IMG/VR virus record: IMGVR_UViG_3300025889_000139
Span: 1-58,279 of that record
DNA from: a virus
Lineage: Duplodnaviria; Caudoviricetes
DNA length: 58,279 nt
Direction: 5' to 3' (one strand)
The notes below the pieces were generated by a model, which saw only the letters and a list, made by a program, of their open reading frames with translations, did not search any database and had not been told where the DNA came from. Shown piece after piece: positions 1 through 58,279 of the stretch (the stretch's first letter is position 1; each line of letters opens with the position of its first letter). The translations under genes were made by a program, and so were the position numbers.

Positions 1-737
1 TCGGCTGGACCCATAGGTTCGTCCATTTCTGGTTCAATAGGTTCGGCATCCAAAGCACCCATATCATCCATACCCATCATATCGCCGCCCATAGGTGCGA
101 TTGGCTCTACTGGTGCTGGTGGTAGGTTACCAGGAACACCACCCATATCACCGCCTGGTTGCTCTGCTACACCAGCAAGGTGAAGCATTTGTGATAGTGT
201 TTCTGCGTCTGTTGAGTTTAGGTCTGTGATAGAAAGATTGATTTGTGCTTCGTCAAGCTGTTCGCTTTCGTTCATTTTGCAATCGCAGTCTGGACCGCAA
301 TCGCAAGGATCATTACCACAGCAACCACAAGCAGCTTCTTTCATCTTCTTGTGCTTCTTGCCGCAACCTTCTTCCATCTCTTGGCTTTCACCATACATAT
401 CTTCGTCTTCTTCATAGTCGCTTAGTTCGTCAAAGAAGTCGCCTTGTTCTTCCCATTCAGCGTCTTCCTCAAAACCCATAGCAACTTCATGCCAATCTAC
501 ATTGCGTAGAGCGTCACCGTCTGGTGTTTCATTACCCCACATTTCTTTACATAGGCGCTCTAAGTCACGTGCTAGGTAATCAGCATCTGGTGAAGTACTA
601 GCCATTCTTGCAGCTTGTCGGTACAGTCCTTCGTCGTTGTTCAACCATAATGAGGCATTCCAAGTTTCACGGTTGGACCATCCATTATAGTCTTCTGATA
701 GTCTATCCATAGACTCAAGTAGTTTTTTCATATCCAT
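1..737 (-). CDS. Acidic, probably head-packaged polyprotein-like protein (runs off the left edge)
   Basis: Not in the ORF track. Manual translation from ATG 737 (TAATG overlap with the upstream stop): MDMKKLLESMDRLSEDYNGWSNRETWNASLWLNNDEGLY...CGCCGNDPCDCGPDCDC...MLHLAG..., open to position 1. Confidence 0.8.
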   Translation of the reverse strand, partial: MDMKKLLESMDRLSEDYNGWSNRETWNASLWLNNDEGLYRQAARMASTSPDADYLARDLERLCKEMWGNETPDGDALRNVDWHEVAMGFEEDAEWEEQGDFFDELSDYEEDEDMYGESQEMEEGCGKKHKKMKEAACGCCGNDPCDCGPDCDCKMNESEQLDEAQINLSITDLNSTDAETLSQMLHLAGVAEQPGGDMGGVPGNLPPAPVEPIAPMGGDMMGMDDMGALDAEPIEPEMDEPMGPA

Positions 738-1318
738 TATCTTTTCCCCAATTCGTGGTTACCTCTGTCGCTCATAACAGGGGCTGTATTTACTGGATCG
801 TCGTTTGTTGTTTTTGCTGCTGGTGTCTTTTCACCTGTAGCATACTCGTATTGGCGTGTCTCTAGTTCTTTTAGAAAGTTACCGACGAATTCATCACCAT
901 ATTCAATCTCGTGTCCTTCTTGTGCGTATTCAGAATCTAGTAGCGAAACATACTCTTTGCCCTCATCTGCTAGTGCATCTTCCCGTGCGATTTCTTCAGG
1001 GTGTCCTGAAGGAATAACAACAACCTGTGAACCACTCAACCCGATTTCTTCCTGAATATAATGGAATAGTTCATGTGATGTTACTGGATAGCTAAAAGAA
1101 GCATCACTGATATATACATCGCTATTCTTGATATTGAAGAAATCCTGTGGGTGTTCTTGGATTGGTGTCTTTTTGAAGGTACTCATACTTGTTAGACCAT
1201 ATTTCTCAAATATAGTCTCAAACTTATTCATATCAGGTGCTTCATCAATACCAGCAACCTTGATACGCATTTTATATTCCTTGACGCTTTCGGTCAAATA
1301 GTCTCTAAAGGTTTTCAT
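737..1318 (-). CDS. Putative prohead/internal head protein
   Basis: Likely start MKTFRDYLTE at 1318 (GAGGA RBS, late promoter at 1339-1346); resembles the T4 capsid-targeting sequence MKTYQEFIAE. Confidence 0.6.
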   Translation of the reverse strand: MKTFRDYLTESVKEYKMRIKVAGIDEAPDMNKFETIFEKYGLTSMSTFKKTPIQEHPQDFFNIKNSDVYISDASFSYPVTSHELFHYIQEEIGLSGSQVVVIPSGHPEEIAREDALADEGKEYVSLLDSEYAQEGHEIEYGDEFVGNFLKELETRQYEYATGEKTPAAKTTNDDPVNTAPVMSDRGNHELGKR

Positions 1319-1345
1319 AAACGATATCCTCACTTATTGTATTTA

Positions 1346-1843
1346 TCATTTGTCGGCGTTTTTATCAAGCAACTGCCTAAGAAGTTCAGTCCGATCCACT
1401 GTCTCGCCATCACCGTCAATGGATTTACCGTCTGTTTTGGCTTTGGCTTGGTCCATTTTTTCTTTTTTCAGTTGCAAATCAACCATTTTCATCTTCTTAT
1501 CTACTTTGGCGTTCTTCGCTGTAATAGCGTGTCCTAGCATAGTAGCAGCAACCTCAAAAATACGACCTGAATACTTTGTATCCACATTCATCCCCAATGA
1601 CATCAAATCATCATAGGCACCTTCTGCTTTACTGGCTAGGGAATCCATTTCTGTATCATGTTCTTCTAAACCCTCAACAGGTGGTAGGGCATCGTCAATC
1701 TTATCAATGACGGCATTTGCTTCCTCATAGGCAGCAACATCTTTCTTGGCTTGTTCCGTATCCACCTCTTGGATTTCTTCTTCGGAATCGTCTTCGGAAT
1801 CGACCGGGGCAAGGTTCAGCAAATCTTCTAGTTGTTTCGTCAT
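1346..1843 (-). CDS. Putative small terminase subunit (T4 gp16-like)
   Basis: Helical protein with GRIFEVAATML..DLQLKKEKMD, reminiscent of gp16 PRAYEV..DLQKK; start MTKQ lies 4 nt after TAAATA. Confidence 0.5.
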   Translation of the reverse strand: MTKQLEDLLNLAPVDSEDDSEEEIQEVDTEQAKKDVAAYEEANAVIDKIDDALPPVEGLEEHDTEMDSLASKAEGAYDDLMSLGMNVDTKYSGRIFEVAATMLGHAITAKNAKVDKKMKMVDLQLKKEKMDQAKAKTDGKSIDGDGETVDRTELLRQLLDKNADK

Positions 1844-1853
1844 AAGGTATTTA

Positions 1854-2657
1854 TTACTCACCACAGTTCTTTATACATTCTGGGTATACTAATCCTTCAA
1901 AGTCGTTGTAATCCAAATTCTTCAAATAACAACAAGGAGAAACCTTCCCCGATGCATTTATAAACAAACTAGGCATTGACTTATGCATGCAATTCTGCTC
2001 ATTGGGAATTTTCTTATCTTTCCCAATTTGATTGAACTTATTGTCTTGTTCCCATCCCTCTATAACTATCTCTTTGCCAGTTCTATAATGATATGATTTT
2101 TGTTTATAACGAGCATTTTTCACAAACTCAAATCTACTGAAACCTAACTTCTGACTTAATCTTATACATTCTTTTATCTGGTGTTCATTATGCTTGAACG
2201 GTATAAACTGCCATACTGCGTTGCCGCCGCTATTAATAAAAGATGTAGCATTGTCTATAATTTTGTCGTAAAATGTCCCTTGTCTATGATATTCGTGTAC
2301 TTCTCCTATACCGTCCAGAGCAAACCATACCTCATGAGCAGGTAATCTTTCTGGAAGCGTTTTCCACCAATCCTGTTTTCGCAGACTACCATTGGTATGA
2401 ATATGAACCTTGCCCATATTACCACAGTAATCTATATGTTCATTGATATTTTTTGCCGCAAGGGGATCACCTTTATTACCACACATTTGAATATGAGTTA
2501 TACCATATTCTTTCACAGCATGGTCAAGGTCGTTCACACTCAAATCATGAACTATTAGGTCTTTTGATAAGCCAAATCCGTTATTATTTCGTGGGCAGGC
2601 AGGGCACCAAGCATTACATCTGGTGCTTATTTCGGCATGCAGCCATTTAAATTTCAT
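1854..2657 (-). CDS. Radical SAM enzyme with C-terminal Twitch/SPASM-like cysteines
   Basis: CNAWCPAC (CxxxCxxC), GNKGDP, HTNGS, FALDG, C-terminal GKVSPCC; start MKFKW at 2657 follows TAAATA. Confidence 0.9.
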   Translation of the reverse strand: MKFKWLHAEISTRCNAWCPACPRNNNGFGLSKDLIVHDLSVNDLDHAVKEYGITHIQMCGNKGDPLAAKNINEHIDYCGNMGKVHIHTNGSLRKQDWWKTLPERLPAHEVWFALDGIGEVHEYHRQGTFYDKIIDNATSFINSGGNAVWQFIPFKHNEHQIKECIRLSQKLGFSRFEFVKNARYKQKSYHYRTGKEIVIEGWEQDNKFNQIGKDKKIPNEQNCMHKSMPSLFINASGKVSPCCYLKNLDYNDFEGLVYPECIKNCGE

Positions 2658-2664
2658 AAAATAT

Positions 2665-3108
2665 TTATTTCTTTTTACCTGTATTGACGAATATCTCGTC
2701 TTCGGTAATAACACGAAACTCTAGCCCAACTCTACTACAGAAGGCAAGTGTAGATTTCCACTTTGCCTCGTTTATCTTTGCTTGATATTGATTTCTCTTG
2801 GAACGCCCTGCTTCTTTCAGGGTTGTTTGGTTCTTTGGTTTGATTTCTATAAGTTCAGTCTTTTCTTTACCAGTAGCATCCACATACTGTATAAGAAAAT
2901 CTGGGATATATTTTCTTCGTTTTCCAGTAAATGGGTCCGTATAAGGTATCTCCAATGATTCACTTGCCCATTGCTTGATATGGGGATTTTCATCACAAAA
3001 CATACAGAATCTTCTTTCCCAACTACTTCTACATATAGGTTTTTTCTTACCCACGTATTTTTGGGGATTTTTAGGTGTGAATACACTTCTATGAAACTTA
3101 TTAGCCAT
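2665..3108 (-). CDS. gp4: Head completion protein (T4 gp4-like, TnsA-type nuclease fold)
   Basis: FTPKNPQKYVG..RSSWE..FCDENP..WASE..YIPDF..LIEIKP. Confidence 0.85.
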   Translation of the reverse strand: MANKFHRSVFTPKNPQKYVGKKKPICRSSWERRFCMFCDENPHIKQWASESLEIPYTDPFTGKRRKYIPDFLIQYVDATGKEKTELIEIKPKNQTTLKEAGRSKRNQYQAKINEAKWKSTLAFCSRVGLEFRVITEDEIFVNTGKKK

Positions 3109-3115
3109 ATCACTA

Positions 3116-3514
3116 TTATGCTAGAATATTCCTTGAGGCATATTTGTTCGGTGTTAATGCTTGAGAATACCCAAGTAGGCTTGTGTTTCTTCGGGTTTGA
3201 TTTAGGTATAACGCCAATACTTGGTCTAACTCTATTCCTTCAAACTTCTGTAAATCTTTTATAAGGTCAAGAACATTTAGGTCTTGACTTCTTGCCGCTG
3301 TGATAATAGCTTCGGACATTGCGTTGGCGGCTTCTTCGTTTCCTGTGTGTTTTAGAAAAAATGAATATACCAAGTCCCACTCAACACCTGTGATTTGAAC
3401 AGGTTGGTCAAAGTATCCATTGAAAAATGTTCTTGTTTTGCTTTCCTGTGAAACATTGTCGTTATTATCTTTTAGGTTTTCAACTGGGAGGTTAGTATAT
3501 CTTACGTTAGCCAT
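3116..3514 (-). CDS. Hypothetical protein (tail/baseplate region)
   Basis: 132-aa ORF coupled to the upstream gene by a TAATG overlap. Confidence 0.7.
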   Translation of the reverse strand: MANVRYTNLPVENLKDNNDNVSQESKTRTFFNGYFDQPVQITGVEWDLVYSFFLKHTGNEEAANAMSEAIITAARSQDLNVLDLIKDLQKFEGIELDQVLALYLNQTRRNTSLLGYSQALTPNKYASRNILA

Positions 3515-4872
3515 TAGGAGCTTCCTTCATCCCCAATATTAGCTGGATCAACCGTTATACGACCATTCTTCAATGTTACTGGTTTTCCTGTTCGCAATGC
3601 TAGTTGTTTAGCTGTTTCCAAAAGATTTTTATCTTTTGCTGACAGGTTACTTGTTATACTACTCATCTTACGAGGGTTTGTTTTAGTTTTATTGGTATTA
3701 TTGACGGTAACACCTGACTGTCCTTTATCTGGATTTACCCACGGAGCAGCAACATTGTTCTTAGTAGTTCCGTTGTATGTGCCTTGTGACGACGTAGCTC
3801 CAGGAGGACCAGCCATTGTACTATTACCGATAATGGTCGCAACATTACCAATAGTTTTTACTGCTTTTGGGAAAACAGTGCCAGCCAATGGATTTTGCCC
3901 TCGTAAGGCAGCTTTGGCGGCGCCGGCTAATTCACCTTTGAGAACATTTTTAATATCCGTGTTTCTTGAATTATATACTGTTTTGCCTAGTTGGAATAAT
4001 CCGCCCAGAACATTTCCGTTAGAAAAAGAATCATTCGCGGATAACAACCCATCAAGCAAACCTCCTTCACCTATAACAGAACCAGCTACACCGCCAGGTG
4101 AAAGTGGGCTAGGCGTTTTATCATAATGCGAAACAGCGAAGTTAGTTGGGTTATCTTCTGCTGTTCTACCTTCTGCGTACAATACTGACTCATACTGAAC
4201 TTGCATAGTGTGTTCCATAGTGTCACCATCTGCATAAGCGTGCCGGTCATGACTGAAACTAGTAATAATAGGATTTACTAACGTATGCTCAACATACTTA
4301 CCTTGAAACATTGAATATATACGAATATCACTGAAAAAACGAAGAGCGCCAGTACTCGCCGGGCCTCGGTCCATACCCCAAGGAACAGTATCAGGTGTTC
4401 TGTTTCGATAAACGTCTTCTTGTGTATACGCTCTATGCAATGATGTCTGGTCGCCATTGTCATAATCAGTGTCTTGGTAGAAAAAACGGTAATACGCATA
4501 CCATAAACGACGAATAGTATCTGCTTGGTCATCATGGAACGAAATATTAACAGGCTGATAATTTACTTTATGTTGGGTATAACGGTGTCTGTTATACTGG
4601 TTTTGATCTTCTACCTCAATAGTGAACTGAGGGAGTTCAATAGACTTTACGAATAAGTGAAGATTTCCACGATCTGTGTTGTTTACAAACTTAGTAACTT
4701 CTCCCATCGCAGGCGCAGAAAAGTTGAACACAACGTGAAAAAGATGTTTATGTCGCGGTTGCAAAGCGTATGTATCTGCAACAAATGTATCAGACGCATG
4801 TGTATAGTCACGGATAGTGTCGCTACCGAATGCACCTTTTCCCACACCTTTAAGAAACTTATTTACACTCAT
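3514..4872 (-). CDS. Tail tube-like baseplate/tube initiator protein (gp54/gp19 family)
   Basis: VKSIELPQF..NQYN..YQPVNISFHDD tube-fold motifs; directly downstream of the tail tube gene. Confidence 0.65.
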   Translation of the reverse strand: MSVNKFLKGVGKGAFGSDTIRDYTHASDTFVADTYALQPRHKHLFHVVFNFSAPAMGEVTKFVNNTDRGNLHLFVKSIELPQFTIEVEDQNQYNRHRYTQHKVNYQPVNISFHDDQADTIRRLWYAYYRFFYQDTDYDNGDQTSLHRAYTQEDVYRNRTPDTVPWGMDRGPASTGALRFFSDIRIYSMFQGKYVEHTLVNPIITSFSHDRHAYADGDTMEHTMQVQYESVLYAEGRTAEDNPTNFAVSHYDKTPSPLSPGGVAGSVIGEGGLLDGLLSANDSFSNGNVLGGLFQLGKTVYNSRNTDIKNVLKGELAGAAKAALRGQNPLAGTVFPKAVKTIGNVATIIGNSTMAGPPGATSSQGTYNGTTKNNVAAPWVNPDKGQSGVTVNNTNKTKTNPRKMSSITSNLSAKDKNLLETAKQLALRTGKPVTLKNGRITVDPANIGDEGSS

Positions 4873-4911
4873 ACTGTATTTATCTTATGGAATAATATAC
4901 ATACATAATAG

Positions 4912-4936
4912 AAAAGGCACCCGAAGGTGCCTTTCC
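4912..4936 (-). terminator. Rho-independent terminator after the tail tube gene
   Basis: Minus strand AAAGGCACC-TTCG-GGTGCCTTTT (cUUCGg loop, T4-style). Confidence 0.85.
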
Positions 4937-4958
4937 ATAATAGAAGTATAATGTCAGT

Positions 4959-5576
4959 TTAGCCAGTTACGATAGAACCAAGTGTTCTACCAACATCTAC
5001 GCCAACTCCACTACCAAGTGGTGTCTGAACTGCGTTATCGTATTTGATTGTAATATCAATCATCATAACTTCATTTGATGAGAAATCTGCGTCACTATAA
5101 GATACGTTAGTAACGAAGCAACCATAAAGTTCCCAAGTTTCAAGAACATTTGGTTCAAACTGTCCATTACCACCGTCAAGTGTTTCGAAGCGAGTAATAA
5201 ACTTATAGTCAATACCAGATGCCGCACGGGACTGTTCCATCATATCCAACTGTTTCTGAACCTGTTCGCCAACTAGTTTAGATACGCTACCATTCACATC
5301 ATCACGGAAACTTACTGTGATATCTTGCCATGAGTGCTTACCGGCTAGGTGAGCTTTTGAGTTGTAGATATCAATAGTGATTGGTTCAAATTCTAGCTTT
5401 GGACGATTAAATGAGCGAAGGTTTTTAGTTAGTTCGGTTCTTGGTGAAGATACACCAAAGTTCTCAAAACTTGCTCTCCAACTGTAGGCAAGCTTTGGCA
5501 TCAATAGACCTTGAGCATTGGCGCTCTGGTCCGTGTTTAGTGGAACTGTAAATTTGTTCAATGAAGAAACTGACAT
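4959..5576 (-). CDS. gp19: Tail tube protein
   Basis: LAGKHSWQDITVSFRDD, WELYGCF..YS, ITIKYDNA; follows the sheath gene. Confidence 0.9.
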   Translation of the reverse strand: MSVSSLNKFTVPLNTDQSANAQGLLMPKLAYSWRASFENFGVSSPRTELTKNLRSFNRPKLEFEPITIDIYNSKAHLAGKHSWQDITVSFRDDVNGSVSKLVGEQVQKQLDMMEQSRAASGIDYKFITRFETLDGGNGQFEPNVLETWELYGCFVTNVSYSDADFSSNEVMMIDITIKYDNAVQTPLGSGVGVDVGRTLGSIVTG

Positions 5577-5620
5577 TGTTTGTTACTCCTGTTTATAATA
5601 ATATTTATCATATTTCAAAT

Positions 5621-5650
5621 AAAAAAATGGGGGTATAAAAACCCCCATTT
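5621..5650 (-). terminator. Rho-independent terminator after the sheath gene
   Basis: Minus strand AAATGGGGGT..ACCCCCATTTTTTT. Confidence 0.8.
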
Positions 5651-5670
5651 CTTCATTTATGATAGCTATA

Positions 5671-8600
5671 TTAGCCGTTTGCTGCTGCTACATTACCAGA
5701 AGCAATCTCACCTGTGTTCTTCAATCTGATTGGAACATAGATGAATTCTGCTGCTTTTACTGGCTCAATAGCCACATCAACATATAGTTCGTTACGGTCA
5801 ATACGGGTTGGTGTATTGTTTGTTGTGTCACAAACTACCAAGTAATCGTAAATACCACGCTTCTGAACTAGGTCGTTCATTAGCTGTTCAACCTGTTGTT
5901 TTAGCTCATCGCGTGTAAGCTTATCGTTTGGCTCAAATACGAATGGTTTAGAAATCGCATCCAACTGTTGGCGAATGTATGAAACCAAACGGGCAACATT
6001 GATACGGTCTAGGGCACTTGTTGTGCTATGGCGTGATTTGTTACCATAGTTTACAAGACCTGTTCCAGTAATGAATGTTAGTGGGTTGATATCATTTTCG
6101 TATAGTGTGTCACGTGTTCCCTGACCAATATTGGTGCTAATGAAATCACCAGATGTGGCGTCAATATAACCAATGCTGGAAGCGTTATCAATCTGACCAC
6201 GCTGTGTACCAGCAGGGGCAAACCAAGGATAACTCTTATCGTCAGAACGAACAAATGTTCTTAGCATCATGTGTGATGGTGGAACAATGATTGTATTACC
6301 ACTTAGGTCGTTTGTGGAACCAGATGGATAGAACACACCAAGGTATGTGTCGTTAGTGGTTAGACCATCTTCGCCAGTTTCTGCTGCGCTATTAGCATTT
6401 GTTGCCCAGTTCTGTAGAGCAGCAGATGCACTTGATAGACGCATTGGGCTATCACCAATGATGAATGCTGTGTTGTCACGGTCATTGTTTAGTGTAACCA
6501 TATTATCAATCAACTCTGGATAACCAGGGCAAGCCATAAGTGTGAATGCACGTTGTTCTTCACGCAAGTCGGTGTTGCTATCCATAGCACTCTGTAGGGC
6601 TGTAACAACAACCTTACGCTGTGCTTTACGCATCATATATGGAGAACCATCTGTCTTATTACCAGAAGCAGTTACCCACGCATCCTTTTCTGTTGGAAGT
6701 GTTGGATAATCTGAGACTGATGCAAAGTTTGTACGGGAGAAGTAGTCACTGCGGAACTGCTTCACTGAACCACCAGAACGGCGTGTGTTGAATAGTAGCA
6801 TACCACGTGGGTATAGGGTTGGGTCTGGTGCGTCCAAATCAACTGTATCACTTGTTAGAAGTGAAACTGTGGTTGCTACTGTACCTGTAACTACATCGGT
6901 AGTTGTATCACCCATATAACGGGCATCGGCAAATAGAATACCATCTTCAGTTGTTTGGTCTGTTTTATCAATAGCAACCCAACGGTTTTCGCTATCTACT
7001 GTTTCATAACGATATAGTGCTGGGTAGTTTTCCAAGTCACTTGTATCAACCCATAGGTCACCTACCACTAGGGCAGTATCGTCAGACTGTGTTGTTGGTT
7101 CAGTTGTTGAAACGATTACACCTTCTGGGTCAGTGGTTGATAGGTCAAATCCACGAGCATCGTTAGATACATTCTGATAACCTTTCCATACAGAACCGTT
7201 ATGAACCATAATATCAACATCTGTTGATGAATCATACCAGTATGTTAGGTTATCTGGATTTTGTGATGGTGCAGATGTGCTTGCTGTATATGTTAGAGCA
7301 ACCCAGTTAGATAGGATTAGATCACTATCATTACCAGCACGAACCTGACCAGTTGTGATAGAAGCAGTAATACCAGCATCTGCTAGTGGGGTTCCGCTTG
7401 TATCTTTAGCAACGATTACACCACCTCTGCTGTGCTTGATTTTTAGGGCACCAGTTGAGGTGATTTCCGCTGAAACATATGTTAGACCAGCACCGTTGAT
7501 ATCTGATGCTAGTGAAGCAAGGTCACTTCCTGTTGTGGTTACAGTAACAGCACTTGATAGTGATGTAGAACCAGGGGAACTTTCCTGTAGTGTGAATGTT
7601 TCAGAACCTGTAATAGTAGCAGTTGTTTCTGTTCCTGTTACTTCTAGGTCACCAGCACTGTAGCGGGAGAATAGCTTCATTGTTGCTGTATCATCTTCGC
7701 TCACATCAAACTGTGTGTAAAGAACGCCAGCAGCAATGTTCTCACCACCACCAGAAGCATCTAGGTTGTAGTTTGCTGTACGGTCATTCTCGTATAGTGG
7801 GGCATCAACCGCTGACCATGTTTCAGTTATTGTGCTGTATTTGTATACTAGAAGGTCGGCACCAGTGTTTGGTGTGGTTGTCTTCACCCATACAGAACCT
7901 GTTGGACGAGGGGTTGTATCAGATGATTTCCACTCTGGTACGCTTGTGTGTGCTGCCTGTGTGAACTTAGGTGCGTAGTAAGTACCTACTGTAATACCGG
8001 CATCAGCGAGAGGTGTGCCTGTGCCTTCTGCTACCACAATACCTTGGTCAATAACGGAAGAATCACCGTCTGTGTCGGCATCTGTATCAGCGTATAGTTC
8101 TAGTCTGTTGTTTACTGCTGCTGCGGTAACGCCAGGAATACCAGCGGTGTTGATATCAGAAACAACAGAAGCTAGGGTTGTGCTGCTTAGTGTGATTGTA
8201 ACACCGTTGACTGTGAATGTTTCACCACCAGTGAATGTTGGTGATGTTTCTGTTCCTTGGATTGTTGGAACAATAATCTGCCAAGCTTGTGAACCGACTG
8301 CTACCCAAGCATTGTCGCTACCTTTATAGAATAGTGGTAGGGTTGCGCTTGTTGCGTCAACGGCATAGTCACCAATAGCACCGATTGATGTTTTTGGAAC
8401 ACCACCAGATAGGTCACTTGAGGATGTAATAACAGTTGGAACCTTGTTTGTGAAGGTTGCTGTTGAACTGTTCCACTCAAAGATACCCCATAGAGAGGAT
8501 GATCCTGTGTCTAACCAATATGTGTTATTTGTTGGATTACCTGTTGGTCGGCTTGCTGTACCTACAAGTTCACCAAGGTCAACGTCTGCACGGACAACAT

Positions 8601-8922
8601 AGCAACGGTTGGTTACACCAAGAACGCTGTATGCTGCCATCAAACCATATTCGTTTAGTTCATAACCGTTTAGGGCTGAACCATTTGAGCTTTGGTAGAA
8701 TGTTGGGTTACCAAAGGTGCTTGTTAATTCTCTTTGTGATGTAATGAGATATACATCACCTGCTGTAGAAGCAGTTGTTCCTGCTGCTACTCCTGCTCCG
8801 GAGCCGCTTGTCTTGTCCTGTGCTGTTGCAACAACAACTAGTGGAACTGTAGCGGTTAGTCCTGGAACATAAAAACTTTCGTCAATGACTGTTACTTCGA
8901 CGCCTGGACTTACTAATGCCAT
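5671..8922 (-). CDS. gp18: Contractile tail sheath protein with large insertion domains
   Basis: N-terminal MALVSPGVEVTVIDES; C-terminal PWFAPAG.RG, LDRINVARL, FEPND, CDTTNNTP.RIDRNELYVDVAIEPVKAAEFIY. Confidence 0.97.
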   Translation of the reverse strand: MALVSPGVEVTVIDESFYVPGLTATVPLVVVATAQDKTSGSGAGVAAGTTASTAGDVYLITSQRELTSTFGNPTFYQSSNGSALNGYELNEYGLMAAYSVLGVTNRCYVVRADVDLGELVGTASRPTGNPTNNTYWLDTGSSSLWGIFEWNSSTATFTNKVPTVITSSSDLSGGVPKTSIGAIGDYAVDATSATLPLFYKGSDNAWVAVGSQAWQIIVPTIQGTETSPTFTGGETFTVNGVTITLSSTTLASVVSDINTAGIPGVTAAAVNNRLELYADTDADTDGDSSVIDQGIVVAEGTGTPLADAGITVGTYYAPKFTQAAHTSVPEWKSSDTTPRPTGSVWVKTTTPNTGADLLVYKYSTITETWSAVDAPLYENDRTANYNLDASGGGENIAAGVLYTQFDVSEDDTATMKLFSRYSAGDLEVTGTETTATITGSETFTLQESSPGSTSLSSAVTVTTTGSDLASLASDINGAGLTYVSAEITSTGALKIKHSRGGVIVAKDTSGTPLADAGITASITTGQVRAGNDSDLILSNWVALTYTASTSAPSQNPDNLTYWYDSSTDVDIMVHNGSVWKGYQNVSNDARGFDLSTTDPEGVIVSTTEPTTQSDDTALVVGDLWVDTSDLENYPALYRYETVDSENRWVAIDKTDQTTEDGILFADARYMGDTTTDVVTGTVATTVSLLTSDTVDLDAPDPTLYPRGMLLFNTRRSGGSVKQFRSDYFSRTNFASVSDYPTLPTEKDAWVTASGNKTDGSPYMMRKAQRKVVVTALQSAMDSNTDLREEQRAFTLMACPGYPELIDNMVTLNNDRDNTAFIIGDSPMRLSSASAALQNWATNANSAAETGEDGLTTNDTYLGVFYPSGSTNDLSGNTIIVPPSHMMLRTFVRSDDKSYPWFAPAGTQRGQIDNASSIGYIDATSGDFISTNIGQGTRDTLYENDINPLTFITGTGLVNYGNKSRHSTTSALDRINVARLVSYIRQQLDAISKPFVFEPNDKLTRDELKQQVEQLMNDLVQKRGIYDYLVVCDTTNNTPTRIDRNELYVDVAIEPVKAAEFIYVPIRLKNTGEIASGNVAAANG

Positions 8923-9041
8923 TATTATTTCCTCTCGTTTCTATAAATCTATACAGATTTCCTTGTATGTATTTATCCTAAAGGCTGAAATCGGGGTTCT
9001 AATAATCGTGAAATACCCCCTTCATAAAGGTAAATACATTT

Positions 9042-9374
9042 ATGACTAGACCACTATGTAAAGTATGTAACGAAAAACCAGCCGCAGTGAACTATCACCG
9101 CAAAGGAAAAACGTATTATAGAAGTAAATGTGAGAACTGTCTATATCACAATAAAAAAAGCGTACCACGCTGGAAAAAAGCGGGATACGCTAAAAAGAAA
9201 GTTTGTGATAAATGTGGATTCAAGTCTACGCTAGATAATCAAATCACTGTATTCTTCGTGGATGGTAATATGAATAACGTTAGTATATCAAATCTCAAAT
9301 CAGTATGTGCTAACTGTCGGATTGAGATTCGTCATCAGGGGTGGCGTCAGGGTGATCTGATGGTTGATCATTAA
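9042..9374 (+). CDS. Zinc-finger / degenerate HNH-like protein
   Basis: Four CxxC pairs and DGNMNN..NLKSVCANC (HNH-like, but the catalytic His is replaced: TVFFVDG). Confidence 0.65.
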   Translation: MTRPLCKVCNEKPAAVNYHRKGKTYYRSKCENCLYHNKKSVPRWKKAGYAKKKVCDKCGFKSTLDNQITVFFVDGNMNNVSISNLKSVCANCRIEIRHQGWRQGDLMVDH

Positions 9375-10005
9375 AACCTAATGCTTCTTCTACCATACTA
9401 TGTAAATCTTCTATAGTCTCGTCATTCTCAATAACATGATCAAACTTCTCGCCAATCCATTCACGTTCAGATGGATGGATTTCGGTCAATGACCCCGGTA
9501 TCATCATTGAACTTCCGCCTTCTTGTTTCTGTGCTTTATTCCAAGACTCGGCGGCAACATACCAATCTGGCTCTGGACCACGGCGAACACGGATTGTAGT
9601 CCCGCGCATATTTTTGATCATCTTAAACTCATTGCGGAAACGAACATCTGGAATAACGTAGTTACCAGGATTTTCCAGAATGTACTTTTCCATAGCAGCA
9701 CACCAAATATTCGCACCGAATACATTACGACCAGCCTCGGTGCCCATCCATTGTAGTGCTAATCTGGGCGAAAAATCTTCTACACCAAGACGCTCTGCCC
9801 ACCATTCGTCAACTTCTTCTCGCCATTTACGGCTTTCATCTGTTGACCCAGCAAGCATTTCACGATCCCATTCAAAGATAGTAGAACAAGCATCTTTCAG
9901 TTTATCCGCAAATGATATTTTCTTAAATCCATGCTTCTCTACTAATAGATCAGCAACAGTGTCTTTACCGCTTCCTTTAAAACCGCTTATGCCTATCAAA
10001 GCCAT
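9310..10005 (-). CDS. gp1: Deoxynucleoside monophosphate kinase
   Basis: IGISGFKGSGKDT P-loop, SFADKLK, PRLALQWMGTE, VIPDVRFRNE, HPSE. Confidence 0.93.
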   Translation of the reverse strand: MALIGISGFKGSGKDTVADLLVEKHGFKKISFADKLKDACSTIFEWDREMLAGSTDESRKWREEVDEWWAERLGVEDFSPRLALQWMGTEAGRNVFGANIWCAAMEKYILENPGNYVIPDVRFRNEFKMIKNMRGTTIRVRRGPEPDWYVAAESWNKAQKQEGGSSMMIPGSLTEIHPSEREWIGEKFDHVIENDETIEDLHSMVEEALGFNDQPSDHPDATPDDESQSDS

Positions 10006-10064
10006 AATAATATACCTCTCCTACAGTCAAGTATTTTATTTACATAACGGAAATCTGTGGTTAT

Positions 10065-10093
10065 ATTATACTATAATGAAACGCTGTTGTCAA
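10065..10093 (-). promoter_or_regulatory. Sigma70-type early/middle promoter for dNMP kinase
   Basis: TTGACA-N17-TATAAT on the minus strand. Confidence 0.75.
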
Positions 10094-10129
10094 GAGGATA
10101 ATGATAAATACATAAAAGGAGTTTTTTTC

Positions 10130-10885
10130 ATGGCCGATCTTGCTACTGAACGCCAAAAGGTGAAAGATTATATCTATTATATGCTTGGTGGGGATATCGT
10201 TGACGTTGAGGCAGATGCCGCACACTATGATACTGCTATTGACCGTGCCCTAAAAGTATATCGCCAAAGAGCATCTAACGCATTTGAGGAAAGTTATGGA
10301 TTCCTTGAACTCGTTGATGGACAGAATGAATATACACTTGATGATAATATTATGGAAGTTCGTTCAGTTATTCGTCGTTCTGTAGGTTCAACCAATAGCA
10401 CAAACTCCACACAACTTGAACCATTTGAAGCAGCATTCGTCAATACCTATCTTCTACAGGCTGGGCGTCTTGGTGGATTGGCTACATATGAACTATTCAA
10501 CCAGTATCAAGAACTATCTGCTCGTATGTTTGGTGGATATATGAACTTCACTTGGGAACCAGTTTCCAAGAAACTAACACTTATTCGTAATATCAAAGCA
10601 AATGGTGAAGTCGTTATGCTTTGGCTATATAATACCAAGCCAGATGTGACTCTATTACAAGACCATATGATTAGACCGTGGATTGAAAAGTTTGCTTTGG
10701 GAACTACAAAGTTTATTCTTGGTGAAGCTCGTGGTAAGTTCTCTACAATCGCTGGTCCTGGTGGCGGCACAACTCTAAACGGTGATGCTCTCAAAACAGA
10801 AGGTCAGCAGTTGATTGATGAATGCATGGATAGTATCAATAACTACGAAACTGGAAATGAACCATTATATTGGATTCAAGGTTGA
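10130..10885 (+). CDS. gp13: Neck protein
   Basis: True start MADLATE (GATAAATA promoter plus AAGGAG); LGG..VDVE, RGKFSTIAGPGGGTTLNGDALK.EG, ending WIQG. Confidence 0.88.
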   Translation: MADLATERQKVKDYIYYMLGGDIVDVEADAAHYDTAIDRALKVYRQRASNAFEESYGFLELVDGQNEYTLDDNIMEVRSVIRRSVGSTNSTNSTQLEPFEAAFVNTYLLQAGRLGGLATYELFNQYQELSARMFGGYMNFTWEPVSKKLTLIRNIKANGEVVMLWLYNTKPDVTLLQDHMIRPWIEKFALGTTKFILGEARGKFSTIAGPGGGTTLNGDALKTEGQQLIDECMDSINNYETGNEPLYWIQG

Positions 10886-10891
10886 TAGTCT

Positions 10892-11107
10892 ATGCGTATC
10901 ACAGATGTAATCACCAAGAAGAAAGAAAACAAGGAAGTTGAAAAGGGCGAAGAAAATAGCCCCTTGCAACAAGCCGATTGGGAAGATGCTGATGAACTAA
11001 TCAATGACGAAAATGGCTTCGTCAATCCAAAAGATGTTCCAGATGTTGATAAGTATATCAGGGCACACGATAAAAAAATAAAAAGATTGATGAAAAAAGA
11101 TAAATAA
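10892..11107 (+). CDS. Small hypothetical protein (MRITDVI N-terminus)
   Basis: 71-aa ORF; its stop lies inside the next GATAAATA late promoter. Confidence 0.6.
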   Translation: MRITDVITKKKENKEVEKGEENSPLQQADWEDADELINDENGFVNPKDVPDVDKYIRAHDKKIKRLMKKDK

Positions 11108-11145
11108 AAGTGTAGTTCGCGGTGGTGGAACACCCAACTACTCTA
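11099..11145 (+). promoter_or_regulatory. Late promoter plus conserved bulged hairpin leader (copy 1)
   Basis: GATAAATAAAAGTGTAGTTCGCGGTGGTGGAACACCCAACTACTCTA; gapless match to copy 2 (30203-30249, minus strand) with compensatory pairs. Confidence 0.85.
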
Positions 11146-11168
11146 ACGCTATGAAGGAGCAATCAGCA

Positions 11169-11276
11169 ATGTTATTTATAAAGACATATCTTGCCTACTG
11201 GATAAATCAGGGGTATTCCAAACAAGAAGCAGACATTATCGCACACCAATATCGTGTTATGTTGGGAGTGAAATAA
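11169..11276 (+). CDS. 35-aa leader ORF coupled to the homing endonuclease
   Basis: AAGGAG RBS, MLFIKTYLAYWINQGYSKQEADIIAHQYRVMLGVK*, TAATG overlap with the next ATG. Confidence 0.6.
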   Translation: MLFIKTYLAYWINQGYSKQEADIIAHQYRVMLGVK

Positions 11277-11980
11277 TGACTACTGTTTATAGTATATACA
11301 AAATCACCAATAAAGTCAATAAAAAAGCATACATTGGTTTCACCTCTCGTGAAATATCCCGCAGATTCACTGAACACGCCACACCATCAGGGGTATGTGG
11401 AGTCAGCAAAGCTATTAGAAAGTATGGTAAAGAAAACTTCACAATAGAAATCATATATCAATCATATGACCACCAACACACCATTGATGTAATGGAACCA
11501 TACTTCATCAAGGAATACAACACATATCTTGGTGAAGGATATAATGAAACCCCGGGCGGTGAAAGAAGGTGCGGTGAGGACCACCCTATGTTCGGCAAGA
11601 AACATTCAGCAGAAACTAAAAAAAAGATGTCTATTGCTGCGCTTAATAGAGAACCACATTCCGCAGATAGTAATAAGAGGAAAGGAAAATCAGGCGATGA
11701 TAATGTATCCAAGCGACCTGATGTTAAAAAGAAAATAAGCGAAGCAGTTTCCGGCGAAAGAAACGGTATGTACGGCAAAAAACATACACCCGAAGCAATA
11801 TTGAAGATGAAAGCCGCGCTGACAGGACGGAAACACACAGAAGAAACAAAAAGAAAAATCAAAGAGGCTAATATGAAGAGGGCAAAGCCCCCGAAGAAGC
11901 CTTGCCCTCACTGTTCCAAGATGGTTGATCCGCTAAACTACAAAAAATGGCACGGAGATAACTGCTCTAATAAGTCTTGA
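11276..11980 (+). CDS. GIY-YIG homing endonuclease with NUMOD3 repeats (free-standing, Seg-like)
   Basis: SIYKITN..KAYIG..R..EH, GYNETPGG, NUMOD3 MFGKKHSAETKKKMS repeats, C-terminal CPHC..WHGDNC. Confidence 0.92.
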   Translation: MTTVYSIYKITNKVNKKAYIGFTSREISRRFTEHATPSGVCGVSKAIRKYGKENFTIEIIYQSYDHQHTIDVMEPYFIKEYNTYLGEGYNETPGGERRCGEDHPMFGKKHSAETKKKMSIAALNREPHSADSNKRKGKSGDDNVSKRPDVKKKISEAVSGERNGMYGKKHTPEAILKMKAALTGRKHTEETKRKIKEANMKRAKPPKKPCPHCSKMVDPLNYKKWHGDNCSNKS

Positions 11981-13145
11981 GCAAGATGGTGTGTTCATTC
12001 GTTCTACCAGGAAACTTGACTTCTACGGCCTTGATTTCATCCAAGAACTTACGCAGGGCAACCTTACCAGCCTTATTGAACTCTTTGAGTTTTTCTTCTG
12101 GTTTGCGGATATTTTTACCGACAGAGTTAGCCTCGTCGTATCCAATAATGGTAGTGCCCTTCACGGCAAGTTGCTTCATATTCGGGTCAGCAACAACTTT
12201 GTAAAGTTTCCTAAGTTTCGTATTATAAAGCCACAAGGTTTCAGCACCGATAATATCTTCTGGACGAATGCTAACCAGTTTGAGGTCTTTATCCTCTGCC
12301 TTATACTTCAACTTAGCAACCTGTTTGCCCTTGGTAGGAGCCTTCTTGGAACGGGTCTTACGAGAAACTTTCTTCAAGTTCATATAAGAGTTCATATCGT
12401 CAAGTAGGTTATTGTAGAACTCAAGGATACGCTTGATATCGGTCTTGGACAAGTGGGCATAACCCTCTTTCAAGTCAGGGTCAATCTCACTTGCTTTACC
12501 AGTAAGTTCTTCAATCTCCGCTTTCTTCGGCTCATAATACGCAATAATCTTATTGATATGGGATTGAGCCACATTCTTCTGTTTCATCCACTCAAAGACT
12601 TTCGGCGTGGATGCTTTGGGATTAGCCATGATGGTATCTTCCCATTCATCCATTTCAGCAATAATGTCGGACAACTGTTCAGCCATACGCTCTTGGATGG
12701 ACGGTTTATAAACATTACTGGCTTTCTTTTCTTCTTTTTTCTTCTTGACCACAATGTTCTTGCCGTAGTCAATCATCGCAGCAACTTTATCACGCAACCA
12801 GCCGCTTTCAGTATTCGGCATACCACGAAGCAGCATAGTCGCATTAGCAACTACGGCACCAGAAAGCATAGCATCAGGGTAAGCACGGGCAGACTTGATA
12901 TCAGCAGCAGAATAACCAGCCTCTTTCATCCACGCATAAAGATTTTTCTTTAGATCGCTGGCTTTGTAGAAATAGTTATACCAGTTATATGCGTGGCGTT
13001 TCTCACGCTGGATTTCTTCATCAGTCCAGTTTTCAGCATTGACCCATTCGGGTTCTTCACCCATATATTTGGTATCAAACGTTTTAGCAATACGAGGCTT
13101 TGCTGTCTTTTTACGGGGGGCAGTTACTGATTTTGCTCGTGACAT
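11967..13145 (-). CDS. Conserved hypothetical basic protein of T4-like phages
   Basis: 392 aa, AAGGA RBS, late-type ATAAATA upstream; KYMGEEPEW, AYNWYNY, C-terminal GRTNEHTILLK. Confidence 0.75.
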   Translation of the reverse strand: MSRAKSVTAPRKKTAKPRIAKTFDTKYMGEEPEWVNAENWTDEEIQREKRHAYNWYNYFYKASDLKKNLYAWMKEAGYSAADIKSARAYPDAMLSGAVVANATMLLRGMPNTESGWLRDKVAAMIDYGKNIVVKKKKEEKKASNVYKPSIQERMAEQLSDIIAEMDEWEDTIMANPKASTPKVFEWMKQKNVAQSHINKIIAYYEPKKAEIEELTGKASEIDPDLKEGYAHLSKTDIKRILEFYNNLLDDMNSYMNLKKVSRKTRSKKAPTKGKQVAKLKYKAEDKDLKLVSIRPEDIIGAETLWLYNTKLRKLYKVVADPNMKQLAVKGTTIIGYDEANSVGKNIRKPEEKLKEFNKAGKVALRKFLDEIKAVEVKFPGRTNEHTILLKTY

Positions 13146-13175
13146 TTTAATTCCTTTACTAAACGCTATTTATGT

Positions 13176-13397
13176 TTAGCCTTCCACAACCTCAAGCATG
13201 GTTTTTCCTTCGGCAACCGATTTCAGATTGAGATACACTTCGTGTTCCGAACTGGTCGGGTTTTCAAACACCAGCATCGGTTCGCCGTTGTTCTCCGAAA
13301 GACGCACACCCTTGAACGGGCCGACTTCCATCGTCGCCATCAGCGCGGGTTCGTCAAAGAGTTCTTTGTTCAGCGAAAACATACCAACTTGTTGCAT
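13176..13397 (-). CDS. Early hypothetical protein
   Basis: AGGAG RBS and its own early promoter (13432-13459). Confidence 0.7.
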   Translation of the reverse strand: MQQVGMFSLNKELFDEPALMATMEVGPFKGVRLSENNGEPMLVFENPTSSEHEVYLNLKSVAEGKTMLEVVEG

Positions 13398-13417
13398 TTT
13401 GAATCTCCTGTTTTTTC

Positions 13418-13460
13418 CAACTTACAAAGACAGTATAGCAGATTTTATGGGTTTGTCAAG
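13418..13460 (-). promoter_or_regulatory. Early promoter cassette
   Basis: CTTGACA-N16-(TGC)TATACT followed by GTCTTTGTAAGTTG. Confidence 0.85.
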
Positions 13461-13467
13461 TCTTTTT

Positions 13468-13803
13468 TTACATCGTCCAGTAACGGTCAGTGGAAGGGTC
13501 ACAAGCACCGCCCTTGTCGCCACGACGAATGGTAGCAGTGTTCACACTGCCAGTGTGAGGGTTGATGAAGGTGACTTCAACTTCTTCGTTCATAAACGAG
13601 TAGTACGCTTCTTTTACCAACTCTTTGGCTTCGCCAGCGGGACGCTTAGTGATGGTGGAAATGGCTTCGTCGCCAACGACAACGTAAGCATTGACTTTGC
13701 CGCTCTTGCGGGTCAGTTTACCAATCTCGGTGCGACCACGATAGCCGTTGTCAACAACGATGGTGCCATTGGTCTTGTCGTTCCACTTGAAAAGAATAGC
13801 CAT
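13468..13803 (-). CDS. Early hypothetical protein
   Basis: GGAG RBS, own early promoter; ends CDPSTDRYWTM. Confidence 0.75.
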   Translation of the reverse strand: MAILFKWNDKTNGTIVVDNGYRGRTEIGKLTRKSGKVNAYVVVGDEAISTITKRPAGEAKELVKEAYYSFMNEEVEVTFINPHTGSVNTATIRRGDKGGACDPSTDRYWTM

Positions 13804-13831
13804 TTGGTATCTCCGTAAACACTGTTTCTAT

Positions 13832-13874
13832 CAACTTACAAAGACAGTATAGCACATTATAACCATTTGTCAAG
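13832..13874 (-). promoter_or_regulatory. Early promoter cassette
   Basis: CTTGACA-N16-(TGC)TATACT followed by GTCTTTGTAAGTTG, identical to the 13418 cassette over 23 nt. Confidence 0.85.
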
Positions 13875-14056
13875 TGTTTTTTTCACATTTTCTTCGGTCA
13901 TATCACCAAGGTCTTCGCCATCGTTTAGTATAACCGATTCATGACCCATTTTAGCCAGTTTACGACCAGCAGCATCGCCATCACAAACACAGACAATGTG
14001 CCGATTCGTGGCTCGTAACCACGGACGCAGTTGCTTTGGGTCATTAGACAGGGCGG
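13857..14056 (-). pseudogene. C-terminal remnant of a TOPRIM-like protein, 5' part lost
   Basis: LSNDPKQLRPWL..IVCVCDGDAAGRKLAK..EDLGD (TOPRIM DxD.AG); no credible start or RBS; abuts an inverted insert. Confidence 0.55.
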
Positions 14057-14183
14057 CACTGTACAGCAGAGCATAGGTGGACAATCAGGCGGCGAAGGGT
14101 ATGTATTAGCACACCCTGAAGGTGATATTAAACTAGTGCCAAGGTCCACATTTAGTGCAGCCAACCGTGCAGTACAACGATAA
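14055..14183 (+). pseudogene. Orphan C-terminal gene fragment carried on the insert
   Basis: GTVQQSIGGQSGGEGYVLAHPEGDIKLVPRSTFSAANRAVQR*; no start codon; resembles the GEGYV..IKLV.R..FS.AN end of a conserved T4-like phage protein (recalled, unverified). Confidence 0.5.
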
Positions 14184-14207
14184 ATATCAGTAAGGTGAGG
14201 ATTTATT

Positions 14208-14855
14208 ATGAAAATTTCAGAAATTACACAGCGTAGCCAAGCACAACATCTCGCAGAAGGTGAAATGATAAAGACGGAAGTGGTCAAAATGCCTCCCACT
14301 AAGAATAGTAGCCAAGGCATGGCCGATTGGGCCTATAAGGACGCTCAAGATAAAAAGGTTCCGCTCAAAGGTTCTCTCAAGGGAATACCCTCCGAAGTCT
14401 ATGACATGGGTGATCATCTGCGTGTGTTCGTGAAAGATAATCAAGGGCCTGTGCTGTACTTGGCTTTACACAAATTCTTGGATGGATTCAAAAGCGGAGC
14501 GGTGGCTGTGGAGCCTAGAGGCAGAGGCAAGAATCTAGCAGTCCGTGTGTATCAATCAGCCAGCGACACGTTTGGTCGTCCTATTTACAGTGATACCACA
14601 CAGACCGATGCCAGCAGGATCGGTATCTGGCAAAAGTTGATAGCCACAGCGCCGGACCGGGTGGTAGGATATGATCAGCGGACTCGAGAAGATTTGCCAC
14701 TCACTGCCACTGATCGAGGCCCTGCGGTGCGTGGTAATCAACCAGTGTATACACAAAGGACTGCCAAAGATTTTCCCAAACCTGTGACCGATCAAAATAG
14801 ATCAAGAACTCGGTTGTTGAAGTTGTTGACTTCGCCATTTACAACCGCTTCGTAA
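14208..14855 (+). CDS. Late-expressed putative internal head protein, possibly GNAT-like
   Basis: GATAAATA plus GAGGA RBS; MKISEI N-terminus; VAVEPRGRGKNLAVRVY..SDTTQT...IWQKL resembles GNAT motif A. Confidence 0.55.
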   Translation: MKISEITQRSQAQHLAEGEMIKTEVVKMPPTKNSSQGMADWAYKDAQDKKVPLKGSLKGIPSEVYDMGDHLRVFVKDNQGPVLYLALHKFLDGFKSGAVAVEPRGRGKNLAVRVYQSASDTFGRPIYSDTTQTDASRIGIWQKLIATAPDRVVGYDQRTREDLPLTATDRGPAVRGNQPVYTQRTAKDFPKPVTDQNRSRTRLLKLLTSPFTTAS

Positions 14856-14929
14856 CCAAGAACATATTTGATATGATTACGGGCGCGTTCAAAGAAAACT
14901 CCTGCTTCGTGTTGTGTTGCGTATTTCAT
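14792..14929 (-). pseudogene. Short or truncated early ORF
   Basis: ATGA-coupled to the upstream gene; MKYATQHEAGVFFERARNHIKYVLGYEAVVNGEVNN then runs into the antisense of the insert. Confidence 0.4.
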
Positions 14930-15240
14930 TGGACCATCACCCCGCCTTCACGGAAAAAACCTTTCCACATATTACGTGCATCTTTGATGTCAATAATCTC
15001 GTTCAAGGACACTTCGCCTTCTACCGTGTGGATAACGAGTGCTTCCAACTGCCCACCTTCACCGGGAAAAACAGTAAGATCACTATCATTAGTAGCAATC
15101 TTCTTAACTTCGTCACGGTTAAACATACGGACGTTACGGCCAGCTTCGCACAGCACCATATGATGCTCGGCGATATTACCCAAATCGCTTGTATCAACGA
15201 TTCGGCCAGTATCCATATCAATCAGGTGAAAAACTTCCAT
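14926..15240 (-). CDS. Early hypothetical protein
   Basis: AGGAG RBS; early promoter at 15269-15296. Confidence 0.7.
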   Translation of the reverse strand: MEVFHLIDMDTGRIVDTSDLGNIAEHHMVLCEAGRNVRMFNRDEVKKIATNDSDLTVFPGEGGQLEALVIHTVEGEVSLNEIIDIKDARNMWKGFFREGGVMVQ

Positions 15241-15254
15241 CGGGTATCTCCTAT

Positions 15255-15297
15255 CAACTTACAAATAGAGTATAGCAGATTTTTAGGATTTGTCAAG
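15255..15297 (-). promoter_or_regulatory. Early promoter cassette
   Basis: CTTGACA-N16-(TGC)TATACT then CTATTTGTAAGTTG. Confidence 0.85.
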
Positions 15298-15888
15298 CAC
15301 TTTTATGAAGTTTTCTGTTGTCATCCATATACGGTTTTGTGAGTTCCACGATCCTACCTTGGGCCAAGTGCCAGGAAGTACATGAATAAACTGTATCTCT
15401 GGAAATAACCGATGGAGTTTGTTTATTTGATATATCCAGTATGATGGGTCAACGGGTCGGCGATCTGGTCCATCATAGTTTGGTGTTCCCTTATAGATGT
15501 TGTTATGGCGGTTTCCCATACTATAAATGTCAAAACCCAAAAAGTAAATCTTCTTGGGTTTCTGTAAACAAGCTAGGTATGCAGCGTAGGTTCCTGAACC
15601 CCAGTTCATAGGTTCATCAGCTTTATGTTCTGGTTTATATGGAAGCTCTGGTAGATACTGAACATACGGGTATGCAGCGAAACTTGAGTGCCATCTTGGT
15701 CGTGTATATATGGATATTCCCAAATCAGCAGCTTCCTCAACACATCGTCTATCTACCGCTATAAGGTATGTTGGATGAAAGTCGCGGCAGATGGCATTAC
15801 ATCCAAACGTGATATGTTTTTCTAGTTTGGTTAGGTCAAAACCTTTCCTAGTCTCACCATTTCCAAGTACCACGTATAACTGCTCCAT
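15283..15888 (-). CDS. DUF115/MptE/Maf-like putative glycosyltransferase
   Basis: VLGNGETR, FGCNA, LIAVD, GSGTYAAYLA, IYFLGFD. Confidence 0.6.
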   Translation of the reverse strand: MEQLYVVLGNGETRKGFDLTKLEKHITFGCNAICRDFHPTYLIAVDRRCVEEAADLGISIYTRPRWHSSFAAYPYVQYLPELPYKPEHKADEPMNWGSGTYAAYLACLQKPKKIYFLGFDIYSMGNRHNNIYKGTPNYDGPDRRPVDPSYWIYQINKLHRLFPEIQFIHVLPGTWPKVGSWNSQNRIWMTTENFIKVLDKS

Positions 15889-15924
15889 AAAGTATTTAGA
15901 TAAATACTATAATAGGAGTACAGT

Positions 15925-17397
15925 ATGCCTCGTTTGAGTTTATACCAAGCAAATAGAAATAATGACTACACTTTTTTTGACCGTTTAGTTAGCGAACAGA
16001 TGACTCTGGGCGCTACTGCCATCATGATTCATAAATATCTTGGAACGCCGAAATCCACAGTGGATAGCGATGACTTATCACAGCCAAGTTATAACACACA
16101 AAGCGAACTGAACATCCAAGATTTACTATTATTGGAGAACAGGGACCGTGTGTATGAAGAAGATGTATATGAACTCCGTGGGCATTATACTGTACCAGAT
16201 ATGGATATGTCCAATGAGCAGTTCGGTCTATTCATCAGTAACGAAAACCTAAACTTTGTTTTTCATCTCAACGATATGGTTGAGCGTATGGGCAGAAAGA
16301 TTATGCCTGGTGATGTATTGGAACTCCCACACCTCACGGACTTTTGGGCACTTGACGATAGTGTTCCAGTAGCACTAAAAAGATATTATGTGGTAGAAGA
16401 TGCAAGCCGTGCTGGCGAAGGTTATTCACCAACGTGGTATCCTCACCTATGGCGTGTTCGTGTGAAACCAATGGTGGATAGCCAAGAATACTCACAAATA
16501 TTGGATAAGATTGTTGACGGGACGGGCAATGAAAGCCTACGGGACTTGCTAAGTGTTTATAACCAAGAGTTGGCTAATAATCAAGCAGTAGTTGCCCAAG
16601 CAGAGGAAGAGGTTCCAGCAAGCGGTTATGATACTTCACAACTATATGTTATTCCATCAACTGGCGAGACACCATTTGAGTATGCTGACCCAGAAAGCGA
16701 TACACCAGTTGCAAATGGTTGGACTGATGGTTATCTAACAGGTGACGGTCTTGCTCCAAACGGACACAATGTAACAAGCGGAACAACATTCCCAGATAGT
16801 CCAAGCGATGGTGATTATGCGTTGCGTTTGGATTATCTACCAAACAGATTATTCAGGTACAACGGAACACGATGGGTCAAAGTTGAGAATATGGAAAGAA
16901 CTTCACTGACACCTGGTGACGGTCAGACACAGCGTGATACATTCGTGAATAATACAAACATCACATTTACGGATGATAACCGCCAGATTGACGAGCGTGT
17001 TTCTCTACACGAGGCATTGAGCTTACAGATTGATGCGGTATCAACATCAAGCACAGTATCAGCGAATACTGACCCAACCCCAACAAGACCAGTTTGGTCA
17101 AGCCCAGATGCTGGTGATTTAGGAACATTTAGTGAAGCAGCAGCATATTCTAAAACATTTGTAGCATCGGGCACAGGAACGATTACATATAGCGTTATTA
17201 CTGGAACATTACCTGGTGGTCTTACTCTATCTTCTAATGGAGTATTGAGCGGAACATTTGCCCAAGTATCGGTAAATACAGTATACCAGTTTGCTATTAG
17301 GGCAACAGACGATAATGGAACAGCGGATAGGTCATTCCGTATTACGGTGAATGATTATAATCCGTTTAGTTCTGAGTTTAGTAGCGAGTTTAACTAA
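15925..17397 (+). CDS. gp14: Neck protein (gp14-like) with C-terminal Ig-like extension
   Basis: QDLLLLENRDRVY, FGLFI, MPGDVLELPH; C-terminal TYSVITGTLPGGLTLSSNGVLSG..FAIRATD Ig-like domain. Confidence 0.75.
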   Translation: MPRLSLYQANRNNDYTFFDRLVSEQMTLGATAIMIHKYLGTPKSTVDSDDLSQPSYNTQSELNIQDLLLLENRDRVYEEDVYELRGHYTVPDMDMSNEQFGLFISNENLNFVFHLNDMVERMGRKIMPGDVLELPHLTDFWALDDSVPVALKRYYVVEDASRAGEGYSPTWYPHLWRVRVKPMVDSQEYSQILDKIVDGTGNESLRDLLSVYNQELANNQAVVAQAEEEVPASGYDTSQLYVIPSTGETPFEYADPESDTPVANGWTDGYLTGDGLAPNGHNVTSGTTFPDSPSDGDYALRLDYLPNRLFRYNGTRWVKVENMERTSLTPGDGQTQRDTFVNNTNITFTDDNRQIDERVSLHEALSLQIDAVSTSSTVSANTDPTPTRPVWSSPDAGDLGTFSEAAAYSKTFVASGTGTITYSVITGTLPGGLTLSSNGVLSGTFAQVSVNTVYQFAIRATDDNGTADRSFRITVNDYNPFSSEFSSEFN

Positions 17398-17406
17398 GGA
17401 AAAAAC

Positions 17407-17955
17407 ATGGCGGATACATCAAGAACACAAAGCGATTTATTGACTAATCTATTTCAGGACGGTCAAGCAGATGGAAGCATCACAGCACAAGATATGAGAG
17501 ATTTGATTGTAAGTCTAATCCCAAGCACAGGCTCTGGTCGTTTTACATCAAGTGCTGTTGTCAACATTACTTCTACGGGAGTATTCACAACTCCATCATC
17601 TGGAACAACAGCATTATCAAATAATACTTCCGACATTGATATGCCTCAAAATGGTAGGATTAGATATACAGGTCTAACAGATAGAAACTTTCTACTATCT
17701 GTATCTATTTCTGCGACGGTTGCAGGTAATAACCAAGATTTGCGCTTCCAACTAACTAAGAATGGTACTGGTATTACAGAATCAATAACATCAAGAACGT
17801 GGGGAACAGGAACAGATGTTGGTTCATTGACTATCTTGTCTGGCGTTGTTCTTTCACAGAACGATTATATTGAGATTCAAGCAGCAAACGATACAAGTAC
17901 CAATGATATTACTATTACCAATGGTAGCATAAGCATGCACGGACATCTTACATAA
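17407..17955 (+). CDS. Putative virion fibre/decoration protein (C1q/BclA-like jelly-roll)
   Basis: S/T-rich; FQLTKNG..LSQNDYIEI pattern; AAGGA RBS; lies in the neck cluster. Confidence 0.5.
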   Translation: MADTSRTQSDLLTNLFQDGQADGSITAQDMRDLIVSLIPSTGSGRFTSSAVVNITSTGVFTTPSSGTTALSNNTSDIDMPQNGRIRYTGLTDRNFLLSVSISATVAGNNQDLRFQLTKNGTGITESITSRTWGTGTDVGSLTILSGVVLSQNDYIEIQAANDTSTNDITITNGSISMHGHLT

Positions 17956-17964
17956 GGATATCCA

Positions 17965-19206
17965 ATGCTTATAGAACAAATCATCAAGGAATATAAAGCA
18001 CAAGAGATAATGCTTTACGACAAATACCCACTAAAGGTATATGCCGTTGGGTCTTTGCGTAACTTAGAAAGTCTCGCATCCAATATTGGTGATTTGCGTG
18101 GAACAACTGTTGGTAAACAGATTTGGTTCTGGGATGCTATGAAAGCAGCACACAACGATGTCCAAGAAACTCTAAGACCTTACCAAGATGAGTATGGAAA
18201 CATTGGAACATATGATTTATATGTGTCCAAAGGTGAACCTGATTTACATGGTGCCGAATGGGAAGGTCATATGAACCAAGTACCAGGAACAGATTTACAT
18301 ATTGGTGTATATTCCCCATATAAGCGCCACAATGATCCATATGAAGATGGCACAATGCATTGGAAAGATGTAAACCAACACCTAAATCTACAACGAATGC
18401 TAAAAGTGAATGAAGATACACAAATACTTGACGAAGCAAGAATGGCTCCATTATTTCATTGGACCAAACTTGAGCGTTTCTTTAAGATTATGGACGAGGA
18501 TACACTAAAAGGTCGTTCCCAGATGAGTAAGTATAACATGAAAAAGACGCCGCCAAGTATTTCATTCACACGTGATTATCGCAGACAGTTTGTACCGGGT
18601 CAAGTAGGCACTACTATTGGCTTGATTATTGACCAACAGAAACTAAACCAAAACTACAAAATAGAACCCGCTGTGAATACTGTAAAAGATGTATCTTATG
18701 ATGATTTACGTGACCATGACAAAGAAACCGTAGATAAAGCAAGAGCGGGTGATGAAGATGCTATCAGAATGGCTAAATCCGTAGCATTCAATGGAACATT
18801 TCTTATTGATATTGTTAAAGGTTCTGCTGGAAGAGTAAACCGTTTTGAGAGTGAAGAACGTGTATACGCCGAAGAAATCCCAAATATCAGTAAGTATATT
18901 ACAGGTATTGCTCTGAACACGATGGCTCAAAGAAAAGATGGTGACTTGAGTGTAGGTAAAGAATACTTCCCAGGTTTCCAGTTTATCCAGTTGTTTAATC
19001 CATACAGAGAGCGTGGTTTTGATATGCGTAACGAAATGCTTGCTCAAGCAGAAAAAAACGGTTGGTATTTCTTCTTCGGTGGAAAGAAATATACACCACA
19101 AGAAATAAAATCCAGTATGATTAAATACTATAGTTTCCGCAAGAAAGATTATAGCGGATGGGTAGATATGATTAGGACTTGGGGATATCACCCAAGAATG
19201 GTATAA
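17965..19206 (+). CDS. Two-module putative internal head protein with an ADP-ribosyltransferase-like C-terminal module
   Basis: MLIEQIIKE start, linker VNE..ILDE, then LFHWT..SISFTR..ESEERV (H/S/ExE spacing typical of the ART fold). Confidence 0.5.
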   Translation: MLIEQIIKEYKAQEIMLYDKYPLKVYAVGSLRNLESLASNIGDLRGTTVGKQIWFWDAMKAAHNDVQETLRPYQDEYGNIGTYDLYVSKGEPDLHGAEWEGHMNQVPGTDLHIGVYSPYKRHNDPYEDGTMHWKDVNQHLNLQRMLKVNEDTQILDEARMAPLFHWTKLERFFKIMDEDTLKGRSQMSKYNMKKTPPSISFTRDYRRQFVPGQVGTTIGLIIDQQKLNQNYKIEPAVNTVKDVSYDDLRDHDKETVDKARAGDEDAIRMAKSVAFNGTFLIDIVKGSAGRVNRFESEERVYAEEIPNISKYITGIALNTMAQRKDGDLSVGKEYFPGFQFIQLFNPYRERGFDMRNEMLAQAEKNGWYFFFGGKKYTPQEIKSSMIKYYSFRKKDYSGWVDMIRTWGYHPRMV

Positions 19207-19207
19207 G

Positions 19208-20626
19208 ATGGCGCAACAGTATTTTTATAGTCAACAAATCCGTAGGTTCTTACTACAAATCAGTCGTGTATTCAGTAACTTTCAGGTTGAGTATGGAAAA
19301 GACGATGCGGGTAATCAGGTGTTGAGAACGGTTCCTGTTCGTTATGGTGATGCGAGTAAAGTTGTAAATGCTATCATTAGACAGAACAGTGAGAACGCAA
19401 CAATACCAACTCCTATGATGAGCTTTTATATAACAGCGTTGGATTATAAACGTGATTGGGTACAGGAACCACATCACGTGGACAAGTTAAATGTTCGCCA
19501 GAGAGACTATGACGAAAACACCGGACAACTAACAACATCACAAGGTAATGCTTTTACCATTGAGAGACTTATGCCTGTTCCATACGATATGAAAATCAAC
19601 GTCGATATATGGACCAGTAACACAAGTCAGAAGTTGCAGCTTATGGAACAGATTGCGTGGATTTTTAATCCATCTCTTGAGATACAATCAACAGATAACT
19701 ACTTGGATTGGACTTCCCTCACAAGAATGGAGTTAGTTGGTAACACTTGGACAAATAGAAGCGTCCCAACTGGTACTGATGATAGCATTGATATTATGAC
19801 TTTCAACTTCAATATTCCAATCTGGATTAGTCCACCAGCAAAACAGAAACGCCTTGGTGTTATTAGAAGCATCGTTGCAAGTGTTTACGATGAGAGTGGT
19901 GATTTTGATGACGGTGTTATTGATAGCGGATTGCTCATTGGTAAGCGTGTAAGAACATCTTGGAACAACCATAGTATTTTCCTACTGAACGGTGAGGTAA
20001 CGTTGAAGGACCATACCGCAACATACACTGACCAGAACGATACGCTGGATAGTGGAACACCGACACAAGTCGGTGATAACAATGTGAAATGGCGTGAGCT
20101 ATTGGAGAGCTACGGTGATTTCCAAAATGGTATTTCACAACTACGTATTGACTTGGAAGATGGAACAGAAGTTATCGGCACAGTAAGCTACCATCCAAGT
20201 AATGATTATAAACTACTGTTCAACGCAGACGCTGATACTATCCCAACAAACAGTCTAAATGCCGTTGATAAGATTATTGACCCGTTACAGAGTGGACCTG
20301 GCGCTGGATTACCAACAGCGCAACCAGGTCAAAGATACTTGATTATCCGTGATATCGGTGATAGCAACAACTTTGATGGACCAGATGCATGGAAAGGTGT
20401 CGGGTATGACCAAGACAGTGCTTTGGGTGATTTCGTAGCGAGTGCTAACGATATTATCGAATACGATGGTGATAAGTGGACCGTGGCTTTTGATGCGAGC
20501 GCGGTATCATCAACACAGTATGTAACAAACACCACCACAGGCATCCAATATAAATGGGATGGCACCGAATGGCTATTGAGTTATCAAGGTATGCACACAT
20601 CTGGAAATTGGGCCATCATTATCTAA
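19208..20626 (+). CDS. gp15: Tail sheath stabiliser / tail terminator with C-terminal extension
   Basis: YFYSQQIRRF, VPVRYG, PVPYDMKINVDIWT, QLMEQI..FNP, WISPP. Confidence 0.85.
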   Translation: MAQQYFYSQQIRRFLLQISRVFSNFQVEYGKDDAGNQVLRTVPVRYGDASKVVNAIIRQNSENATIPTPMMSFYITALDYKRDWVQEPHHVDKLNVRQRDYDENTGQLTTSQGNAFTIERLMPVPYDMKINVDIWTSNTSQKLQLMEQIAWIFNPSLEIQSTDNYLDWTSLTRMELVGNTWTNRSVPTGTDDSIDIMTFNFNIPIWISPPAKQKRLGVIRSIVASVYDESGDFDDGVIDSGLLIGKRVRTSWNNHSIFLLNGEVTLKDHTATYTDQNDTLDSGTPTQVGDNNVKWRELLESYGDFQNGISQLRIDLEDGTEVIGTVSYHPSNDYKLLFNADADTIPTNSLNAVDKIIDPLQSGPGAGLPTAQPGQRYLIIRDIGDSNNFDGPDAWKGVGYDQDSALGDFVASANDIIEYDGDKWTVAFDASAVSSTQYVTNTTTGIQYKWDGTEWLLSYQGMHTSGNWAIII

Positions 20627-20641
20627 CACTGTAAATACAGT

Positions 20642-21103
20642 ATGATAAAGAGTGCTGGGGCATTATTCTATTGCTCATCAACAAAACGATACCTATTCTT
20701 ATTACGAGATAATCACCCAAGATATGAAAATACTTGGTGCTTTCCAGGTGGCAAGATGAAGAAAGGTGAGAGTGAGTTTGACGGGGCTTTACGGGAGTTA
20801 CGTGAAGAACTTGGTATCAACGTAGATGCAAAAGGTTCATTCTCAACATTACTCGGTAGGTCTATCCCATATATAAAAACTATCCCCATAGAAAAGTTCA
20901 CCAGTGAAGATGGTAAGTTTGAGTACCACACTTATGTTTTCGTGGTAGAGAATGAGTTTATGCCTATTCTAAATCATGAACATAAAGGATATTGTTGGAC
21001 TAAGCTCCGTGGTTGGCCCAAGCCGTTACATCCTGGCGTATTCAGTACATTGAATGAGAAATCTATTAGGAAAAAACTACTGTCTATTGAACAAGAGTTT
21101 TAA
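20642..21103 (+). CDS. Nudix hydrolase
   Basis: Nudix box GGKMKKGESEFDGALRELREELG. Confidence 0.92.
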   Translation: MIKSAGALFYCSSTKRYLFLLRDNHPRYENTWCFPGGKMKKGESEFDGALRELREELGINVDAKGSFSTLLGRSIPYIKTIPIEKFTSEDGKFEYHTYVFVVENEFMPILNHEHKGYCWTKLRGWPKPLHPGVFSTLNEKSIRKKLLSIEQEF

Positions 21104-21611
21104 ACCTATCCCAACTGATATGATGAAAATTGGTATGCCATCTTAACCTTTCTGGGACTTGCTGGTTACCACTCGCCGATACCAAAACAAAATCTGTATC
21201 ATCATATACATCAACTACAGTTGATATATTCGCTCCTTGTTTATCGGTAAGGTCTTCCATACCAAATATAAACAATGTCTCAAACTTATAGAATGCCGCC
21301 ACGTATATAAGTGATGCTGGTCTGGAAAGCATTGGTCTGTATGGTATGGTGTTCTCGTTACCTTTGTGTTCGTATGTTTTATCATGTACCGTGAAATCCG
21401 CTTGCTCATAAGAGAATGTTGGGTAGGGTAGGCTCATATGCTTTAAAGGTAAGTCAGTTGGACCAGCAAAGCACAATCCAATATACGATGTGTTCTTGTA
21501 TTTGATGTTATTTTTTATCTGGATTGGTGTGCGGATTTTCTTACCATTCTTTATGGTAAGTTCATATATACGCTCGCCTTTATAGGTATCCACATATTGT
21601 TTAGTTAGCAT
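21084..21611 (-). CDS. Hypothetical protein, possibly a degenerate DUF115-like paralogue
   Basis: LIYVAAF..LFIFG..DTDFVLV echoes the C-terminal half of the 15283 and 27555 ORFs. Confidence 0.5.
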   Translation of the reverse strand: MLTKQYVDTYKGERIYELTIKNGKKIRTPIQIKNNIKYKNTSYIGLCFAGPTDLPLKHMSLPYPTFSYEQADFTVHDKTYEHKGNENTIPYRPMLSRPASLIYVAAFYKFETLFIFGMEDLTDKQGANISTVVDVYDDTDFVLVSASGNQQVPERLRWHTNFHHISWDRFKTLVQ

Positions 21612-21618
21612 ATGCTAT

Positions 21619-22716
21619 TTAGAGGCGACCAACAACCACCTCAATAAGTCCTGTTTCGCCTTCAAAGTCTTCCAATGCTTTACCAATGACTTGACCCATT
21701 TGTGGATTTTCTTCGGCACGGGCTGTACCATCACCGTTGGAAACCATCATATCACCTTTACGGACTGTGCCTGTAACTTTACAAGGGGCACGACCTGAAA
21801 GTGCTACAGCAGCAAGAAACTCACCTGTTTGTGTTGAGTTCATCAAGTGGGCTGGGGCTGTTGATACGATACCAGCAATACGCTTATCACCATCAATAGT
21901 TGATACTGTTACTTCATGTTTGCCGCCGAATGAAAGAACTGTTCCGTTTTCATAATCGGCGTCTGCTACATAGTTTTCCGCCAAGTCAGCGTATTGTGCT
22001 TTTGTTGCTACACCGTGGAACTGTGCGGCGTACATATTAGTCCACATATCAGTAGGTGAACCGACATTTTGGATAGTGGATGTTGCTGATGGTAGGATAT
22101 CACCAGACGAATCAATGGTTATGTTATTATTTAAAACAATGTCATCATTAGCGTGATTTATAACAATATTATCGACAAACCCAAGAGAACTACCAGCACC
22201 TATTTTTAATTTATCATTATCACTATTATCTATACCCATGAGATAAGTTATATTAGATGCTTGTATGTAATATCTCATAAATGCATCGCCGGCTGATGAG
22301 GAAATAACATTTGCTGAAAAATACGCATCCGCGCTTGACGATGTTGAATTTTGCGTAGCCGATATCGATATATCAAACCCATCATTTTTAGACGTAGAAA
22401 TACCGTTTAACATAGTAGTATTACCATCAATGATGGTCATTATAGTAGTTCCATCTGCTACAAAAGAAATTGTCCCGTTTGATCCTGTATCTGTTATAGT
22501 AATATTCGTATTGCCTTCAGTAATTGCATTTGCAGAAATACCACCAAGTTCCTGTTGTACGAATGCTGTTGTAGCAATCTGTGTTGTGTTTGTTGTTGTA
22601 GCAGCAGTTGGTGCCGTTGGTGTTCCTGTGAAAGCAGGTGATGCTAATCCAGCAAATGTTTCGCCACCACCTGTTGTTACTGCTTCATCTTGTGCGCTAA
22701 TAATAATCTGACCCAT
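21619..22716 (-). CDS. Tail fibre-type protein with C-terminal chaperone-like domain
   Basis: LASPAFTGTPTAPT..TQIATTAFV fibre motif; C-terminal YADLAENY..GTVL..VALSGR.PCKV.G.V.KGD..IGKALE. Confidence 0.75.
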   Translation of the reverse strand: MGQIIISAQDEAVTTGGGETFAGLASPAFTGTPTAPTAATTTNTTQIATTAFVQQELGGISANAITEGNTNITITDTGSNGTISFVADGTTIMTIIDGNTTMLNGISTSKNDGFDISISATQNSTSSSADAYFSANVISSSAGDAFMRYYIQASNITYLMGIDNSDNDKLKIGAGSSLGFVDNIVINHANDDIVLNNNITIDSSGDILPSATSTIQNVGSPTDMWTNMYAAQFHGVATKAQYADLAENYVADADYENGTVLSFGGKHEVTVSTIDGDKRIAGIVSTAPAHLMNSTQTGEFLAAVALSGRAPCKVTGTVRKGDMMVSNGDGTARAEENPQMGQVIGKALEDFEGETGLIEVVVGRL

Positions 22717-24710
22717 TATACTTCCTCATATGTTACACTTGCTCGCCACGATATTGTGTGGGCGGCGACACCAGTAACTGTGAATACCAGTGCGTCATTT
22801 GCATCGTCAGCAGAAACAGCAACATCCCAGTTTGTATCGTCTTCATTAAAGATTGTTTTTACAGAGCCACCCAATGTTGTTGTTCCACCTATATTCTCAA
22901 TAACACCTTCAAGTTTATATCCAGCAGTATTACCGGCAACATCTGTTCTTCTCCCAGCAATAAGTGCCGTGAATGCCCATACCTTACCAGACGCAATAGA
23001 TAGTCTCGTTGATGAACCATCTACAAATAGTTCAGTTGGTGTTGCGTTTGTTGTTGTGTTATAGACTGATGTGTGAACTGTTGCGCCATTTAGTGTCCAC
23101 TTATACGGATCGTATGTAGCAACAGTTGTTGCGTCAATATTAACCTCAATAGAACCTGTTCCAGCATCCGTTATTGCGATATAAGAATCACCAGCATCAA
23201 TACGGTTATCGGATGCTTGTGTTAGAGCATTCCAACCAGAACCACTATAAACTTCAATGTTACCAGTAGATGTATTCCAGCGTGTCATACCAGTTGCTGG
23301 TGATCCTGGTCTTTCACCAGTTAGACCAACGGGTAGAATAATAGAATCGGTGGAGTTGATATGAACAGTCGCACCAGCAGATGGAGCCGCAGTACCAAAA
23401 CCGACATTACCACTTGAGCCTTCTACGAAGATAGCATTTGCTTCACCAGATGCTTCAATACGAGTATTCACATCTGCGCCAGCCTCGTTGATTGCTATTT
23501 CAGATGCTGCTTGACCTTCAATAATAAAGGCACCAGAATCAGACTGCATCGTGTTTCCGTTGATAGTTAGGTTATCAACTGTTAGCGTAGTTAGTGTACC
23601 AAGACTTGTAACGTTTGATTGTGCGGCTGTGGTTAGTGTACCAGCAATATTTGATGCGGTTAGTGTATTAGTTGATGGATTGTATGTAAACTCACCAGTT
23701 CCACTATCAAAGTTGATACCAAAGTTACCAGAAGCATCACCTGTTGTGTCTACTAAAGCAACCTTGAATGCTGAAGCGGTTGATGATGCAGTCATATAAT
23801 GATCGACCCCATCCGCTAAACTACCTGTTGAAATGTTTGCGGCTGTTAGTGAAGTTAGGTTTGCACCCGACCCAGCGGCATATGTAGTCCCAGTAAGATT
23901 TGCCATATCGTGAGTATGACTGTCGTTAGCAACAACAGTATTCGTAATAGTTACATTACCTGAACCATCAATGTTCACAGCGTCCGAACTTACATCACCA
24001 GACATAGTGATTGTTCTTGTTGTAGACCACGCATCAGCAGTGTCAGCATTACCGACGACATTAGCTACTGTTAGTGTATTTGTTGATGGATTGTATGTGA
24101 ACTCCGCATCACCACCACCATCTTTTATAAAGTTTGAGTTTCCAGATACTGCTGAAGCAGAATCGATAAACACCATCTTATAAGCAGTATTACCAGAGTC
24201 TCCGGCAATATACGTCTGAACACCTTGTGCTAGGTTTCCTGTGCTGATGTTTGCGGCTGTTAGTGAAGTTAGAGATGAGCCATCACCACTAAATCCTGTC
24301 TGGGCATATATCGTATTACCACGAAGATCACCATAACCAGTAATAGTCACATCACCAGCAGTTCCACCAGTTTCAGCAGTGTCACCGATAACAGCAAACT
24401 CATCAGCACTTTCATCCCAAATGAAACCAACGTTAGTTGATGTGCCACGCTCAACGATGAAACCAGCGTCAGCACTTGGTGTACCTGTTTCAGTAGAACT
24501 CAAGTATAGAAGGGGGTCTTCGATAACTGTGTTTGTTGTGGAAAGAGTTGTAGTGGTTCCTTGAACAGTCAAGTTACCAGTGATAATCATATTACTGTTG
24601 TATGTAATATCGTCTTCTAGTTTGGCACCAGTTACTTCGCCTGTACCGATTTTAGCCTGTACAACTTCGCCGTCTGTAATTTGATCACGTTTGATTCTCG
24701 TAACTGCCAT
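22716..24710 (-). CDS. Virion fibre/structural protein
   Basis: G/T/S-rich; GNLTVQGTTTT, LPVGLTGERP...GMTRWNT; internal repeats LTSLTAANISTG x2 and EFTYNPSTNTLT x2. Confidence 0.75.
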   Translation of the reverse strand: MAVTRIKRDQITDGEVVQAKIGTGEVTGAKLEDDITYNSNMIITGNLTVQGTTTTLSTTNTVIEDPLLYLSSTETGTPSADAGFIVERGTSTNVGFIWDESADEFAVIGDTAETGGTAGDVTITGYGDLRGNTIYAQTGFSGDGSSLTSLTAANISTGNLAQGVQTYIAGDSGNTAYKMVFIDSASAVSGNSNFIKDGGGDAEFTYNPSTNTLTVANVVGNADTADAWSTTRTITMSGDVSSDAVNIDGSGNVTITNTVVANDSHTHDMANLTGTTYAAGSGANLTSLTAANISTGSLADGVDHYMTASSTASAFKVALVDTTGDASGNFGINFDSGTGEFTYNPSTNTLTASNIAGTLTTAAQSNVTSLGTLTTLTVDNLTINGNTMQSDSGAFIIEGQAASEIAINEAGADVNTRIEASGEANAIFVEGSSGNVGFGTAAPSAGATVHINSTDSIILPVGLTGERPGSPATGMTRWNTSTGNIEVYSGSGWNALTQASDNRIDAGDSYIAITDAGTGSIEVNIDATTVATYDPYKWTLNGATVHTSVYNTTTNATPTELFVDGSSTRLSIASGKVWAFTALIAGRRTDVAGNTAGYKLEGVIENIGGTTTLGGSVKTIFNEDDTNWDVAVSADDANDALVFTVTGVAAHTISWRASVTYEEV

Positions 24711-24752
24711 CTAAATCTCCACTGTTTCTAATATTTATCCAAAACAGAAAGA

Positions 24753-27539
24753 TTATGATAGCCCAAGTACAACCTCAATCATGCCTACTTCTTCTGAATC
24801 GTACTCTTCAAGTGCTTTACCCAGAATAGTGCCAGGTAAGAACGGTGTAGTTACGTTACGTGCAATAGCAACGCCCGGTATATCAGATGTTACAAGAAGA
24901 TCGCCTTTGTTGATAGTTCCACGAACCTTACAAGGAACACGACCAGTTAGAGCAACATATGGGTGTGTTTCGTTTGGTCCAGCTTCGCTGTTCATCATAT
25001 ACGCTGGTGCGCCAGAAATAACACCAGCCACACGGTGATCATTGTATAGTGTAGACATTGTTATCTCATTGTCGCCGCCGAATACAACAACATCACCGGG
25101 ATAGTATTCTGCATCCGCATGATAGCGTTCCGCAACGTCAGCGTATTGTGCTATTGTTGCTACACCGTGGAACTGATCTGCGTACATATTAGTCCACTTA
25201 TCAGTAGGTGAACCGACATTTTGGATAGTGGATGACGCAGATGGGAGAATATCTCCGGCAGTTAGTCTTATATCACCCGCAAACGTTGCTAACTCTGAAC
25301 CTGAACCGCCGGATAGGGTGAGGTTAGGAATCTGATTATCGGCGTCTAATCGTATAGACCCACCAACTTTAGATGTGAATAAACGTCCGATACCAACATC
25401 ATAATCCCATAGCATTCCATAGCCAACTGCACCTGTCGTGGATGGAGAAGAAATACCAATAACGCCCTCATCGGCGTCTGGAACGCCAACCACAATACCA
25501 CCATTTGTATTATTTTCAACAACCAAATCATCAAAGTTTGTTGGAGCGGTCCATGTTCCGGCACTTGCTGTATGAACGTGGAATGTACCATCTGTTCTAG
25601 CAATACCAACACCAGAACTTGCGCCACCCTGTATAGCACCAGTTGTTGTGATATTATTTGCTTGGAAGTTAGCTCCACCAGCAACTGTATATGCGGCGAA
25701 TGTTCCCCCATCAACTGTAATATTAATATCACCAGTACCAGCATCCGTGATAGTAATGCTTGTATTTCCTTGTGAAATACTGTTTTTACCATCCACATAC
25801 GCTTTAATAGATTGTTGTGTGGCTAGTGCAGTTGCTGAATCAGAACCCATCGCATCTTCATCAAGAATGGTTGTTACACGGGCATTTGCTCCACCAAGGC
25901 GCATACCAGTAGAAGTCATATCAGAAATGTTTACGCTACCAGCATAGAACTCAATAGTATCTGTATCTGTTGCAAGTTGTTGAACCTGAACATATGTGTC
26001 GGAATCCGCATCAATAATCTGCGTTACACCCTGTGCAGCGTATAGGTTACGAATGATAATGCTATCACCGTCTGCTGGTGCAGATGTAAATGTAACCACG
26101 TTGGAAGCAGCAGTATAAGCAATACCAGGGTCTTGGACAACACCGTTGATTGTAATGAACAGTTCGTTATCGTTGTCTGTTGTTTGAGACATGGTGAAAG
26201 CAGCAGTAGAACCATCACCTGTGAATGTATCACCAAAAATTTCACCAGTGATTGTAACACCAGCCGGTTCCCAAGAAGCACCATTCCAAAACTCTAGTTT
26301 ACCACTGGTTGTATTGAAACGGGTCATGCCACCACTTGGAGAACCAGGGCGTTCTCCTGTTGTACCTTTAGGTGGAACGAAACCATTTGTACCAATCATC
26401 TCAATAAAGCCAGTACCACTTGGGTCCATTTCAATATTAGAGTTTGTGGTGTTAGATGAAATACGATTACCGTTGATAGTAATCTGGTCAATGTCTAATG
26501 CGGTTAGCGTTCCCAATGATGTAACATTTGGCTGGGCAGCAGTTTGTAAAGTACCAGTTACATTTGTAGCAGTAATATCGCCAGTTGTGGTTAGATTGTT
26601 TGCTTGTAGATTCCAATCACCAGAGCCATCCATAACAGCTTGAGGAGTACCAGAAATACTAATATCTAACCCAACTGTGGTATCAATCTCAAGGTTCGTT
26701 CCATTCCAGTAAATAGCAGCATCGTTTCCAGCGGCACCAAAGTTTAGTGAACCAGCAGCACCAATAGCAGTACCATCCACATCAATAGTCCAAATACCAC
26801 CAGATGTAATATTGCTTGTTCCATTATCAATATTACCAAAGTTTGCGGTGATAGAACCGCTGTCTAAAGCACCAACTGATGCTAATGAAGTCATAGTGGT
26901 TACGTTGTTTTGTGTAACAGTTGATAGTGTTCCTGTTAGTGTTGTACCATCTACGGTATCAGCATAAATGGTCGCCCATCGTGTTCCAGTAGCACCAAAG
27001 TCATACTGTGAATCAGTACCAGGTAGAACATCACCTGTCGTATCTGGGGCAAGAACAATGTTGCCGCCGCTTGTTGTTACAATAGATTGCCCATTTACAT
27101 CTAGGTCACCACCTAACTGCGGGGTCAAATCTTGCACAATATCAGTAAGGAAAATACCAGGAGCAACGCTTGATGGGATAGTTCCCCAAGTAGAACCGTC
27201 AGTAGTGTGTTCCCATTCGTCGCTTGTTTCATTCCAACGAATATTCACATTAGGTAAGCTTCCACGATCAATCTCTACACCGGCGTATGTGAGAGATACA
27301 CCAGCACCACTTTCACCAGAGTTTAGCTCAATCATATTATCTTTGATGGTTGTATTGATAGTATCAACAGTGGTTGTTGACCCTTGAATATCCAGATCAC
27401 CAGTAATAGTCACGTCTCCGGTGAAAACTGTTGGACCACCAGCACCTTGTAAGTTCACTGTTCCCGTTGTACTTTCTAGGGTTATATCCCCTGTAGATTC
27501 TACATTAAACTCACCATCTACGATAAATGTTTTAGACAC
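24753..27539 (-). CDS. Virion fibre/structural protein
   Basis: DLTPQLGGDLDVNG, PKGTTGERP..GMTRFNT, FTGDGST..F, C-terminal YADVAERY..GKALE domain. Confidence 0.8.
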   Translation of the reverse strand: MSKTFIVDGEFNVESTGDITLESTTGTVNLQGAGGPTVFTGDVTITGDLDIQGSTTTVDTINTTIKDNMIELNSGESGAGVSLTYAGVEIDRGSLPNVNIRWNETSDEWEHTTDGSTWGTIPSSVAPGIFLTDIVQDLTPQLGGDLDVNGQSIVTTSGGNIVLAPDTTGDVLPGTDSQYDFGATGTRWATIYADTVDGTTLTGTLSTVTQNNVTTMTSLASVGALDSGSITANFGNIDNGTSNITSGGIWTIDVDGTAIGAAGSLNFGAAGNDAAIYWNGTNLEIDTTVGLDISISGTPQAVMDGSGDWNLQANNLTTTGDITATNVTGTLQTAAQPNVTSLGTLTALDIDQITINGNRISSNTTNSNIEMDPSGTGFIEMIGTNGFVPPKGTTGERPGSPSGGMTRFNTTSGKLEFWNGASWEPAGVTITGEIFGDTFTGDGSTAAFTMSQTTDNDNELFITINGVVQDPGIAYTAASNVVTFTSAPADGDSIIIRNLYAAQGVTQIIDADSDTYVQVQQLATDTDTIEFYAGSVNISDMTSTGMRLGGANARVTTILDEDAMGSDSATALATQQSIKAYVDGKNSISQGNTSITITDAGTGDINITVDGGTFAAYTVAGGANFQANNITTTGAIQGGASSGVGIARTDGTFHVHTASAGTWTAPTNFDDLVVENNTNGGIVVGVPDADEGVIGISSPSTTGAVGYGMLWDYDVGIGRLFTSKVGGSIRLDADNQIPNLTLSGGSGSELATFAGDIRLTAGDILPSASSTIQNVGSPTDKWTNMYADQFHGVATIAQYADVAERYHADAEYYPGDVVVFGGDNEITMSTLYNDHRVAGVISGAPAYMMNSEAGPNETHPYVALTGRVPCKVRGTINKGDLLVTSDIPGVAIARNVTTPFLPGTILGKALEEYDSEEVGMIEVVLGLS

Positions 27540-27554
27540 TGCAAAACTCCTGTT

Positions 27555-28256
27555 TTATGTATTTATCTGTTGGAGGAAATGTTTTAGATGGATACTCTTA
27601 TAGTTATGTAAATCCCTCCACTCCAACGGACTATAATCTAAATGTGGATTAACCCTAATGAACTTTCTATCATGAAACTCTTTCATTATATCAGTCATTT
27701 GCATAATCCAGTTGTTATAATGCGTTTCATCAGCGTTGCTTTTCTTATAAAACTCTCTATCAGCAAAGACATTATTCAGTTTGCGTTTCTCTTTTTTATC
27801 ATCAAACTTACCCAATCCCATCAAGTCAAATCCAATCATATAGATATACCTATGCCCCGCCTCGCAGGCCAAAGTGCAGGCCACAGGACCAGAACTATAC
27901 GCATTATTCTTTTTTATCTCTTGTACCTTGGTTTCTTTACCAAACCATTTCACAGGATTTCGTGTATACATTAGATTGTCTTTGGTATAACCTGACTTCT
28001 GAATATGATTAGCAATAGCCATATCAACCGCAATCAATACATCAGGGACACAATCTTCATAAAAAAAGTTACACCCGTAAATGGTTCCCTTGCCTCGTAA
28101 TGTTTCTGGGTCCATTTCTTTTCTAGTTATACCATTACCAAATACAAACGCAGATTCTGCGGCTGGATGCTTCAATGGTTTACCAGAGTTTTCTTTCGCT
28201 AGTCGCTTTAACTCTTTCTGCTCACGCTTCCATAATCGTTTTTGTTCTTTATTCAT
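27555..28256 (-). CDS. DUF115/MptE/Maf-like putative glycosyltransferase (paralogue of 15283)
   Basis: FVFGNGITR, IYGCN, LIAVD, SSGPVA, IYMIGFD. Confidence 0.6.
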   Translation of the reverse strand: MNKEQKRLWKREQKELKRLAKENSGKPLKHPAAESAFVFGNGITRKEMDPETLRGKGTIYGCNFFYEDCVPDVLIAVDMAIANHIQKSGYTKDNLMYTRNPVKWFGKETKVQEIKKNNAYSSGPVACTLACEAGHRYIYMIGFDLMGLGKFDDKKEKRKLNNVFADREFYKKSNADETHYNNWIMQMTDIMKEFHDRKFIRVNPHLDYSPLEWRDLHNYKSIHLKHFLQQINT

Positions 28257-28267
28257 AAGCTTCCCAT

Positions 28268-28302
28268 AAAAAAAATAGTCACAGTATTTACCATGACTAT
28301 TT
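28268..28302 (-). terminator. Terminator hairpin whose loop contains a late promoter
   Basis: AAATAGTCA/TGACTATTT stem followed by a T-run on the minus strand; GGTAAATA in the loop. Confidence 0.6.
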
Positions 28303-28336
28303 CTTTTATTGATTTTGTAATATTAGATTATTGAGT

Positions 28337-28714
28337 TTAGCTCTGTGTTTCCACGGATGCGCGATTGTCATCAGTAGTGTGGTCACCACCTTCTACACCC
28401 TCAAGCTCATAACCAATATTTGTTGCATCATCATACTGAATTGTACGATTACGTAGTTTAGTAACCTGAACAACAGTTGAATCATCAAGAACAGCATTGA
28501 CTGTGAATTCACCCGCTACGAGTGAACCTGTTTTGTCAACCAATGTAAGAACTTCAGTTGAAACACCATCGGAAACTGTGAACTCATATGTTGAACGCTG
28601 GTTAACAATCCAAGCGTTTGTTGTTAGTTCACTACCACCTGTGAAAAAGTGTCTTGAAACTTTGATACGACCAGCACCTTGACCAATCTTGTTTTTGTTA
28701 ATCGGACGACCCAT
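28337..28714 (-). CDS. Hypothetical late (probably virion) protein
   Basis: MGRPINK..; AAGGAG RBS, structured leader and GATAAATA promoter. Confidence 0.75.
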   Translation of the reverse strand: MGRPINKNKIGQGAGRIKVSRHFFTGGSELTTNAWIVNQRSTYEFTVSDGVSTEVLTLVDKTGSLVAGEFTVNAVLDDSTVVQVTKLRNRTIQYDDATNIGYELEGVEGGDHTTDDNRASVETQS

Positions 28715-28825
28715 TTTGTTTTCTCCTTATAATATGCCGTTCTAGGGCTACGGGGATGGTGTTCCCCATAAGTCTATCTCATAGGATAGTTCAGTAGTAT
28801 TTATCATAAAAGAGGATTTTATTGT

Positions 28826-29368
28826 TTAGTTTACCAAACTCCACCAAAAGGCATCTTTGTCTGACATAATATCATATGGACCATTTACTTGTTTGCCATT
28901 TAGATACCAAACTTTGGTTCCATCTGCATCTTCAACAGCAGGGCCATCTGTTCTATGAAGTTCGCCATTTAGCCACCAAACTTTGGTTCCGTCTGCATGT
29001 TCAACAGCAGGGCCATCTGTTCTATGTCGTTTGCCATTTAGATACCAAAATTTGCTTCCATCTGCATGTTCATAAGCAGGGCCATCTGTTCTATGTCGTT
29101 CGCCATTTAGATACCAATATTTGGTTCCATTTGCATGTTCAACAGCAGGGCCATCTGTTCTATGTCGTTTGCCATTTAGATACCAAAATTTGCTTCCATC
29201 TGCATGTTCAATAGCAGGGCCATCCGTTCTATGAAGTTCGCCATTTAGCCACCATTCTTTGGTTCCATCTGCATCTTCAACAGCAGGGCCATCCGTTCTA
29301 TGAAGTTCGCCATTTAGCCACCATTCTTTGTTTCCATCTGCATCTATTTCACAAATAGGTTCAGCCAT
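28826..29368 (-). CDS. 23-aa tandem repeat protein (WxLNGxxHRTDGPA, MORN-like beta-hairpin repeats)
   Basis: Six full and one partial 23-aa repeats; early promoter at 29402-29429; start could be 29383. Confidence 0.85.
   Translation of the reverse strand: MAEPICEIDADGNKEWWLNGELHRTDGPAVEDADGTKEWWLNGELHRTDGPAIEHADGSKFWYLNGKRHRTDGPAVEHANGTKYWYLNGERHRTDGPAYEHADGSKFWYLNGKRHRTDGPAVEHADGTKVWWLNGELHRTDGPAVEDADGTKVWYLNGKQVNGPYDIMSDKDAFWWSLVN
28890..29346. repeat. 69-bp coding tandem repeat (~6.5 units)
   Basis: AGCAGGGCCATC recurs every 69 bp. Confidence 0.95.
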
Positions 29369-29401
29369 GACGTAAACTTCCATAAAAGTTATCGTAAGGT
29401 T

Positions 29402-29430
29402 AGTATAGCATATTTTGATAGTTTGTCAAG
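29402..29430 (-). promoter_or_regulatory. Early promoter
   Basis: CTTGACA-N16-(TGC)TATACT; the -35 overlaps the stop codon of the endonuclease gene. Confidence 0.85.
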
Positions 29431-30184
29431 AGGATTCTTTACAGTTATCACCATGCCAGCGTGGATAAACATTTACAGCAACATCCTTGCCACAATGAAC
29501 GCAATGCTTCGTGGGACGCTTTAGACCAGTTTGTGATTTTGCTCTACGGGCTACAACTTCTGGGTCTTGTTTTCTTCCTTTCATAACAGCGGATAGTTTA
29601 GCCTTTTGTTCTTCACTCATAGGAACTCCTTTGTTATGTGCTGGCTTTCCTTTATTGGCTTGACTTATCTTGTCTCTGGTTTCCTGTTTTACTTCTTTTC
29701 CATATCGTGGGTTATTTTTTCCCATCATTATTTTTGACATATTTTCTCGGTATTCAGGTGTTTTACAATAGTCCTTGTTTTGTCCTTTTAGTGCTTCGCT
29801 AATTTTTTGTTTGTGTTCTTCGCTTTTGGGAACACCGGATAATGCTTCGCTTATCTTTTGGAAACTTTCTTCCGTGGCAAAGATTGCCCCAGCAATATTA
29901 CCATTTAGGTATCTTGAATCATGCTGAACCTGATTTTCTACCAAATACTTTTCTTCATACGCAATAGCATCATCCCTATTATCAAAGACTTTATCAATCT
30001 CCACAATAAAACTATCAGCACCATATTCAGCAATAAGTTGATGAACCCTTGATGATGATGTGAAATAATCCACCCAAAGGTCTTTTTCGGGTTCCATATT
30101 TTTTCTATTGACAGAGTAGCGCACTCCGTAGTATAATGTGTTCGTTGGTTTATGAGTTAGTAAATAAGTATATGCTGTATACAT
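29426..30184 (-). CDS. GIY-YIG-like homing endonuclease with NUMOD3 repeats
   Basis: YTYLL..YYGVR, YFTSS, AIAYEEKYL, YLNGN; KSEEHKQKISEA and MSEEQKAKLSA NUMOD3 motifs; CVHC..WHGDNC. Confidence 0.85.
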   Translation of the reverse strand: MYTAYTYLLTHKPTNTLYYGVRYSVNRKNMEPEKDLWVDYFTSSSRVHQLIAEYGADSFIVEIDKVFDNRDDAIAYEEKYLVENQVQHDSRYLNGNIAGAIFATEESFQKISEALSGVPKSEEHKQKISEALKGQNKDYCKTPEYRENMSKIMMGKNNPRYGKEVKQETRDKISQANKGKPAHNKGVPMSEEQKAKLSAVMKGRKQDPEVVARRAKSQTGLKRPTKHCVHCGKDVAVNVYPRWHGDNCKESS

Positions 30185-30202
30185 TCGTTTTCCTTTCGTA
30201 TA

Positions 30203-30249
30203 TAGAGTAGGTAGAGGTTGCCGCCTCGTGACCTACACTTTTATTTATC
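30203..30249 (-). promoter_or_regulatory. Late promoter plus conserved bulged hairpin leader (copy 2)
   Basis: Minus strand GATAAATAAAAGTGTAGGTCACGAGGCGGCAACCTCTACCTACTCTA. Confidence 0.85.
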
Positions 30250-30282
30250 ATTATCGCACTATCAAATATAAAAAGTCAATAT

Positions 30283-30311
30283 AAAAAAAGGGGAGAACCG
30301 AAGTTCTCCCC
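30283..30311 (-). terminator. Rho-independent terminator after the major capsid gene
   Basis: Minus strand GGGGAGAAC-TTCG-GTTCTCCCC-TTTTTTT. Confidence 0.92.
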
Positions 30312-30351
30312 AATCTTTTGACCCATTTGGGTTTGCTTTCGCAACTTTTCC

Positions 30352-31545
30352 TTACTGGAAGGAAATATTACTTACGGCAATTTCTCCAAGATAATCGCCG
30401 GCATTACCAAAACTTGATGCCGTATTTGTCAATTCGACGTATCCATATCTTGTCATGAAGCCAACTACTGGCTCTAGGGTTGCTGGGTCTAGTACGACAC
30501 CACTGCTCATTAGTGGGATATATGGGCAGTAGAATGCAGCCGCATCTGTCTCTGTGTTGCCTTTATAGCCAACTAGGACAGGTGTTGTGTTAGCAGCATA
30601 TGTGTCTACGTAGATTTTCATTGTGCTGTTTAGCGTACCAACGAACTTCTGGTTGGTTGGACCTTCGAAAGTACCTTCAGTTGTACGAGCGAATGCTGAA
30701 GTAGAAGCACTCTGTAGAACTGTTAGCATTTCTGGGGAAACAACTGCCCAGTTACCTAGACCACGGCGTGTGCGCTGACCGATTAGGTTAGCAACACGGT
30801 TGATTAGAACTGCTAGAGCAGCGTGTTCGTCACCAACGTATGTGGCAGTACCTGAAACGGTGTTTTGATCGAAGGTGTATTCGGTAGCGGCTAGGGCGCG
30901 TAGGGAACCGAGGATTTCTTGGTCGATTTCCTGTGTGATTTCCTGTGCTAGTGCTGCCATTACTTCAGCTTCGATATCAATGCCGTGCATTGCGTCTGCG
31001 TCCTGTGCAGCTTCAAAAGTCCAGCGAGCGGATAGCTTACGGGACTTAGCTTCAACAGGTTGCTTGACAATCTGGATGTTCATACGCTGACCTGGGTCAC
31101 CTTCTAGTGTAGCTGTAGAAGCTGCACGAGCGTCATTGTTAGCGTTTGTTGTTGTATCAGCACCAGAATATGCTTCTGCGATACGATATGGTGATAGAGC
31201 TTCATCACCAGCAGTTGCGCCTGTACCACCTGTGGATGTTACGGTATCAGCGTAACGAACACGTAGTGTGTGGATTTGTGCAACTGGACCTTGCATTGGC
31301 TGAACACCAATTAGTTCGTTTGCGATAACAGTTGGCATAACACGACGAATAACTGGTAGAATAACTCTGTTTAGAGTAGCTACGTTACCGTGTGCTGTTG
31401 CACCAGCAGTTGCTGTTTCGCGTAGTAGTGCTTTCTTTGTATTTTCAAGAACAACACTCATTGAGTTGCGCTTGGAACCTTCTAGACCCTCAAGTAGAGC
31501 GCCTTTAGTTTCGTCCCAGCGGCTTTCTAGTAGTGGTTGTGACAT
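30352..31545 (-). CDS. gp23: Major capsid protein
   Basis: IRRVMPTVIANELIGVQPMQGP, VEAKSRKLSARWTFEAAQD, EIDQEI, FYCPYIPL, GFMTRYG. Confidence 0.97.
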   Translation of the reverse strand: MSQPLLESRWDETKGALLEGLEGSKRNSMSVVLENTKKALLRETATAGATAHGNVATLNRVILPVIRRVMPTVIANELIGVQPMQGPVAQIHTLRVRYADTVTSTGGTGATAGDEALSPYRIAEAYSGADTTTNANNDARAASTATLEGDPGQRMNIQIVKQPVEAKSRKLSARWTFEAAQDADAMHGIDIEAEVMAALAQEITQEIDQEILGSLRALAATEYTFDQNTVSGTATYVGDEHAALAVLINRVANLIGQRTRRGLGNWAVVSPEMLTVLQSASTSAFARTTEGTFEGPTNQKFVGTLNSTMKIYVDTYAANTTPVLVGYKGNTETDAAAFYCPYIPLMSSGVVLDPATLEPVVGFMTRYGYVELTNTASSFGNAGDYLGEIAVSNISFQ

Positions 31546-31563
31546 TTGTATTTGTCTCCTATT

Positions 31564-32655
31564 TTATAAACCAGCCAATTTACGGATATCGCTTAGTTCT
31601 ACGACATCTGCTTCTGGCTTTACTTTGTTTTTATCGCCTGTTTTTTCTGAACGGGACTCGGTTACCACTTTCTTTTGGGTTGATGGTTTACGGGTTTCGT
31701 TTAGCAGAGCAGGTAGATATTTGTCGAATGCTGTTTGTAGTTTACCTGTTTCAACAGATTCAAGTAGCTCACGCATAGCATTTGCCTTCTCACGATTTAA
31801 TGGTTGTAGAAGTTCTTGCATAACCTTTGTGCGCTTGATGCTGTCTTTGACACCAGCAAGTTCACGATCCTTACTTTCAACTAGGCGAGCGGCTTTAGAT
31901 ACTTTGTCCTTGGACTCAGCAACTAGAGCTTTCTGATTAGCTAGTTCTTTTTCGAGTTTCTTGATTTCTACATTTGTGTTTAGGTGGGATGCACCAAACT
32001 CAGATGCAAAAGCTTCGAAGATGCGGCGACCAAAGTCGTTCTTTCTTGAAGCATCAATATCTTCTTTGAGTTGAGTAAGTTCTTTTGTAAGGTTTTTAGT
32101 AACTGTGCTTTCCACAAGTTTAGCTGATTTCTTGATGAATGCTTTCTGTAGGTCAGCAATCTTAGTTTTCGCTTCTGTTACAAGTTTAACCTTAGTTTCA
32201 GCTAGGTCTTTCTTGTCAGCTTGGAATTCTTCGATTTCTTCAGCTAGAGCTTGAACCATGAAGTCTTCAAACTTAGCTAGTGCTTCAGCTTGTACTTTAC
32301 GGTCAGAACGAAGTTCTTTGATTTCCTCTGCTAGTTTAGTAACCATGAACTGGTCAAACCTTTGTGCAGATTCTGTCATTTTTTTATTGAACTTCACACG
32401 GTCTTCAGCAAGAGCTTGCTTTTCTTTTACGATCTGCTTTAGCTCGTCCTGTAGACTTTCAGTTACCATATTATCAAGTGCTTCAACCATTACTGTTTTA
32501 TCGTGCTGATATTTTTGAGCGAATTCCTCACGGAGTTCCGCCTTGGATTGCTCTTTGATTTCGCCAATTTTTTCTTCCCAAGCTTCTTGAATAGCCTGAC
32601 GGGTTTCTTCATTGACTAGATCGCTTTCCAATAATGGTTTTAGTGCATCGAACAT
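31564..32655 (-). CDS. gp22: Prohead core scaffolding protein
   Basis: Coiled-coil E/K-rich protein between the protease and capsid genes; many LxE sites. Confidence 0.85.
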   Translation of the reverse strand: MFDALKPLLESDLVNEETRQAIQEAWEEKIGEIKEQSKAELREEFAQKYQHDKTVMVEALDNMVTESLQDELKQIVKEKQALAEDRVKFNKKMTESAQRFDQFMVTKLAEEIKELRSDRKVQAEALAKFEDFMVQALAEEIEEFQADKKDLAETKVKLVTEAKTKIADLQKAFIKKSAKLVESTVTKNLTKELTQLKEDIDASRKNDFGRRIFEAFASEFGASHLNTNVEIKKLEKELANQKALVAESKDKVSKAARLVESKDRELAGVKDSIKRTKVMQELLQPLNREKANAMRELLESVETGKLQTAFDKYLPALLNETRKPSTQKKVVTESRSEKTGDKNKVKPEADVVELSDIRKLAGL

Positions 32656-32674
32656 ATAGTTCTCCTTGTTTATC

Positions 32675-33301
32675 CTAAAGTTTTAGGTCTTTGATAAGAC
32701 GAATAACGCCTTCTCTTAGATATTTCTGAACTTTTTGATCTTCGCCAGCCTCTTTGGCGATGTTCAGAAGTGCTTGCCCACCATTCATATTCAATAAGCC
32801 TTCATAGATGGCTGTTGGATATGCATTTGGGGCTGATGGTTGGGCTACTACGTCCACTGTGACAATTTCGAAATCTGAGACAGTGCCATTGCTTTCATTA
32901 ACATTACCACTACCTCTACTTGATACGCCCAACTTTACGCCAGACTCCAACATGGTTTGCACGAGCTTACCCATTGGAGTTGGAATAATCTTTAATTTAC
33001 CGAAACCGTTTGCACCTTCCATCCACATATTTTCAATAGTGTGAGATACACGGTCAAGGTTTATCTGCAAATCGTCTGGGTGGTCTACTTCACCTAGAAC
33101 TGATTCACCGTTCTTTAATTTCTCTGTAATCTGTTTAACAGCATTATTGATTTCATTCACTGGATATACACGCTTGTTAGCGTTCTGTACATCACCTTGA
33201 ATACAAATGCCTTTCATAAAGAGTTCCTTACCTTCATTGGCACTTTCAACGACGATTTGTGCCTGATTGAAGGTAAGGTGTTCTCTCAAGTAAGAAGCCA
33301 T
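32675..33301 (-). CDS. gp21: Prohead protease
   Basis: NANKRVYP, LGEVDHP, LDRVSH, TPMG, LGVSSRGSG, DVVAQPSAPNA. Confidence 0.95.
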   Translation of the reverse strand: MASYLREHLTFNQAQIVVESANEGKELFMKGICIQGDVQNANKRVYPVNEINNAVKQITEKLKNGESVLGEVDHPDDLQINLDRVSHTIENMWMEGANGFGKLKIIPTPMGKLVQTMLESGVKLGVSSRGSGNVNESNGTVSDFEIVTVDVVAQPSAPNAYPTAIYEGLLNMNGGQALLNIAKEAGEDQKVQKYLREGVIRLIKDLKL

Positions 33302-33331
33302 TTTTACTTTCCTTTAACTCTCTAAGGAGCC

Positions 33332-34108
33332 TTAGTTGTGACTCTTTGGCATTGGGCCTTTGCCCTTGCCTGGGTCTTCGCTCTTGGCTGCTGGAACTTT
33401 GTCGTGTTTACCTAGTTCAGTGTTGATGCCGCCAGCGAAATCACCTGATTTCGGAGTCGCATTGTCGGACATTGAACCCTTGGTTTGCATTGAACCTTTG
33501 CCTGATTTAGCAACTGGTCCGTGGCCTTTACCTGGGTCTTCGCCCTTTGCTGGTGCGACTTTTTCTTTATATTCACGAACAAATGTTTCTTCAACTTCAT
33601 CTTCTTCGTCACCGAAGTCCATGTCGTCGTCTTCTTCATCGTCCATGTCCATTTCTTCGTCGTCACCTTCTTCGTCGTCGAATTCCATACCTAGTTCATC
33701 TTCGTCTTCTTCGTCGCCGTATTCACCGCCGTCTACGATTTCAGAGAATTTTGCTTCTAGGTCATCTAATGCATCTTCTAGATCAACAACACGATCTTCT
33801 AGGTCTTCGTCACCCATCTCATCGTCCATTTCCATTGTCATACCAGCTTCATCAGCTTCGATATCATCAATCATATCGTCGGATGGAAGTTTATTAGAGA
33901 ACTCGTCTTCATCTACGAAAGATTCTCCTAGTTCGTCTTCATCGTCCATGTCCATTTCTTCGTCTTCTGACTCATCTAGGTCTTCTTCATCTAGAATGTT
34001 TTCATAAATTTCACGGGATTTTTCTACGCAGATATCGTGGAGAAGGCTACGGGCCTTGTCCATTTCTTCATTTACTACGTATTCAATTAGTTTTTCAAAC
34101 TTGCTCAT
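33332..34108 (-). CDS. Highly acidic prohead core protein (gp67/gp68-like role)
   Basis: Very D/E-rich; lies between the portal and protease genes. Confidence 0.6.
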   Translation of the reverse strand: MSKFEKLIEYVVNEEMDKARSLLHDICVEKSREIYENILDEEDLDESEDEEMDMDDEDELGESFVDEDEFSNKLPSDDMIDDIEADEAGMTMEMDDEMGDEDLEDRVVDLEDALDDLEAKFSEIVDGGEYGDEEDEDELGMEFDDEEGDDEEMDMDDEEDDDMDFGDEEDEVEETFVREYKEKVAPAKGEDPGKGHGPVAKSGKGSMQTKGSMSDNATPKSGDFAGGINTELGKHDKVPAAKSEDPGKGKGPMPKSHN

Positions 34109-34210
34109 ATTAGTAAAACTCCTTTAAAGTTAATAGGCTTCTATACACTTATTTACCAATAAGTGCTTATATATTTAGCAAATAACTTATTTTTTGCATT
34201 TTTTGGAGTT

Positions 34211-34450
34211 TTATAGTGACATTTCACCGCCTTCTTCCGAAGGTGCTTTGTATTGTTGCTGAATCTGTTTGATTTTTTCCTCATATTCTACTGTCCTCGC
34301 ATCATTCATCATACGAAGTTTGTTAATATGGGCAAGGGTTAATCGTGTTTTACGAGTATCGGATTTATTTGCTCTTGACTCATCTTCTTTCTGGTCAAGG
34401 TGTCCTTCTTGGTCTTCGGGGCGGGTATATAACTCTGCTAAAAACATCAC
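34211..34450 (-). CDS. Small head-module protein
   Basis: MMFLAELY..DTRKTRLTL..INKLR; directly after the portal gene. Confidence 0.65.
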   Translation of the reverse strand: MMFLAELYTRPEDQEGHLDQKEDESRANKSDTRKTRLTLAHINKLRMMNDARTVEYEEKIKQIQQQYKAPSEEGGEMSL

Positions 34451-34471
34451 TGTACCTTTTTCTTTTATTTA

Positions 34472-36169
34472 TCAAATATCAAGGTCTTCACCGCCCTCAA
34501 CAGGAGTTCCGCCTTCGTCTTCTAGACCCATATCATCTCCCATATCAGGCTGTTCGGGATCGGCAAGTTCCATATCACTCTCGAAACCACCAGGACTCAT
34601 ACCAATACCGCGCATACTTTCTCCGCTAATAGGTAATGTATCGTCTTGAGAATTTTCTTCACGCCACATCTCATCATTCTCTTGCATCTCTTCTTCTGTA
34701 AGACCGAGATAGCGTTTCATTAGAAAACGTTTCGCCATATATGGTTCATCTTTCAGTTGTGTAAATGTACTAATACGGTTACTATCCACCTCTACTTGTC
34801 GATAGGCAGCAAAATTTTGTGGTTCATTGAAACGTAAGTCAAACACAGAGTTATCAATCTCAAGACCACGGTAAGAAAGGAAAATTTTGAATTCTTGGTC
34901 AAGTGTTGGAGCAATAAGAGTTTGTAATCCCATGCAGAAGTCGTTATATACCTGTTCTTCCATCAAGGATTGGCCTAATTTCCCATCATTATAAGCAGAG
35001 TTTCCGTCACTTGAGAAGGTTGAGATATATGTTTTCGGTACACGCAATCCGTGTAGTAATAGATTGTTGAAATATAATAGGTCATTAATCTCGCCAAGGT
35101 TAGAACCACCTTCTAATGTTTCCACACTTGAACCACGACCATCAGCAGTTGTTGGGAAGAAATAATCCTCACCAGTTGATAGTGGGTTATATGTAGCATC
35201 CATAGCATTTTGACCACCGTTTACAGACGGTAGACGCTTTTGATGGATTTCGTTCTTTACACGCTCAACAAAAGCCATAGCCATATGGGAAGGCATATTA
35301 CCTACATCAATCTTGAATACACGGCGTTCTGGGGCACGTTGAATACGGTAGATTAGGATTGCGTCTTCAAGAAGTTCTTTCTGCTTGAATACTTTATAGA
35401 TTTTCTCAAGAATGGATGTACCGAAAGGCCAAGATACATCAAGTCCTTCTGTTAGGGTACAATGAACAATGTGTTCAACAGCAATAGCATTCTCGTTGAT
35501 TTGTTGTTCAAAACGAGAACCACCATCCATAGCATACCCACCCTGTGGCTGTAAATAACTTTGATTTACACTTGTTCCGGTAGACGTTACGCCAGTTGAT
35601 GCATCCTGGTGTGTATGCTGGGTCATCGTCATGTTTTCGAAGTTTGGGTTGATGTTTCTAAGAACGTATTGCTCTGGTTTCTTACCATCACCTTCGTTCA
35701 CGATAACTTTAACAACATCTTCCATCGTAACCCAGTATAACTCCATTGTCTCTGGATCACGGATAAATACTTGGTCACCGTACTTGATGGTGTTTCTGAA
35801 AATCTTGAAGATACGTTTTTCAAAATCGTTAATTTTCCACCATTGGATAAGTGCTTCACGGAGCATCTTGATTTCATTATCAGTTGCTTTTTCGTTGAAA
35901 TAAATGTCGAAAGAAGTACCGTTCTCTACGTTTTTCTGTGTGCAAGAACGAGCAATAATGTCTAGGGCAGCATTGACTACAGCATCAGCATCCATATTCT
36001 CATATTGAGCATATCGTTCAATACGGTTAGGGTGACCAGTATATACATCTGGTAGATTGTTTGCCCAGTTTCCATACCCAAAGGAGTCTGTATTACTATG
36101 ACCAGCGTTCGCATGGGTCAATGGGCTGGATGTAGAACTGTGTAGTTTAAAGTGTTTGCGCCAAGACAT
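34472..36169 (-). CDS. gp20: Portal protein
   Basis: LLEDAILIYRIQRAPERRVFKIDVGNMP, EDYFFP..GRGSSVETLEGGSNLGEINDL. Confidence 0.97.
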   Translation of the reverse strand: MSWRKHFKLHSSTSSPLTHANAGHSNTDSFGYGNWANNLPDVYTGHPNRIERYAQYENMDADAVVNAALDIIARSCTQKNVENGTSFDIYFNEKATDNEIKMLREALIQWWKINDFEKRIFKIFRNTIKYGDQVFIRDPETMELYWVTMEDVVKVIVNEGDGKKPEQYVLRNINPNFENMTMTQHTHQDASTGVTSTGTSVNQSYLQPQGGYAMDGGSRFEQQINENAIAVEHIVHCTLTEGLDVSWPFGTSILEKIYKVFKQKELLEDAILIYRIQRAPERRVFKIDVGNMPSHMAMAFVERVKNEIHQKRLPSVNGGQNAMDATYNPLSTGEDYFFPTTADGRGSSVETLEGGSNLGEINDLLYFNNLLLHGLRVPKTYISTFSSDGNSAYNDGKLGQSLMEEQVYNDFCMGLQTLIAPTLDQEFKIFLSYRGLEIDNSVFDLRFNEPQNFAAYRQVEVDSNRISTFTQLKDEPYMAKRFLMKRYLGLTEEEMQENDEMWREENSQDDTLPISGESMRGIGMSPGGFESDMELADPEQPDMGDDMGLEDEGGTPVEGGEDLDI

Positions 36170-36211
36170 TCGTATTCCTTTTATATAGGGTATTTATTAG
36201 AAAAATATTCA

Positions 36212-38296
36212 TTAGTCAGGTTTTGATGCTACGTCAGCGGTGTTTGAACTTGTTTTTTTGGCTTCTTTTAATAACTCTTGTAGAGTTTCCAGAACTGCAT
36301 TACTATCTTCAATTTCCTTGTTTGTTCTATTGCGTTCGAAACCACGCTGTTTAGAGGCATCTGTTCTAAGATCAGCTATTTCTTTCTTTAGTTCCTCAAT
36401 GTTAGTTTTAAGATGTTGCTTTTCTTCGTCATCTATTTTTTTATCACTTGAGATCAAATCCCCAAACTTACCGTACCTCTCGGACGTGGAACCTCTGAAC
36501 GGATTAAGGCCCGAAGTCGTAGGATCGTATATTTGTCTTCCTATCGGATTACCAGAGGCATCGACCGCACCGAGTTCGTCCACCACTTTGGCGGTCCGCC
36601 TTGCGGAAGATGTGCTACTGCTATCTGGATTGTTCACACCATTCATTTTTTCCAAAATTGTACCAAGATTATTTAATTGTTCTGCCACAAACTCAATAGA
36701 TTTAGATGATATTTCAACCAAAGTTCCACCGACACCGAGGGTTTTTTGTCCCAGTTCTTGTAGTTGTTCAGCAGCATTTTGTAAAGATTGAGATGCTTTG
36801 TTGACCTGTTGTGTCGTTTTATCTAAACCTTTAGCAGCGCCTTCGATATCGGCACTTAGTTTCGTATTATCCAATGCAACCTGTTTTCTAACTGCATCAG
36901 ATGTAAAAGTATATGTGTCTTGTACAGTTTTAATGATACCTTCCTGGGCGGCACCAGGAATAGTAGCTAGTTGTGCAATCCACCTATTACCTTTTACGTC
37001 AGCCGCAAAACCTTCAGTAGCAGCTTTATAACTGGAAAACATAGCATCTGAGTATGCTTTTGGGTTTGCACCTTGCTTTATTTGTAGCGTTTGATCGGTT
37101 AACCATTTTACCAAAGAGGCGTTTGTTCTTGCAAACTGCAACGTATCGTCTGAAACCAATCTACCTCTGGACAACACTTCATCGATAACTTTTTGACCCA
37201 GTGGACCAAACTGTGCTGCTACTGTTGTCAACTGTTTAAAATTATCAGTTACACCGGTAATGTTCTGTTCGGCTAGTTCATCCAATGAAGCACGAACAGC
37301 CGCTGATCTCATAGCTTCCTGTTGTTTCTTTTGTATTGCATCTACTTCTTCGCCAGTGAAGGAACTTAGTAGTTTAAGGTTTTTAGCATACTGTTGTGCG
37401 CCGGTTCTCACTTCCTCTTGAGACATATACTGTAACTGCCCTGTTCGCTGAACCATTGCCAAATATTCCGCTTGTGTCTCCCTAGCTTCTTCAAATGAGT
37501 ACCCAAGACTTCTTAGTTCCAATTCACGTTCTTCTCTTAATTTTATACTGGCAGCTTGTTCGGCTTTTGTTGCACCAATCGATGATCTCATCCACGTATT
37601 AAATGTAGTAACACCATTGGACACTGAACCACCGAGAAGTACTAACTCAGCATTTGCTTTTTTCGTGAACGTCTGAAATTGTGTGAGTAGAAGTCCCGTT
37701 TCGTTAGCTTTTTCACCCATTTCAGTCAGGCCACCGGCAAATTGTACACCTTGGGCTTGTAATGTTCTCATTGTGTCTGTATATTTCTGCAACTGACCCA
37801 GTGCAAAACCACTGAAAGCGGCTCCAGCCGTAATTATAGCTGCTCCGGCTTTACCAGCAGCAGTTGATAACCCACCAATGAATGGAATGGCACTTGCTGC
37901 TTCGCCAGCAGCTTCGGCCATTTTACCAAGCTGATCAGCAACCATTTTGATTATTGGTTGGAAACTGGTGAAAGACTGTTTGGAATCCATTAGACCGCCA
38001 GCAACATCACCGCTGGCTTTAGCAAGGTTCTTTCCTGCATTTTTCGCACTAGTAGAAAATAAACTCATGTTATCGGCAGTATCTTCTAAAATATCGTCAA
38101 TATTTTCTAGTTCACCACCCGCTTGGCGTAGTTGCCTTCTGAAATTATCAATGTCTCTTCTTCCGCCGCCACCGCCGCCGGTTCCATTACCGCCAGATAT
38201 CAAAGAAAGAGCATCGACAATACTATTGGTGTTTCTTTCACTAGCAGTCATCAATGATGCAAGACTATTAACAATATCATCATTCGTTGCCGCCAT
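36212..38296 (-). CDS. Tape measure protein
   Basis: 694-aa A/G/Q-rich helical protein with a hydrophobic segment (IPFIGGL..AAGKAGAA); divergent from the gp26-like gene. Confidence 0.7.
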   Translation of the reverse strand: MAATNDDIVNSLASLMTASERNTNSIVDALSLISGGNGTGGGGGGRRDIDNFRRQLRQAGGELENIDDILEDTADNMSLFSTSAKNAGKNLAKASGDVAGGLMDSKQSFTSFQPIIKMVADQLGKMAEAAGEAASAIPFIGGLSTAAGKAGAAIITAGAAFSGFALGQLQKYTDTMRTLQAQGVQFAGGLTEMGEKANETGLLLTQFQTFTKKANAELVLLGGSVSNGVTTFNTWMRSSIGATKAEQAASIKLREERELELRSLGYSFEEARETQAEYLAMVQRTGQLQYMSQEEVRTGAQQYAKNLKLLSSFTGEEVDAIQKKQQEAMRSAAVRASLDELAEQNITGVTDNFKQLTTVAAQFGPLGQKVIDEVLSRGRLVSDDTLQFARTNASLVKWLTDQTLQIKQGANPKAYSDAMFSSYKAATEGFAADVKGNRWIAQLATIPGAAQEGIIKTVQDTYTFTSDAVRKQVALDNTKLSADIEGAAKGLDKTTQQVNKASQSLQNAAEQLQELGQKTLGVGGTLVEISSKSIEFVAEQLNNLGTILEKMNGVNNPDSSSTSSARRTAKVVDELGAVDASGNPIGRQIYDPTTSGLNPFRGSTSERYGKFGDLISSDKKIDDEEKQHLKTNIEELKKEIADLRTDASKQRGFERNRTNKEIEDSNAVLETLQELLKEAKKTSSNTADVASKPD

Positions 38297-38364
38297 AATT
38301 ATATACCGCCATTATTAATCAAATAAATATTCATACAGATATTTATCGTTATGGAGTTATCAAT

Positions 38365-39201
38365 ATGAATACAAATCCACTACAAAGTTACTTTCGTGTG
38401 CCGGCATTAGTTCTAGAACTTCCGAGTAAAGGAGAATGGTATCCTGAAGGAATGCTTGCAAGTGATAACGGCGAAGTAGAAGTTTTCCCAATGACGGCAA
38501 AAGATGATATTATTCTCCAAACCCCTGATGCTCTTTTAAATGGTTCTGCTACTAGAAAAATTATAGAAAGCTGCATACCTTCCATAAAGGATGCTAACTG
38601 GGTTCCATCTATTGACCTTGATTCTATTTTAATCGCTATCAGAATTGCTTCGTATGGCGAGACACTAACTATAACTTCTGAATGTCCGAATGAACAATGT
38701 AGAAACGTAGATGATTATAAAATAGACTTATCAAGTGTTCTAGATAGAATACAAGTTCCCGATCTAAATGTTCCCGCTGTATATAAAGATTTAAAAATAT
38801 TTTTTAAACCACAAAACTTTAAGACTATAAACTCTAAGAACTTAGAAGCATATGAGCAAAAAAGAGCTATAATGGTAGCAACAAATAAAGATGAAGATGA
38901 AGAGAATAGATTGTTTATCCTCAACGATATTGTAGCAAAAATTGCGGATTTGACATTAAATCAGATAACCGATAGTATATTATATATAGAAATGCCCGAT
39001 GGTAAAAAAATTGATAACGTTGTACATCTAAATGAGTTTATTGATAACTGTGATAGAATCACATACGAGGCAATAAAGAAAAAGATATTCGAAATGAATG
39101 CTAAAAATGAAAAGATATCCGATATGCATATCACTTGTGATAAGTGCGGAAATGAATATATTACTAAACTTTCATTGGAATTTTCTGATTTTTTCGGGTA
39201 A
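38365..39201 (+). CDS. Baseplate hub assembly protein (gp26-like) / tail assembly chaperone
   Basis: LELPSKG, FPMTAKDDI.L, DLDSILIAIRIASYGE, CPNEQC and CDKC; ends DFFG*. Confidence 0.75.
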   Translation: MNTNPLQSYFRVPALVLELPSKGEWYPEGMLASDNGEVEVFPMTAKDDIILQTPDALLNGSATRKIIESCIPSIKDANWVPSIDLDSILIAIRIASYGETLTITSECPNEQCRNVDDYKIDLSSVLDRIQVPDLNVPAVYKDLKIFFKPQNFKTINSKNLEAYEQKRAIMVATNKDEDEENRLFILNDIVAKIADLTLNQITDSILYIEMPDGKKIDNVVHLNEFIDNCDRITYEAIKKKIFEMNAKNEKISDMHITCDKCGNEYITKLSLEFSDFFG

Positions 39202-39236
39202 GGCTTTTACAGCTAGATAACCAGAGCATTGTAAAA

Positions 39237-39425
39237 ATGCTGAAAGATATGGAAAAGTCTGTAAAAGCCATCAAGAAAAACTTACTTGTTATATGCTGGA
39301 ATATGAGAGGAAGTATTAGCTACAGTGAAGCAATGCATTTGAGTAGTGAAGAAATGGAAATCATTTCATCTATCATAAGCGATAATATGGAAGTAACGAA
39401 TAAGTCAGGACTTCCTTATTTCTAG
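39237..39425 (+). CDS. gp51-like small protein; probable -1 frameshift extension of the upstream ORF
   Basis: CWNMRGSISYSEAMHLS.EE; no RBS; the -1 frame is open back to the slippery T TTT TTC at 39189. Confidence 0.65.
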   Translation: MLKDMEKSVKAIKKNLLVICWNMRGSISYSEAMHLSSEEMEIISSIISDNMEVTNKSGLPYF

Positions 39426-39956
39426 TTATGGATTTGCAGCATCCCACGCCGCTTGTACTGCCGCCTGATCAGTTGCTGGAACAAAACCGGCGCCGGTAAT
39501 TCTTAACCACTGTGAACCATTCCATTTATGACCGACACCCAAATAATCGATCCTACTATTAGGAGCAGGCCCAGCAGGCGGTGTATCTGTCATTTTCTTA
39601 CTAAATTTATCTTTTGCTCTATTAATAACTAGTTGTGTTAGATATTCTTTGATATCATCACCGCTATTGTATGGTGGAGTCGTTTTGGATAAATCGTTTT
39701 CATTGAAAACTTTACCTACAAACATTTTTAACAGTTTATCGATTGCATCTTGTTTAACTACTGGGTCGTTATCTTCAAGTTCTGGGTTATCCGGAGTATA
39801 TTTACCTATAGTCGATATCCAAAGATCATGGACTTTTTTTGCGGAAACTTTAGCAACATGCATTAGTTTCTTTTTATCCAGCTTTTCTTTGGTCTTACTC
39901 AATCCCTTTCTAATAGAATCGATTGGACCTTCAGTAATAATTTCATGTGTTTTCAT
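39426..39956 (-). CDS. Putative internal head protein
   Basis: Start MKTHEIITE-G, 8 nt after the GATAAATA promoter. Confidence 0.6.
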   Translation of the reverse strand: MKTHEIITEGPIDSIRKGLSKTKEKLDKKKLMHVAKVSAKKVHDLWISTIGKYTPDNPELEDNDPVVKQDAIDKLLKMFVGKVFNENDLSKTTPPYNSGDDIKEYLTQLVINRAKDKFSKKMTDTPPAGPAPNSRIDYLGVGHKWNGSQWLRITGAGFVPATDQAAVQAAWDAANP

Positions 39957-39974
39957 AGTACAGTTATTTATCAG

Positions 39975-40490
39975 TAATCGATGAACTACGTTCATCGGTG
40001 TAACTCATAACTTCGTTTCGCTTCGCTGCACTCAGTTATTCATTCCACATTTCATTCCATAGTTATTGGGGCTTAAAATTTTAGAACTGAATAGTTCTTA
40101 TTTCCACTATTTCTGTAGATTTTGGGCATACTTCTCCTATCCGCAGGAGAAGTAAAAAAAGCCGTACTCTTTCTGTGAGTTTCTACAGCATTTACCTAAA
40201 GGGGATTTCCTAAGAACGAAGGCGATTAGCCGTTACCTCCTACCCCAGCTTCCTCTAATGGACCCTCACATCCCGTAGATAACCAAGATGAGTTTTGGGC
40301 TGCGGTTGTACCTTTTTCACAGTGCCGCAATCATTTGAGCCGTAAGTGTCTCTGCCTCCCACGCATGGACGCATAATGCGAGCCGTCCTGACGCATAATT
40401 AAAACATATTGTGTGGGTATTTTGTGCCTATTGTGCCTAAATGGGATGTCCCGGAGGTATGCCTGATTGTGCCTAAGTTTTATGCCTTAC
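39975..40490 (-). ncRNA. Candidate large structured non-coding RNA (or replication origin)
   Basis: ~500 nt with no ORF of 60 aa or more, many hairpins, and an upstream TTGACT-N18-TATAAT promoter. Confidence 0.55.
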
Positions 40491-40497
40491 AGATACT

Positions 40498-40527
40498 ATT
40501 ATATATGCTTTATAAATCAAGAGTCAA
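40498..40527 (-). promoter_or_regulatory. Sigma70-type promoter reading into the non-coding locus
   Basis: TTGACT (40527-40522) -N18- TATAAT (40503-40498). Confidence 0.55.
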
Positions 40528-40547
40528 TTTTTTTTATAAATAAAAAC

Positions 40548-41276
40548 ATGACAGACGAAATCAGAGAATTAAATGGTATAAAATACCTGACACCGAATCG
40601 CAGATGTGTGAAACGTGTAGAAAGAATACACATAAAAGATGAATTGGGGATGCGATGGCTGCATACACAATCCGAAGGAGATATCTTATTAGATGTCGGT
40701 GGGAATGTCGGTATGTATGCTCTGCCAGCCGCTTTCAAACATAAGTTACGAGTTTACGCATTTGAACCCGAACATAGGAATTACTCTTTATTATGTAGAA
40801 ACATCATCTTGAACGGGTTACAAGATCAAATAACCGCTTATTGTCTGGCTGTAAGTGATAAGATGGATTTTAATGAGCTATATATAAATGGCATTGAAGA
40901 CGGTACATCATGTCATTCATTTGGAGAAGAACTTGATTATAACCTAAATCCAACTAAATCTGCCGCCAAACAAGGATGTATGTCCATTACTATTGACCAG
41001 TTTATGGAAAACCGAAGTGTTGAGAAGGATATTCATTTAAAAATTGATGTAGATGGCTTTGACTATAAGGTTATTCTTGGTGCTGAAAAAACTCTACAAA
41101 ATCCAAAAACCAAGTCTGTTATTATGGAAATAAATACGAACCTAGAAAAGCATAGAAACGTATTCGGAATAATGGAAAATCATGGTTTTGAAATGGTTGA
41201 ATCGTGTGTGCGTTCAGAAGGAAATTTTGTCGGTGTAGGTAATCACGTATTCATACGTTCACATATCAGACCTTAA
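40548..41276 (+). CDS. FkbM-family SAM-dependent methyltransferase
   Basis: LLDVGGNVGMY, VYAFEP, LKIDVDG; start MTDE after TATAAATA. Confidence 0.9.
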   Translation: MTDEIRELNGIKYLTPNRRCVKRVERIHIKDELGMRWLHTQSEGDILLDVGGNVGMYALPAAFKHKLRVYAFEPEHRNYSLLCRNIILNGLQDQITAYCLAVSDKMDFNELYINGIEDGTSCHSFGEELDYNLNPTKSAAKQGCMSITIDQFMENRSVEKDIHLKIDVDGFDYKVILGAEKTLQNPKTKSVIMEINTNLEKHRNVFGIMENHGFEMVESCVRSEGNFVGVGNHVFIRSHIRP

Positions 41277-41840
41277 AGATATCACTAATGTACGTCTTGT
41301 CTTGATGCCGTCTGATTTATAACTATGCCACGCATTTTCATTTCTACTAAAACTAAAAGCACGATTTTTTAACCAATCTACTTGTCTGGCGTTTTCACCA
41401 TCCTCACTATCGTATAACCAAGTACCTTCATTATAGTCAGAAATGTATATCACCGTTGTTAGTAGTTTATCGGGTTTGTCTGAGTGAATACGAAATACAT
41501 AATCTTTTCCAACGTTAACGATATTGAACGTAGTATGGGTATGATGTTCAACCTTCTCTGGGGCCAAACGTTGTAAAACTTCCTTTAACTTCGGTTCATA
41601 TAAATTCCGCATATTGATAACGGTTTCATCGGATAAGTTATGATACCCTGGATTATATGATTTAACATGCTTGAACTGGGTATTTCTTCGTAAAAAATTA
41701 GATACTACATTTGATTCCAAATCTATGGTATGATTGTACACATCCCAATCTAATGGTCCTGTGTCGAAATCCATGTTTTCCGCAAGAGACAAATGTTCAG
41801 CGGATAAAAAATCGTCTATAATCTCATAGGGGGGCCACAT
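41259..41840 (-). CDS. 2OG-Fe(II) oxygenase
   Basis: IIDDFLS, HSD..KLLTTVIY, WHSY, RRTL (HxD..H..R). Confidence 0.85.
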   Translation of the reverse strand: MWPPYEIIDDFLSAEHLSLAENMDFDTGPLDWDVYNHTIDLESNVVSNFLRRNTQFKHVKSYNPGYHNLSDETVINMRNLYEPKLKEVLQRLAPEKVEHHTHTTFNIVNVGKDYVFRIHSDKPDKLLTTVIYISDYNEGTWLYDSEDGENARQVDWLKNRAFSFSRNENAWHSYKSDGIKTRRTLVISLRSDM

Positions 41841-42285
41841 TTTTTCTCTTAAACTCCGTTTCTTTTAGTGTTTCTTTTGGAGGTCTAAATTTTACAGCGG
41901 CAATATTTCCGTTGTAGTATTTCCGTTCTCCGTTCTCTAATTCTTCAAGAAGAACATTTTCTTCAACTTGAATCTTTACTTCTGCATAGTATAAGCTACC
42001 TTTTGTCTCGTGTAGAGACTCGATATGGAACTCATAGTTCTCTTTGCCATGCTGTTCGATGGCAGCGTTAAGATGTGTGGAAGAGCCGGTATAGGTTTTC
42101 CAATCCGACTCTTTCCTCACAACTTTACGATTCTTTCTTGATTTGAGCTTGACCCTTCTAGTAGACTGAAACTGTTTCTTTCCAATATACTGTCTACCAG
42201 TATGCTTTTCGGTTATACGATAGATAAAACCGAACCATTCAGAAGGATCAAACTCATGGGGAAATTCCCAATGTCCTGTATCCAT
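41824..42285 (-). CDS. GIY-YIG nuclease (T4 endonuclease II/DenA-like)
   Basis: GFIYRIT..RQYIGKKQF, ESDWKTYTGSS, YYNGNI. Confidence 0.8.
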   Translation of the reverse strand: MDTGHWEFPHEFDPSEWFGFIYRITEKHTGRQYIGKKQFQSTRRVKLKSRKNRKVVRKESDWKTYTGSSTHLNAAIEQHGKENYEFHIESLHETKGSLYYAEVKIQVEENVLLEELENGERKYYNGNIAAVKFRPPKETLKETEFKRKNVAPL

Positions 42286-42293
42286 ACAGGTAT

Positions 42294-42470
42294 TTACATA
42301 GAGTTTTTCTTTTCTTGAATTTCCGCACGACGAGTTTTGGCTAGTTTACCTAGTTCACCTAGTGCTTTACGGGCACGTGCTGCCGCAGCCTTCACACTCT
42401 TAGTTTCAAAAGCTTCGCTTTCTTTAAGATAAGCTTCGTATTGTTCTACAATTTGTTCATGTGTAGTCAT
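42294..42470 (-). CDS. Small Hc1-like (histone H1-like) basic protein
   Basis: Below the ORF-track cutoff; MTTHEQIVEQYEAYLKESEAFETKSVKAAAARARKALGELGKLAKTRRAEIQEKKNSM; GGAG RBS. Confidence 0.75.
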   Translation of the reverse strand: MTTHEQIVEQYEAYLKESEAFETKSVKAAAARARKALGELGKLAKTRRAEIQEKKNSM

Positions 42471-43777
42471 TGTAATCTCCTTGATATTTCTTTTATAATA
42501 TTTAATTCTTCACGGACTCTTGGTTGAGCATATCCACATTCGTATGTTTTTGTGTGTAGCTCAAGTCTTCTTCTTATTCGTTCCTTTAAATCTAACTTGT
42601 TATATATCCAATCATACGAGTCAAGTTTAGTATATTGTAGCATACTATGTATAGGTGTGTCCATATTTATATGCATCGTTGTTCCCCAACGCATTAATTC
42701 AATAACCGATTGTGCGTAATCTTTATATCGTTCTAATCCACCTAAGTTTTGCTGATGATCGTAAAGTGTTTCTGTCGGGTAACCTGTAATCATAAGCCAG
42801 ATGTTCTTGATACCGTAAAATCCAGATTGTTGAATATGATAATCTATATCGGCATTACTAAACTTTTTACGCATGTGATTTCTTACGTCTTCGCTAAAAC
42901 TTTCTATACCAATAGTTAGTTGGTCACATCCAGCATAATACATTGCTTCGTAATGGTGTGATGGCATTTGGTTACGAGGACGACAAATAGCCTGTCCTGC
43001 ATATTTGACGTTAAGGTTACTTTCTGATATAGCAACATTCATATTGTAGAAGTTGCTAACGGACCCGTTAATGAGACTATCTGTAAAGTCGAAGTATGAT
43101 ATACCTATTGTATTAATATGATGTTTCATTTCTTCTACAATATTCTTACCAGACCTATACCTAAACTGCGGCCAAATATTCTGAATATCGCAAAAAGTAC
43201 AACGGCGAACACATCCACGTGAACCCGTCATATAAACTTTATCTGAGGTATACTTGGATAAATCAAAACCCTCATACGATGGGAAAGGGAAGTCATCTAG
43301 ATTTTCACCATATTCTTTCCCAACTAGAAGTTTCCGCATAAAATTTTCAGCATCACCATAACAAACGTGATTTGCATATTCGCCGATCCAATCTTTAGCG
43401 TTATTACATCCATTTCCACCAGCGATAACTGGAATAGGTGATTTTATGGATAATAAAGTCTTAGCTGGATTTAAACTCCAATAACTAAAAATGCTCACAC
43501 AAAGGTAGTCGTAGTCAGTTGCTACATTGTACACATTATCGCACCATAAAGATATAAGCTTATTCTCGATGTCTTTGGGTAAATCATTGATGATATTCAT
43601 ACACCAATCGTTGAGTTTTGCATATTCATCGTCGGTCATATTAGTCTTGCATATATGAACAAAGTCAACAATAGTTGTATCGCAACCACAATCCTTTGCG
43701 ATTCCGTTTAAAATACCTAATGCTGCTGACGGTGCTACAAGGTCAAGCCTTGGCAGATTTACCAAAAGTAGTTTCAT
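42467..43777 (-). CDS. B12-binding radical SAM enzyme (class B methyltransferase-like)
   Basis: N-terminal Rossmann/cobalamin-like region (PSAALG..VIAGG..GDAE), GSRGCVRRCTFC, IGIES, ITGYPTET. Confidence 0.88.
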   Translation of the reverse strand: MKLLLVNLPRLDLVAPSAALGILNGIAKDCGCDTTIVDFVHICKTNMTDDEYAKLNDWCMNIINDLPKDIENKLISLWCDNVYNVATDYDYLCVSIFSYWSLNPAKTLLSIKSPIPVIAGGNGCNNAKDWIGEYANHVCYGDAENFMRKLLVGKEYGENLDDFPFPSYEGFDLSKYTSDKVYMTGSRGCVRRCTFCDIQNIWPQFRYRSGKNIVEEMKHHINTIGISYFDFTDSLINGSVSNFYNMNVAISESNLNVKYAGQAICRPRNQMPSHHYEAMYYAGCDQLTIGIESFSEDVRNHMRKKFSNADIDYHIQQSGFYGIKNIWLMITGYPTETLYDHQQNLGGLERYKDYAQSVIELMRWGTTMHINMDTPIHSMLQYTKLDSYDWIYNKLDLKERIRRRLELHTKTYECGYAQPRVREELNIIKEISRRLQ

Positions 43778-44162
43778 TTAGTTCGTTTACTAATTCCTTG
43801 TGTTCTAGTCTTCCAATGTAAAAGTCATATTCATCGCCTGATGTATCTGTCAACCCGAAATGTTCCATCTTGGATTGCTCTACCATTGACTTATATAATT
43901 CCCAAAACTTTTCATGATAGTAGTCCATACTTATCATATGATCAAACTGTTGTATGTCAGCAAGGTAATAGTCAAGCATAATATGATCCATTCTAACCAC
44001 TGGTTTTATTTTCCAAGGTTCAAAAAATACACGAATTCTGCATGTCCTATCAAGTTTGATATAATAACAGTCCTTCATCTTTTTAGGCTTGACAACAACA
44101 TCGTCAATTTCAAACCTAATCATATTGAACTGTCCTTGCACACTAAACAAACTCATCACCAT
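43743..44162 (-). CDS. Hypothetical protein
   Basis: ORF overlapping both radical SAM neighbours; start uncertain. Confidence 0.6.
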   Translation of the reverse strand: MVMSLFSVQGQFNMIRFEIDDVVVKPKKMKDCYYIKLDRTCRIRVFFEPWKIKPVVRMDHIMLDYYLADIQQFDHMISMDYYHEKFWELYKSMVEQSKMEHFGLTDTSGDEYDFYIGRLEHKELVNELNETTFGKSAKA

Positions 44163-45151
44163 TCACTTGCTGTTTCAAGTGTTACTTCACTAGACTTACA
44201 TTTAGTCTGGCATTCATACCACTTGAAAGTTTTGAACTCATTATCCCAGAAGTCATCTTGTAGAATATCTGGTAATGATCTTTCATAAAGACTGAACTTA
44301 CCTTGCCAATCATCATTATGTGCGTAACGATTTGCAACCCAACAACAAGGATAAAATTCACCACGACTGTTTATAAACAATCCCTTTGATCCTATTCTAC
44401 ATAATGGTTTAACGCCATTCTCGACCGGGGTGTTCATATAATATTTTGTCGTGTCCCTTTTGCCGTAATCATCCCGATTGGTAAAATAAGTGACTTGGCG
44501 TTGAAATCTGTTTGTTGTGCTTACTAACTTGGAGCTTGGCTCAAGTGGGTCATTCTCTCCGTATCTTGGATAGAAGCTACCGAACTTTGTGCTGAGTGTA
44601 AGCTGAAACTTATCGAAGCCTTTGTTCTTTGCCATTTCTTTCATAATATGGATCATATTCTCGTTAAACTTGAAAGCTATGGCGTCCCACACAACATAGG
44701 CTTTGGATTTTATCATAGCATCAATGCCAACGCAGATGGATTCCCAATCTGATCCGACACGGTATTGTTCATTACTTTTCTGATCCCATCCATCAAGGCT
44801 AAAGTGGATAACATCTTGTTCGCCCATAAGCATACCAAGCTTGCGCCACCACATAGCATCCTTGTAACTACCATTGGTGACAATAACTATCTGTATATCT
44901 TTGTTCATAGTCTTTAAGTGCTTTATGATTTGTATAAGATCAGTCGTATAAATTGGATCACCATCGTCGCCGCAGAATGTAATCTTCTTGACCTCTTGCA
45001 TTACTTCCTTTGTGAAGTTTCGCTGAAAGAAGTCAAGACGCAACTGAGTATTCAGAAGCGTCTCTGGGACTTCCGTTCTGGCACAACGCAAACACTTTAG
45101 TGTGCATCGCGAGCTTGATTCAATATGATAATGCCATCTTGCTAAACTCAC
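44156..45151 (-). CDS. Radical SAM enzyme with SPASM/Twitch domain
   Basis: CTLKCLRC, FCGDDGDP, VTNGS, FSLDG, GEFYPCCW..CQTKC. Confidence 0.9.
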   Translation of the reverse strand: MSLARWHYHIESSSRCTLKCLRCARTEVPETLLNTQLRLDFFQRNFTKEVMQEVKKITFCGDDGDPIYTTDLIQIIKHLKTMNKDIQIVIVTNGSYKDAMWWRKLGMLMGEQDVIHFSLDGWDQKSNEQYRVGSDWESICVGIDAMIKSKAYVVWDAIAFKFNENMIHIMKEMAKNKGFDKFQLTLSTKFGSFYPRYGENDPLEPSSKLVSTTNRFQRQVTYFTNRDDYGKRDTTKYYMNTPVENGVKPLCRIGSKGLFINSRGEFYPCCWVANRYAHNDDWQGKFSLYERSLPDILQDDFWDNEFKTFKWYECQTKCKSSEVTLETASEW

Positions 45152-46944
45152 AATATCTCCACATCTGTCGCGTAACTAGTATAACCGTTTTCTTTCGTTA
45201 CGGTTAGAACGTTATTTACACGTGATGCGAGGTCATCTTTATGACTAACAAGCCACACTGATTTCTTACGATCACGAGAAATCTTCTTCAAGATACCGAT
45301 ACTGCTATCAACACCACTGGTATCCATACCACTATCAATCAACTCGTCAATAAACAATAGATTAACTGGGTGATATAGATTTTCCCATACATCACGAAAT
45401 GCCCAAGATAGACTTAGGATTAGACGGTTCCGTTCTCCACGGGATAGGTTATCAAAGTCAAGATCACGACCATATTCTGTAATCTCAACACTTAAATCGT
45501 TCTGGAACTCCACAGTATGTGGTAATCCAATCTTGTCTAGATAATACCCAAGACGATTATTTAAGAACGATAGGTTCTGGTCAATAATTTTCTTACGGAT
45601 ATAGCTATCCTTGTTAGTCAATAGCTTCAATAAGAATTCTTGGTGGTCTTTTAGTTTTGATAAATCATTTAGCGTATCATAGCTAATATCAGTCAAAGCT
45701 TCATTTTTCAACTGATTAATCTGTTCGCTATACGGGTCAGTTTCTTTCTGTGTTTCTTCAATCTGGGTAGTAAGATAGTTTAATGTAGAACTATGATTAT
45801 GTGCCTCGTGTAGTTCTTCATAGAATGTTTCTGGTTTAGGTCCAATATGTTGGTCGGTAGCCAGTTGTGAAGAGATATCATCAACTAACTCCTTCGCTTC
45901 ACGATATTCTTCTTCCGCACTATCCCATTCACGCCTTGCCTCGTCAATAAGATGTTCGTGTTTATCGTCGTGTAGTTCCTGTTCACAGGTAGGACATTTC
46001 ATATCCTTGGCTGTGTCGTAGTTATTCTTAGCTTTATCCAGATGTTTATCTGCCCGTTTCAAGGTTGTCTCTGCTGATGACAGTTCTTTCGCCAAAGCAT
46101 CCGCTAAAGCTTTCCGTTCTGTCCACTCCTTTAGTTCGGCATGAGCATCTAGTTCTGCTTGGATATCCAGATGGCTAAGTTCTTCCAACTGTTCCGCAAG
46201 TTTATCCAACTTTTCCTTATGAGATTTTTTCCAAGCTTTTTGTCGTAGTTCAAGATTCTTGATGGTATCGCCAATCTTTTCATTGGACTGTTTGATAGTA
46301 GCAATACGAACTTCCTCATCACGAATAAGGTCTTTTGTACCTGGAATGTCGTTTGGTTTGTCACCATTCAACACTTTCTTTAGGTTATCTGCCTTCTCAC
46401 TGAGTAAGGTGATACCAAGTAACTGTTCAATGACATTCCGTTGCGGTGCCGCTGGCATACTGAGAAAAGGTTGAGTATAAGTGTTCAGCGCAAGAATGTG
46501 TTTGAACATATCGTGCGTCATTGCTAATAGGCGTTCAATCTCTTCCTGTGTTTTGCGACTATCACCTTGCGCTTCGTCATCCATCATCTGCTCTTGGTCT
46601 TCGATAAAGAAACGAAGGAAGTTTGGTTTACGACCACGTTCAATACGATATGTAAGTCCGTCCTTCTCAAACTCAACGGTACATACCATATTCTTACCAT
46701 TGGTTTTATTGATGAGGTTATTGACTTTGATTTTAGTCAATGCGTTCCCATACAACACATATGACAATGCGTTGATGATTGTTGTCTTACCAGTTCCGTT
46801 ACGTGCGCCAGCATCATCACCGCCTTGATCTAAGTTTTTACCAAGTACGAGTGTGAGATCATCGCGGTTGAAATCTACAGCTTGGGTTTGGTTACCCACG
46901 CTCATAAAGTTTTTAACTGTCAATGCGCGTATACTGAAAGTCAT
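45148..46944 (-). CDS. gp46: Recombination endonuclease subunit (SbcC/Rad50-like)
   Basis: KNFMSVGN, GARNGTGKT, CPTC zinc hook, LSRGE signature, LLFIDE, VSH. Confidence 0.95.
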   Translation of the reverse strand: MTFSIRALTVKNFMSVGNQTQAVDFNRDDLTLVLGKNLDQGGDDAGARNGTGKTTIINALSYVLYGNALTKIKVNNLINKTNGKNMVCTVEFEKDGLTYRIERGRKPNFLRFFIEDQEQMMDDEAQGDSRKTQEEIERLLAMTHDMFKHILALNTYTQPFLSMPAAPQRNVIEQLLGITLLSEKADNLKKVLNGDKPNDIPGTKDLIRDEEVRIATIKQSNEKIGDTIKNLELRQKAWKKSHKEKLDKLAEQLEELSHLDIQAELDAHAELKEWTERKALADALAKELSSAETTLKRADKHLDKAKNNYDTAKDMKCPTCEQELHDDKHEHLIDEARREWDSAEEEYREAKELVDDISSQLATDQHIGPKPETFYEELHEAHNHSSTLNYLTTQIEETQKETDPYSEQINQLKNEALTDISYDTLNDLSKLKDHQEFLLKLLTNKDSYIRKKIIDQNLSFLNNRLGYYLDKIGLPHTVEFQNDLSVEITEYGRDLDFDNLSRGERNRLILSLSWAFRDVWENLYHPVNLLFIDELIDSGMDTSGVDSSIGILKKISRDRKKSVWLVSHKDDLASRVNNVLTVTKENGYTSYATDVEIL

Positions 46945-46990
46945 TATTTTCTATTCCTTTTTAGATTTTGTTTCACATTGGGTAGTGTTT

Positions 46991-48157
46991 TTAGTATCTT
47001 TCAATATCAAGCGTGATGCAATGCAATCCGCCATCAACAAAGAATCTATGTCTCCACGGTACATGAATAGGTTCCACCCCTACGGATTTAATCATATTAT
47101 GGAAGTCTTTGTTGTTGCTGTTAACAAAAACATGCTTGTGGTCAAGACAGAGAAGGTTAACATCAAAGACTGTTTCTTCTGCATAACCTGTCCAGCTTGA
47201 TAGATAATTGTTTACAAAGTTGATGAAGCGATTGTTACTTTCTTCACCTTTAACCCACCATTTACCGTCATTTTTCTGTTTTATTTTTTTAAAATCTTCC
47301 AATTGAGATTGATAGTTCTTCCACGGAACGCCGACTACATTATCAACACCGAATATTCCTTTGTAGTCAATAAGGTTTGGGATACCTACTATGGTTGACG
47401 GATTCAAAAATACAAAGCAACCATCTGTGTGACCAGCCTTTGTATTAATATGTATCCATTCCTTCCCATCCATATGAATTTTGTTTTGTAGAAGTGTTGT
47501 GAAGTCTGTATATTCATTGTGATCGACGATGACAGATGTATTAGTGATAATAATGTTTGGTCCTTCAACAGAGTTACAGCCATCACGATATCTCAATGTA
47601 TAATAAAAACTGTCTATTTCTTCTTGGATGTCATTCGGGACTGTATATGTACCGCGAATGTAGTCTTGAAAATCAGGCCAATCTGTACCTTTTAATACAT
47701 CGTATTTCTCTTTACTGAACCATATATTCTCATGAAAATTATGTTTATTCTCTTTCATAGATATACGATGGTGGTTTTCGATTATTTTATAAATGTCTTT
47801 GTAGTTGTTATCGTACTCAAGTAATACATCAGTTACATCCTTTTCATACTTTCTATAACCAACGTTGTAGCAAGTATTACCAAAAACGTGATGCGTATCT
47901 CTTGGGCAAATCGGTGGACTTATCATATTATCTAAATCAAAAACTCCTTGCGGTTGGTTCGGACGCATGACCTTGATACTGTGTTCTTTAAGAATATCGA
48001 CAAAATTTTCTAAATCTTCTTGTATTTCGTGACTTATCCGTTTCAGAGGTTCACGTATAGCATCTTCTTTAATACTATCAAAAAAATCAGGGGTAAACCA
48101 AGTACCAAGCATGACATGCTTGAGGGTGTCGGTCTGGCTAAAAACGTTATATGTCAT
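46991..48157 (-). CDS. Amidinotransferase (glycine/inosamine amidinotransferase-like)
   Basis: LKHVMLG, CPRD, GHTDG, FDVN, GGLHCITLD catalytic Cys. Confidence 0.85.
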   Translation of the reverse strand: MTYNVFSQTDTLKHVMLGTWFTPDFFDSIKEDAIREPLKRISHEIQEDLENFVDILKEHSIKVMRPNQPQGVFDLDNMISPPICPRDTHHVFGNTCYNVGYRKYEKDVTDVLLEYDNNYKDIYKIIENHHRISMKENKHNFHENIWFSKEKYDVLKGTDWPDFQDYIRGTYTVPNDIQEEIDSFYYTLRYRDGCNSVEGPNIIITNTSVIVDHNEYTDFTTLLQNKIHMDGKEWIHINTKAGHTDGCFVFLNPSTIVGIPNLIDYKGIFGVDNVVGVPWKNYQSQLEDFKKIKQKNDGKWWVKGEESNNRFINFVNNYLSSWTGYAEETVFDVNLLCLDHKHVFVNSNNKDFHNMIKSVGVEPIHVPWRHRFFVDGGLHCITLDIERY

Positions 48158-49170
48158 TAAAGGTTCCTATACAAATCCAATAAAACCTTCGGATCATAAA
48201 ACTCAGACTCAACCTGTTCTAACTGTGAGGTCACAATAGTATCCACGCTTTCGAAGTTTACCTCTCCGTCAAAATCTTCTTTATGTTCTTGGGTGTTGAT
48301 TGGGATCAAGTTTAGTTCACGAAGGTTATACTTGTCCATAAACTCTTCTTTGATGAAGTTAGCCTCTTCATAACTGATTTCGATATCTAATGAAACCCGT
48401 GCGTATGTCTTAGCTAACATATATTTATCTGGGTCTTCAAGTAATGTTGATAGTTTGAGAGTACGATACTTGGGAGCGTCAGGCCAGGCGATATGTTTAG
48501 GTTCACCTCCCCATTCAAGTATGGTTGCGCCTCGCTTGTCGTCCCAAGCATCGCTGTAGTTGTGTGGGAATGCGTTGCCAATATACAACACATTACCCTG
48601 TTCTTGCCTGTGATGGAAGTGTCCACTAAAGACCTTTTCTATCCCTTCGAAATCTTGTACTCTGACTTCTCCGTGATCAGGCATTCGCACCATGGCGTTC
48701 ATATAGAAGTGGGGCAACTCAAGATGACCAAGAAGATACTTAGCTTCGATTTTTTTAATCTTCTTGTGATCGTCACCTACAAGCCATGGTGCAATCGCTA
48801 CATCACCTTCGTTAAAGAAATCATTGACGATGGTGATACCCTTGATGTTTCTAGCCCATTCTGCACTTTGCAAATCACGGCGGTCCCGATAATACAAGTC
48901 ATGATTACCGGGAATGAAGAATGTTTGACTAAAAGCATTAGATAGTTTTTCGAGTGACATAAGGCTGGCGTTCATTGTTCGTATGTTAATAGTATGACGA
49001 TAATGATGCCAATCGCCAAGGAAGAAACACGTATCACAATCGTGCTTCTTGCCTTGTTCGATTATCCAATCTATGAATTCAACACAGTCTTGGTTATGTA
49101 CTTCACTGTTACTCTTGTTACCGAAATGGATATCGGTAAACATAATAGCTTTCTTGAATAAGTTGCCCAT
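48157..49170 (-). CDS. gp47: Recombination endonuclease subunit (SbcD/Mre11-like)
   Basis: TDIHFG, LGDW, GNHD, GHLE, SGHFH. Confidence 0.95.
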   Translation of the reverse strand: MGNLFKKAIMFTDIHFGNKSNSEVHNQDCVEFIDWIIEQGKKHDCDTCFFLGDWHHYRHTINIRTMNASLMSLEKLSNAFSQTFFIPGNHDLYYRDRRDLQSAEWARNIKGITIVNDFFNEGDVAIAPWLVGDDHKKIKKIEAKYLLGHLELPHFYMNAMVRMPDHGEVRVQDFEGIEKVFSGHFHHRQEQGNVLYIGNAFPHNYSDAWDDKRGATILEWGGEPKHIAWPDAPKYRTLKLSTLLEDPDKYMLAKTYARVSLDIEISYEEANFIKEEFMDKYNLRELNLIPINTQEHKEDFDGEVNFESVDTIVTSQLEQVESEFYDPKVLLDLYRNL

Positions 49171-49221
49171 ATTATTCCTCTTTACTTGAGAACTATTATA
49201 CTACAAATGAAAAGAGAAAGT

Positions 49222-50031
49222 CTATTTCTTTTTTGCGTCAATGTCTGCTTGTGTTTGTGATTGACGGGTATAACTTGGCGTCAAACCATTCATTTCCAAA
49301 ATATCATCGCGAATATTCTGTCCACGTTTCTCAATATTCAATACTCTTGTGAATGATGCATTGATAATCGCAGTATAATAAGCAAATGGGTTTTGCGATT
49401 TGCTTTCATCAAACTGAAGACCAACTTGGCTCAACTGAAGCAATGCTTGTTGTTGCATTTCATCATTGTAGGTATAACCGCGCCAGTTATACCTACCACC
49501 GTATCTCTCACATAACTTCATAAACATCTTTCCAAGTTCATTAGTCATTCTTCCGTGATTAGCGCTAAAGTAACCGTTTTCCATGCCGCCTTCCCAATGT
49601 GATTTACCGACCAGAATTAGTTCGTCCTCTTCGGTAAAAGCATAATGGTGAAATGGCGGGAAGTAAAGCCTAACATGATGGTCGGCTTCTGACTTTGGAT
49701 TCTTTTTCCTACCTGGTTCTTCAGGGATATGTTCGAAAGTGTGGATACGAAATACTAAATCCGTCTTTGGAATAGTTTTCCAGTTGATTGCAAACTCTGC
49801 TAGTTTTACCTTTTCCCCGCGCTTTTGTGCTTCGTAGAATGCGTTTTTTTGTAACCTGTCTGCCCTGTTTCTTTTTGCTTTTGCGACTGACCTGATATTA
49901 ATTTTATCAACTGATGGTAAAATAATATCGTAGTCTGCGTATTTTTCGTCAATATATGAACTGAATGTATTTTTACTCTTGTGTATTTGCTTCAATAAAT
50001 CTCTATTATTGAGGTATTTTTGGCGAGCCAT
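49222..50031 (-). CDS. gp55: Late-transcription sigma factor
   Basis: Start MARQKYLNNRDLL (AAGGAG RBS); NWRGYTYNDEM, FDESKSQNPFAYYT..F.R..EK. Confidence 0.9.
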   Translation of the reverse strand: MARQKYLNNRDLLKQIHKSKNTFSSYIDEKYADYDIILPSVDKINIRSVAKAKRNRADRLQKNAFYEAQKRGEKVKLAEFAINWKTIPKTDLVFRIHTFEHIPEEPGRKKNPKSEADHHVRLYFPPFHHYAFTEEDELILVGKSHWEGGMENGYFSANHGRMTNELGKMFMKLCERYGGRYNWRGYTYNDEMQQQALLQLSQVGLQFDESKSQNPFAYYTAIINASFTRVLNIEKRGQNIRDDILEMNGLTPSYTRQSQTQADIDAKKK

Positions 50032-50132
50032 CCTTTCTCCTTGGGGTTGAAAATGCATATTATTTATGTATCTATAATATACATACATTATTATACAGAT
50101 AAATACAGTATAAAGTCAAGAGGTTTTTTAAT

Positions 50133-51044
50133 ATGGCAACAGGAAGGTTATCCCCTAGAGTTAGAAGTTCTAATGAGACAACGTTGTTTGGCGTGGACCT
50201 TAGTAGGGGTATCTTCTCTGCGGTTGGTCAAGCTAAAGATTATGTCGGTGGTATATTGGACCCTTCTAAGAAAAGAATGGCAAATGCCGGTCTTAGTAAG
50301 GGTGCTGAACAACAAGAAAAACAATCAACGACTGCTCGTTTCGCGGATAGCGATTGGAGAGTTCGTTTAAGTTTGCCTGATAACGGGTTATTATACCATG
50401 ATGAGACAAACACTGTTCTTCACCCATTGGTTGGTACTAATGGGTTGATCTTCCCATATACGCCACAAATTCTACTACAGCATACCTCAAATTATACTGG
50501 CGTTAATCCTACACATTCTAACTATACCCAGCACTTCTATAGCAACTCAAGTATCGACGCTATTAGTATTCAGTGTGATTTCACTGCACAAAACCAACGA
50601 GAAGCCACTTATGTATTGGCTGCAATTACCTTCTTGAGAAGTGTAACTAAGATGTTCTGGGGAAAAGACGATATTGCTGGCACACCGCCGCCTGTCCTTC
50701 GTTTGAATGGTTATGGCGATTATATATTCAATAATATACCTGTGGTTGTATCAAACTTCACGGTTGATCTTAATGGTCAAGTTGATTATATGAATACAAA
50801 TGTTACAACCAAAGGTGCCGGAGGAACCAGACAAGTCGAAAAATTTGATGAGGACGGCGCTTCTTGGTTTGAGGAAGAGAATATACCCGCTACATTAACA
50901 TCCACACGTGTGCCGACCAAAACATCTATAAACGTGACATTGTACCCACTGTACAGCAGACAACGAATGGCTGAGTTTGGTCTAAAAGATTTTTCCGCTG
51001 GTAGACTTATTGAGAGTGGTAAGAAGACAGGAGGGTTTATCTAA
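50133..51044 (+). CDS. Baseplate / tail tube initiator-like protein
   Basis: LIFPYTPQI, GTPPPVLRLNGYG..FNNIPVVVSNF; first gene of the baseplate operon. Confidence 0.65.
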   Translation: MATGRLSPRVRSSNETTLFGVDLSRGIFSAVGQAKDYVGGILDPSKKRMANAGLSKGAEQQEKQSTTARFADSDWRVRLSLPDNGLLYHDETNTVLHPLVGTNGLIFPYTPQILLQHTSNYTGVNPTHSNYTQHFYSNSSIDAISIQCDFTAQNQREATYVLAAITFLRSVTKMFWGKDDIAGTPPPVLRLNGYGDYIFNNIPVVVSNFTVDLNGQVDYMNTNVTTKGAGGTRQVEKFDEDGASWFEEENIPATLTSTRVPTKTSINVTLYPLYSRQRMAEFGLKDFSAGRLIESGKKTGGFI

Positions 51045-51343
51045 TGGCTGAATATAGTTCTACATCCCCATACTTCAAGACAGAAAAATTTGGTCAATAC
51101 TTGGATGTAATGACACCACGCAGAATCCCACGAAACCGCGATGATAAGATATATGAAATCCAGCAAGTATATAACAATCGTCCAGATTTACTCGCATATG
51201 ACCTTTATGGTGATGCTAGTTTATGGTGGGTATTTGCTGCCAGAAATCCAAATACTATTACAGACCCTGTGTGGGATTTTATCACTGGTGTAAAAATATT
51301 CTTACCGAAACAATCGGCTATCACAGAGTCATTAGGATTGTAA
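51044..51343 (+). CDS. Baseplate wedge protein (gp53/LysM-like)
   Basis: RPDLLAYDLYGDASLWWVFAARN. Confidence 0.8.
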   Translation: MAEYSSTSPYFKTEKFGQYLDVMTPRRIPRNRDDKIYEIQQVYNNRPDLLAYDLYGDASLWWVFAARNPNTITDPVWDFITGVKIFLPKQSAITESLGL

Positions 51344-51344
51344 T

Positions 51345-54155
<2,811 letters not shown>

Positions 54156-54156
54156 T

Positions 54157-56355
54157 ATGGCAGAAAGAATACCAGGTAGTCCACATGATAGAGTGTATTC
54201 CCGCAAAGGCGGGAGTGAATATGTCGATCAAAGTCAAACACGTGGTAGAAATAAGGCTATTACTGTTGGTCCGCATATTGCAATCGTAAAAAATAATATT
54301 GATGATATGAGAAGAGGATCATTAAGTGTCTATGTTCCTGAATTCGGCGGCGACCCAGAATGGACCGATAATTGGATTTCTGTGAGATACGCAAGCCCAT
54401 TTATATCACACACTGTTTATAAGACAGCAAAAAATAATGAATACGATGAAATAAGACATACATCTGGTATATGGGTTCAAACGCCCGATTTAGACTCAAA
54501 GGTAATTGTTAGTTTTCTTTCAGGTGATAAAAATCAGGGTGTATGGTTTGCATGTGTCCCTGAAAGATTCAATACAAGAATGGTGCCAGGACTAGCGAGT
54601 GCAGATACAAACTGGGATGCAAAATCTGATAATAAAGGTCCAAACGGTACACCAGAATTTAAACAAGCTGACGGTACTTACGATCAGTATCAGCCGGTTG
54701 GTGAATTTCACGATCCGAAAAGACCCAAAACGAATGAGTATTATGATACACCAGTGGATATTGAAGGTCAAGAAAAACCGATTAACTATCATTTGGCTAG
54801 AATATTCAAAGAACAGGGGCTGAACGTTGATTTAATTAGAGGTCATACAAGTAGTTCGGCACAAAGAGAAACTCCAAGTGATGTATTTGGTATCAGTACT
54901 AAAGGAAGACCCGTACCCGATCCAAAAGATGATGTTTCATTATTGAATAAACTAAGTGCTAATTCCGCCGAAGACCTCACTAAAGAAGAACTAGAAAAAC
55001 TAAATGTAAAGAAAAGAAAACACGGACATTCGTTTGTTATGGATGATGGCGACATTGAAGGCGAAAATAACCTTATCCGTCTTCGTTCAGCAAGCGGTCA
55101 TCAAGTATTACTGCACGATACAAAAGGCGTTGTATATGTTGGTAATGCTAAAGGAACCGTGTGGATGGAGTTTTCCAATGATGGTAAGCTTGATGTGTAT
55201 GCACAGGATAGTATCAACTATAGGGCAAAAAACTTCAACTTCCACGCAGACCAGAATATGAACTTCAACGCTGGAGAAAATATTAATATCCTCTCTGGTG
55301 GAAAGTTCCAAGTAGATGGGGCATCTATTAATCTAAAATCAACTGGTGGTAGCATTGGGTTAGATTCCAATAGAGCATTTGATATCAAGAGTTCTGGTAT
55401 TATCAACTTAGACGCTGGTGGTCAAATCAATATCAAAGGTGGCTCTGATGTAAAGATTGATGGTCGTTGTGTAGCTCTTGGTAATGGTGCTGGTTCAGCT
55501 TCGTCTGTTTCCGCTTTAGTAAAACTTGATAAAGCCGACACAACAAAAGATACTGCTGGATTCTGGAAATCCAACGATAAGAAGATAAAAACTATTTCCA
55601 CTCGTGTTCCTACGCATGAACCATTCGCAAGCAGAGATATTAAAGATGATACAAAAACCATCATTAAACAAGAAACAAATACAAAACAACCGCTTATCAT
55701 AGATGATATTCCACCAGAACAAAGTACGGTTCTTGGGTTGGGACCGCAGCAAGCGTCATCTAAACCTATTGCCCGTAATGAAAGATTATCAAGGGCATCG
55801 CTGAAACTACAACCAACACCAAACGGTGAGGTCGGTAATCTATCACAGGATGAAACAAAGAAACTACTTGCTATTATTGGTCAGCGAGAAAGTTCTGGTA
55901 ACTATCAAGCAGTAAATCAATATGGATATCTTGGAAAATACCAGATGGGTCTTGCCGCTTTGGAAGACGCTGGTTATGTAAAACCTGGAACTTACCAACA
56001 GGCTCTTGATGCCGGTTATGGTTCTTCTAACATAAACAACGTTCTACAAAATCCAAACGTTTGGACAGGAAAGAATGGTGCTACTGGTAAAGAAGCATTC
56101 CTTAACAATACAGCAGCACAAGAGGCAGCAATGGAAACTTACACAGATAGAAACTATGCTACACTAAAACGCATTGGTGTGGTAAATGATAACACACCAA
56201 GTGATGAAGTTGCTGGATATATAATGGGCGCACATCTGAAGGGTCCAGGTTCTGTGAAAAAATGGGCCATAGAAGGCGGAACATATGCTGATGCTAATGG
56301 AACAACTATTGATAGTTATTATAACCTTGGTCGTTCTGCTGTTCTAACAGCCTAA
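54157..56355 (+). CDS. gp5: Baseplate central spike (gp5/VgrG-like) with C-terminal lysozyme-like domain
   Basis: OB-fold (DDMRRGSLSVYVPE..PDLDSKVIV.F), GHSFVMDD, SGHQ, beta-helix repeats, RESSGNY.AVN.YGYLGKYQMG. Confidence 0.85.
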   Translation: MAERIPGSPHDRVYSRKGGSEYVDQSQTRGRNKAITVGPHIAIVKNNIDDMRRGSLSVYVPEFGGDPEWTDNWISVRYASPFISHTVYKTAKNNEYDEIRHTSGIWVQTPDLDSKVIVSFLSGDKNQGVWFACVPERFNTRMVPGLASADTNWDAKSDNKGPNGTPEFKQADGTYDQYQPVGEFHDPKRPKTNEYYDTPVDIEGQEKPINYHLARIFKEQGLNVDLIRGHTSSSAQRETPSDVFGISTKGRPVPDPKDDVSLLNKLSANSAEDLTKEELEKLNVKKRKHGHSFVMDDGDIEGENNLIRLRSASGHQVLLHDTKGVVYVGNAKGTVWMEFSNDGKLDVYAQDSINYRAKNFNFHADQNMNFNAGENINILSGGKFQVDGASINLKSTGGSIGLDSNRAFDIKSSGIINLDAGGQINIKGGSDVKIDGRCVALGNGAGSASSVSALVKLDKADTTKDTAGFWKSNDKKIKTISTRVPTHEPFASRDIKDDTKTIIKQETNTKQPLIIDDIPPEQSTVLGLGPQQASSKPIARNERLSRASLKLQPTPNGEVGNLSQDETKKLLAIIGQRESSGNYQAVNQYGYLGKYQMGLAALEDAGYVKPGTYQQALDAGYGSSNINNVLQNPNVWTGKNGATGKEAFLNNTAAQEAAMETYTDRNYATLKRIGVVNDNTPSDEVAGYIMGAHLKGPGSVKKWAIEGGTYADANGTTIDSYYNLGRSAVLTA

Positions 56356-57545
56356 TCTAATAATCCAAGAATCTCTAGTTCTTCTTCTTCGCGGGATAGT
56401 CTTTGTTGGTCAGATTCACCAAGAACTAAAGCCTCGTCTTCTCTTCTAATCTGGTCTGCTTTGCGGTCAAAGTGATCTACCTTTGCCCCTGCTGGCTGGA
56501 ATGATACGCCAGCTTCCCCGCCAGCACCTTTATCTTTTCCACGATAACGATAGCGTGAGTTTTCACCAGTTTTGATTTCGTAATCACCACGGTTTAGAAG
56601 ATCGTTTAGTACGAACTCATCATCTAGCGCAATAATCTCATCAGCAGTCACATCATTGTTGAATAGACGAGAGATTTCTAGTTTGATCTTATCGTTTATT
56701 TCATGGTTGGTATGAACGATAACTTCTGAATCTGGTAGATCATGATGGACGATTACGAGTTTTGCTCTGCCGTCTAGGTTGGTTAGTAGTTTCCCATCGC
56801 CAGTATATTTGAACAGTTTTGCTTCACGTTGTTTGGCTTTCTCAATGGCATCTTCGATCTTCTTCCAATAGTCCATTGGAGTCTGTTCTTTTTGGTATTC
56901 AGCATACTCAAACTTGATACCGACACGACCTCTATGGAATACACCGCCACGGGAGATTGTAATACCGAGGACGAACACAACGTCTGCTTCACCGCCAATA
57001 GTAACACCGCCGGAACCTGTGTACTCAAGATCAACGCCAGTAACAATACCAGCCTCACCGCCAGTGTTCATGCCACCATCAACAGTTGGGCACCAAGCAA
57101 GATTGATATTACCTGTTCCGCCAGATGTTAGGCCACCAGACACTGTTGGGCACCATGTTAGGTTGATATTACCAGCACCACCAGATACAATATCACCGCC
57201 GACACTTGGGGTTACGGATGTAGAAATGCCCGCAGCACCACCTAGAGTTAGCCCGCCCGAAGTTGTCCAACACCATGTCTGGCTTATGCCTGTTCCGGCA
57301 CCACCAGTAGTCAAGCCACCATCTGGGGAATAACACCATACGAGATTGACGTTTCCTGTGCCACCAGTTACCACACCACCATCAGTAACGATATAACCAA
57401 TAACATAGATAACACCAGCCTCGCCACCAGTGATTATATCACCAAGGATTGGTTCTATGAAACCTTGTGTGGTAATACCAAGGGCTTCTGGACTACTAAA
57501 CCCCTGGGTTGCTATTTCTAATGGAGTACCCTTTTTAGAGGCCAT
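56352..57545 (-). CDS. Gly-rich repeat protein, probably virion-associated
   Basis: Repeated GGxxTGGxG motifs with WC; acidic C-terminus. Confidence 0.65.
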   Translation of the reverse strand: MASKKGTPLEIATQGFSSPEALGITTQGFIEPILGDIITGGEAGVIYVIGYIVTDGGVVTGGTGNVNLVWCYSPDGGLTTGGAGTGISQTWCWTTSGGLTLGGAAGISTSVTPSVGGDIVSGGAGNINLTWCPTVSGGLTSGGTGNINLAWCPTVDGGMNTGGEAGIVTGVDLEYTGSGGVTIGGEADVVFVLGITISRGGVFHRGRVGIKFEYAEYQKEQTPMDYWKKIEDAIEKAKQREAKLFKYTGDGKLLTNLDGRAKLVIVHHDLPDSEVIVHTNHEINDKIKLEISRLFNNDVTADEIIALDDEFVLNDLLNRGDYEIKTGENSRYRYRGKDKGAGGEAGVSFQPAGAKVDHFDRKADQIRREDEALVLGESDQQRLSREEEELEILGLLD

Positions 57546-57548
57546 AGG

Positions 57549-58163
57549 TTACTCCCTTGTTACTGTAACGTTGCCACCGCCATCGTCGTTGATATCTTGT
57601 GTAATAGTACCAGCGGTACGAGAAGTTTCTGTAACAGTCATTGGGTTATCACTATCAAGACCGTGGATTTTCCATACTTCGTCCATTTGTGTCTGAGTAT
57701 CAAGACCAAGTAGTGTACCAGTTTCAATAGTCTCGACTAGTGTTGATGTATTCAAGTTAATAGTAATAGTCCAACTTTCTAACGTTGGAACGAATGCCGA
57801 AACACCAGTTCTTGTAAACACGTTTCCTGTAACTGTTAACTCATGATCACCTTCCCATGTTCTCATTCTCCATCCATTTTCTAAGAAGAAAGTAGTACCA
57901 AGAACACGATCTCCGGGAAGTGGGTCACCACCAATAACAGATAATGCTTCTAAATATCTTGAGTTTGTTTGATTTGGATCAGTTACCCATTCTTTCCACC
58001 CGGAATAAACATCGACACGAAAGTCCAATTCTGTTATACCTTCATTTACTAAGATAATCTTGTTAATCCCATCAAATGTTACCTTTTGATTGCCTAGTTG
58101 AAGCGGTGGATTATAAACGCTCCAAAATTGCCAGTTACCATAGTTAAAATGGACTGAAGGCAT
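57549..58163 (-). CDS. Hypothetical (probably structural) protein
   Basis: VTFDG.NKII..DVYSGWKEW..GGDP..FFLENGWR. Confidence 0.7.
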   Translation of the reverse strand: MPSVHFNYGNWQFWSVYNPPLQLGNQKVTFDGINKIILVNEGITELDFRVDVYSGWKEWVTDPNQTNSRYLEALSVIGGDPLPGDRVLGTTFFLENGWRMRTWEGDHELTVTGNVFTRTGVSAFVPTLESWTITINLNTSTLVETIETGTLLGLDTQTQMDEVWKIHGLDSDNPMTVTETSRTAGTITQDINDDGGGNVTVTRE

Positions 58164-58279
58164 TACTGAGTTCTTTCACGCCAAACAACAGTCGTTTTAA
58201 CTAAAGAATTGTTAAGAGTTGGACCTGTATCACCATCTTCATCTGCTGTGGTATCAGTTATATTACCTGCCATAAACGT
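58163..58279 (-). CDS. 3' end of a gene entering from the right edge
   Basis: Open frame ...TFMAGNITDT..VVWRERTQ* with a TAATG overlap. Confidence 0.65.
   Translation of the reverse strand, partial: TFMAGNITDTTADEDGDTGPTLNNSLVKTTVVWRERTQ

Follow-up and report, generated by a model that had tools for sequence, protein, structure and literature searches.

A covarying two-hairpin cassette at the head of homing endonuclease genes in uncultured T4-like phages: a candidate cis-antisense RNA

Homing endonuclease genes of the T-even phages and Aeh1 (I-TevI, I-TevII, I-TevIII, segB, and mobE) carry a late promoter inside a stable sense-strand hairpin that hides the ribosome-binding site, and the late transcripts of I-TevI, segB, mobE, e, and soc start inside this hairpin and are made without its 5' arm, as far as the available account goes (PMC2988022). 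Similarly, hairpins were described in 15 of 16 endonuclease 5' UTRs from environmental T4-like phage DNA, upstream of free-standing GIY-YIG and Vsr-like ORFs at 'fractured gene' loci in marine metagenomes; they are characterized by TATAAATA together with two mutually complementary conserved motifs and are read as sense-strand translational elements, and the available portions of that paper report no second hairpin, facing promoter, or strand analysis (Dassa et al., 2009; PMC2677866).

Other selfish elements place an antisense RNA opposite the leader of their own enzyme. RNA-OUT of IS10 is a cis-antisense small RNA lying opposite the transposase 5' UTR. PeSL cassettes combine an early promoter with a terminator and flank varied small genes. 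The art200 RNA of IS200 also lies in cis opposite a transposase 5' UTR (PMC4513863). In cyanophage S-PM2, CfrI is an antisense RNA of approximately 225 nt opposite a homing endonuclease gene and psbA (Millard et al., 2010, through PMC2984593). PeSL cassettes have been described for T4-type phages as short portable promoter/stem-loop modules at gene borders, thought to drive modular shuffling (PMC2839356, PMC4122927).

The window studied here is a stretch of 58,279 nt from a virus of the Caudoviricetes (IMG/VR record IMGVR_UViG_3300025889_000139). An earlier note on this DNA had pointed to a repeated 47-nt element whose two copies, copy 1 (+ strand, 11099-11145) and copy 2 (- strand, 30249-30203), do align without gaps at 36/47 identical positions, differing at positions 18, 21, 24, 25, 27, 28, 30, 34, 35, 37, and 39. 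The four compensatory pairs that it proposed (18:39, 21:37, 24:35, and 25:34) were recovered, the remaining three differences are loop changes, and the bulged Cs at positions 20 and 22 are invariant in both copies. The same bulged hairpin is formed by the two copies at -13.9 and -14.3 kcal/mol (z -2.86 and -2.98), with 2/200 shuffles folding as well, and a 17-mer common to both has three window matches at up to three mismatches against 0.29 expected, a number reached in 0/100 shuffles. The two downstream endonucleases have 27% identity and a common C..C...WHGDNC tail. The repeated hairpin is real, and it is one stem of a larger portable cassette of approximately 80 bases.

The earlier note did not recognize the element as a named family, and no credible match was found in Rfam 15. 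No Rfam model hit the element at gathering score in the window, and nothing at E up to 10 overlapped the cassettes of three other loci (L033, L008, and L017). The region 11040-11300 has a single sub-threshold match, which lies downstream at 11219-11299, and the few matches overlapping copy 2 in 30090-30330 are far below threshold (11.6-19.1 bits vs gathering scores of 35.6-80.4). Further sub-threshold matches in the latter region fall on the terminator of the capsid gene. For cultured phages, a blastn search of 10000-13200 plus two leaders of 90-100 nt against 50,697 phage records returned nothing relevant, and literature searches turned up no account of endonuclease genes headed by a cassette of two antisense-folding hairpins.

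The 47 nt are the upstream half of a two-hairpin cassette of approximately 80 nt that reaches into the first four codons of the gene. Its parts follow each other in the order late promoter ATAAATA, hairpin P1, hairpin P2 holding the Shine-Dalgarno (SD) sequence, CAGC, and TATTTAT in the first codons (Table 1). Family members were gathered by pattern and regular expression, a procedure that misses divergent members, from a census of 234 IMG/VR loci found in two pattern scans. The hairpin was present in 75/117 loci of the 16-mer scan (72 by regular expression and three read by eye) and in 29/117 loci of the promoter-independent scan, which combine to 80 distinct cassette copies; these are related sequences, and counts over them are not counts of independent events. 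The cassette is carried by uncultured T4-like water phages. Among the 29 members found without requiring a promoter, 25 have GTGTAG preceded by the sense ATAAATA at a distance of 1-7 nt. The P2 loop holds the SD in most copies, and the antisense tail is poorer in U among members with TATAAATAG-GTGTAG. ATAAATA also precedes many late genes of the window, which holds approximately 30 sites of this type, and a single site is weak evidence.

Table 1. Features of the two cassette copies and their endonuclease genes in the window.
Feature	Copy	Position	Strand	Basis
Sense late-promoter core ATAAATA	1	11100..11106	+	Sequence
Hairpin P1/P1' (the hairpin of the earlier note)	1	11112..11141	both	Folds and covariation
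Hairpin P2/P2' (CTAACGCT...AGCAATCAG)	1	11143..11166	both	Antisense fold, G:U/A:C counts, strand-asymmetric stability
Conserved CAGC (antisense GCUG)	1	11164..11167	+	Nearly invariant alignment columns
Facing late-promoter core ATAAATA (TATTTAT on the + strand, within the first codons)	1	11173..11179	-	
Predicted antisense RNA of ~70 nt (P2', P1', then ACUUUUAUUUAUC)	1	11099..11168	-	Ends predicted
35-codon ORF beginning at the start codon of the cassette itself (11169)	1	11169..11276	+	
GIY-YIG + NUMOD3 homing endonuclease gene	1	11276..11980	+	Pfam, PHROG
Sense late-promoter core ATAAATA	2	30242..30248	-	Sequence
Hairpin P1/P1'	2	30207..30236	both	Folds
P2/P2' region	2	30174..30206	both	Sequence and folds
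Imperfect facing promoter GTAAATA, 7-nt spacer to GCTG	2	30160..30166	+	Sequence
Perfect sigma-70 consensus TTGACA-18-TATAAT	2	30108..30137	+	12/12 matches
Predicted antisense RNA	2	30172..30249	+	Ends predicted
SegE-type GIY-YIG + NUMOD3 homing endonuclease gene	2	29426..30184	-	Pfam

In copy 1, P1 has the layout GTAGTT-C-G-C-GGTG, loop, CACC-C-AACTAC, and the SD AAGGAG (11154-11159) lies in the sense P2 loop, with the anti-SD in the antisense loop. The antisense strand folds into two adjacent hairpins with a U-rich tail (-15.4 kcal/mol), and the complement of ATAAATA forms part of this tail; its z is -1.42, copy 1 is unconvincing on its own, and the terminator-like scan did not call it. The downstream gene matches PF01541 (2.6e-09), PF07460 (2.9e-24), and phrog_314 (3.2e-35). 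The placement of the element in front of an endonuclease gene holds for both copies, but the copy 1 gene starts only at 11276, past a 35-codon ORF whose stop overlaps the GIY-YIG start (TAATG). This short ORF has no Pfam or PHROG match, and the idea that it is a remnant of another endonuclease was dropped, there being no similarity to anything among the fetched loci.

Copy 2 stands before an endonuclease gene (PF19835, 2.6e-08; PF07460, 1.4e-16) directly downstream of the gp23 major capsid gene (30352-31545) and its terminator (30290-30311). Both the SD and the start codon (30184-30182) are enclosed by its P2 helix (TATAC.../...GTATA), and its CAGC (30177-30174) falls within the ORF, a layout shared with the subfamily carrying ATGTCCAGC (L008, L019, L063, and L084). 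The antisense fold again consists of two adjacent hairpins and a U-rich tail (-20.7 kcal/mol, z -2.91), and the terminator-like scan called the P1' hairpin on the + (antisense) strand at 30215-30234 with the tail ACACTTTTAT. The GTAAATA of copy 2 departs from the family consensus for the facing promoter. A perfect sigma-70 site lies inside the endonuclease ORF and is directed antisense toward the cassette; the antisense RNA would span 30144-30249 if started from it. Sigma-70 antisense promoters were rejected as a family feature, sites with at least 10/12 matches being found in 11/84 cases antisense vs 6/84 sense, which is no enrichment, and the 12/12 site of copy 2 stands alone.

Among 65 distinct ORFs downstream of the cassette, 25 have Pfam matches to nuclease domains (10 GIY-YIG/SegE, eight HNH, and seven HNH_3), a further 25 match PHROGs annotated as endonucleases, eight match only phrog_15526-type families, and seven match nothing. 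That the structure travels with mobile nucleases is borne out by this tally, which consists mostly of homing endonucleases, but its supposed link to the GIY-YIG/NUMOD3 class specifically is not, since HNH (PF01844) and HNH_3 (PF13392) genes carry the same cassette. The same head, including the first four codons (MTIY), is found on unrelated nuclease families, and the cassette occurs at many insertion sites. The upstream neighbour, judged from crude stop-to-stop ORFs at 40 loci, is divergent in 22 and co-oriented in 18, and most of the 22 divergent neighbours carry, by eye, an ATAAATA or sigma-70-like promoter of their own. This points to an autonomous cassette, and the idea that the facing promoter works for the gene next to it was set aside on these counts. 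Five long records hold one to three cassette copies each, and the inner stem-loops differ within a record; in one of these five records, two copies are close.

Covariation was measured on an antisense-oriented alignment (A2) of the 80 distinct copies over 19 pairs. Selection on the structure, which had been claimed from two copies, is upheld on this larger set, where 94.1% of the cells pair vs 81.1% in shuffles, with 0/500 shuffles reaching the observed value. Changes on both sides were seen in 13/19 pairs and 200 cells, and slid controls left 32-51% of the cells paired. P1 (helix 3 of the alignment) has 98.8% of its cells paired and 7/11 pairs changing on both sides, while the inner P2 columns are partly misaligned, with 19-26 unpaired cells per pair.

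The orientation of the fold is indicated by the wobble cells, of which 155 are G:U and 23 A:C when read antisense. For instance, pair 47:85 is G:U in 79/80 copies, pair 50:83 is UA in 30 and UG in 30, pair 95:120 is GC in 53, GU in 17, and AU in 10, and pair 48:84 is AU in 52, GU in 11, UA in 9, and GC in 5, none of the four being A:C in any copy. Folding energies over 79 copies point the same way: P2 has a mean of -2.7 kcal/mol on the sense strand (z -0.33) vs -6.9 kcal/mol on the antisense strand (z -2.51), the whole module has a z of -0.79 sense vs -2.37 antisense, and the antisense z is the lower one in 75/79 copies, for P2 as well as for the whole module. Because of the wobble pattern and the shuffle-controlled folding energy, the selected fold is placed on the strand opposite the endonuclease mRNA, at least for P2. 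P1 is equally stable on both strands (-11.05 kcal/mol sense and -11.04 kcal/mol antisense) and therefore may also form the 5' end of the late transcript, where the earlier note had placed it. A shared protein operator or guide scaffold, two functions also offered for the element, is unlikely because the nuclease families differ and the variable part pairs internally and is not free.

These strand measurements bear on a rather doubtful alternative, in which the cassette is a sense-strand leader, with P1 as the 5'-terminal stem-loop of the late mRNA acting in stabilization or protein binding, P2 presenting or partly masking the SD, and any antisense RNA absent or irrelevant. The retained position of the sense promoter before GTGTAG is consistent with such a leader, as are the equal stability of P1 on the two strands and the sense P2 of copy 2 and its subfamily, which encloses both SD and AUG. 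In the geometry of T4 late promoters, with the common 3-nt spacer, the first G of GUAG comes six bases after the promoter, which would place P1 at the very 5' end of the mRNA. However, the sense P2 is no better than shuffled sequence, and four helix positions that form G:U in the antisense RNA are A:C in the sense RNA. A sense leader also leaves the conservation of TATTTAT unexplained at the nucleotide level, in three frames and at a fixed spacing from CAGC.

This second core is exact in 56/79 copies and has one mismatch in 19, and the spacer of CAGC-N5-TATTTAT is 5 nt in 57/75. TATTTAT, the reverse complement of ATAAATA, is found in each of the three frames as counted from the start codon. 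In a set of 36 ORFs, 35 have NNT as codon 2, although it encodes six different residues among them, codon 3 is ATT in 35/35 Ile codons vs a background of 42%, and codon 4 is TAT in 33 and TAC in 2 vs a background of 67% TAT. The facing promoter core is conserved at the nucleotide level. The antisense strand also carries conserved stem-loops and a terminator-like tail, as do cis-encoded antisense small RNAs, termination at the tail being predicted.

The reading that fits best, and one about evenly poised between right and wrong, is that a cis-antisense RNA of approximately 70 nt runs from the facing late promoter through P2' and P1' to the U-tract and restrains the nuclease; the firing of the promoters, the start and end points of the RNAs, and the repression itself are predicted from sequence. 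The two ATAAATA cores face each other approximately 75 bp apart, and the sense core would drive the endonuclease mRNA from the G of GUAG, with which P1 opens, or from a base close by. From codons 2-4, the facing core would drive the antisense RNA from GCUG, which in copy 1 gives its predicted first bases and the start of P2'. The RNA would fold into P2', with the anti-SD in its loop, and then P1', and would end in the run ACUUUUAUUUAU, overlapping the sense promoter. It would be fully complementary to the mRNA leader including SD and start codon, the predicted span running to the sense promoter from the base that precedes the start codon in copy 1 and from beyond that codon in copy 2. Pairing with the leader, possibly first through the complementary loops, would hold down translation of a nuclease that is dangerous to its own genome, and convergent transcription may add promoter interference. 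Contigs from four of five metatranscriptome runs were compared with 10900-30500. They include several genes, among them the capsid gene down to 30311-30332, but neither leader, and are neutral on transcription of either strand.

The T-even mechanism suggests another reading, a very unlikely one for this cassette, in which a temporal mask is formed when the promoter RNA AUAAAUA of early or middle read-through transcripts pairs with the UAUUUAU after the start codon and blocks translation, late transcripts being free of the 5' arm. The 7-nt inverted repeat ATAAATA...TATTTAT that flanks the cassette and the long-range helix predicted in the 82-nt sense RNA of copy 1 would suit this reading, and the mechanism is established for T-even endonuclease genes as far as the available account goes (PMC2988022). 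Yet the helix consists of just seven A-U pairs, shuffled sequences fold about as well as the 82-nt RNA (z -1.40, 24/200), the 7-bp A-U repeat across the leader shows no covariation, and the promoter variants CTAAATA (L150, L162, and L202) and ATAACTA (L124) have no matching downstream change. The promoter also lies outside both conserved hairpins instead of inside one that masks the ribosome-binding site, and the antisense wobble pattern is left unexplained.

Compared with the T-even/Aeh1 type in that same account, the cassette is alike in having an TATAAATA-type late promoter and RNA structure directly upstream of a homing endonuclease ORF, with the likely common purpose of limiting expression of a selfish nuclease. 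It differs in that its promoter lies 1-7 nt upstream of P1, that the SD hairpin has little stability in the sense RNA and the conserved fold suits the other strand, and that a second, facing promoter core stands in its first codons (PMC2988022). The hairpins of Dassa et al. fit the cassette and are probably the same or a sister element, a comparison by verbal description with the available portions of the paper (Dassa et al., 2009).

CfrI, a precedent for the cis-antisense reading, is similar in being an antisense RNA opposite a free-standing homing endonuclease gene of a T4-like aquatic phage, the cassette RNA being a predicted one, and dissimilar in being approximately three times longer and linked to psbA, a likeness by description that extends to the secondary account of it (PMC2984593). 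With art200, another precedent, the predicted cassette RNA has in common its setting, in which a selfish element places a small structured antisense RNA opposite the leader of the gene for its DNA-cutting or DNA-joining enzyme, together with structure in the mRNA leader; art200 blocks translation initiation, as the cassette RNA would, to the extent covered by the available account (PMC4513863). The art200 and RNA-OUT systems belong to another class of element, use host RNA polymerase promoters, involve Hfq, and have no sequence relation to the cassette.

A module acting at the DNA level, either a head-swapping recombination cassette of the PeSL kind or an insulator in which P1' and the U-tract terminate antisense transcription leaving the selfish gene, is quite unlikely. 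It would account for the same MTIY-coding head on unrelated nuclease families at many insertion sites and for the terminator-like P1' and tail on the antisense strand; a one-strand DNA hairpin tolerating G-T could mimic the wobble signal, and PeSL cassettes have been described for T4-type phages. Nevertheless, recombination by homology needs no base-paired covarying helices, and a plain terminator needs neither P2' nor a promoter core at a fixed distance. The cassette also departs from PeSL, as characterized in the available accounts, in its late-type ATAAATA promoters, its two hairpins, and a cargo that is almost always a homing endonuclease, and the early sigma-70 promoter of PeSL was not found to be enriched in it (counts above; PMC2839356, PMC4122927).

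An extension of the cis-antisense reading, itself unlikely, is that each cassette encodes its own antisense 'governor' RNA, in which a shared frame holds a hypervariable inner P1 stem-loop and P2 as a private address, in the manner of plasmid copy-control RNAs, and which could, through its conserved parts, act in trans between co-infecting phages. If the private addresses were true, several selfish nucleases could coexist in one phage without cross-talk, and if the RNA reached the endonuclease mRNAs of another phage in the same cell, it would serve as a weapon or a shield when phages compete by homing.

Large lytic phages have homing endonucleases as their main selfish elements, and only in a few T-even examples is it known how these enzymes are prevented from harming their own genome. 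A covarying RNA cassette spread widely among unrelated nuclease families, one that Rfam lacks and that is read here on the opposite strand from the gene, would solve this problem in a general way. Annotators of uncultured phage genomes could use its sequence to flag endonuclease genes that are free-standing and to mark their borders. The cassette also offers a design rule, since a G:U pair in the antisense RNA is an A-C mismatch in the mRNA, so that one stretch of DNA may encode both a stable regulator and an open ribosome site.

The window, whose IMG/VR record is 16% complete, is assigned from its sequence to a T4-like phage on account of its gp23 gene and the ATAAATA late-promoter cores that precede many of its genes with short leaders. 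The two 47-nt elements heading its endonuclease genes were found where the earlier note had placed them, with an identity of 36/47; of the 11 mismatches, eight make up the four compensatory pairs claimed there, and the other three are the loop changes. The two copies share one bulged fold, a hairpin of -13.9 kcal/mol in copy 1 and -14.3 kcal/mol in copy 2 (z near -2.9 for both), and their shared 17-mer is above chance, with 3 matches vs 0.29 expected in the window. The genes behind them encode GIY-YIG+NUMOD3 (copy 1) and SegE-type GIY-YIG+NUMOD3 (copy 2) proteins, which are, as had been noticed, divergent yet alike in their C-terminal tail (27% identical, Cys...WHGDNC in both). Only these two endonuclease genes carry the leader among about 30 ATAAATA sites in the window.

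An IMG/VR scan with the first 16 bases of the element gave at least 117 loci, and the hairpin is present in 75 of the 117 listed (72 by regular expression; L027, L045, and L080 by eye). A second scan, requiring only GTGTAG...CTACTCTA, also gave at least 117 loci, among which 29 of the 117 listed are members and the rest are chance matches to the loose pattern. The pooled scans comprise at least 80 distinct 100-nt copies, and their sequences indicate that the element is a large family, longer than 47 nt, with a common plan of two hairpins, P1 and P2 (see table). In the copy-2 subfamily, the start codon precedes CAGC (ATGTCCAGC...), and the Shine-Dalgarno (SD) and AUG are enclosed by P2. No Rfam 15 family was found on the element, in line with the earlier note, which did not recognise it as a named family. 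The loci L041, L060, L096, L002, L050, L079, and L094 have the same ATAAATAAAAGTGTAG head followed by a different hairpin, with a conserved AATCTTGCTTA motif right before the SD, and may represent structured late leaders of a second type.

Coordinates of features in the window and common plan of the cassette
Feature	Position or form	Strand	Evidence or remark
Common plan 1	ATAAATA, then 1-7 nt	sense	alignments
Common plan 2, P1	GUGUAG-NN-C-R-C, inner stem 3-5 bp, loop, NN-CUAC	sense	alignments
Common plan 3	UCUA between P1 and P2	sense	alignments
Common plan 4, P2	helix 4-8 bp, SD in loop	sense	alignments
Common plan 5	(U)CAGC, five bases, TATTTAT	sense	alignments
Copy 1, 47-nt element	11099-11145	+	
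Copy 1, antisense fold	11099-11168	-	-15.4 kcal/mol, z -1.42
35-codon ORF (MLFIKTYLAYW...) between copy-1 cassette and nuclease gene	11169-11276	+	cassette's own start codon; stop overlaps GIY-YIG start
Terminator-like hairpin within 3' end of copy-1 endonuclease ORF	11878-11909	-	strong (14 pairs, 8 G-C); just beyond end of convergent gene
Convergent gene	11967-13145	-	overlaps copy-1 endonuclease gene by 14 nt
125-residue ORF	28337-28714	-	
Freshwater-2 RNA (RF02980)	28712-28790	-	57.6 bits vs gathering score 49.9
ATAAATA core, freshwater-2 RNA just 3' of it	28804	-	
185-residue repeat protein	28826-29383	-	weak Pfam matches only (DUF6745)
Sigma-70 consensus TTGACA-18-TATAAT	30108-30137	+	12/12; inside copy-2 endonuclease ORF, antisense towards cassette
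Copy 2, antisense fold	30172-30249	+	-20.7 kcal/mol, z -2.91
Copy 2, 47-nt element	30249-30203	-	
Copy 2, P1' called as terminator-like	30215-30234	antisense	tail ACACTTTTAT
Capsid-gene terminator	30290-30311		strong
gp23 major capsid gene	30352-31545	-	PF07068, 3.5e-98

P1 is equally stable on either strand (-11.05 vs -11.04 kcal/mol), and P2 has a mean energy of -2.7 kcal/mol in sense vs -6.5 kcal/mol in antisense orientation, the latter being more stable in 76/80 copies. Against dinucleotide shuffles of each strand, z is -0.33 (sense) and -2.51 (antisense) for P2 and -0.79 and -2.37, respectively, for the whole module, with the antisense value lower in 75/79 for both. In the antisense-oriented alignment of 80 copies, whose structure was defined from one well-paired row and hence derived from the same sequences it scores, 94.1% of cells pair vs 81.1% in shuffles (0/500 reach the observed value), both sides change in 13/19 pairs, and slid partners pair in 32-51%; some misalignment is present in the inner columns of P2. 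The proposal that the structure is under selection is therefore borne out by covariation over 80 copies that beats the shuffles. The cells include 1268 Watson-Crick, 155 G:U, and only 23 A:C pairs (A:C being G:U on the sense strand), counts that are not independent events, as the copies are mutually related. This strand asymmetry is located at four separate pairs, each with A:C at 0: 47:85 (G:U in 79/80), 48:84 (AU 52, GU 11, UA 9, GC 5), 50:83 (UA 30, UG 30, CG 5), and 95:120 (GC 53, GU 17, AU 10).

TATTTAT, the complement of the late-promoter core, is exact in 56/79 copies and has one mismatch in 19/79, its distance from CAGC is 5 nt in 57/75, and it falls in each of the three frames counted from the start codon (54, 13, and 7 copies). 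In 36 ORFs starting right after CAGC, codon 2 encodes six different residues, yet its final base is T in 35/36 (background 33%); at codon 3, all 35 Ile codons are ATT (background 42%), and codon 4 is TAT in 33 vs TAC in 2 (background 67%). These patterns indicate that TATTTAT is conserved by selection on DNA or RNA, not protein. A purely sense-strand leader would account for P1 and the sense promoter, but leaves the wobble pattern, the weak sense P2, and the TATTTAT conservation unexplained. A temporal mask of the T4 type, in which promoter RNA pairs with TATTTAT in read-through RNA, would rest on seven A-U pairs, and there are promoter variants without compensating change and a fold no better than shuffles.

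The antisense consensus, ATAAATA-N5-GCUGAUGCUCCUUU..AGCRUUAG-A-GUAGUUG-GGAAU..AUUCC-G-C-G-AACUAC-ACUUUUAUUUAU, has a promoter core and, six bases further along, a G, followed by two hairpins side by side (P2' and P1', the antisense counterparts of P2 and P1) and a U-rich run. The antisense strands of both window copies are predicted to adopt this fold (see table). The arrangement is the same in the common sense form ATAAATA-AAAGT-GUAG, so that each RNA would begin directly with a hairpin; the start at G is a predicted position, which we presume from T4 late-promoter behaviour. The sense ATAAATA is conserved independently of the tail, its core being kept while the spacer varies, and hence both promoters are likely real. 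The terminator-like scan calls P1' in copy 2 and makes no call in copy 1. Copy 2 is off the family pattern, with a facing core GTAAATA and a 7-nt spacer; the sigma-70 site within its endonuclease ORF might stand in for this imperfect facing promoter. Sigma-70 sites of this kind are not shared across the family (11/84 antisense vs 6/84 sense).

A domain scan covered 65 distinct ORFs of 40 or more residues downstream of the cassette and found nuclease-domain Pfam matches in 25 (10 GIY-YIG or SegE_GIY-YIG, 8 HNH, and 7 HNH_3), and the other 40 comprise 9 with NUMOD3 only, one with DUF7487, and 30 without a Pfam match. Among these 40, 25 match endonuclease-annotated PHROGs, eight match phrog_15526-type families only, and seven match nothing; three more copies head ORFs of just 16-28 residues, which suggests decayed genes. 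The association with mobile nucleases proposed in the earlier note thus holds, but not its restriction to the GIY-YIG/NUMOD3 class, as HNH and HNH_3 genes carry the cassette too. Many HNH as well as GIY-YIG proteins start with MTIY, which assigns the first four codons to the cassette, not the nuclease fold. A shared protein operator, known from I-TevI autorepression (PMC2988022), is unlikely given that the nucleases carried come from different families, and a guide-RNA scaffold is also unlikely because the variable segment is paired internally. If the cassette were a module for recombination at the DNA level, or no more than an insulator-terminator, the shuffling among nuclease families would be accounted for, but the covarying helices and P2' would not.

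Genes of various kinds lie upstream of the cassettes (RIIB, exonuclease, major head protein twice, as at copy 2, terminase, head closure, SbcC-like, NUDIX, PAAR, and baseplate), and five long records have 1-3 copies each. At L020 and L071, cassette-headed HNH endonucleases lie directly 3' of the major head protein gene, as does the copy-2 GIY-YIG gene, placing different nuclease families at one site. Service of the facing promoter to a neighbouring gene was considered and rejected: crude ORF calls place the closest upstream ORF in divergent orientation at 22/40 loci and in the same orientation at 18/40, and most of the 22 divergent neighbours have, by eye, their own ATAAATA or TTGAC...TATAAT-like promoter between cassette and start. 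The cassette therefore looks self-contained; in the window, the upstream genes of both copies are co-oriented with the endonuclease.

The 35-codon ORF has no Pfam or PHROG match and no relative among the IMG/VR loci, and the first 25 nt around its start match the leader of an HNH_3 gene (L105) without a difference. The 185-residue protein, encoded directly 3' of the copy-2 endonuclease, is made up of about seven tandem DG.K.W.LNG.(L/R)HRTDGPA repeats. The freshwater-2 RNA lies ahead of the 125-residue ORF, and one metatranscriptome contig covers 28512-28778, ending there in adapter sequence. Metatranscriptome contigs from four runs of four studies all stop at 30311-30332, consistent with termination after the major capsid gene; neither cassette leader is spanned by the metatranscriptome contigs.

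The closest described control is the T-even paradigm of a late promoter within an RBS-masking hairpin, two defining features of which, as described in PMC2988022, are absent from the cassette. Dassa et al. (2009; PMC2677866) described marine metagenomic loci with hairpins containing TATAAATA and two conserved motifs complementary to each other 5' of endonuclease ORFs, read there as sense hairpins, whereas the cassette is read here as antisense-folding; by their description, these are probably the cassette or a sister, and the figure and supplement of that paper may bear on priority. CfrI of S-PM2 is an existing example of an antisense RNA that lies opposite an endonuclease gene of a phage (reviewed in PMC2984593), and in mechanism the nearest analogue is art200 of IS200 (PMC4513863). 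Full-text literature searches found no account of the cassette as antisense-folding.

The observation in the earlier note is thus confirmed, and its interpretation as a structured 5' end of a late transcript is partly supported: the cassette is a real and widespread element whose structure is under selection. Beyond these patterns, we infer a mechanism from sequence. The most likely function, to which we give about even weight, is control of homing endonuclease genes by a cis-antisense RNA that the cassette would encode. The module would be bracketed by two facing late promoters, and the sense promoter would produce the endonuclease mRNA with P1 at its 5' end and the SD left open, because the G:U pairs of antisense P2' correspond to A-C mismatches on the mRNA side. 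The facing promoter would produce an antisense RNA of approximately 70 nt, stable at both ends, with an anti-SD in the P2' loop; once paired with it, the mRNA would be closed to ribosomes, and convergent transcription may interfere in addition.

Follow-up and report, generated by a model that had tools for sequence, protein, structure and literature searches.

What is encoded by the longest stretch without open reading frames in an otherwise gene-dense phage genome? In the window (the whole 58,279 nt of one IMG/VR virus record) this stretch lies at 39957-40547, and a sequence-only reading had proposed that it holds an undescribed, large, structured non-coding RNA. The gap is approximately 590 nt long when counted between the likely starts on either side (ATG 39956, minus; ATG 40548, plus). 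A greedy ORF call (≥50 aa) leaves 471 nt uncovered (39996-40466) vs. 305 and 167 nt for the runners-up, confirming that this is the only long gap. Stop-to-stop frames within it reach a maximum of 51 aa and no ORF continues across the RNA. The absence of tRNA, tmRNA, RNase P and intron signatures was also borne out. ARAGORN reported 0 tRNA/tmRNA genes in the whole window, and a cmscan of the window copy against Rfam 15 (families covered include GOLLD, ROOL, OLE, HEARO, raiA, group I/II introns, RNase P, 6S, tmRNA, riboswitches, and ribozymes) gave no family at gathering score and none that was credible at E ≤ 10. The only rows at E ≤ 10, SNORD98 (15.4 bits) and RefA5 (14.3 bits), were both far under their gathering scores. 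A group I intron with a GIY-YIG ORF was rejected, as there is no interrupted host gene and the flanking genes are whole. At a related locus, L009, the upstream radical-SAM gene is complete, its end overlapping the start of a GIY-YIG ORF that has its own start and stop. Single-sequence folding was no better than chance (MFE z-score -1.34 on the minus strand, that of the RNA, and -2.32 on plus) and the significance of the RNA is therefore carried by its homologues only.

Relatives of the locus were absent from the phages in GenBank. Searches with blastn and megablast of the gap and the surrounding 10 kb against 50,697 GenBank phage records gave no match, nor did an exact 22-mer of the window in IMG/VR. 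The window methyltransferase yielded no related loci when used as an anchor, and seven gp26 relatives (35% identity) have no DNA similar to the window. Homologues were sought in IMG/VR with a 23-nt motif taken from the loop of one hairpin, P2 (Table 1); the window fits the P2-loop pattern, C-W-CUGUGAAA-M-AG-R-N-ACAA, at 40329-40301. At least 120 IMG/VR stretches carry the motif, where simple arithmetic predicts fewer than one. The window RNA matched that of L010 at 69% over 348 nt (E = 6e-25), and L009 also matched. With nhmmer profiles built without the window and L010, the central-domain profile found 40347-40197 (E = 2.3e-25) and the 3′-domain profile found 40161-39977 (E = 9.9e-5); these matches, both on the minus strand, were the only ones in 58 kb.

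The family shows strong covariation, although the counts come from MAFFT alignments, which are imperfect. In the central domain, 91.5% of cells are paired vs. 73.2% when shuffled, 19/23 pairs changed on both sides, and covariation is 0.487 vs. 0.160 (0/500 shuffles reach it), with slid controls at 0.06-0.14. The 3′ domain is similar, with 86.3% of cells paired vs. 66.2%, 21 of its 25 pairs changed on both sides and covariation of 0.530 vs. 0.187. The canonical 5′ domain is weaker (67.7% paired vs. 54.2%; covariation 0.372 vs. 0.200). P3, P5, and the module-A stem were left out of the pair counts because RNAalifold, run on the MAFFT alignments, retrieved the structure only in part. The minus-strand reading is favored by 101 G.U cells vs. 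53 A-C cells, the latter not a negligible count, as well as by GNRA loops (seen by eye), a fixed G.U pair in P4, the orientation of the upstream ORFs (65/71 along the RNA), and the direction of the promoter. On this comparative evidence, we put at about 0.8 the probability that the minus strand from about 40412 or 40352 to 39979 is the gene for a large structured non-coding RNA of approximately 430-450 nt. It belongs to a widespread and previously unnamed family found in uncultured T4-like and jumbo myoviruses from both lakes and seas. The RNA is undescribed, as had been proposed, insofar as it is absent from Rfam 15 and from the literature searched, in which no description of the P2-loop family was found; the preprint 10.64898/2026.10.21.760802 mentions neither GIY-YIG nucleases nor T4-like phages. 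A blastn search of L137 and window elements against GenBank phages found no relatives (at E ≤ 10 it returned only a dCMP deaminase gene, matched twice by chance over 19 nt), and the P2-loop pattern (≤3 mismatches) is absent from Melnitz, phiN3, P-HM1, PA5oct, and Atu_ph07.

Table 1. Positions of the RNA elements and neighboring features in the window.
Feature	Position	Strand	Sequence or remark
SegE-type GIY-YIG gene	41824..42285	-	153 aa; PF19835, E 1.3e-36; co-oriented with RNA
Strain-specific cassette between GIY-YIG gene and RNA	40548..41840		~1.3 kb, two ORFs
193-aa ORF	41259-41840	-	part of cassette
FkbM-type methyltransferase	40548-41276	+	part of cassette
Sigma-70-type promoter	40498..40527	-	-35 TTGACT 40527-40522, 18-nt spacer, -10 TATAAT 40503-40498
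Variable 5′ leader	40353..40491	-	five AGGCA repeats; not alignable with canonical 5′ domain
P1 hairpin	40337..40352	-	GAGAC (40352-48), loop ACUUAC, GGCUC (40341-37)
P2	40301..40329	-	UGCGG (40329-25) with CCGCA (40305-01); loop CACUGUGAAAAAGGUACAA
P3	40262..40300	-	long irregular hairpin, sequence variable between members; by eye, alignment unreliable here
Pseudoknotted core	40201..40259	-	AUUAG (40259-55) with CUAAU (40229-25) within P4 loop
Outer helix of core	40246-43 with 40204-01	-	GGGG with CCCC; 97.7% paired, 4/4 pairs covary
P4	40240-36 with 40222-18	-	GGAGG with CCUUC; third pair G.U
P5	40216-07	-	small hairpin, GNRA-capped in several members; pairs not counted
Module A hairpin	40161..40189	-	GCUGUA (40189-84) with UACGGC (40166-61); stem by eye, window and several relatives
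P7	40129..40154	-	perfect 10-bp hairpin, UACUUCUCCU / AGGAGAAGUA
Module B (X2)	40107..40119	-	UCU + ACAGAAAUAG; twin of X1, 60 nt downstream
P8	40007..40039	-	AUAACU (40039-34) with AGUUAU (40012-07)
P9	39979..39997	-	3′-terminal hairpin, CGAUGAAC GUA GUUCAUCG

From 5′ to 3′ the RNA consists of P1, P2, P3, a pseudoknot on a G-rich helix, P5, module A, P7, module B, P8, and P9. All four pairs of P1 change on both sides, but only 65.5% of its cells are paired in the MAFFT alignment used; a conserved joiner, AAAUGAU (40336-30), follows. The signature of the family is the near-invariant 19-nt loop of P2 (40324-06), whose stem is 89.3% paired in 43 members with covariation in 3/5 pairs. The H-type pseudoknot is 98.5% paired and all five of its pairs covary, while P4 is 100% paired, its third pair being G.U in 38/43 members. 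The module A loop reads CUC followed by ACAGAAAGAG (X1, 40179-67). P7 (89.0% paired; 6/9 pairs change on both sides) is followed by a conserved UAUGCC (40130-25), which is UAUGAC in most members. P8 (81.2% paired; 6/6 pairs changed on both sides) encloses a conserved GAGYG-NAA-GCGAAA box (40033-13), a boxed GNRA-type hairpin, and P9 is 90.5% paired with seven of eight pairs changed on both sides. The 3′ end of the RNA is likely at P9. A scan for intrinsic terminators gives none at 39979-39997, where the hairpin is followed by AUUACUGAU and not by a U-tract.

All of the stems listed by the sequence-only reading are present in the DNA, and four of them proved to be conserved covarying helices: P9 (CGATGAAC/GTTCATCG), P8 (ATAACT/AGTTAT), the 10-bp P7 (TACTTCTCCT/AGGAGAAGTA), and P2 (TGCGG/CCGCA). 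Relatives lend no support to three others. The proposed multiloop closure CTGTAGA/TCTACAG is unsupported because it uses one of the twin modules, which is without a conserved partner elsewhere; GGC/GCC (40221-40231) clashes with the covarying pseudoknot; and AGAACT/AGTTCT sits in a variable linker.

A distinctive characteristic of this RNA is its pair of twin modules. The recurrence of ACAGAAA on the minus strand, already noticed in the window, is real, being shared by X1 (40179-67) and X2 (40119-07), and such a recurrence is a feature of the family. X1 and X2 agree as a 7-mer in 52/62 members, with 27 different 7-mers found across the family. The modules are purine-rich and lie on either side of P7, identical within each RNA and different between phages. 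We know of no counterpart to such twin covarying modules among known RNAs. Complements of the modules were sought and not found, whether at a constant position of the RNA or anywhere in the loci, and they are not enriched in the window (14 vs. 8.9 expected). As judged by eye, module type does not track nuclease family.

The TTGACT-N18-TATAAT promoter that had been seen to point into the gap is present on the minus strand, that of the RNA. With 11/12 matches it is the best of six promoter-like sites within 39000-41500, a region in which such sites are not enriched (6 found vs. 9.8 expected). It predicts a transcription start near 40491. The promoter sequence is lacking or diverged in related strains, and among 62 loci an upstream sigma-70 match of 11/12 occurs in only two (the window and L120). 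Weaker matches occur at comparable distance in three more (L104, L128, and L014) and most loci have none, therefore most copies of the RNA may be co-transcribed with the nuclease gene. The AGGCA repeats of the leader lie at 40487-83, 40474-70, 40464-60, 40438-34, and 40429-25, and three of the window's five copies of TAGGCAYA fall within it. Across the family, WAGGC is enriched upstream of the RNA (0.77 per locus vs. 0.19 shuffled), with a site in 27/61 loci. AGGCA was dismissed as a phage-wide promoter motif, as TTAGGCA occurs three times in 58 kb vs. 7.2 expected and two of the three are at the RNA locus. Window positions 40353-40412 align with neither the canonical 5′ domain (hairpin, CAUUGAGG, long-range helix) nor the Polynucleobacter-1 domain considered below, and are the least conserved part of the RNA region between strains.

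Contigs of related strains (sequencing runs, including X7 and X14) show stronger conservation of the RNA than of the neighboring protein genes. Run X7 has 0 substitutions in 39902-40310 vs. 7 in 39478-39901. Run X14 covers 40048-40397 with 2 differences and 1 gap in 350 nt, vs. 13 differences in 302 nt of the GIY-YIG gene; its DNA left of approximately 39990 is unlike the window. Strain differences concentrate in the leader, with 8 substitutions in 40311-40412 in X7. Both contigs skip approximately 1520-1600 nt of the window cassette and have 178 or 269 other letters instead. The joints in X14 and X7 run from 40397 or 40475 to 41998, and in related strains approximately 270 nt lie between the GIY-YIG gene and the RNA. 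Downstream of the RNA in the window is a 176-aa orphan ORF that matches only itself among 5.8 billion clusters.

Among 71 loci, the nearest upstream ORF is a SegE-type GIY-YIG nuclease in 37 and a PDDEXK nuclease in 13, so that nucleases occupy this position in 50/71; 15 have no recognizable nuclease, and NUMOD3 and DUF454 are other upstream families seen. The upstream ORF is co-oriented with the RNA in 65/71 loci and mostly ends 110-180 nt before the loop motif. Most neighboring GIY-YIG proteins, at approximately 140-150 aa, are matched by the catalytic SegE_GIY-YIG domain alone, and forms of approximately 355 aa also occur beside the RNA. Downstream ORFs are convergent in 46/65 loci and encode the gp26 baseplate hub in 8/16 tested, therefore the RNA is not a 5′ leader. 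The sequence-only reading had suggested a partnership with the GIY-YIG protein. A genomic association does exist (37/71 loci), but some results speak against dependence, as 78 of the 80 IMG/VR loci nearest to the window GIY-YIG protein are without the loop motif within 1.5 kb and PDDEXK genes take its place in 13/71. Additionally, there is no gap after the GIY-YIG gene in Melnitz, phiN3, and P-HM1.

What might such an RNA do? The possibility that the locus is non-functional (a decayed gene, leftover acquired DNA, or hairpins formed by chance) is negligible. While the single-sequence fold is not significant and the flanking genes are strain-specific or orphan, the covarying homologues on which the earlier claim depended were found, and the loop motif occurs in at least 120 loci. 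A degraded coding sequence is contradicted by these loci, their compensatory changes, near-zero strain divergence and frames of at most 51 aa. An R-loop-primed replication origin as in T4 had been put forward as the alternative. In such an origin, of the oriF/oriG type, a persistent R-loop of the promoter-driven transcript would prime DNA synthesis, and the AGGCA repeats would be protein-binding iterons. The promoter does point into non-coding DNA, the modules are purine-rich, and WAGGC repeats are fourfold enriched upstream of the RNA. The locus also adjoins the gp26 hub gene, and T4 oriF is located in uvsY, beside genes 25 and 26. However, an origin explains the covarying folded structure poorly and we regard it as highly improbable: covariation preserves helices, a pseudoknot, and GNRA loops that an R-loop primer does not need, and nothing would keep the modules identical since an R-loop pairs with its own template. 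Furthermore, the core (GC 0.44-0.52) is not an AT-rich unwinding element and a WAGGC site occurs in only 27/61 loci. The size, pseudoknot, fixed G.U, GNRA loops, and long invariant unpaired stretches would suit a self-cleaving or otherwise catalytic RNA of a new class, and large ribozymes share such size, pseudoknots, GNRA loops, and invariant unpaired bases. This is nonetheless very unlikely, as no known ribozyme family matches and, the flanking genes being whole, nothing around the RNA could serve as the exons of an intron. A cis-acting role of the RNA in the 3′ untranslated region of the nuclease gene upstream, serving mRNA stability, 3′ end formation, or translation, e.g., to tame a toxic endonuclease, is unlikely. 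Such a role would fit the co-orientation and short spacing of the upstream ORFs (65/71), the 50/71 that are nucleases and the loci, the majority, without a sigma-70-like promoter in between. In the window, however, the GIY-YIG gene lies beyond a 1.3-kb cassette that includes a gene on the opposite strand, and even so the RNA, which has its own promoter, is the best-conserved stretch. The upstream family also changes (GIY-YIG, PDDEXK, NUMOD3, DUF454, or none) while the RNA stays, and known 3′ UTR stabilizers need far less than a pseudoknotted RNA of approximately 450 nt with GNRA loops.

The nucleases themselves could be the partners, with the RNA as cofactor, guide, or inhibitor and the twin modules setting specificity. 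Two unrelated small nuclease folds do occupy the same slot (37 and 13 of 71), the GIY-YIG proteins are mostly a catalytic domain of approximately 140-150 aa, and the modules vary between phages while being identical within each RNA, as guides would be. We still consider this quite unlikely given how commonly the GIY-YIG family occurs without the RNA (78/80 nearest loci; Melnitz, phiN3, and P-HM1), the 15/71 RNA loci without a recognizable upstream nuclease, a module type that appears by eye to be independent of nuclease family, and the lack of a complementary target among those sought. A bolder and rather unlikely version is that the RNA and the upstream GIY-YIG or PDDEXK domain of 140-170 aa form one RNA-protein machine with the modules giving substrate specificity, or, as a variant, that it is a new ribozyme class. 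If true, lytic phages would possess a new type of RNA-directed nuclease, for use in homing or against competitors. By analogy with known phage nucleases, the odds are about even that the adjoining GIY-YIG and PDDEXK genes are homing-endonuclease-like passengers beside a conserved gene, not cofactors of the RNA, although the tight adjacency (50/71) would be expected of a functional pair as well. Our tentative choice, which falls short of even odds, is a trans-acting role for the RNA, whose fold would serve as a scaffold or decoy. Its two identical single-stranded modules would be offered to two copies of one partner, either an RNA-binding protein that dimerizes or a nucleic acid with pyrimidine-rich repeats. 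In the window phage the RNA is probably a transcription unit of its own, with the TTGACT-N18-TATAAT promoter at its start and P9, upstream of the orphan ORF, at its end. Other candidates were dropped by eye: a MotA-box middle promoter and C/D-box k-turns (in part of the family only or missing a defining feature), a CsrA-site sponge (GGAUGA in only some members), and a tRNA-Ala-like G3.U70 minihelix, gene-60-type translational bypass, and target-site duplication of a miniature element (partial fit or defining feature missing).

Large RNAs with intricate conserved folds are rare, examples being RNase P, group I/II introns, tmRNA, omega RNAs, and the cage-forming GOLLD, ROOL, and OLE. Each of them has so far opened new biology, and the P2-loop RNA is carried by many uncultured myoviruses. 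HEARO/omega RNA serves IscB and reRNA serves TnpB as nuclease-associated guide RNAs, and with these the P2-loop RNA shares a superficial resemblance, i.e., a structured RNA beside a small nuclease gene with segments that vary between elements. The nucleases there are of the RuvC/HNH type, whereas GIY-YIG or PDDEXK proteins adjoin the P2-loop RNA. The GIY-YIG family occurs mostly without this RNA, and neither a transposon end nor a match to a target was found. In T4, the free-standing homing endonuclease genes segB and mobE lie beside conserved genes, in the tRNA cluster and in nrd, respectively. Nuclease genes are reported to lie at boundaries of genetic exchange between phages (PMC10055350). 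Here too, varied nucleases (GIY-YIG, PDDEXK, and NUMOD3/HNH) edge a conserved stretch with recombination joints, but the conserved neighbor is a non-coding RNA gene. The regular adjacency to two unrelated nuclease families leads to concrete hypotheses, in which the RNA is a homing target, a regulator, or a cofactor.

GOLLD, ROOL, OLE, and raiA are large ornate bacterial or phage RNAs (Rfam; PMC12286853), and the P2-loop RNA is like them in its length of several hundred nt, many covarying helices, pseudoknots, and GNRA loops, and in being found comparatively and partly phage-borne. It differs in having no sequence or structure match in Rfam 15 and in its place between small nuclease and baseplate hub genes of T4-like myoviruses. 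The same data source, IMG/VR, and class of method have yielded 8495 candidate structured RNA models of 29-151 nt each (PMC10690425). Fragments of the P2-loop RNA may be among them, although that text holds no fitting T4-like or baseplate item and no mention of GIY-YIG. The present alignments and coordinates suffice for a covariance model, for metatranscriptome searches, and for planning in vitro work.

A link to one named motif was found within the family. Polynucleobacter-1 (RF01718), a 141-nt motif, was listed as likely cis-regulatory and shares with the P2-loop family an origin in fresh-water and estuary sequences (Weinberg et al., 2010, PMC2864571). Even at E ≤ 10 it is not found in window 39700-40800, nor is it in the canonical members L137, L105, L009, L095, L100, and L092 (E ≤ 10 or E ≤ 1), and its model does not include the conserved core of the family from P2 to P9. 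A full-length match lies directly 5′ of P1/P2 in 5/12 loci scanned (L108, L113, L118, L119, and L131), scoring 38.7-96.8 bits where the gathering score is 37. In those loci it occupies the place of the canonical 5′ domain and is therefore evidently one domain of the larger RNA, which gives this orphan Rfam motif a home in some phages.

The record of 58,279 bp that makes up the whole window is rated 16% complete in IMG/VR. Its gene content is of the T4 type (see table), its portal is closest to those of the jumbo phages PA5oct and Atu_ph07 (46% identity), and freshwater metagenome runs contain DNA near-identical to it. The interval 39957-40547 is the longest piece of the window without an ORF, and no stop-to-stop frame inside it exceeds 51 aa; the sequence-only reading had noted it as the only long gap and proposed an undescribed large RNA there. 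The stems listed in that reading and its TTGACT-N18-TATAAT promoter were both found in place, and its claim that the gap holds no tRNA or tmRNA agrees with our detection results; cmscan returned no Rfam match in the gap even at E≤10. GC content is 0.44-0.52 across 40100-40400 vs. about 0.35 in the surroundings, and single-sequence folding gave z-scores of -1.34 for the minus strand and -2.32 for the plus strand. The gap sequence alone, without homologues, proves nothing.

Coordinates of the RNA, its neighbors and other features of the window
Feature	Position	Strand	Remark
gp20 portal	34472-36169	-	
gp26-like baseplate hub	38365-39201	+	
Orphan ORF, 176 aa	39426-39956	-	borders gap
P9 hairpin	39997-39979	-	probable 3' end of RNA, 22 nt ahead of ORF ATG
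3'-domain profile match	40161-39977	-	E 9.9e-5
Central profile match	40347-40197	-	E 2.3e-25
Promoter	40527-40498	-	
FkbM methyltransferase gene	40548-41276	+	borders gap at other side
SegE-type GIY-YIG gene, 153 aa	41824-42285	-	
Hc1-like and radical-SAM genes	42294-45151	-	
gp46/Rad50-like	45148-46944	-	
Freshwater-2 (RF02980)	28712-28790	-	57.6 bits (gathering score 49.9)
ORF next to freshwater-2	28337-28714	-	
74-nt repeat, three copies	13414-13487, 13828-13901, 15251-15324		66-100% identity
50-nt inverted repeat pair	11096-11145, 30203-30252		76% complementary
69-nt period, seven copies	28822-29442		
ORF containing the 69-nt period	28826-29383	-	

Direct DNA searches and searches via the flanking proteins yielded no homologues of the gap. 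Among Logan contigs, one from another organism matched window 40204-40256 at 83%, and a pattern taken from its overhanging end led to the IMG/VR locus L009, where gp46 and a radical-SAM/SPASM gene are followed by a GIY-YIG gene of 154 aa, a non-coding stretch of 395 nt and a convergent gene. This non-coding DNA is alignable to the window minus strand and carries compensatory changes. The window has the same gp46, radical-SAM/SPASM, GIY-YIG order; its interval from gp46 to the GIY-YIG gene encodes a 58-aa Hc1-like homologue of histone H1 and two radical-SAM proteins, of which one carries a SPASM domain. When 80 loci surrounding genes for relatives of the GIY-YIG protein were searched by blastn, only L010 and L014 contained the element. 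A 23-letter degenerate pattern for the loop of helix P2, derived from four sequences, matches at least 120 IMG/VR stretches, where simple arithmetic predicts fewer than one by chance.

The resulting alignment held 62 members after near-duplicate removal, with cleaner sub-alignments A7 (central domain, 43 rows) and A8 (3' domain, 41 rows). Five helices with 23 pairs form the central domain, and 19 of these pairs change on both sides; 91.5% of cells are paired vs. 73.2% in shuffles, and the covariation score of 0.487 (shuffled, 0.160) was reached by none of 500 shuffles, with slid controls at 0.06-0.14. A pseudoknot joins the strand 5' of P4 to the P4 loop (98.5% paired, all five pairs covarying), and P4 itself is 100% paired, its third pair being G.U in 38 of 43 rows. 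The 3' domain, composed of P7, P8, a two-pair inner hairpin and P9, has 25 pairs, 21 of which change on both sides (86.3% paired vs. 66.2%; score 0.530 vs. 0.187, 0/500 shuffles). The canonical 5' domain is weaker in the all-member alignment (67.7% vs. 54.2% paired; score 0.372 vs. 0.200), its pair-count and pair-type measures were not above shuffles (reached by 158/500 and 174/500), and P3, P5 and the module-A stem were assigned by eye only. Pair counts rest on MAFFT alignments and on helices drawn on one reference row, which somewhat favors the drawn register, although the slid controls and the variety of pair types speak for a real covariation effect. The RNA strand is the window minus strand, because of the fixed G.U pair in P4, 101 G.U vs. 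53 A-C cells across all counted helices, GNRA-type loops in P5 and P8 on that strand (by eye), the direction of the window promoter, and the co-orientation with the RNA of 65/71 upstream ORFs (≥80 aa; present in 71 of 77 distinct loci with flanks).

Membership profiles built with the window and its closest relative, L010, left out gave a single window match each, and the window copy has all core features at the expected places. Over its first 60-140 nt (40353-40491) it matches neither the canonical nor the alternative 5' domain, and this part differs most between strains, so the RNA's 5' boundary is uncertain. Logan contigs from four runs were aligned to window 38300-42300. Two of these runs, X7 and X14, contain related strains in which the non-coding core is nearly unchanged: X7 has 0 substitutions in 39902-40310 vs. 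7 in 39478-39901, and X14 has 2 differences and 1 gap over 40048-40397 vs. 13 in 302 nt of the GIY-YIG gene. Left of about 39990 the X14 sequence is dissimilar to the window. Strain joints lead from 40397 or 40475 to 41998, so these strains are without the methyltransferase gene and a 193-aa ORF and have the GIY-YIG gene near the core. The stretch 40398/40476-41997 is thus polymorphic between strains: contigs of X7 and X14 hold 178 or 269 other letters in its place, and their GIY-YIG gene ends differently at the 3' side. Downstream of the RNA, the 176-aa ORF is replaced in X14 and, among 5.8 billion protein clusters, has no relative beyond its own 90% cluster.

Two modules flank P7, one per side: module A reads AUGAC, 9-11 nt, ACUC and X1, the latter inside a hairpin loop, and module B reads UAUGAC, 5-7 nt, AUCU and X2. 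In 52 of 62 rows one purine-rich 7-mer stands as both X1 and X2, with 27 different 7-mers overall; shuffled partners were identical in a mean of 5.3 rows (maximum 13), and among the five lowest-scoring rows at least L124 is an extraction shift. The ACAGAAA repeat previously spotted in the window is X1 and X2. Complements of the modules were not found at a constant place within the RNA or loci, nor in excess in the window.

We can describe the locus as a conserved, folded RNA gene; what had been flagged from one sequence is a member of a widespread class of large RNAs rather than a single oddity, and as far as we searched the literature and databases the class is undescribed. Pfam assignment (E≤1e-5) of the 71 upstream ORFs gave SegE_GIY-YIG in 37, PDDEXK_15 in 13, NUMOD3 and DUF454 in 2 each, HTH_39 and PNP_UDP_1 in 1 each, and no match in 15. 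Downstream ORFs are convergent at 46/65 loci and encode the T4 baseplate hub in 8/16 tested, an arrangement shared by the window. With a nuclease gene so often upstream, the RNA might be a cis-acting 3' element of that gene, which we consider rather unlikely; in the window phage the RNA would be transcribed on its own, given the promoter and the 1.3-kb cassette separating it from the GIY-YIG gene. It is less likely again that the RNA serves the nuclease as cofactor or guide. The GIY-YIG family is much more widespread than the RNA: the protein is matched by 842 GenBank phage records, three cultured examples (Melnitz, phiN3 and P-HM1) have no gap after the GIY-YIG gene and the loop motif nowhere in the genome, and the motif is missing from 78 of the 80 closest IMG/VR loci. 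The nuclease families beside the RNA also include GIY-YIG forms of about 355 aa and NUMOD3/HNH genes. Different families border the DNA that is most conserved, strain joints fall there too, and this would fit homing-type nucleases parked next to a conserved RNA gene. If so, the RNA gene would be important in its own right and would not serve the nucleases.

The pseudoknot, GNRA loops and long invariant unpaired runs fit an RNA that works as a folded body rather than as a plain antisense RNA. A folded body could be a ribozyme, which we regard as improbable, and an origin RNA appears more improbable still. Two identical exposed modules suggest the binding of two copies of one partner, and we tentatively favor a trans-acting scaffold or decoy (probability about 0.35).

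The loop pattern occurs twice in a one-genome-per-species prokaryote set, with about 0.5 expected by chance (simple arithmetic). One match lies on a 6-kb contig binned with a Flavobacterium MAG and is a complete member of the family. The other, L216 1501-1523 (-), on a 468,790-bp alphaproteobacterial MAG contig of 65% GC, is the hairpin alone, the same 23-nt loop closed by a GC stem with the other RNA parts absent, and may reflect chance or independent use of a hairpin module. Blastn detected the element in no GenBank phage, the loop motif is absent from PA5oct and Atu_ph07, and no Rfam 15 family matches the RNA core. Polynucleobacter-1 (RF01718, 141 nt), however, has full-length matches directly upstream of P1 in L108, L113, L118, L119, and L131, where it takes the place of the canonical 5' domain some 30-190 nt ahead of the loop motif and, judging from these sequences, is a domain of the larger RNA. 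PMC2864571, the only paper naming it in our text search, lists the motif as probably cis-regulatory and from Burkholderiales and fresh water; the current description of the motif as a stand-alone sRNA or cis-regulator may have to be revised. The same search found no fitting T4-like, GIY-YIG-linked or large phage RNA. An IMG/VR candidate-RNA catalogue (PMC10690425) has models of ≤151 nt; its text does not mention the RNA's genomic setting, and fragments of the RNA may already be among its models.

Elsewhere in the window, a full-length freshwater-2 match lies directly upstream of an ORF. A repeat of roughly 74 nt, reading on the minus strand TTGACAAA, a spacer and then TATACT, looks like a repeated early-promoter cassette. 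Both copies of a 50-nt inverted repeat, 19 kb apart and intergenic, carry ATAAATAAAAGTGTAG followed by a GC-rich stretch and may represent a late-promoter-like box with a shared leader. The head-to-tail copies with a 69-nt period lie within an ORF and would encode a 23-residue protein repeat.
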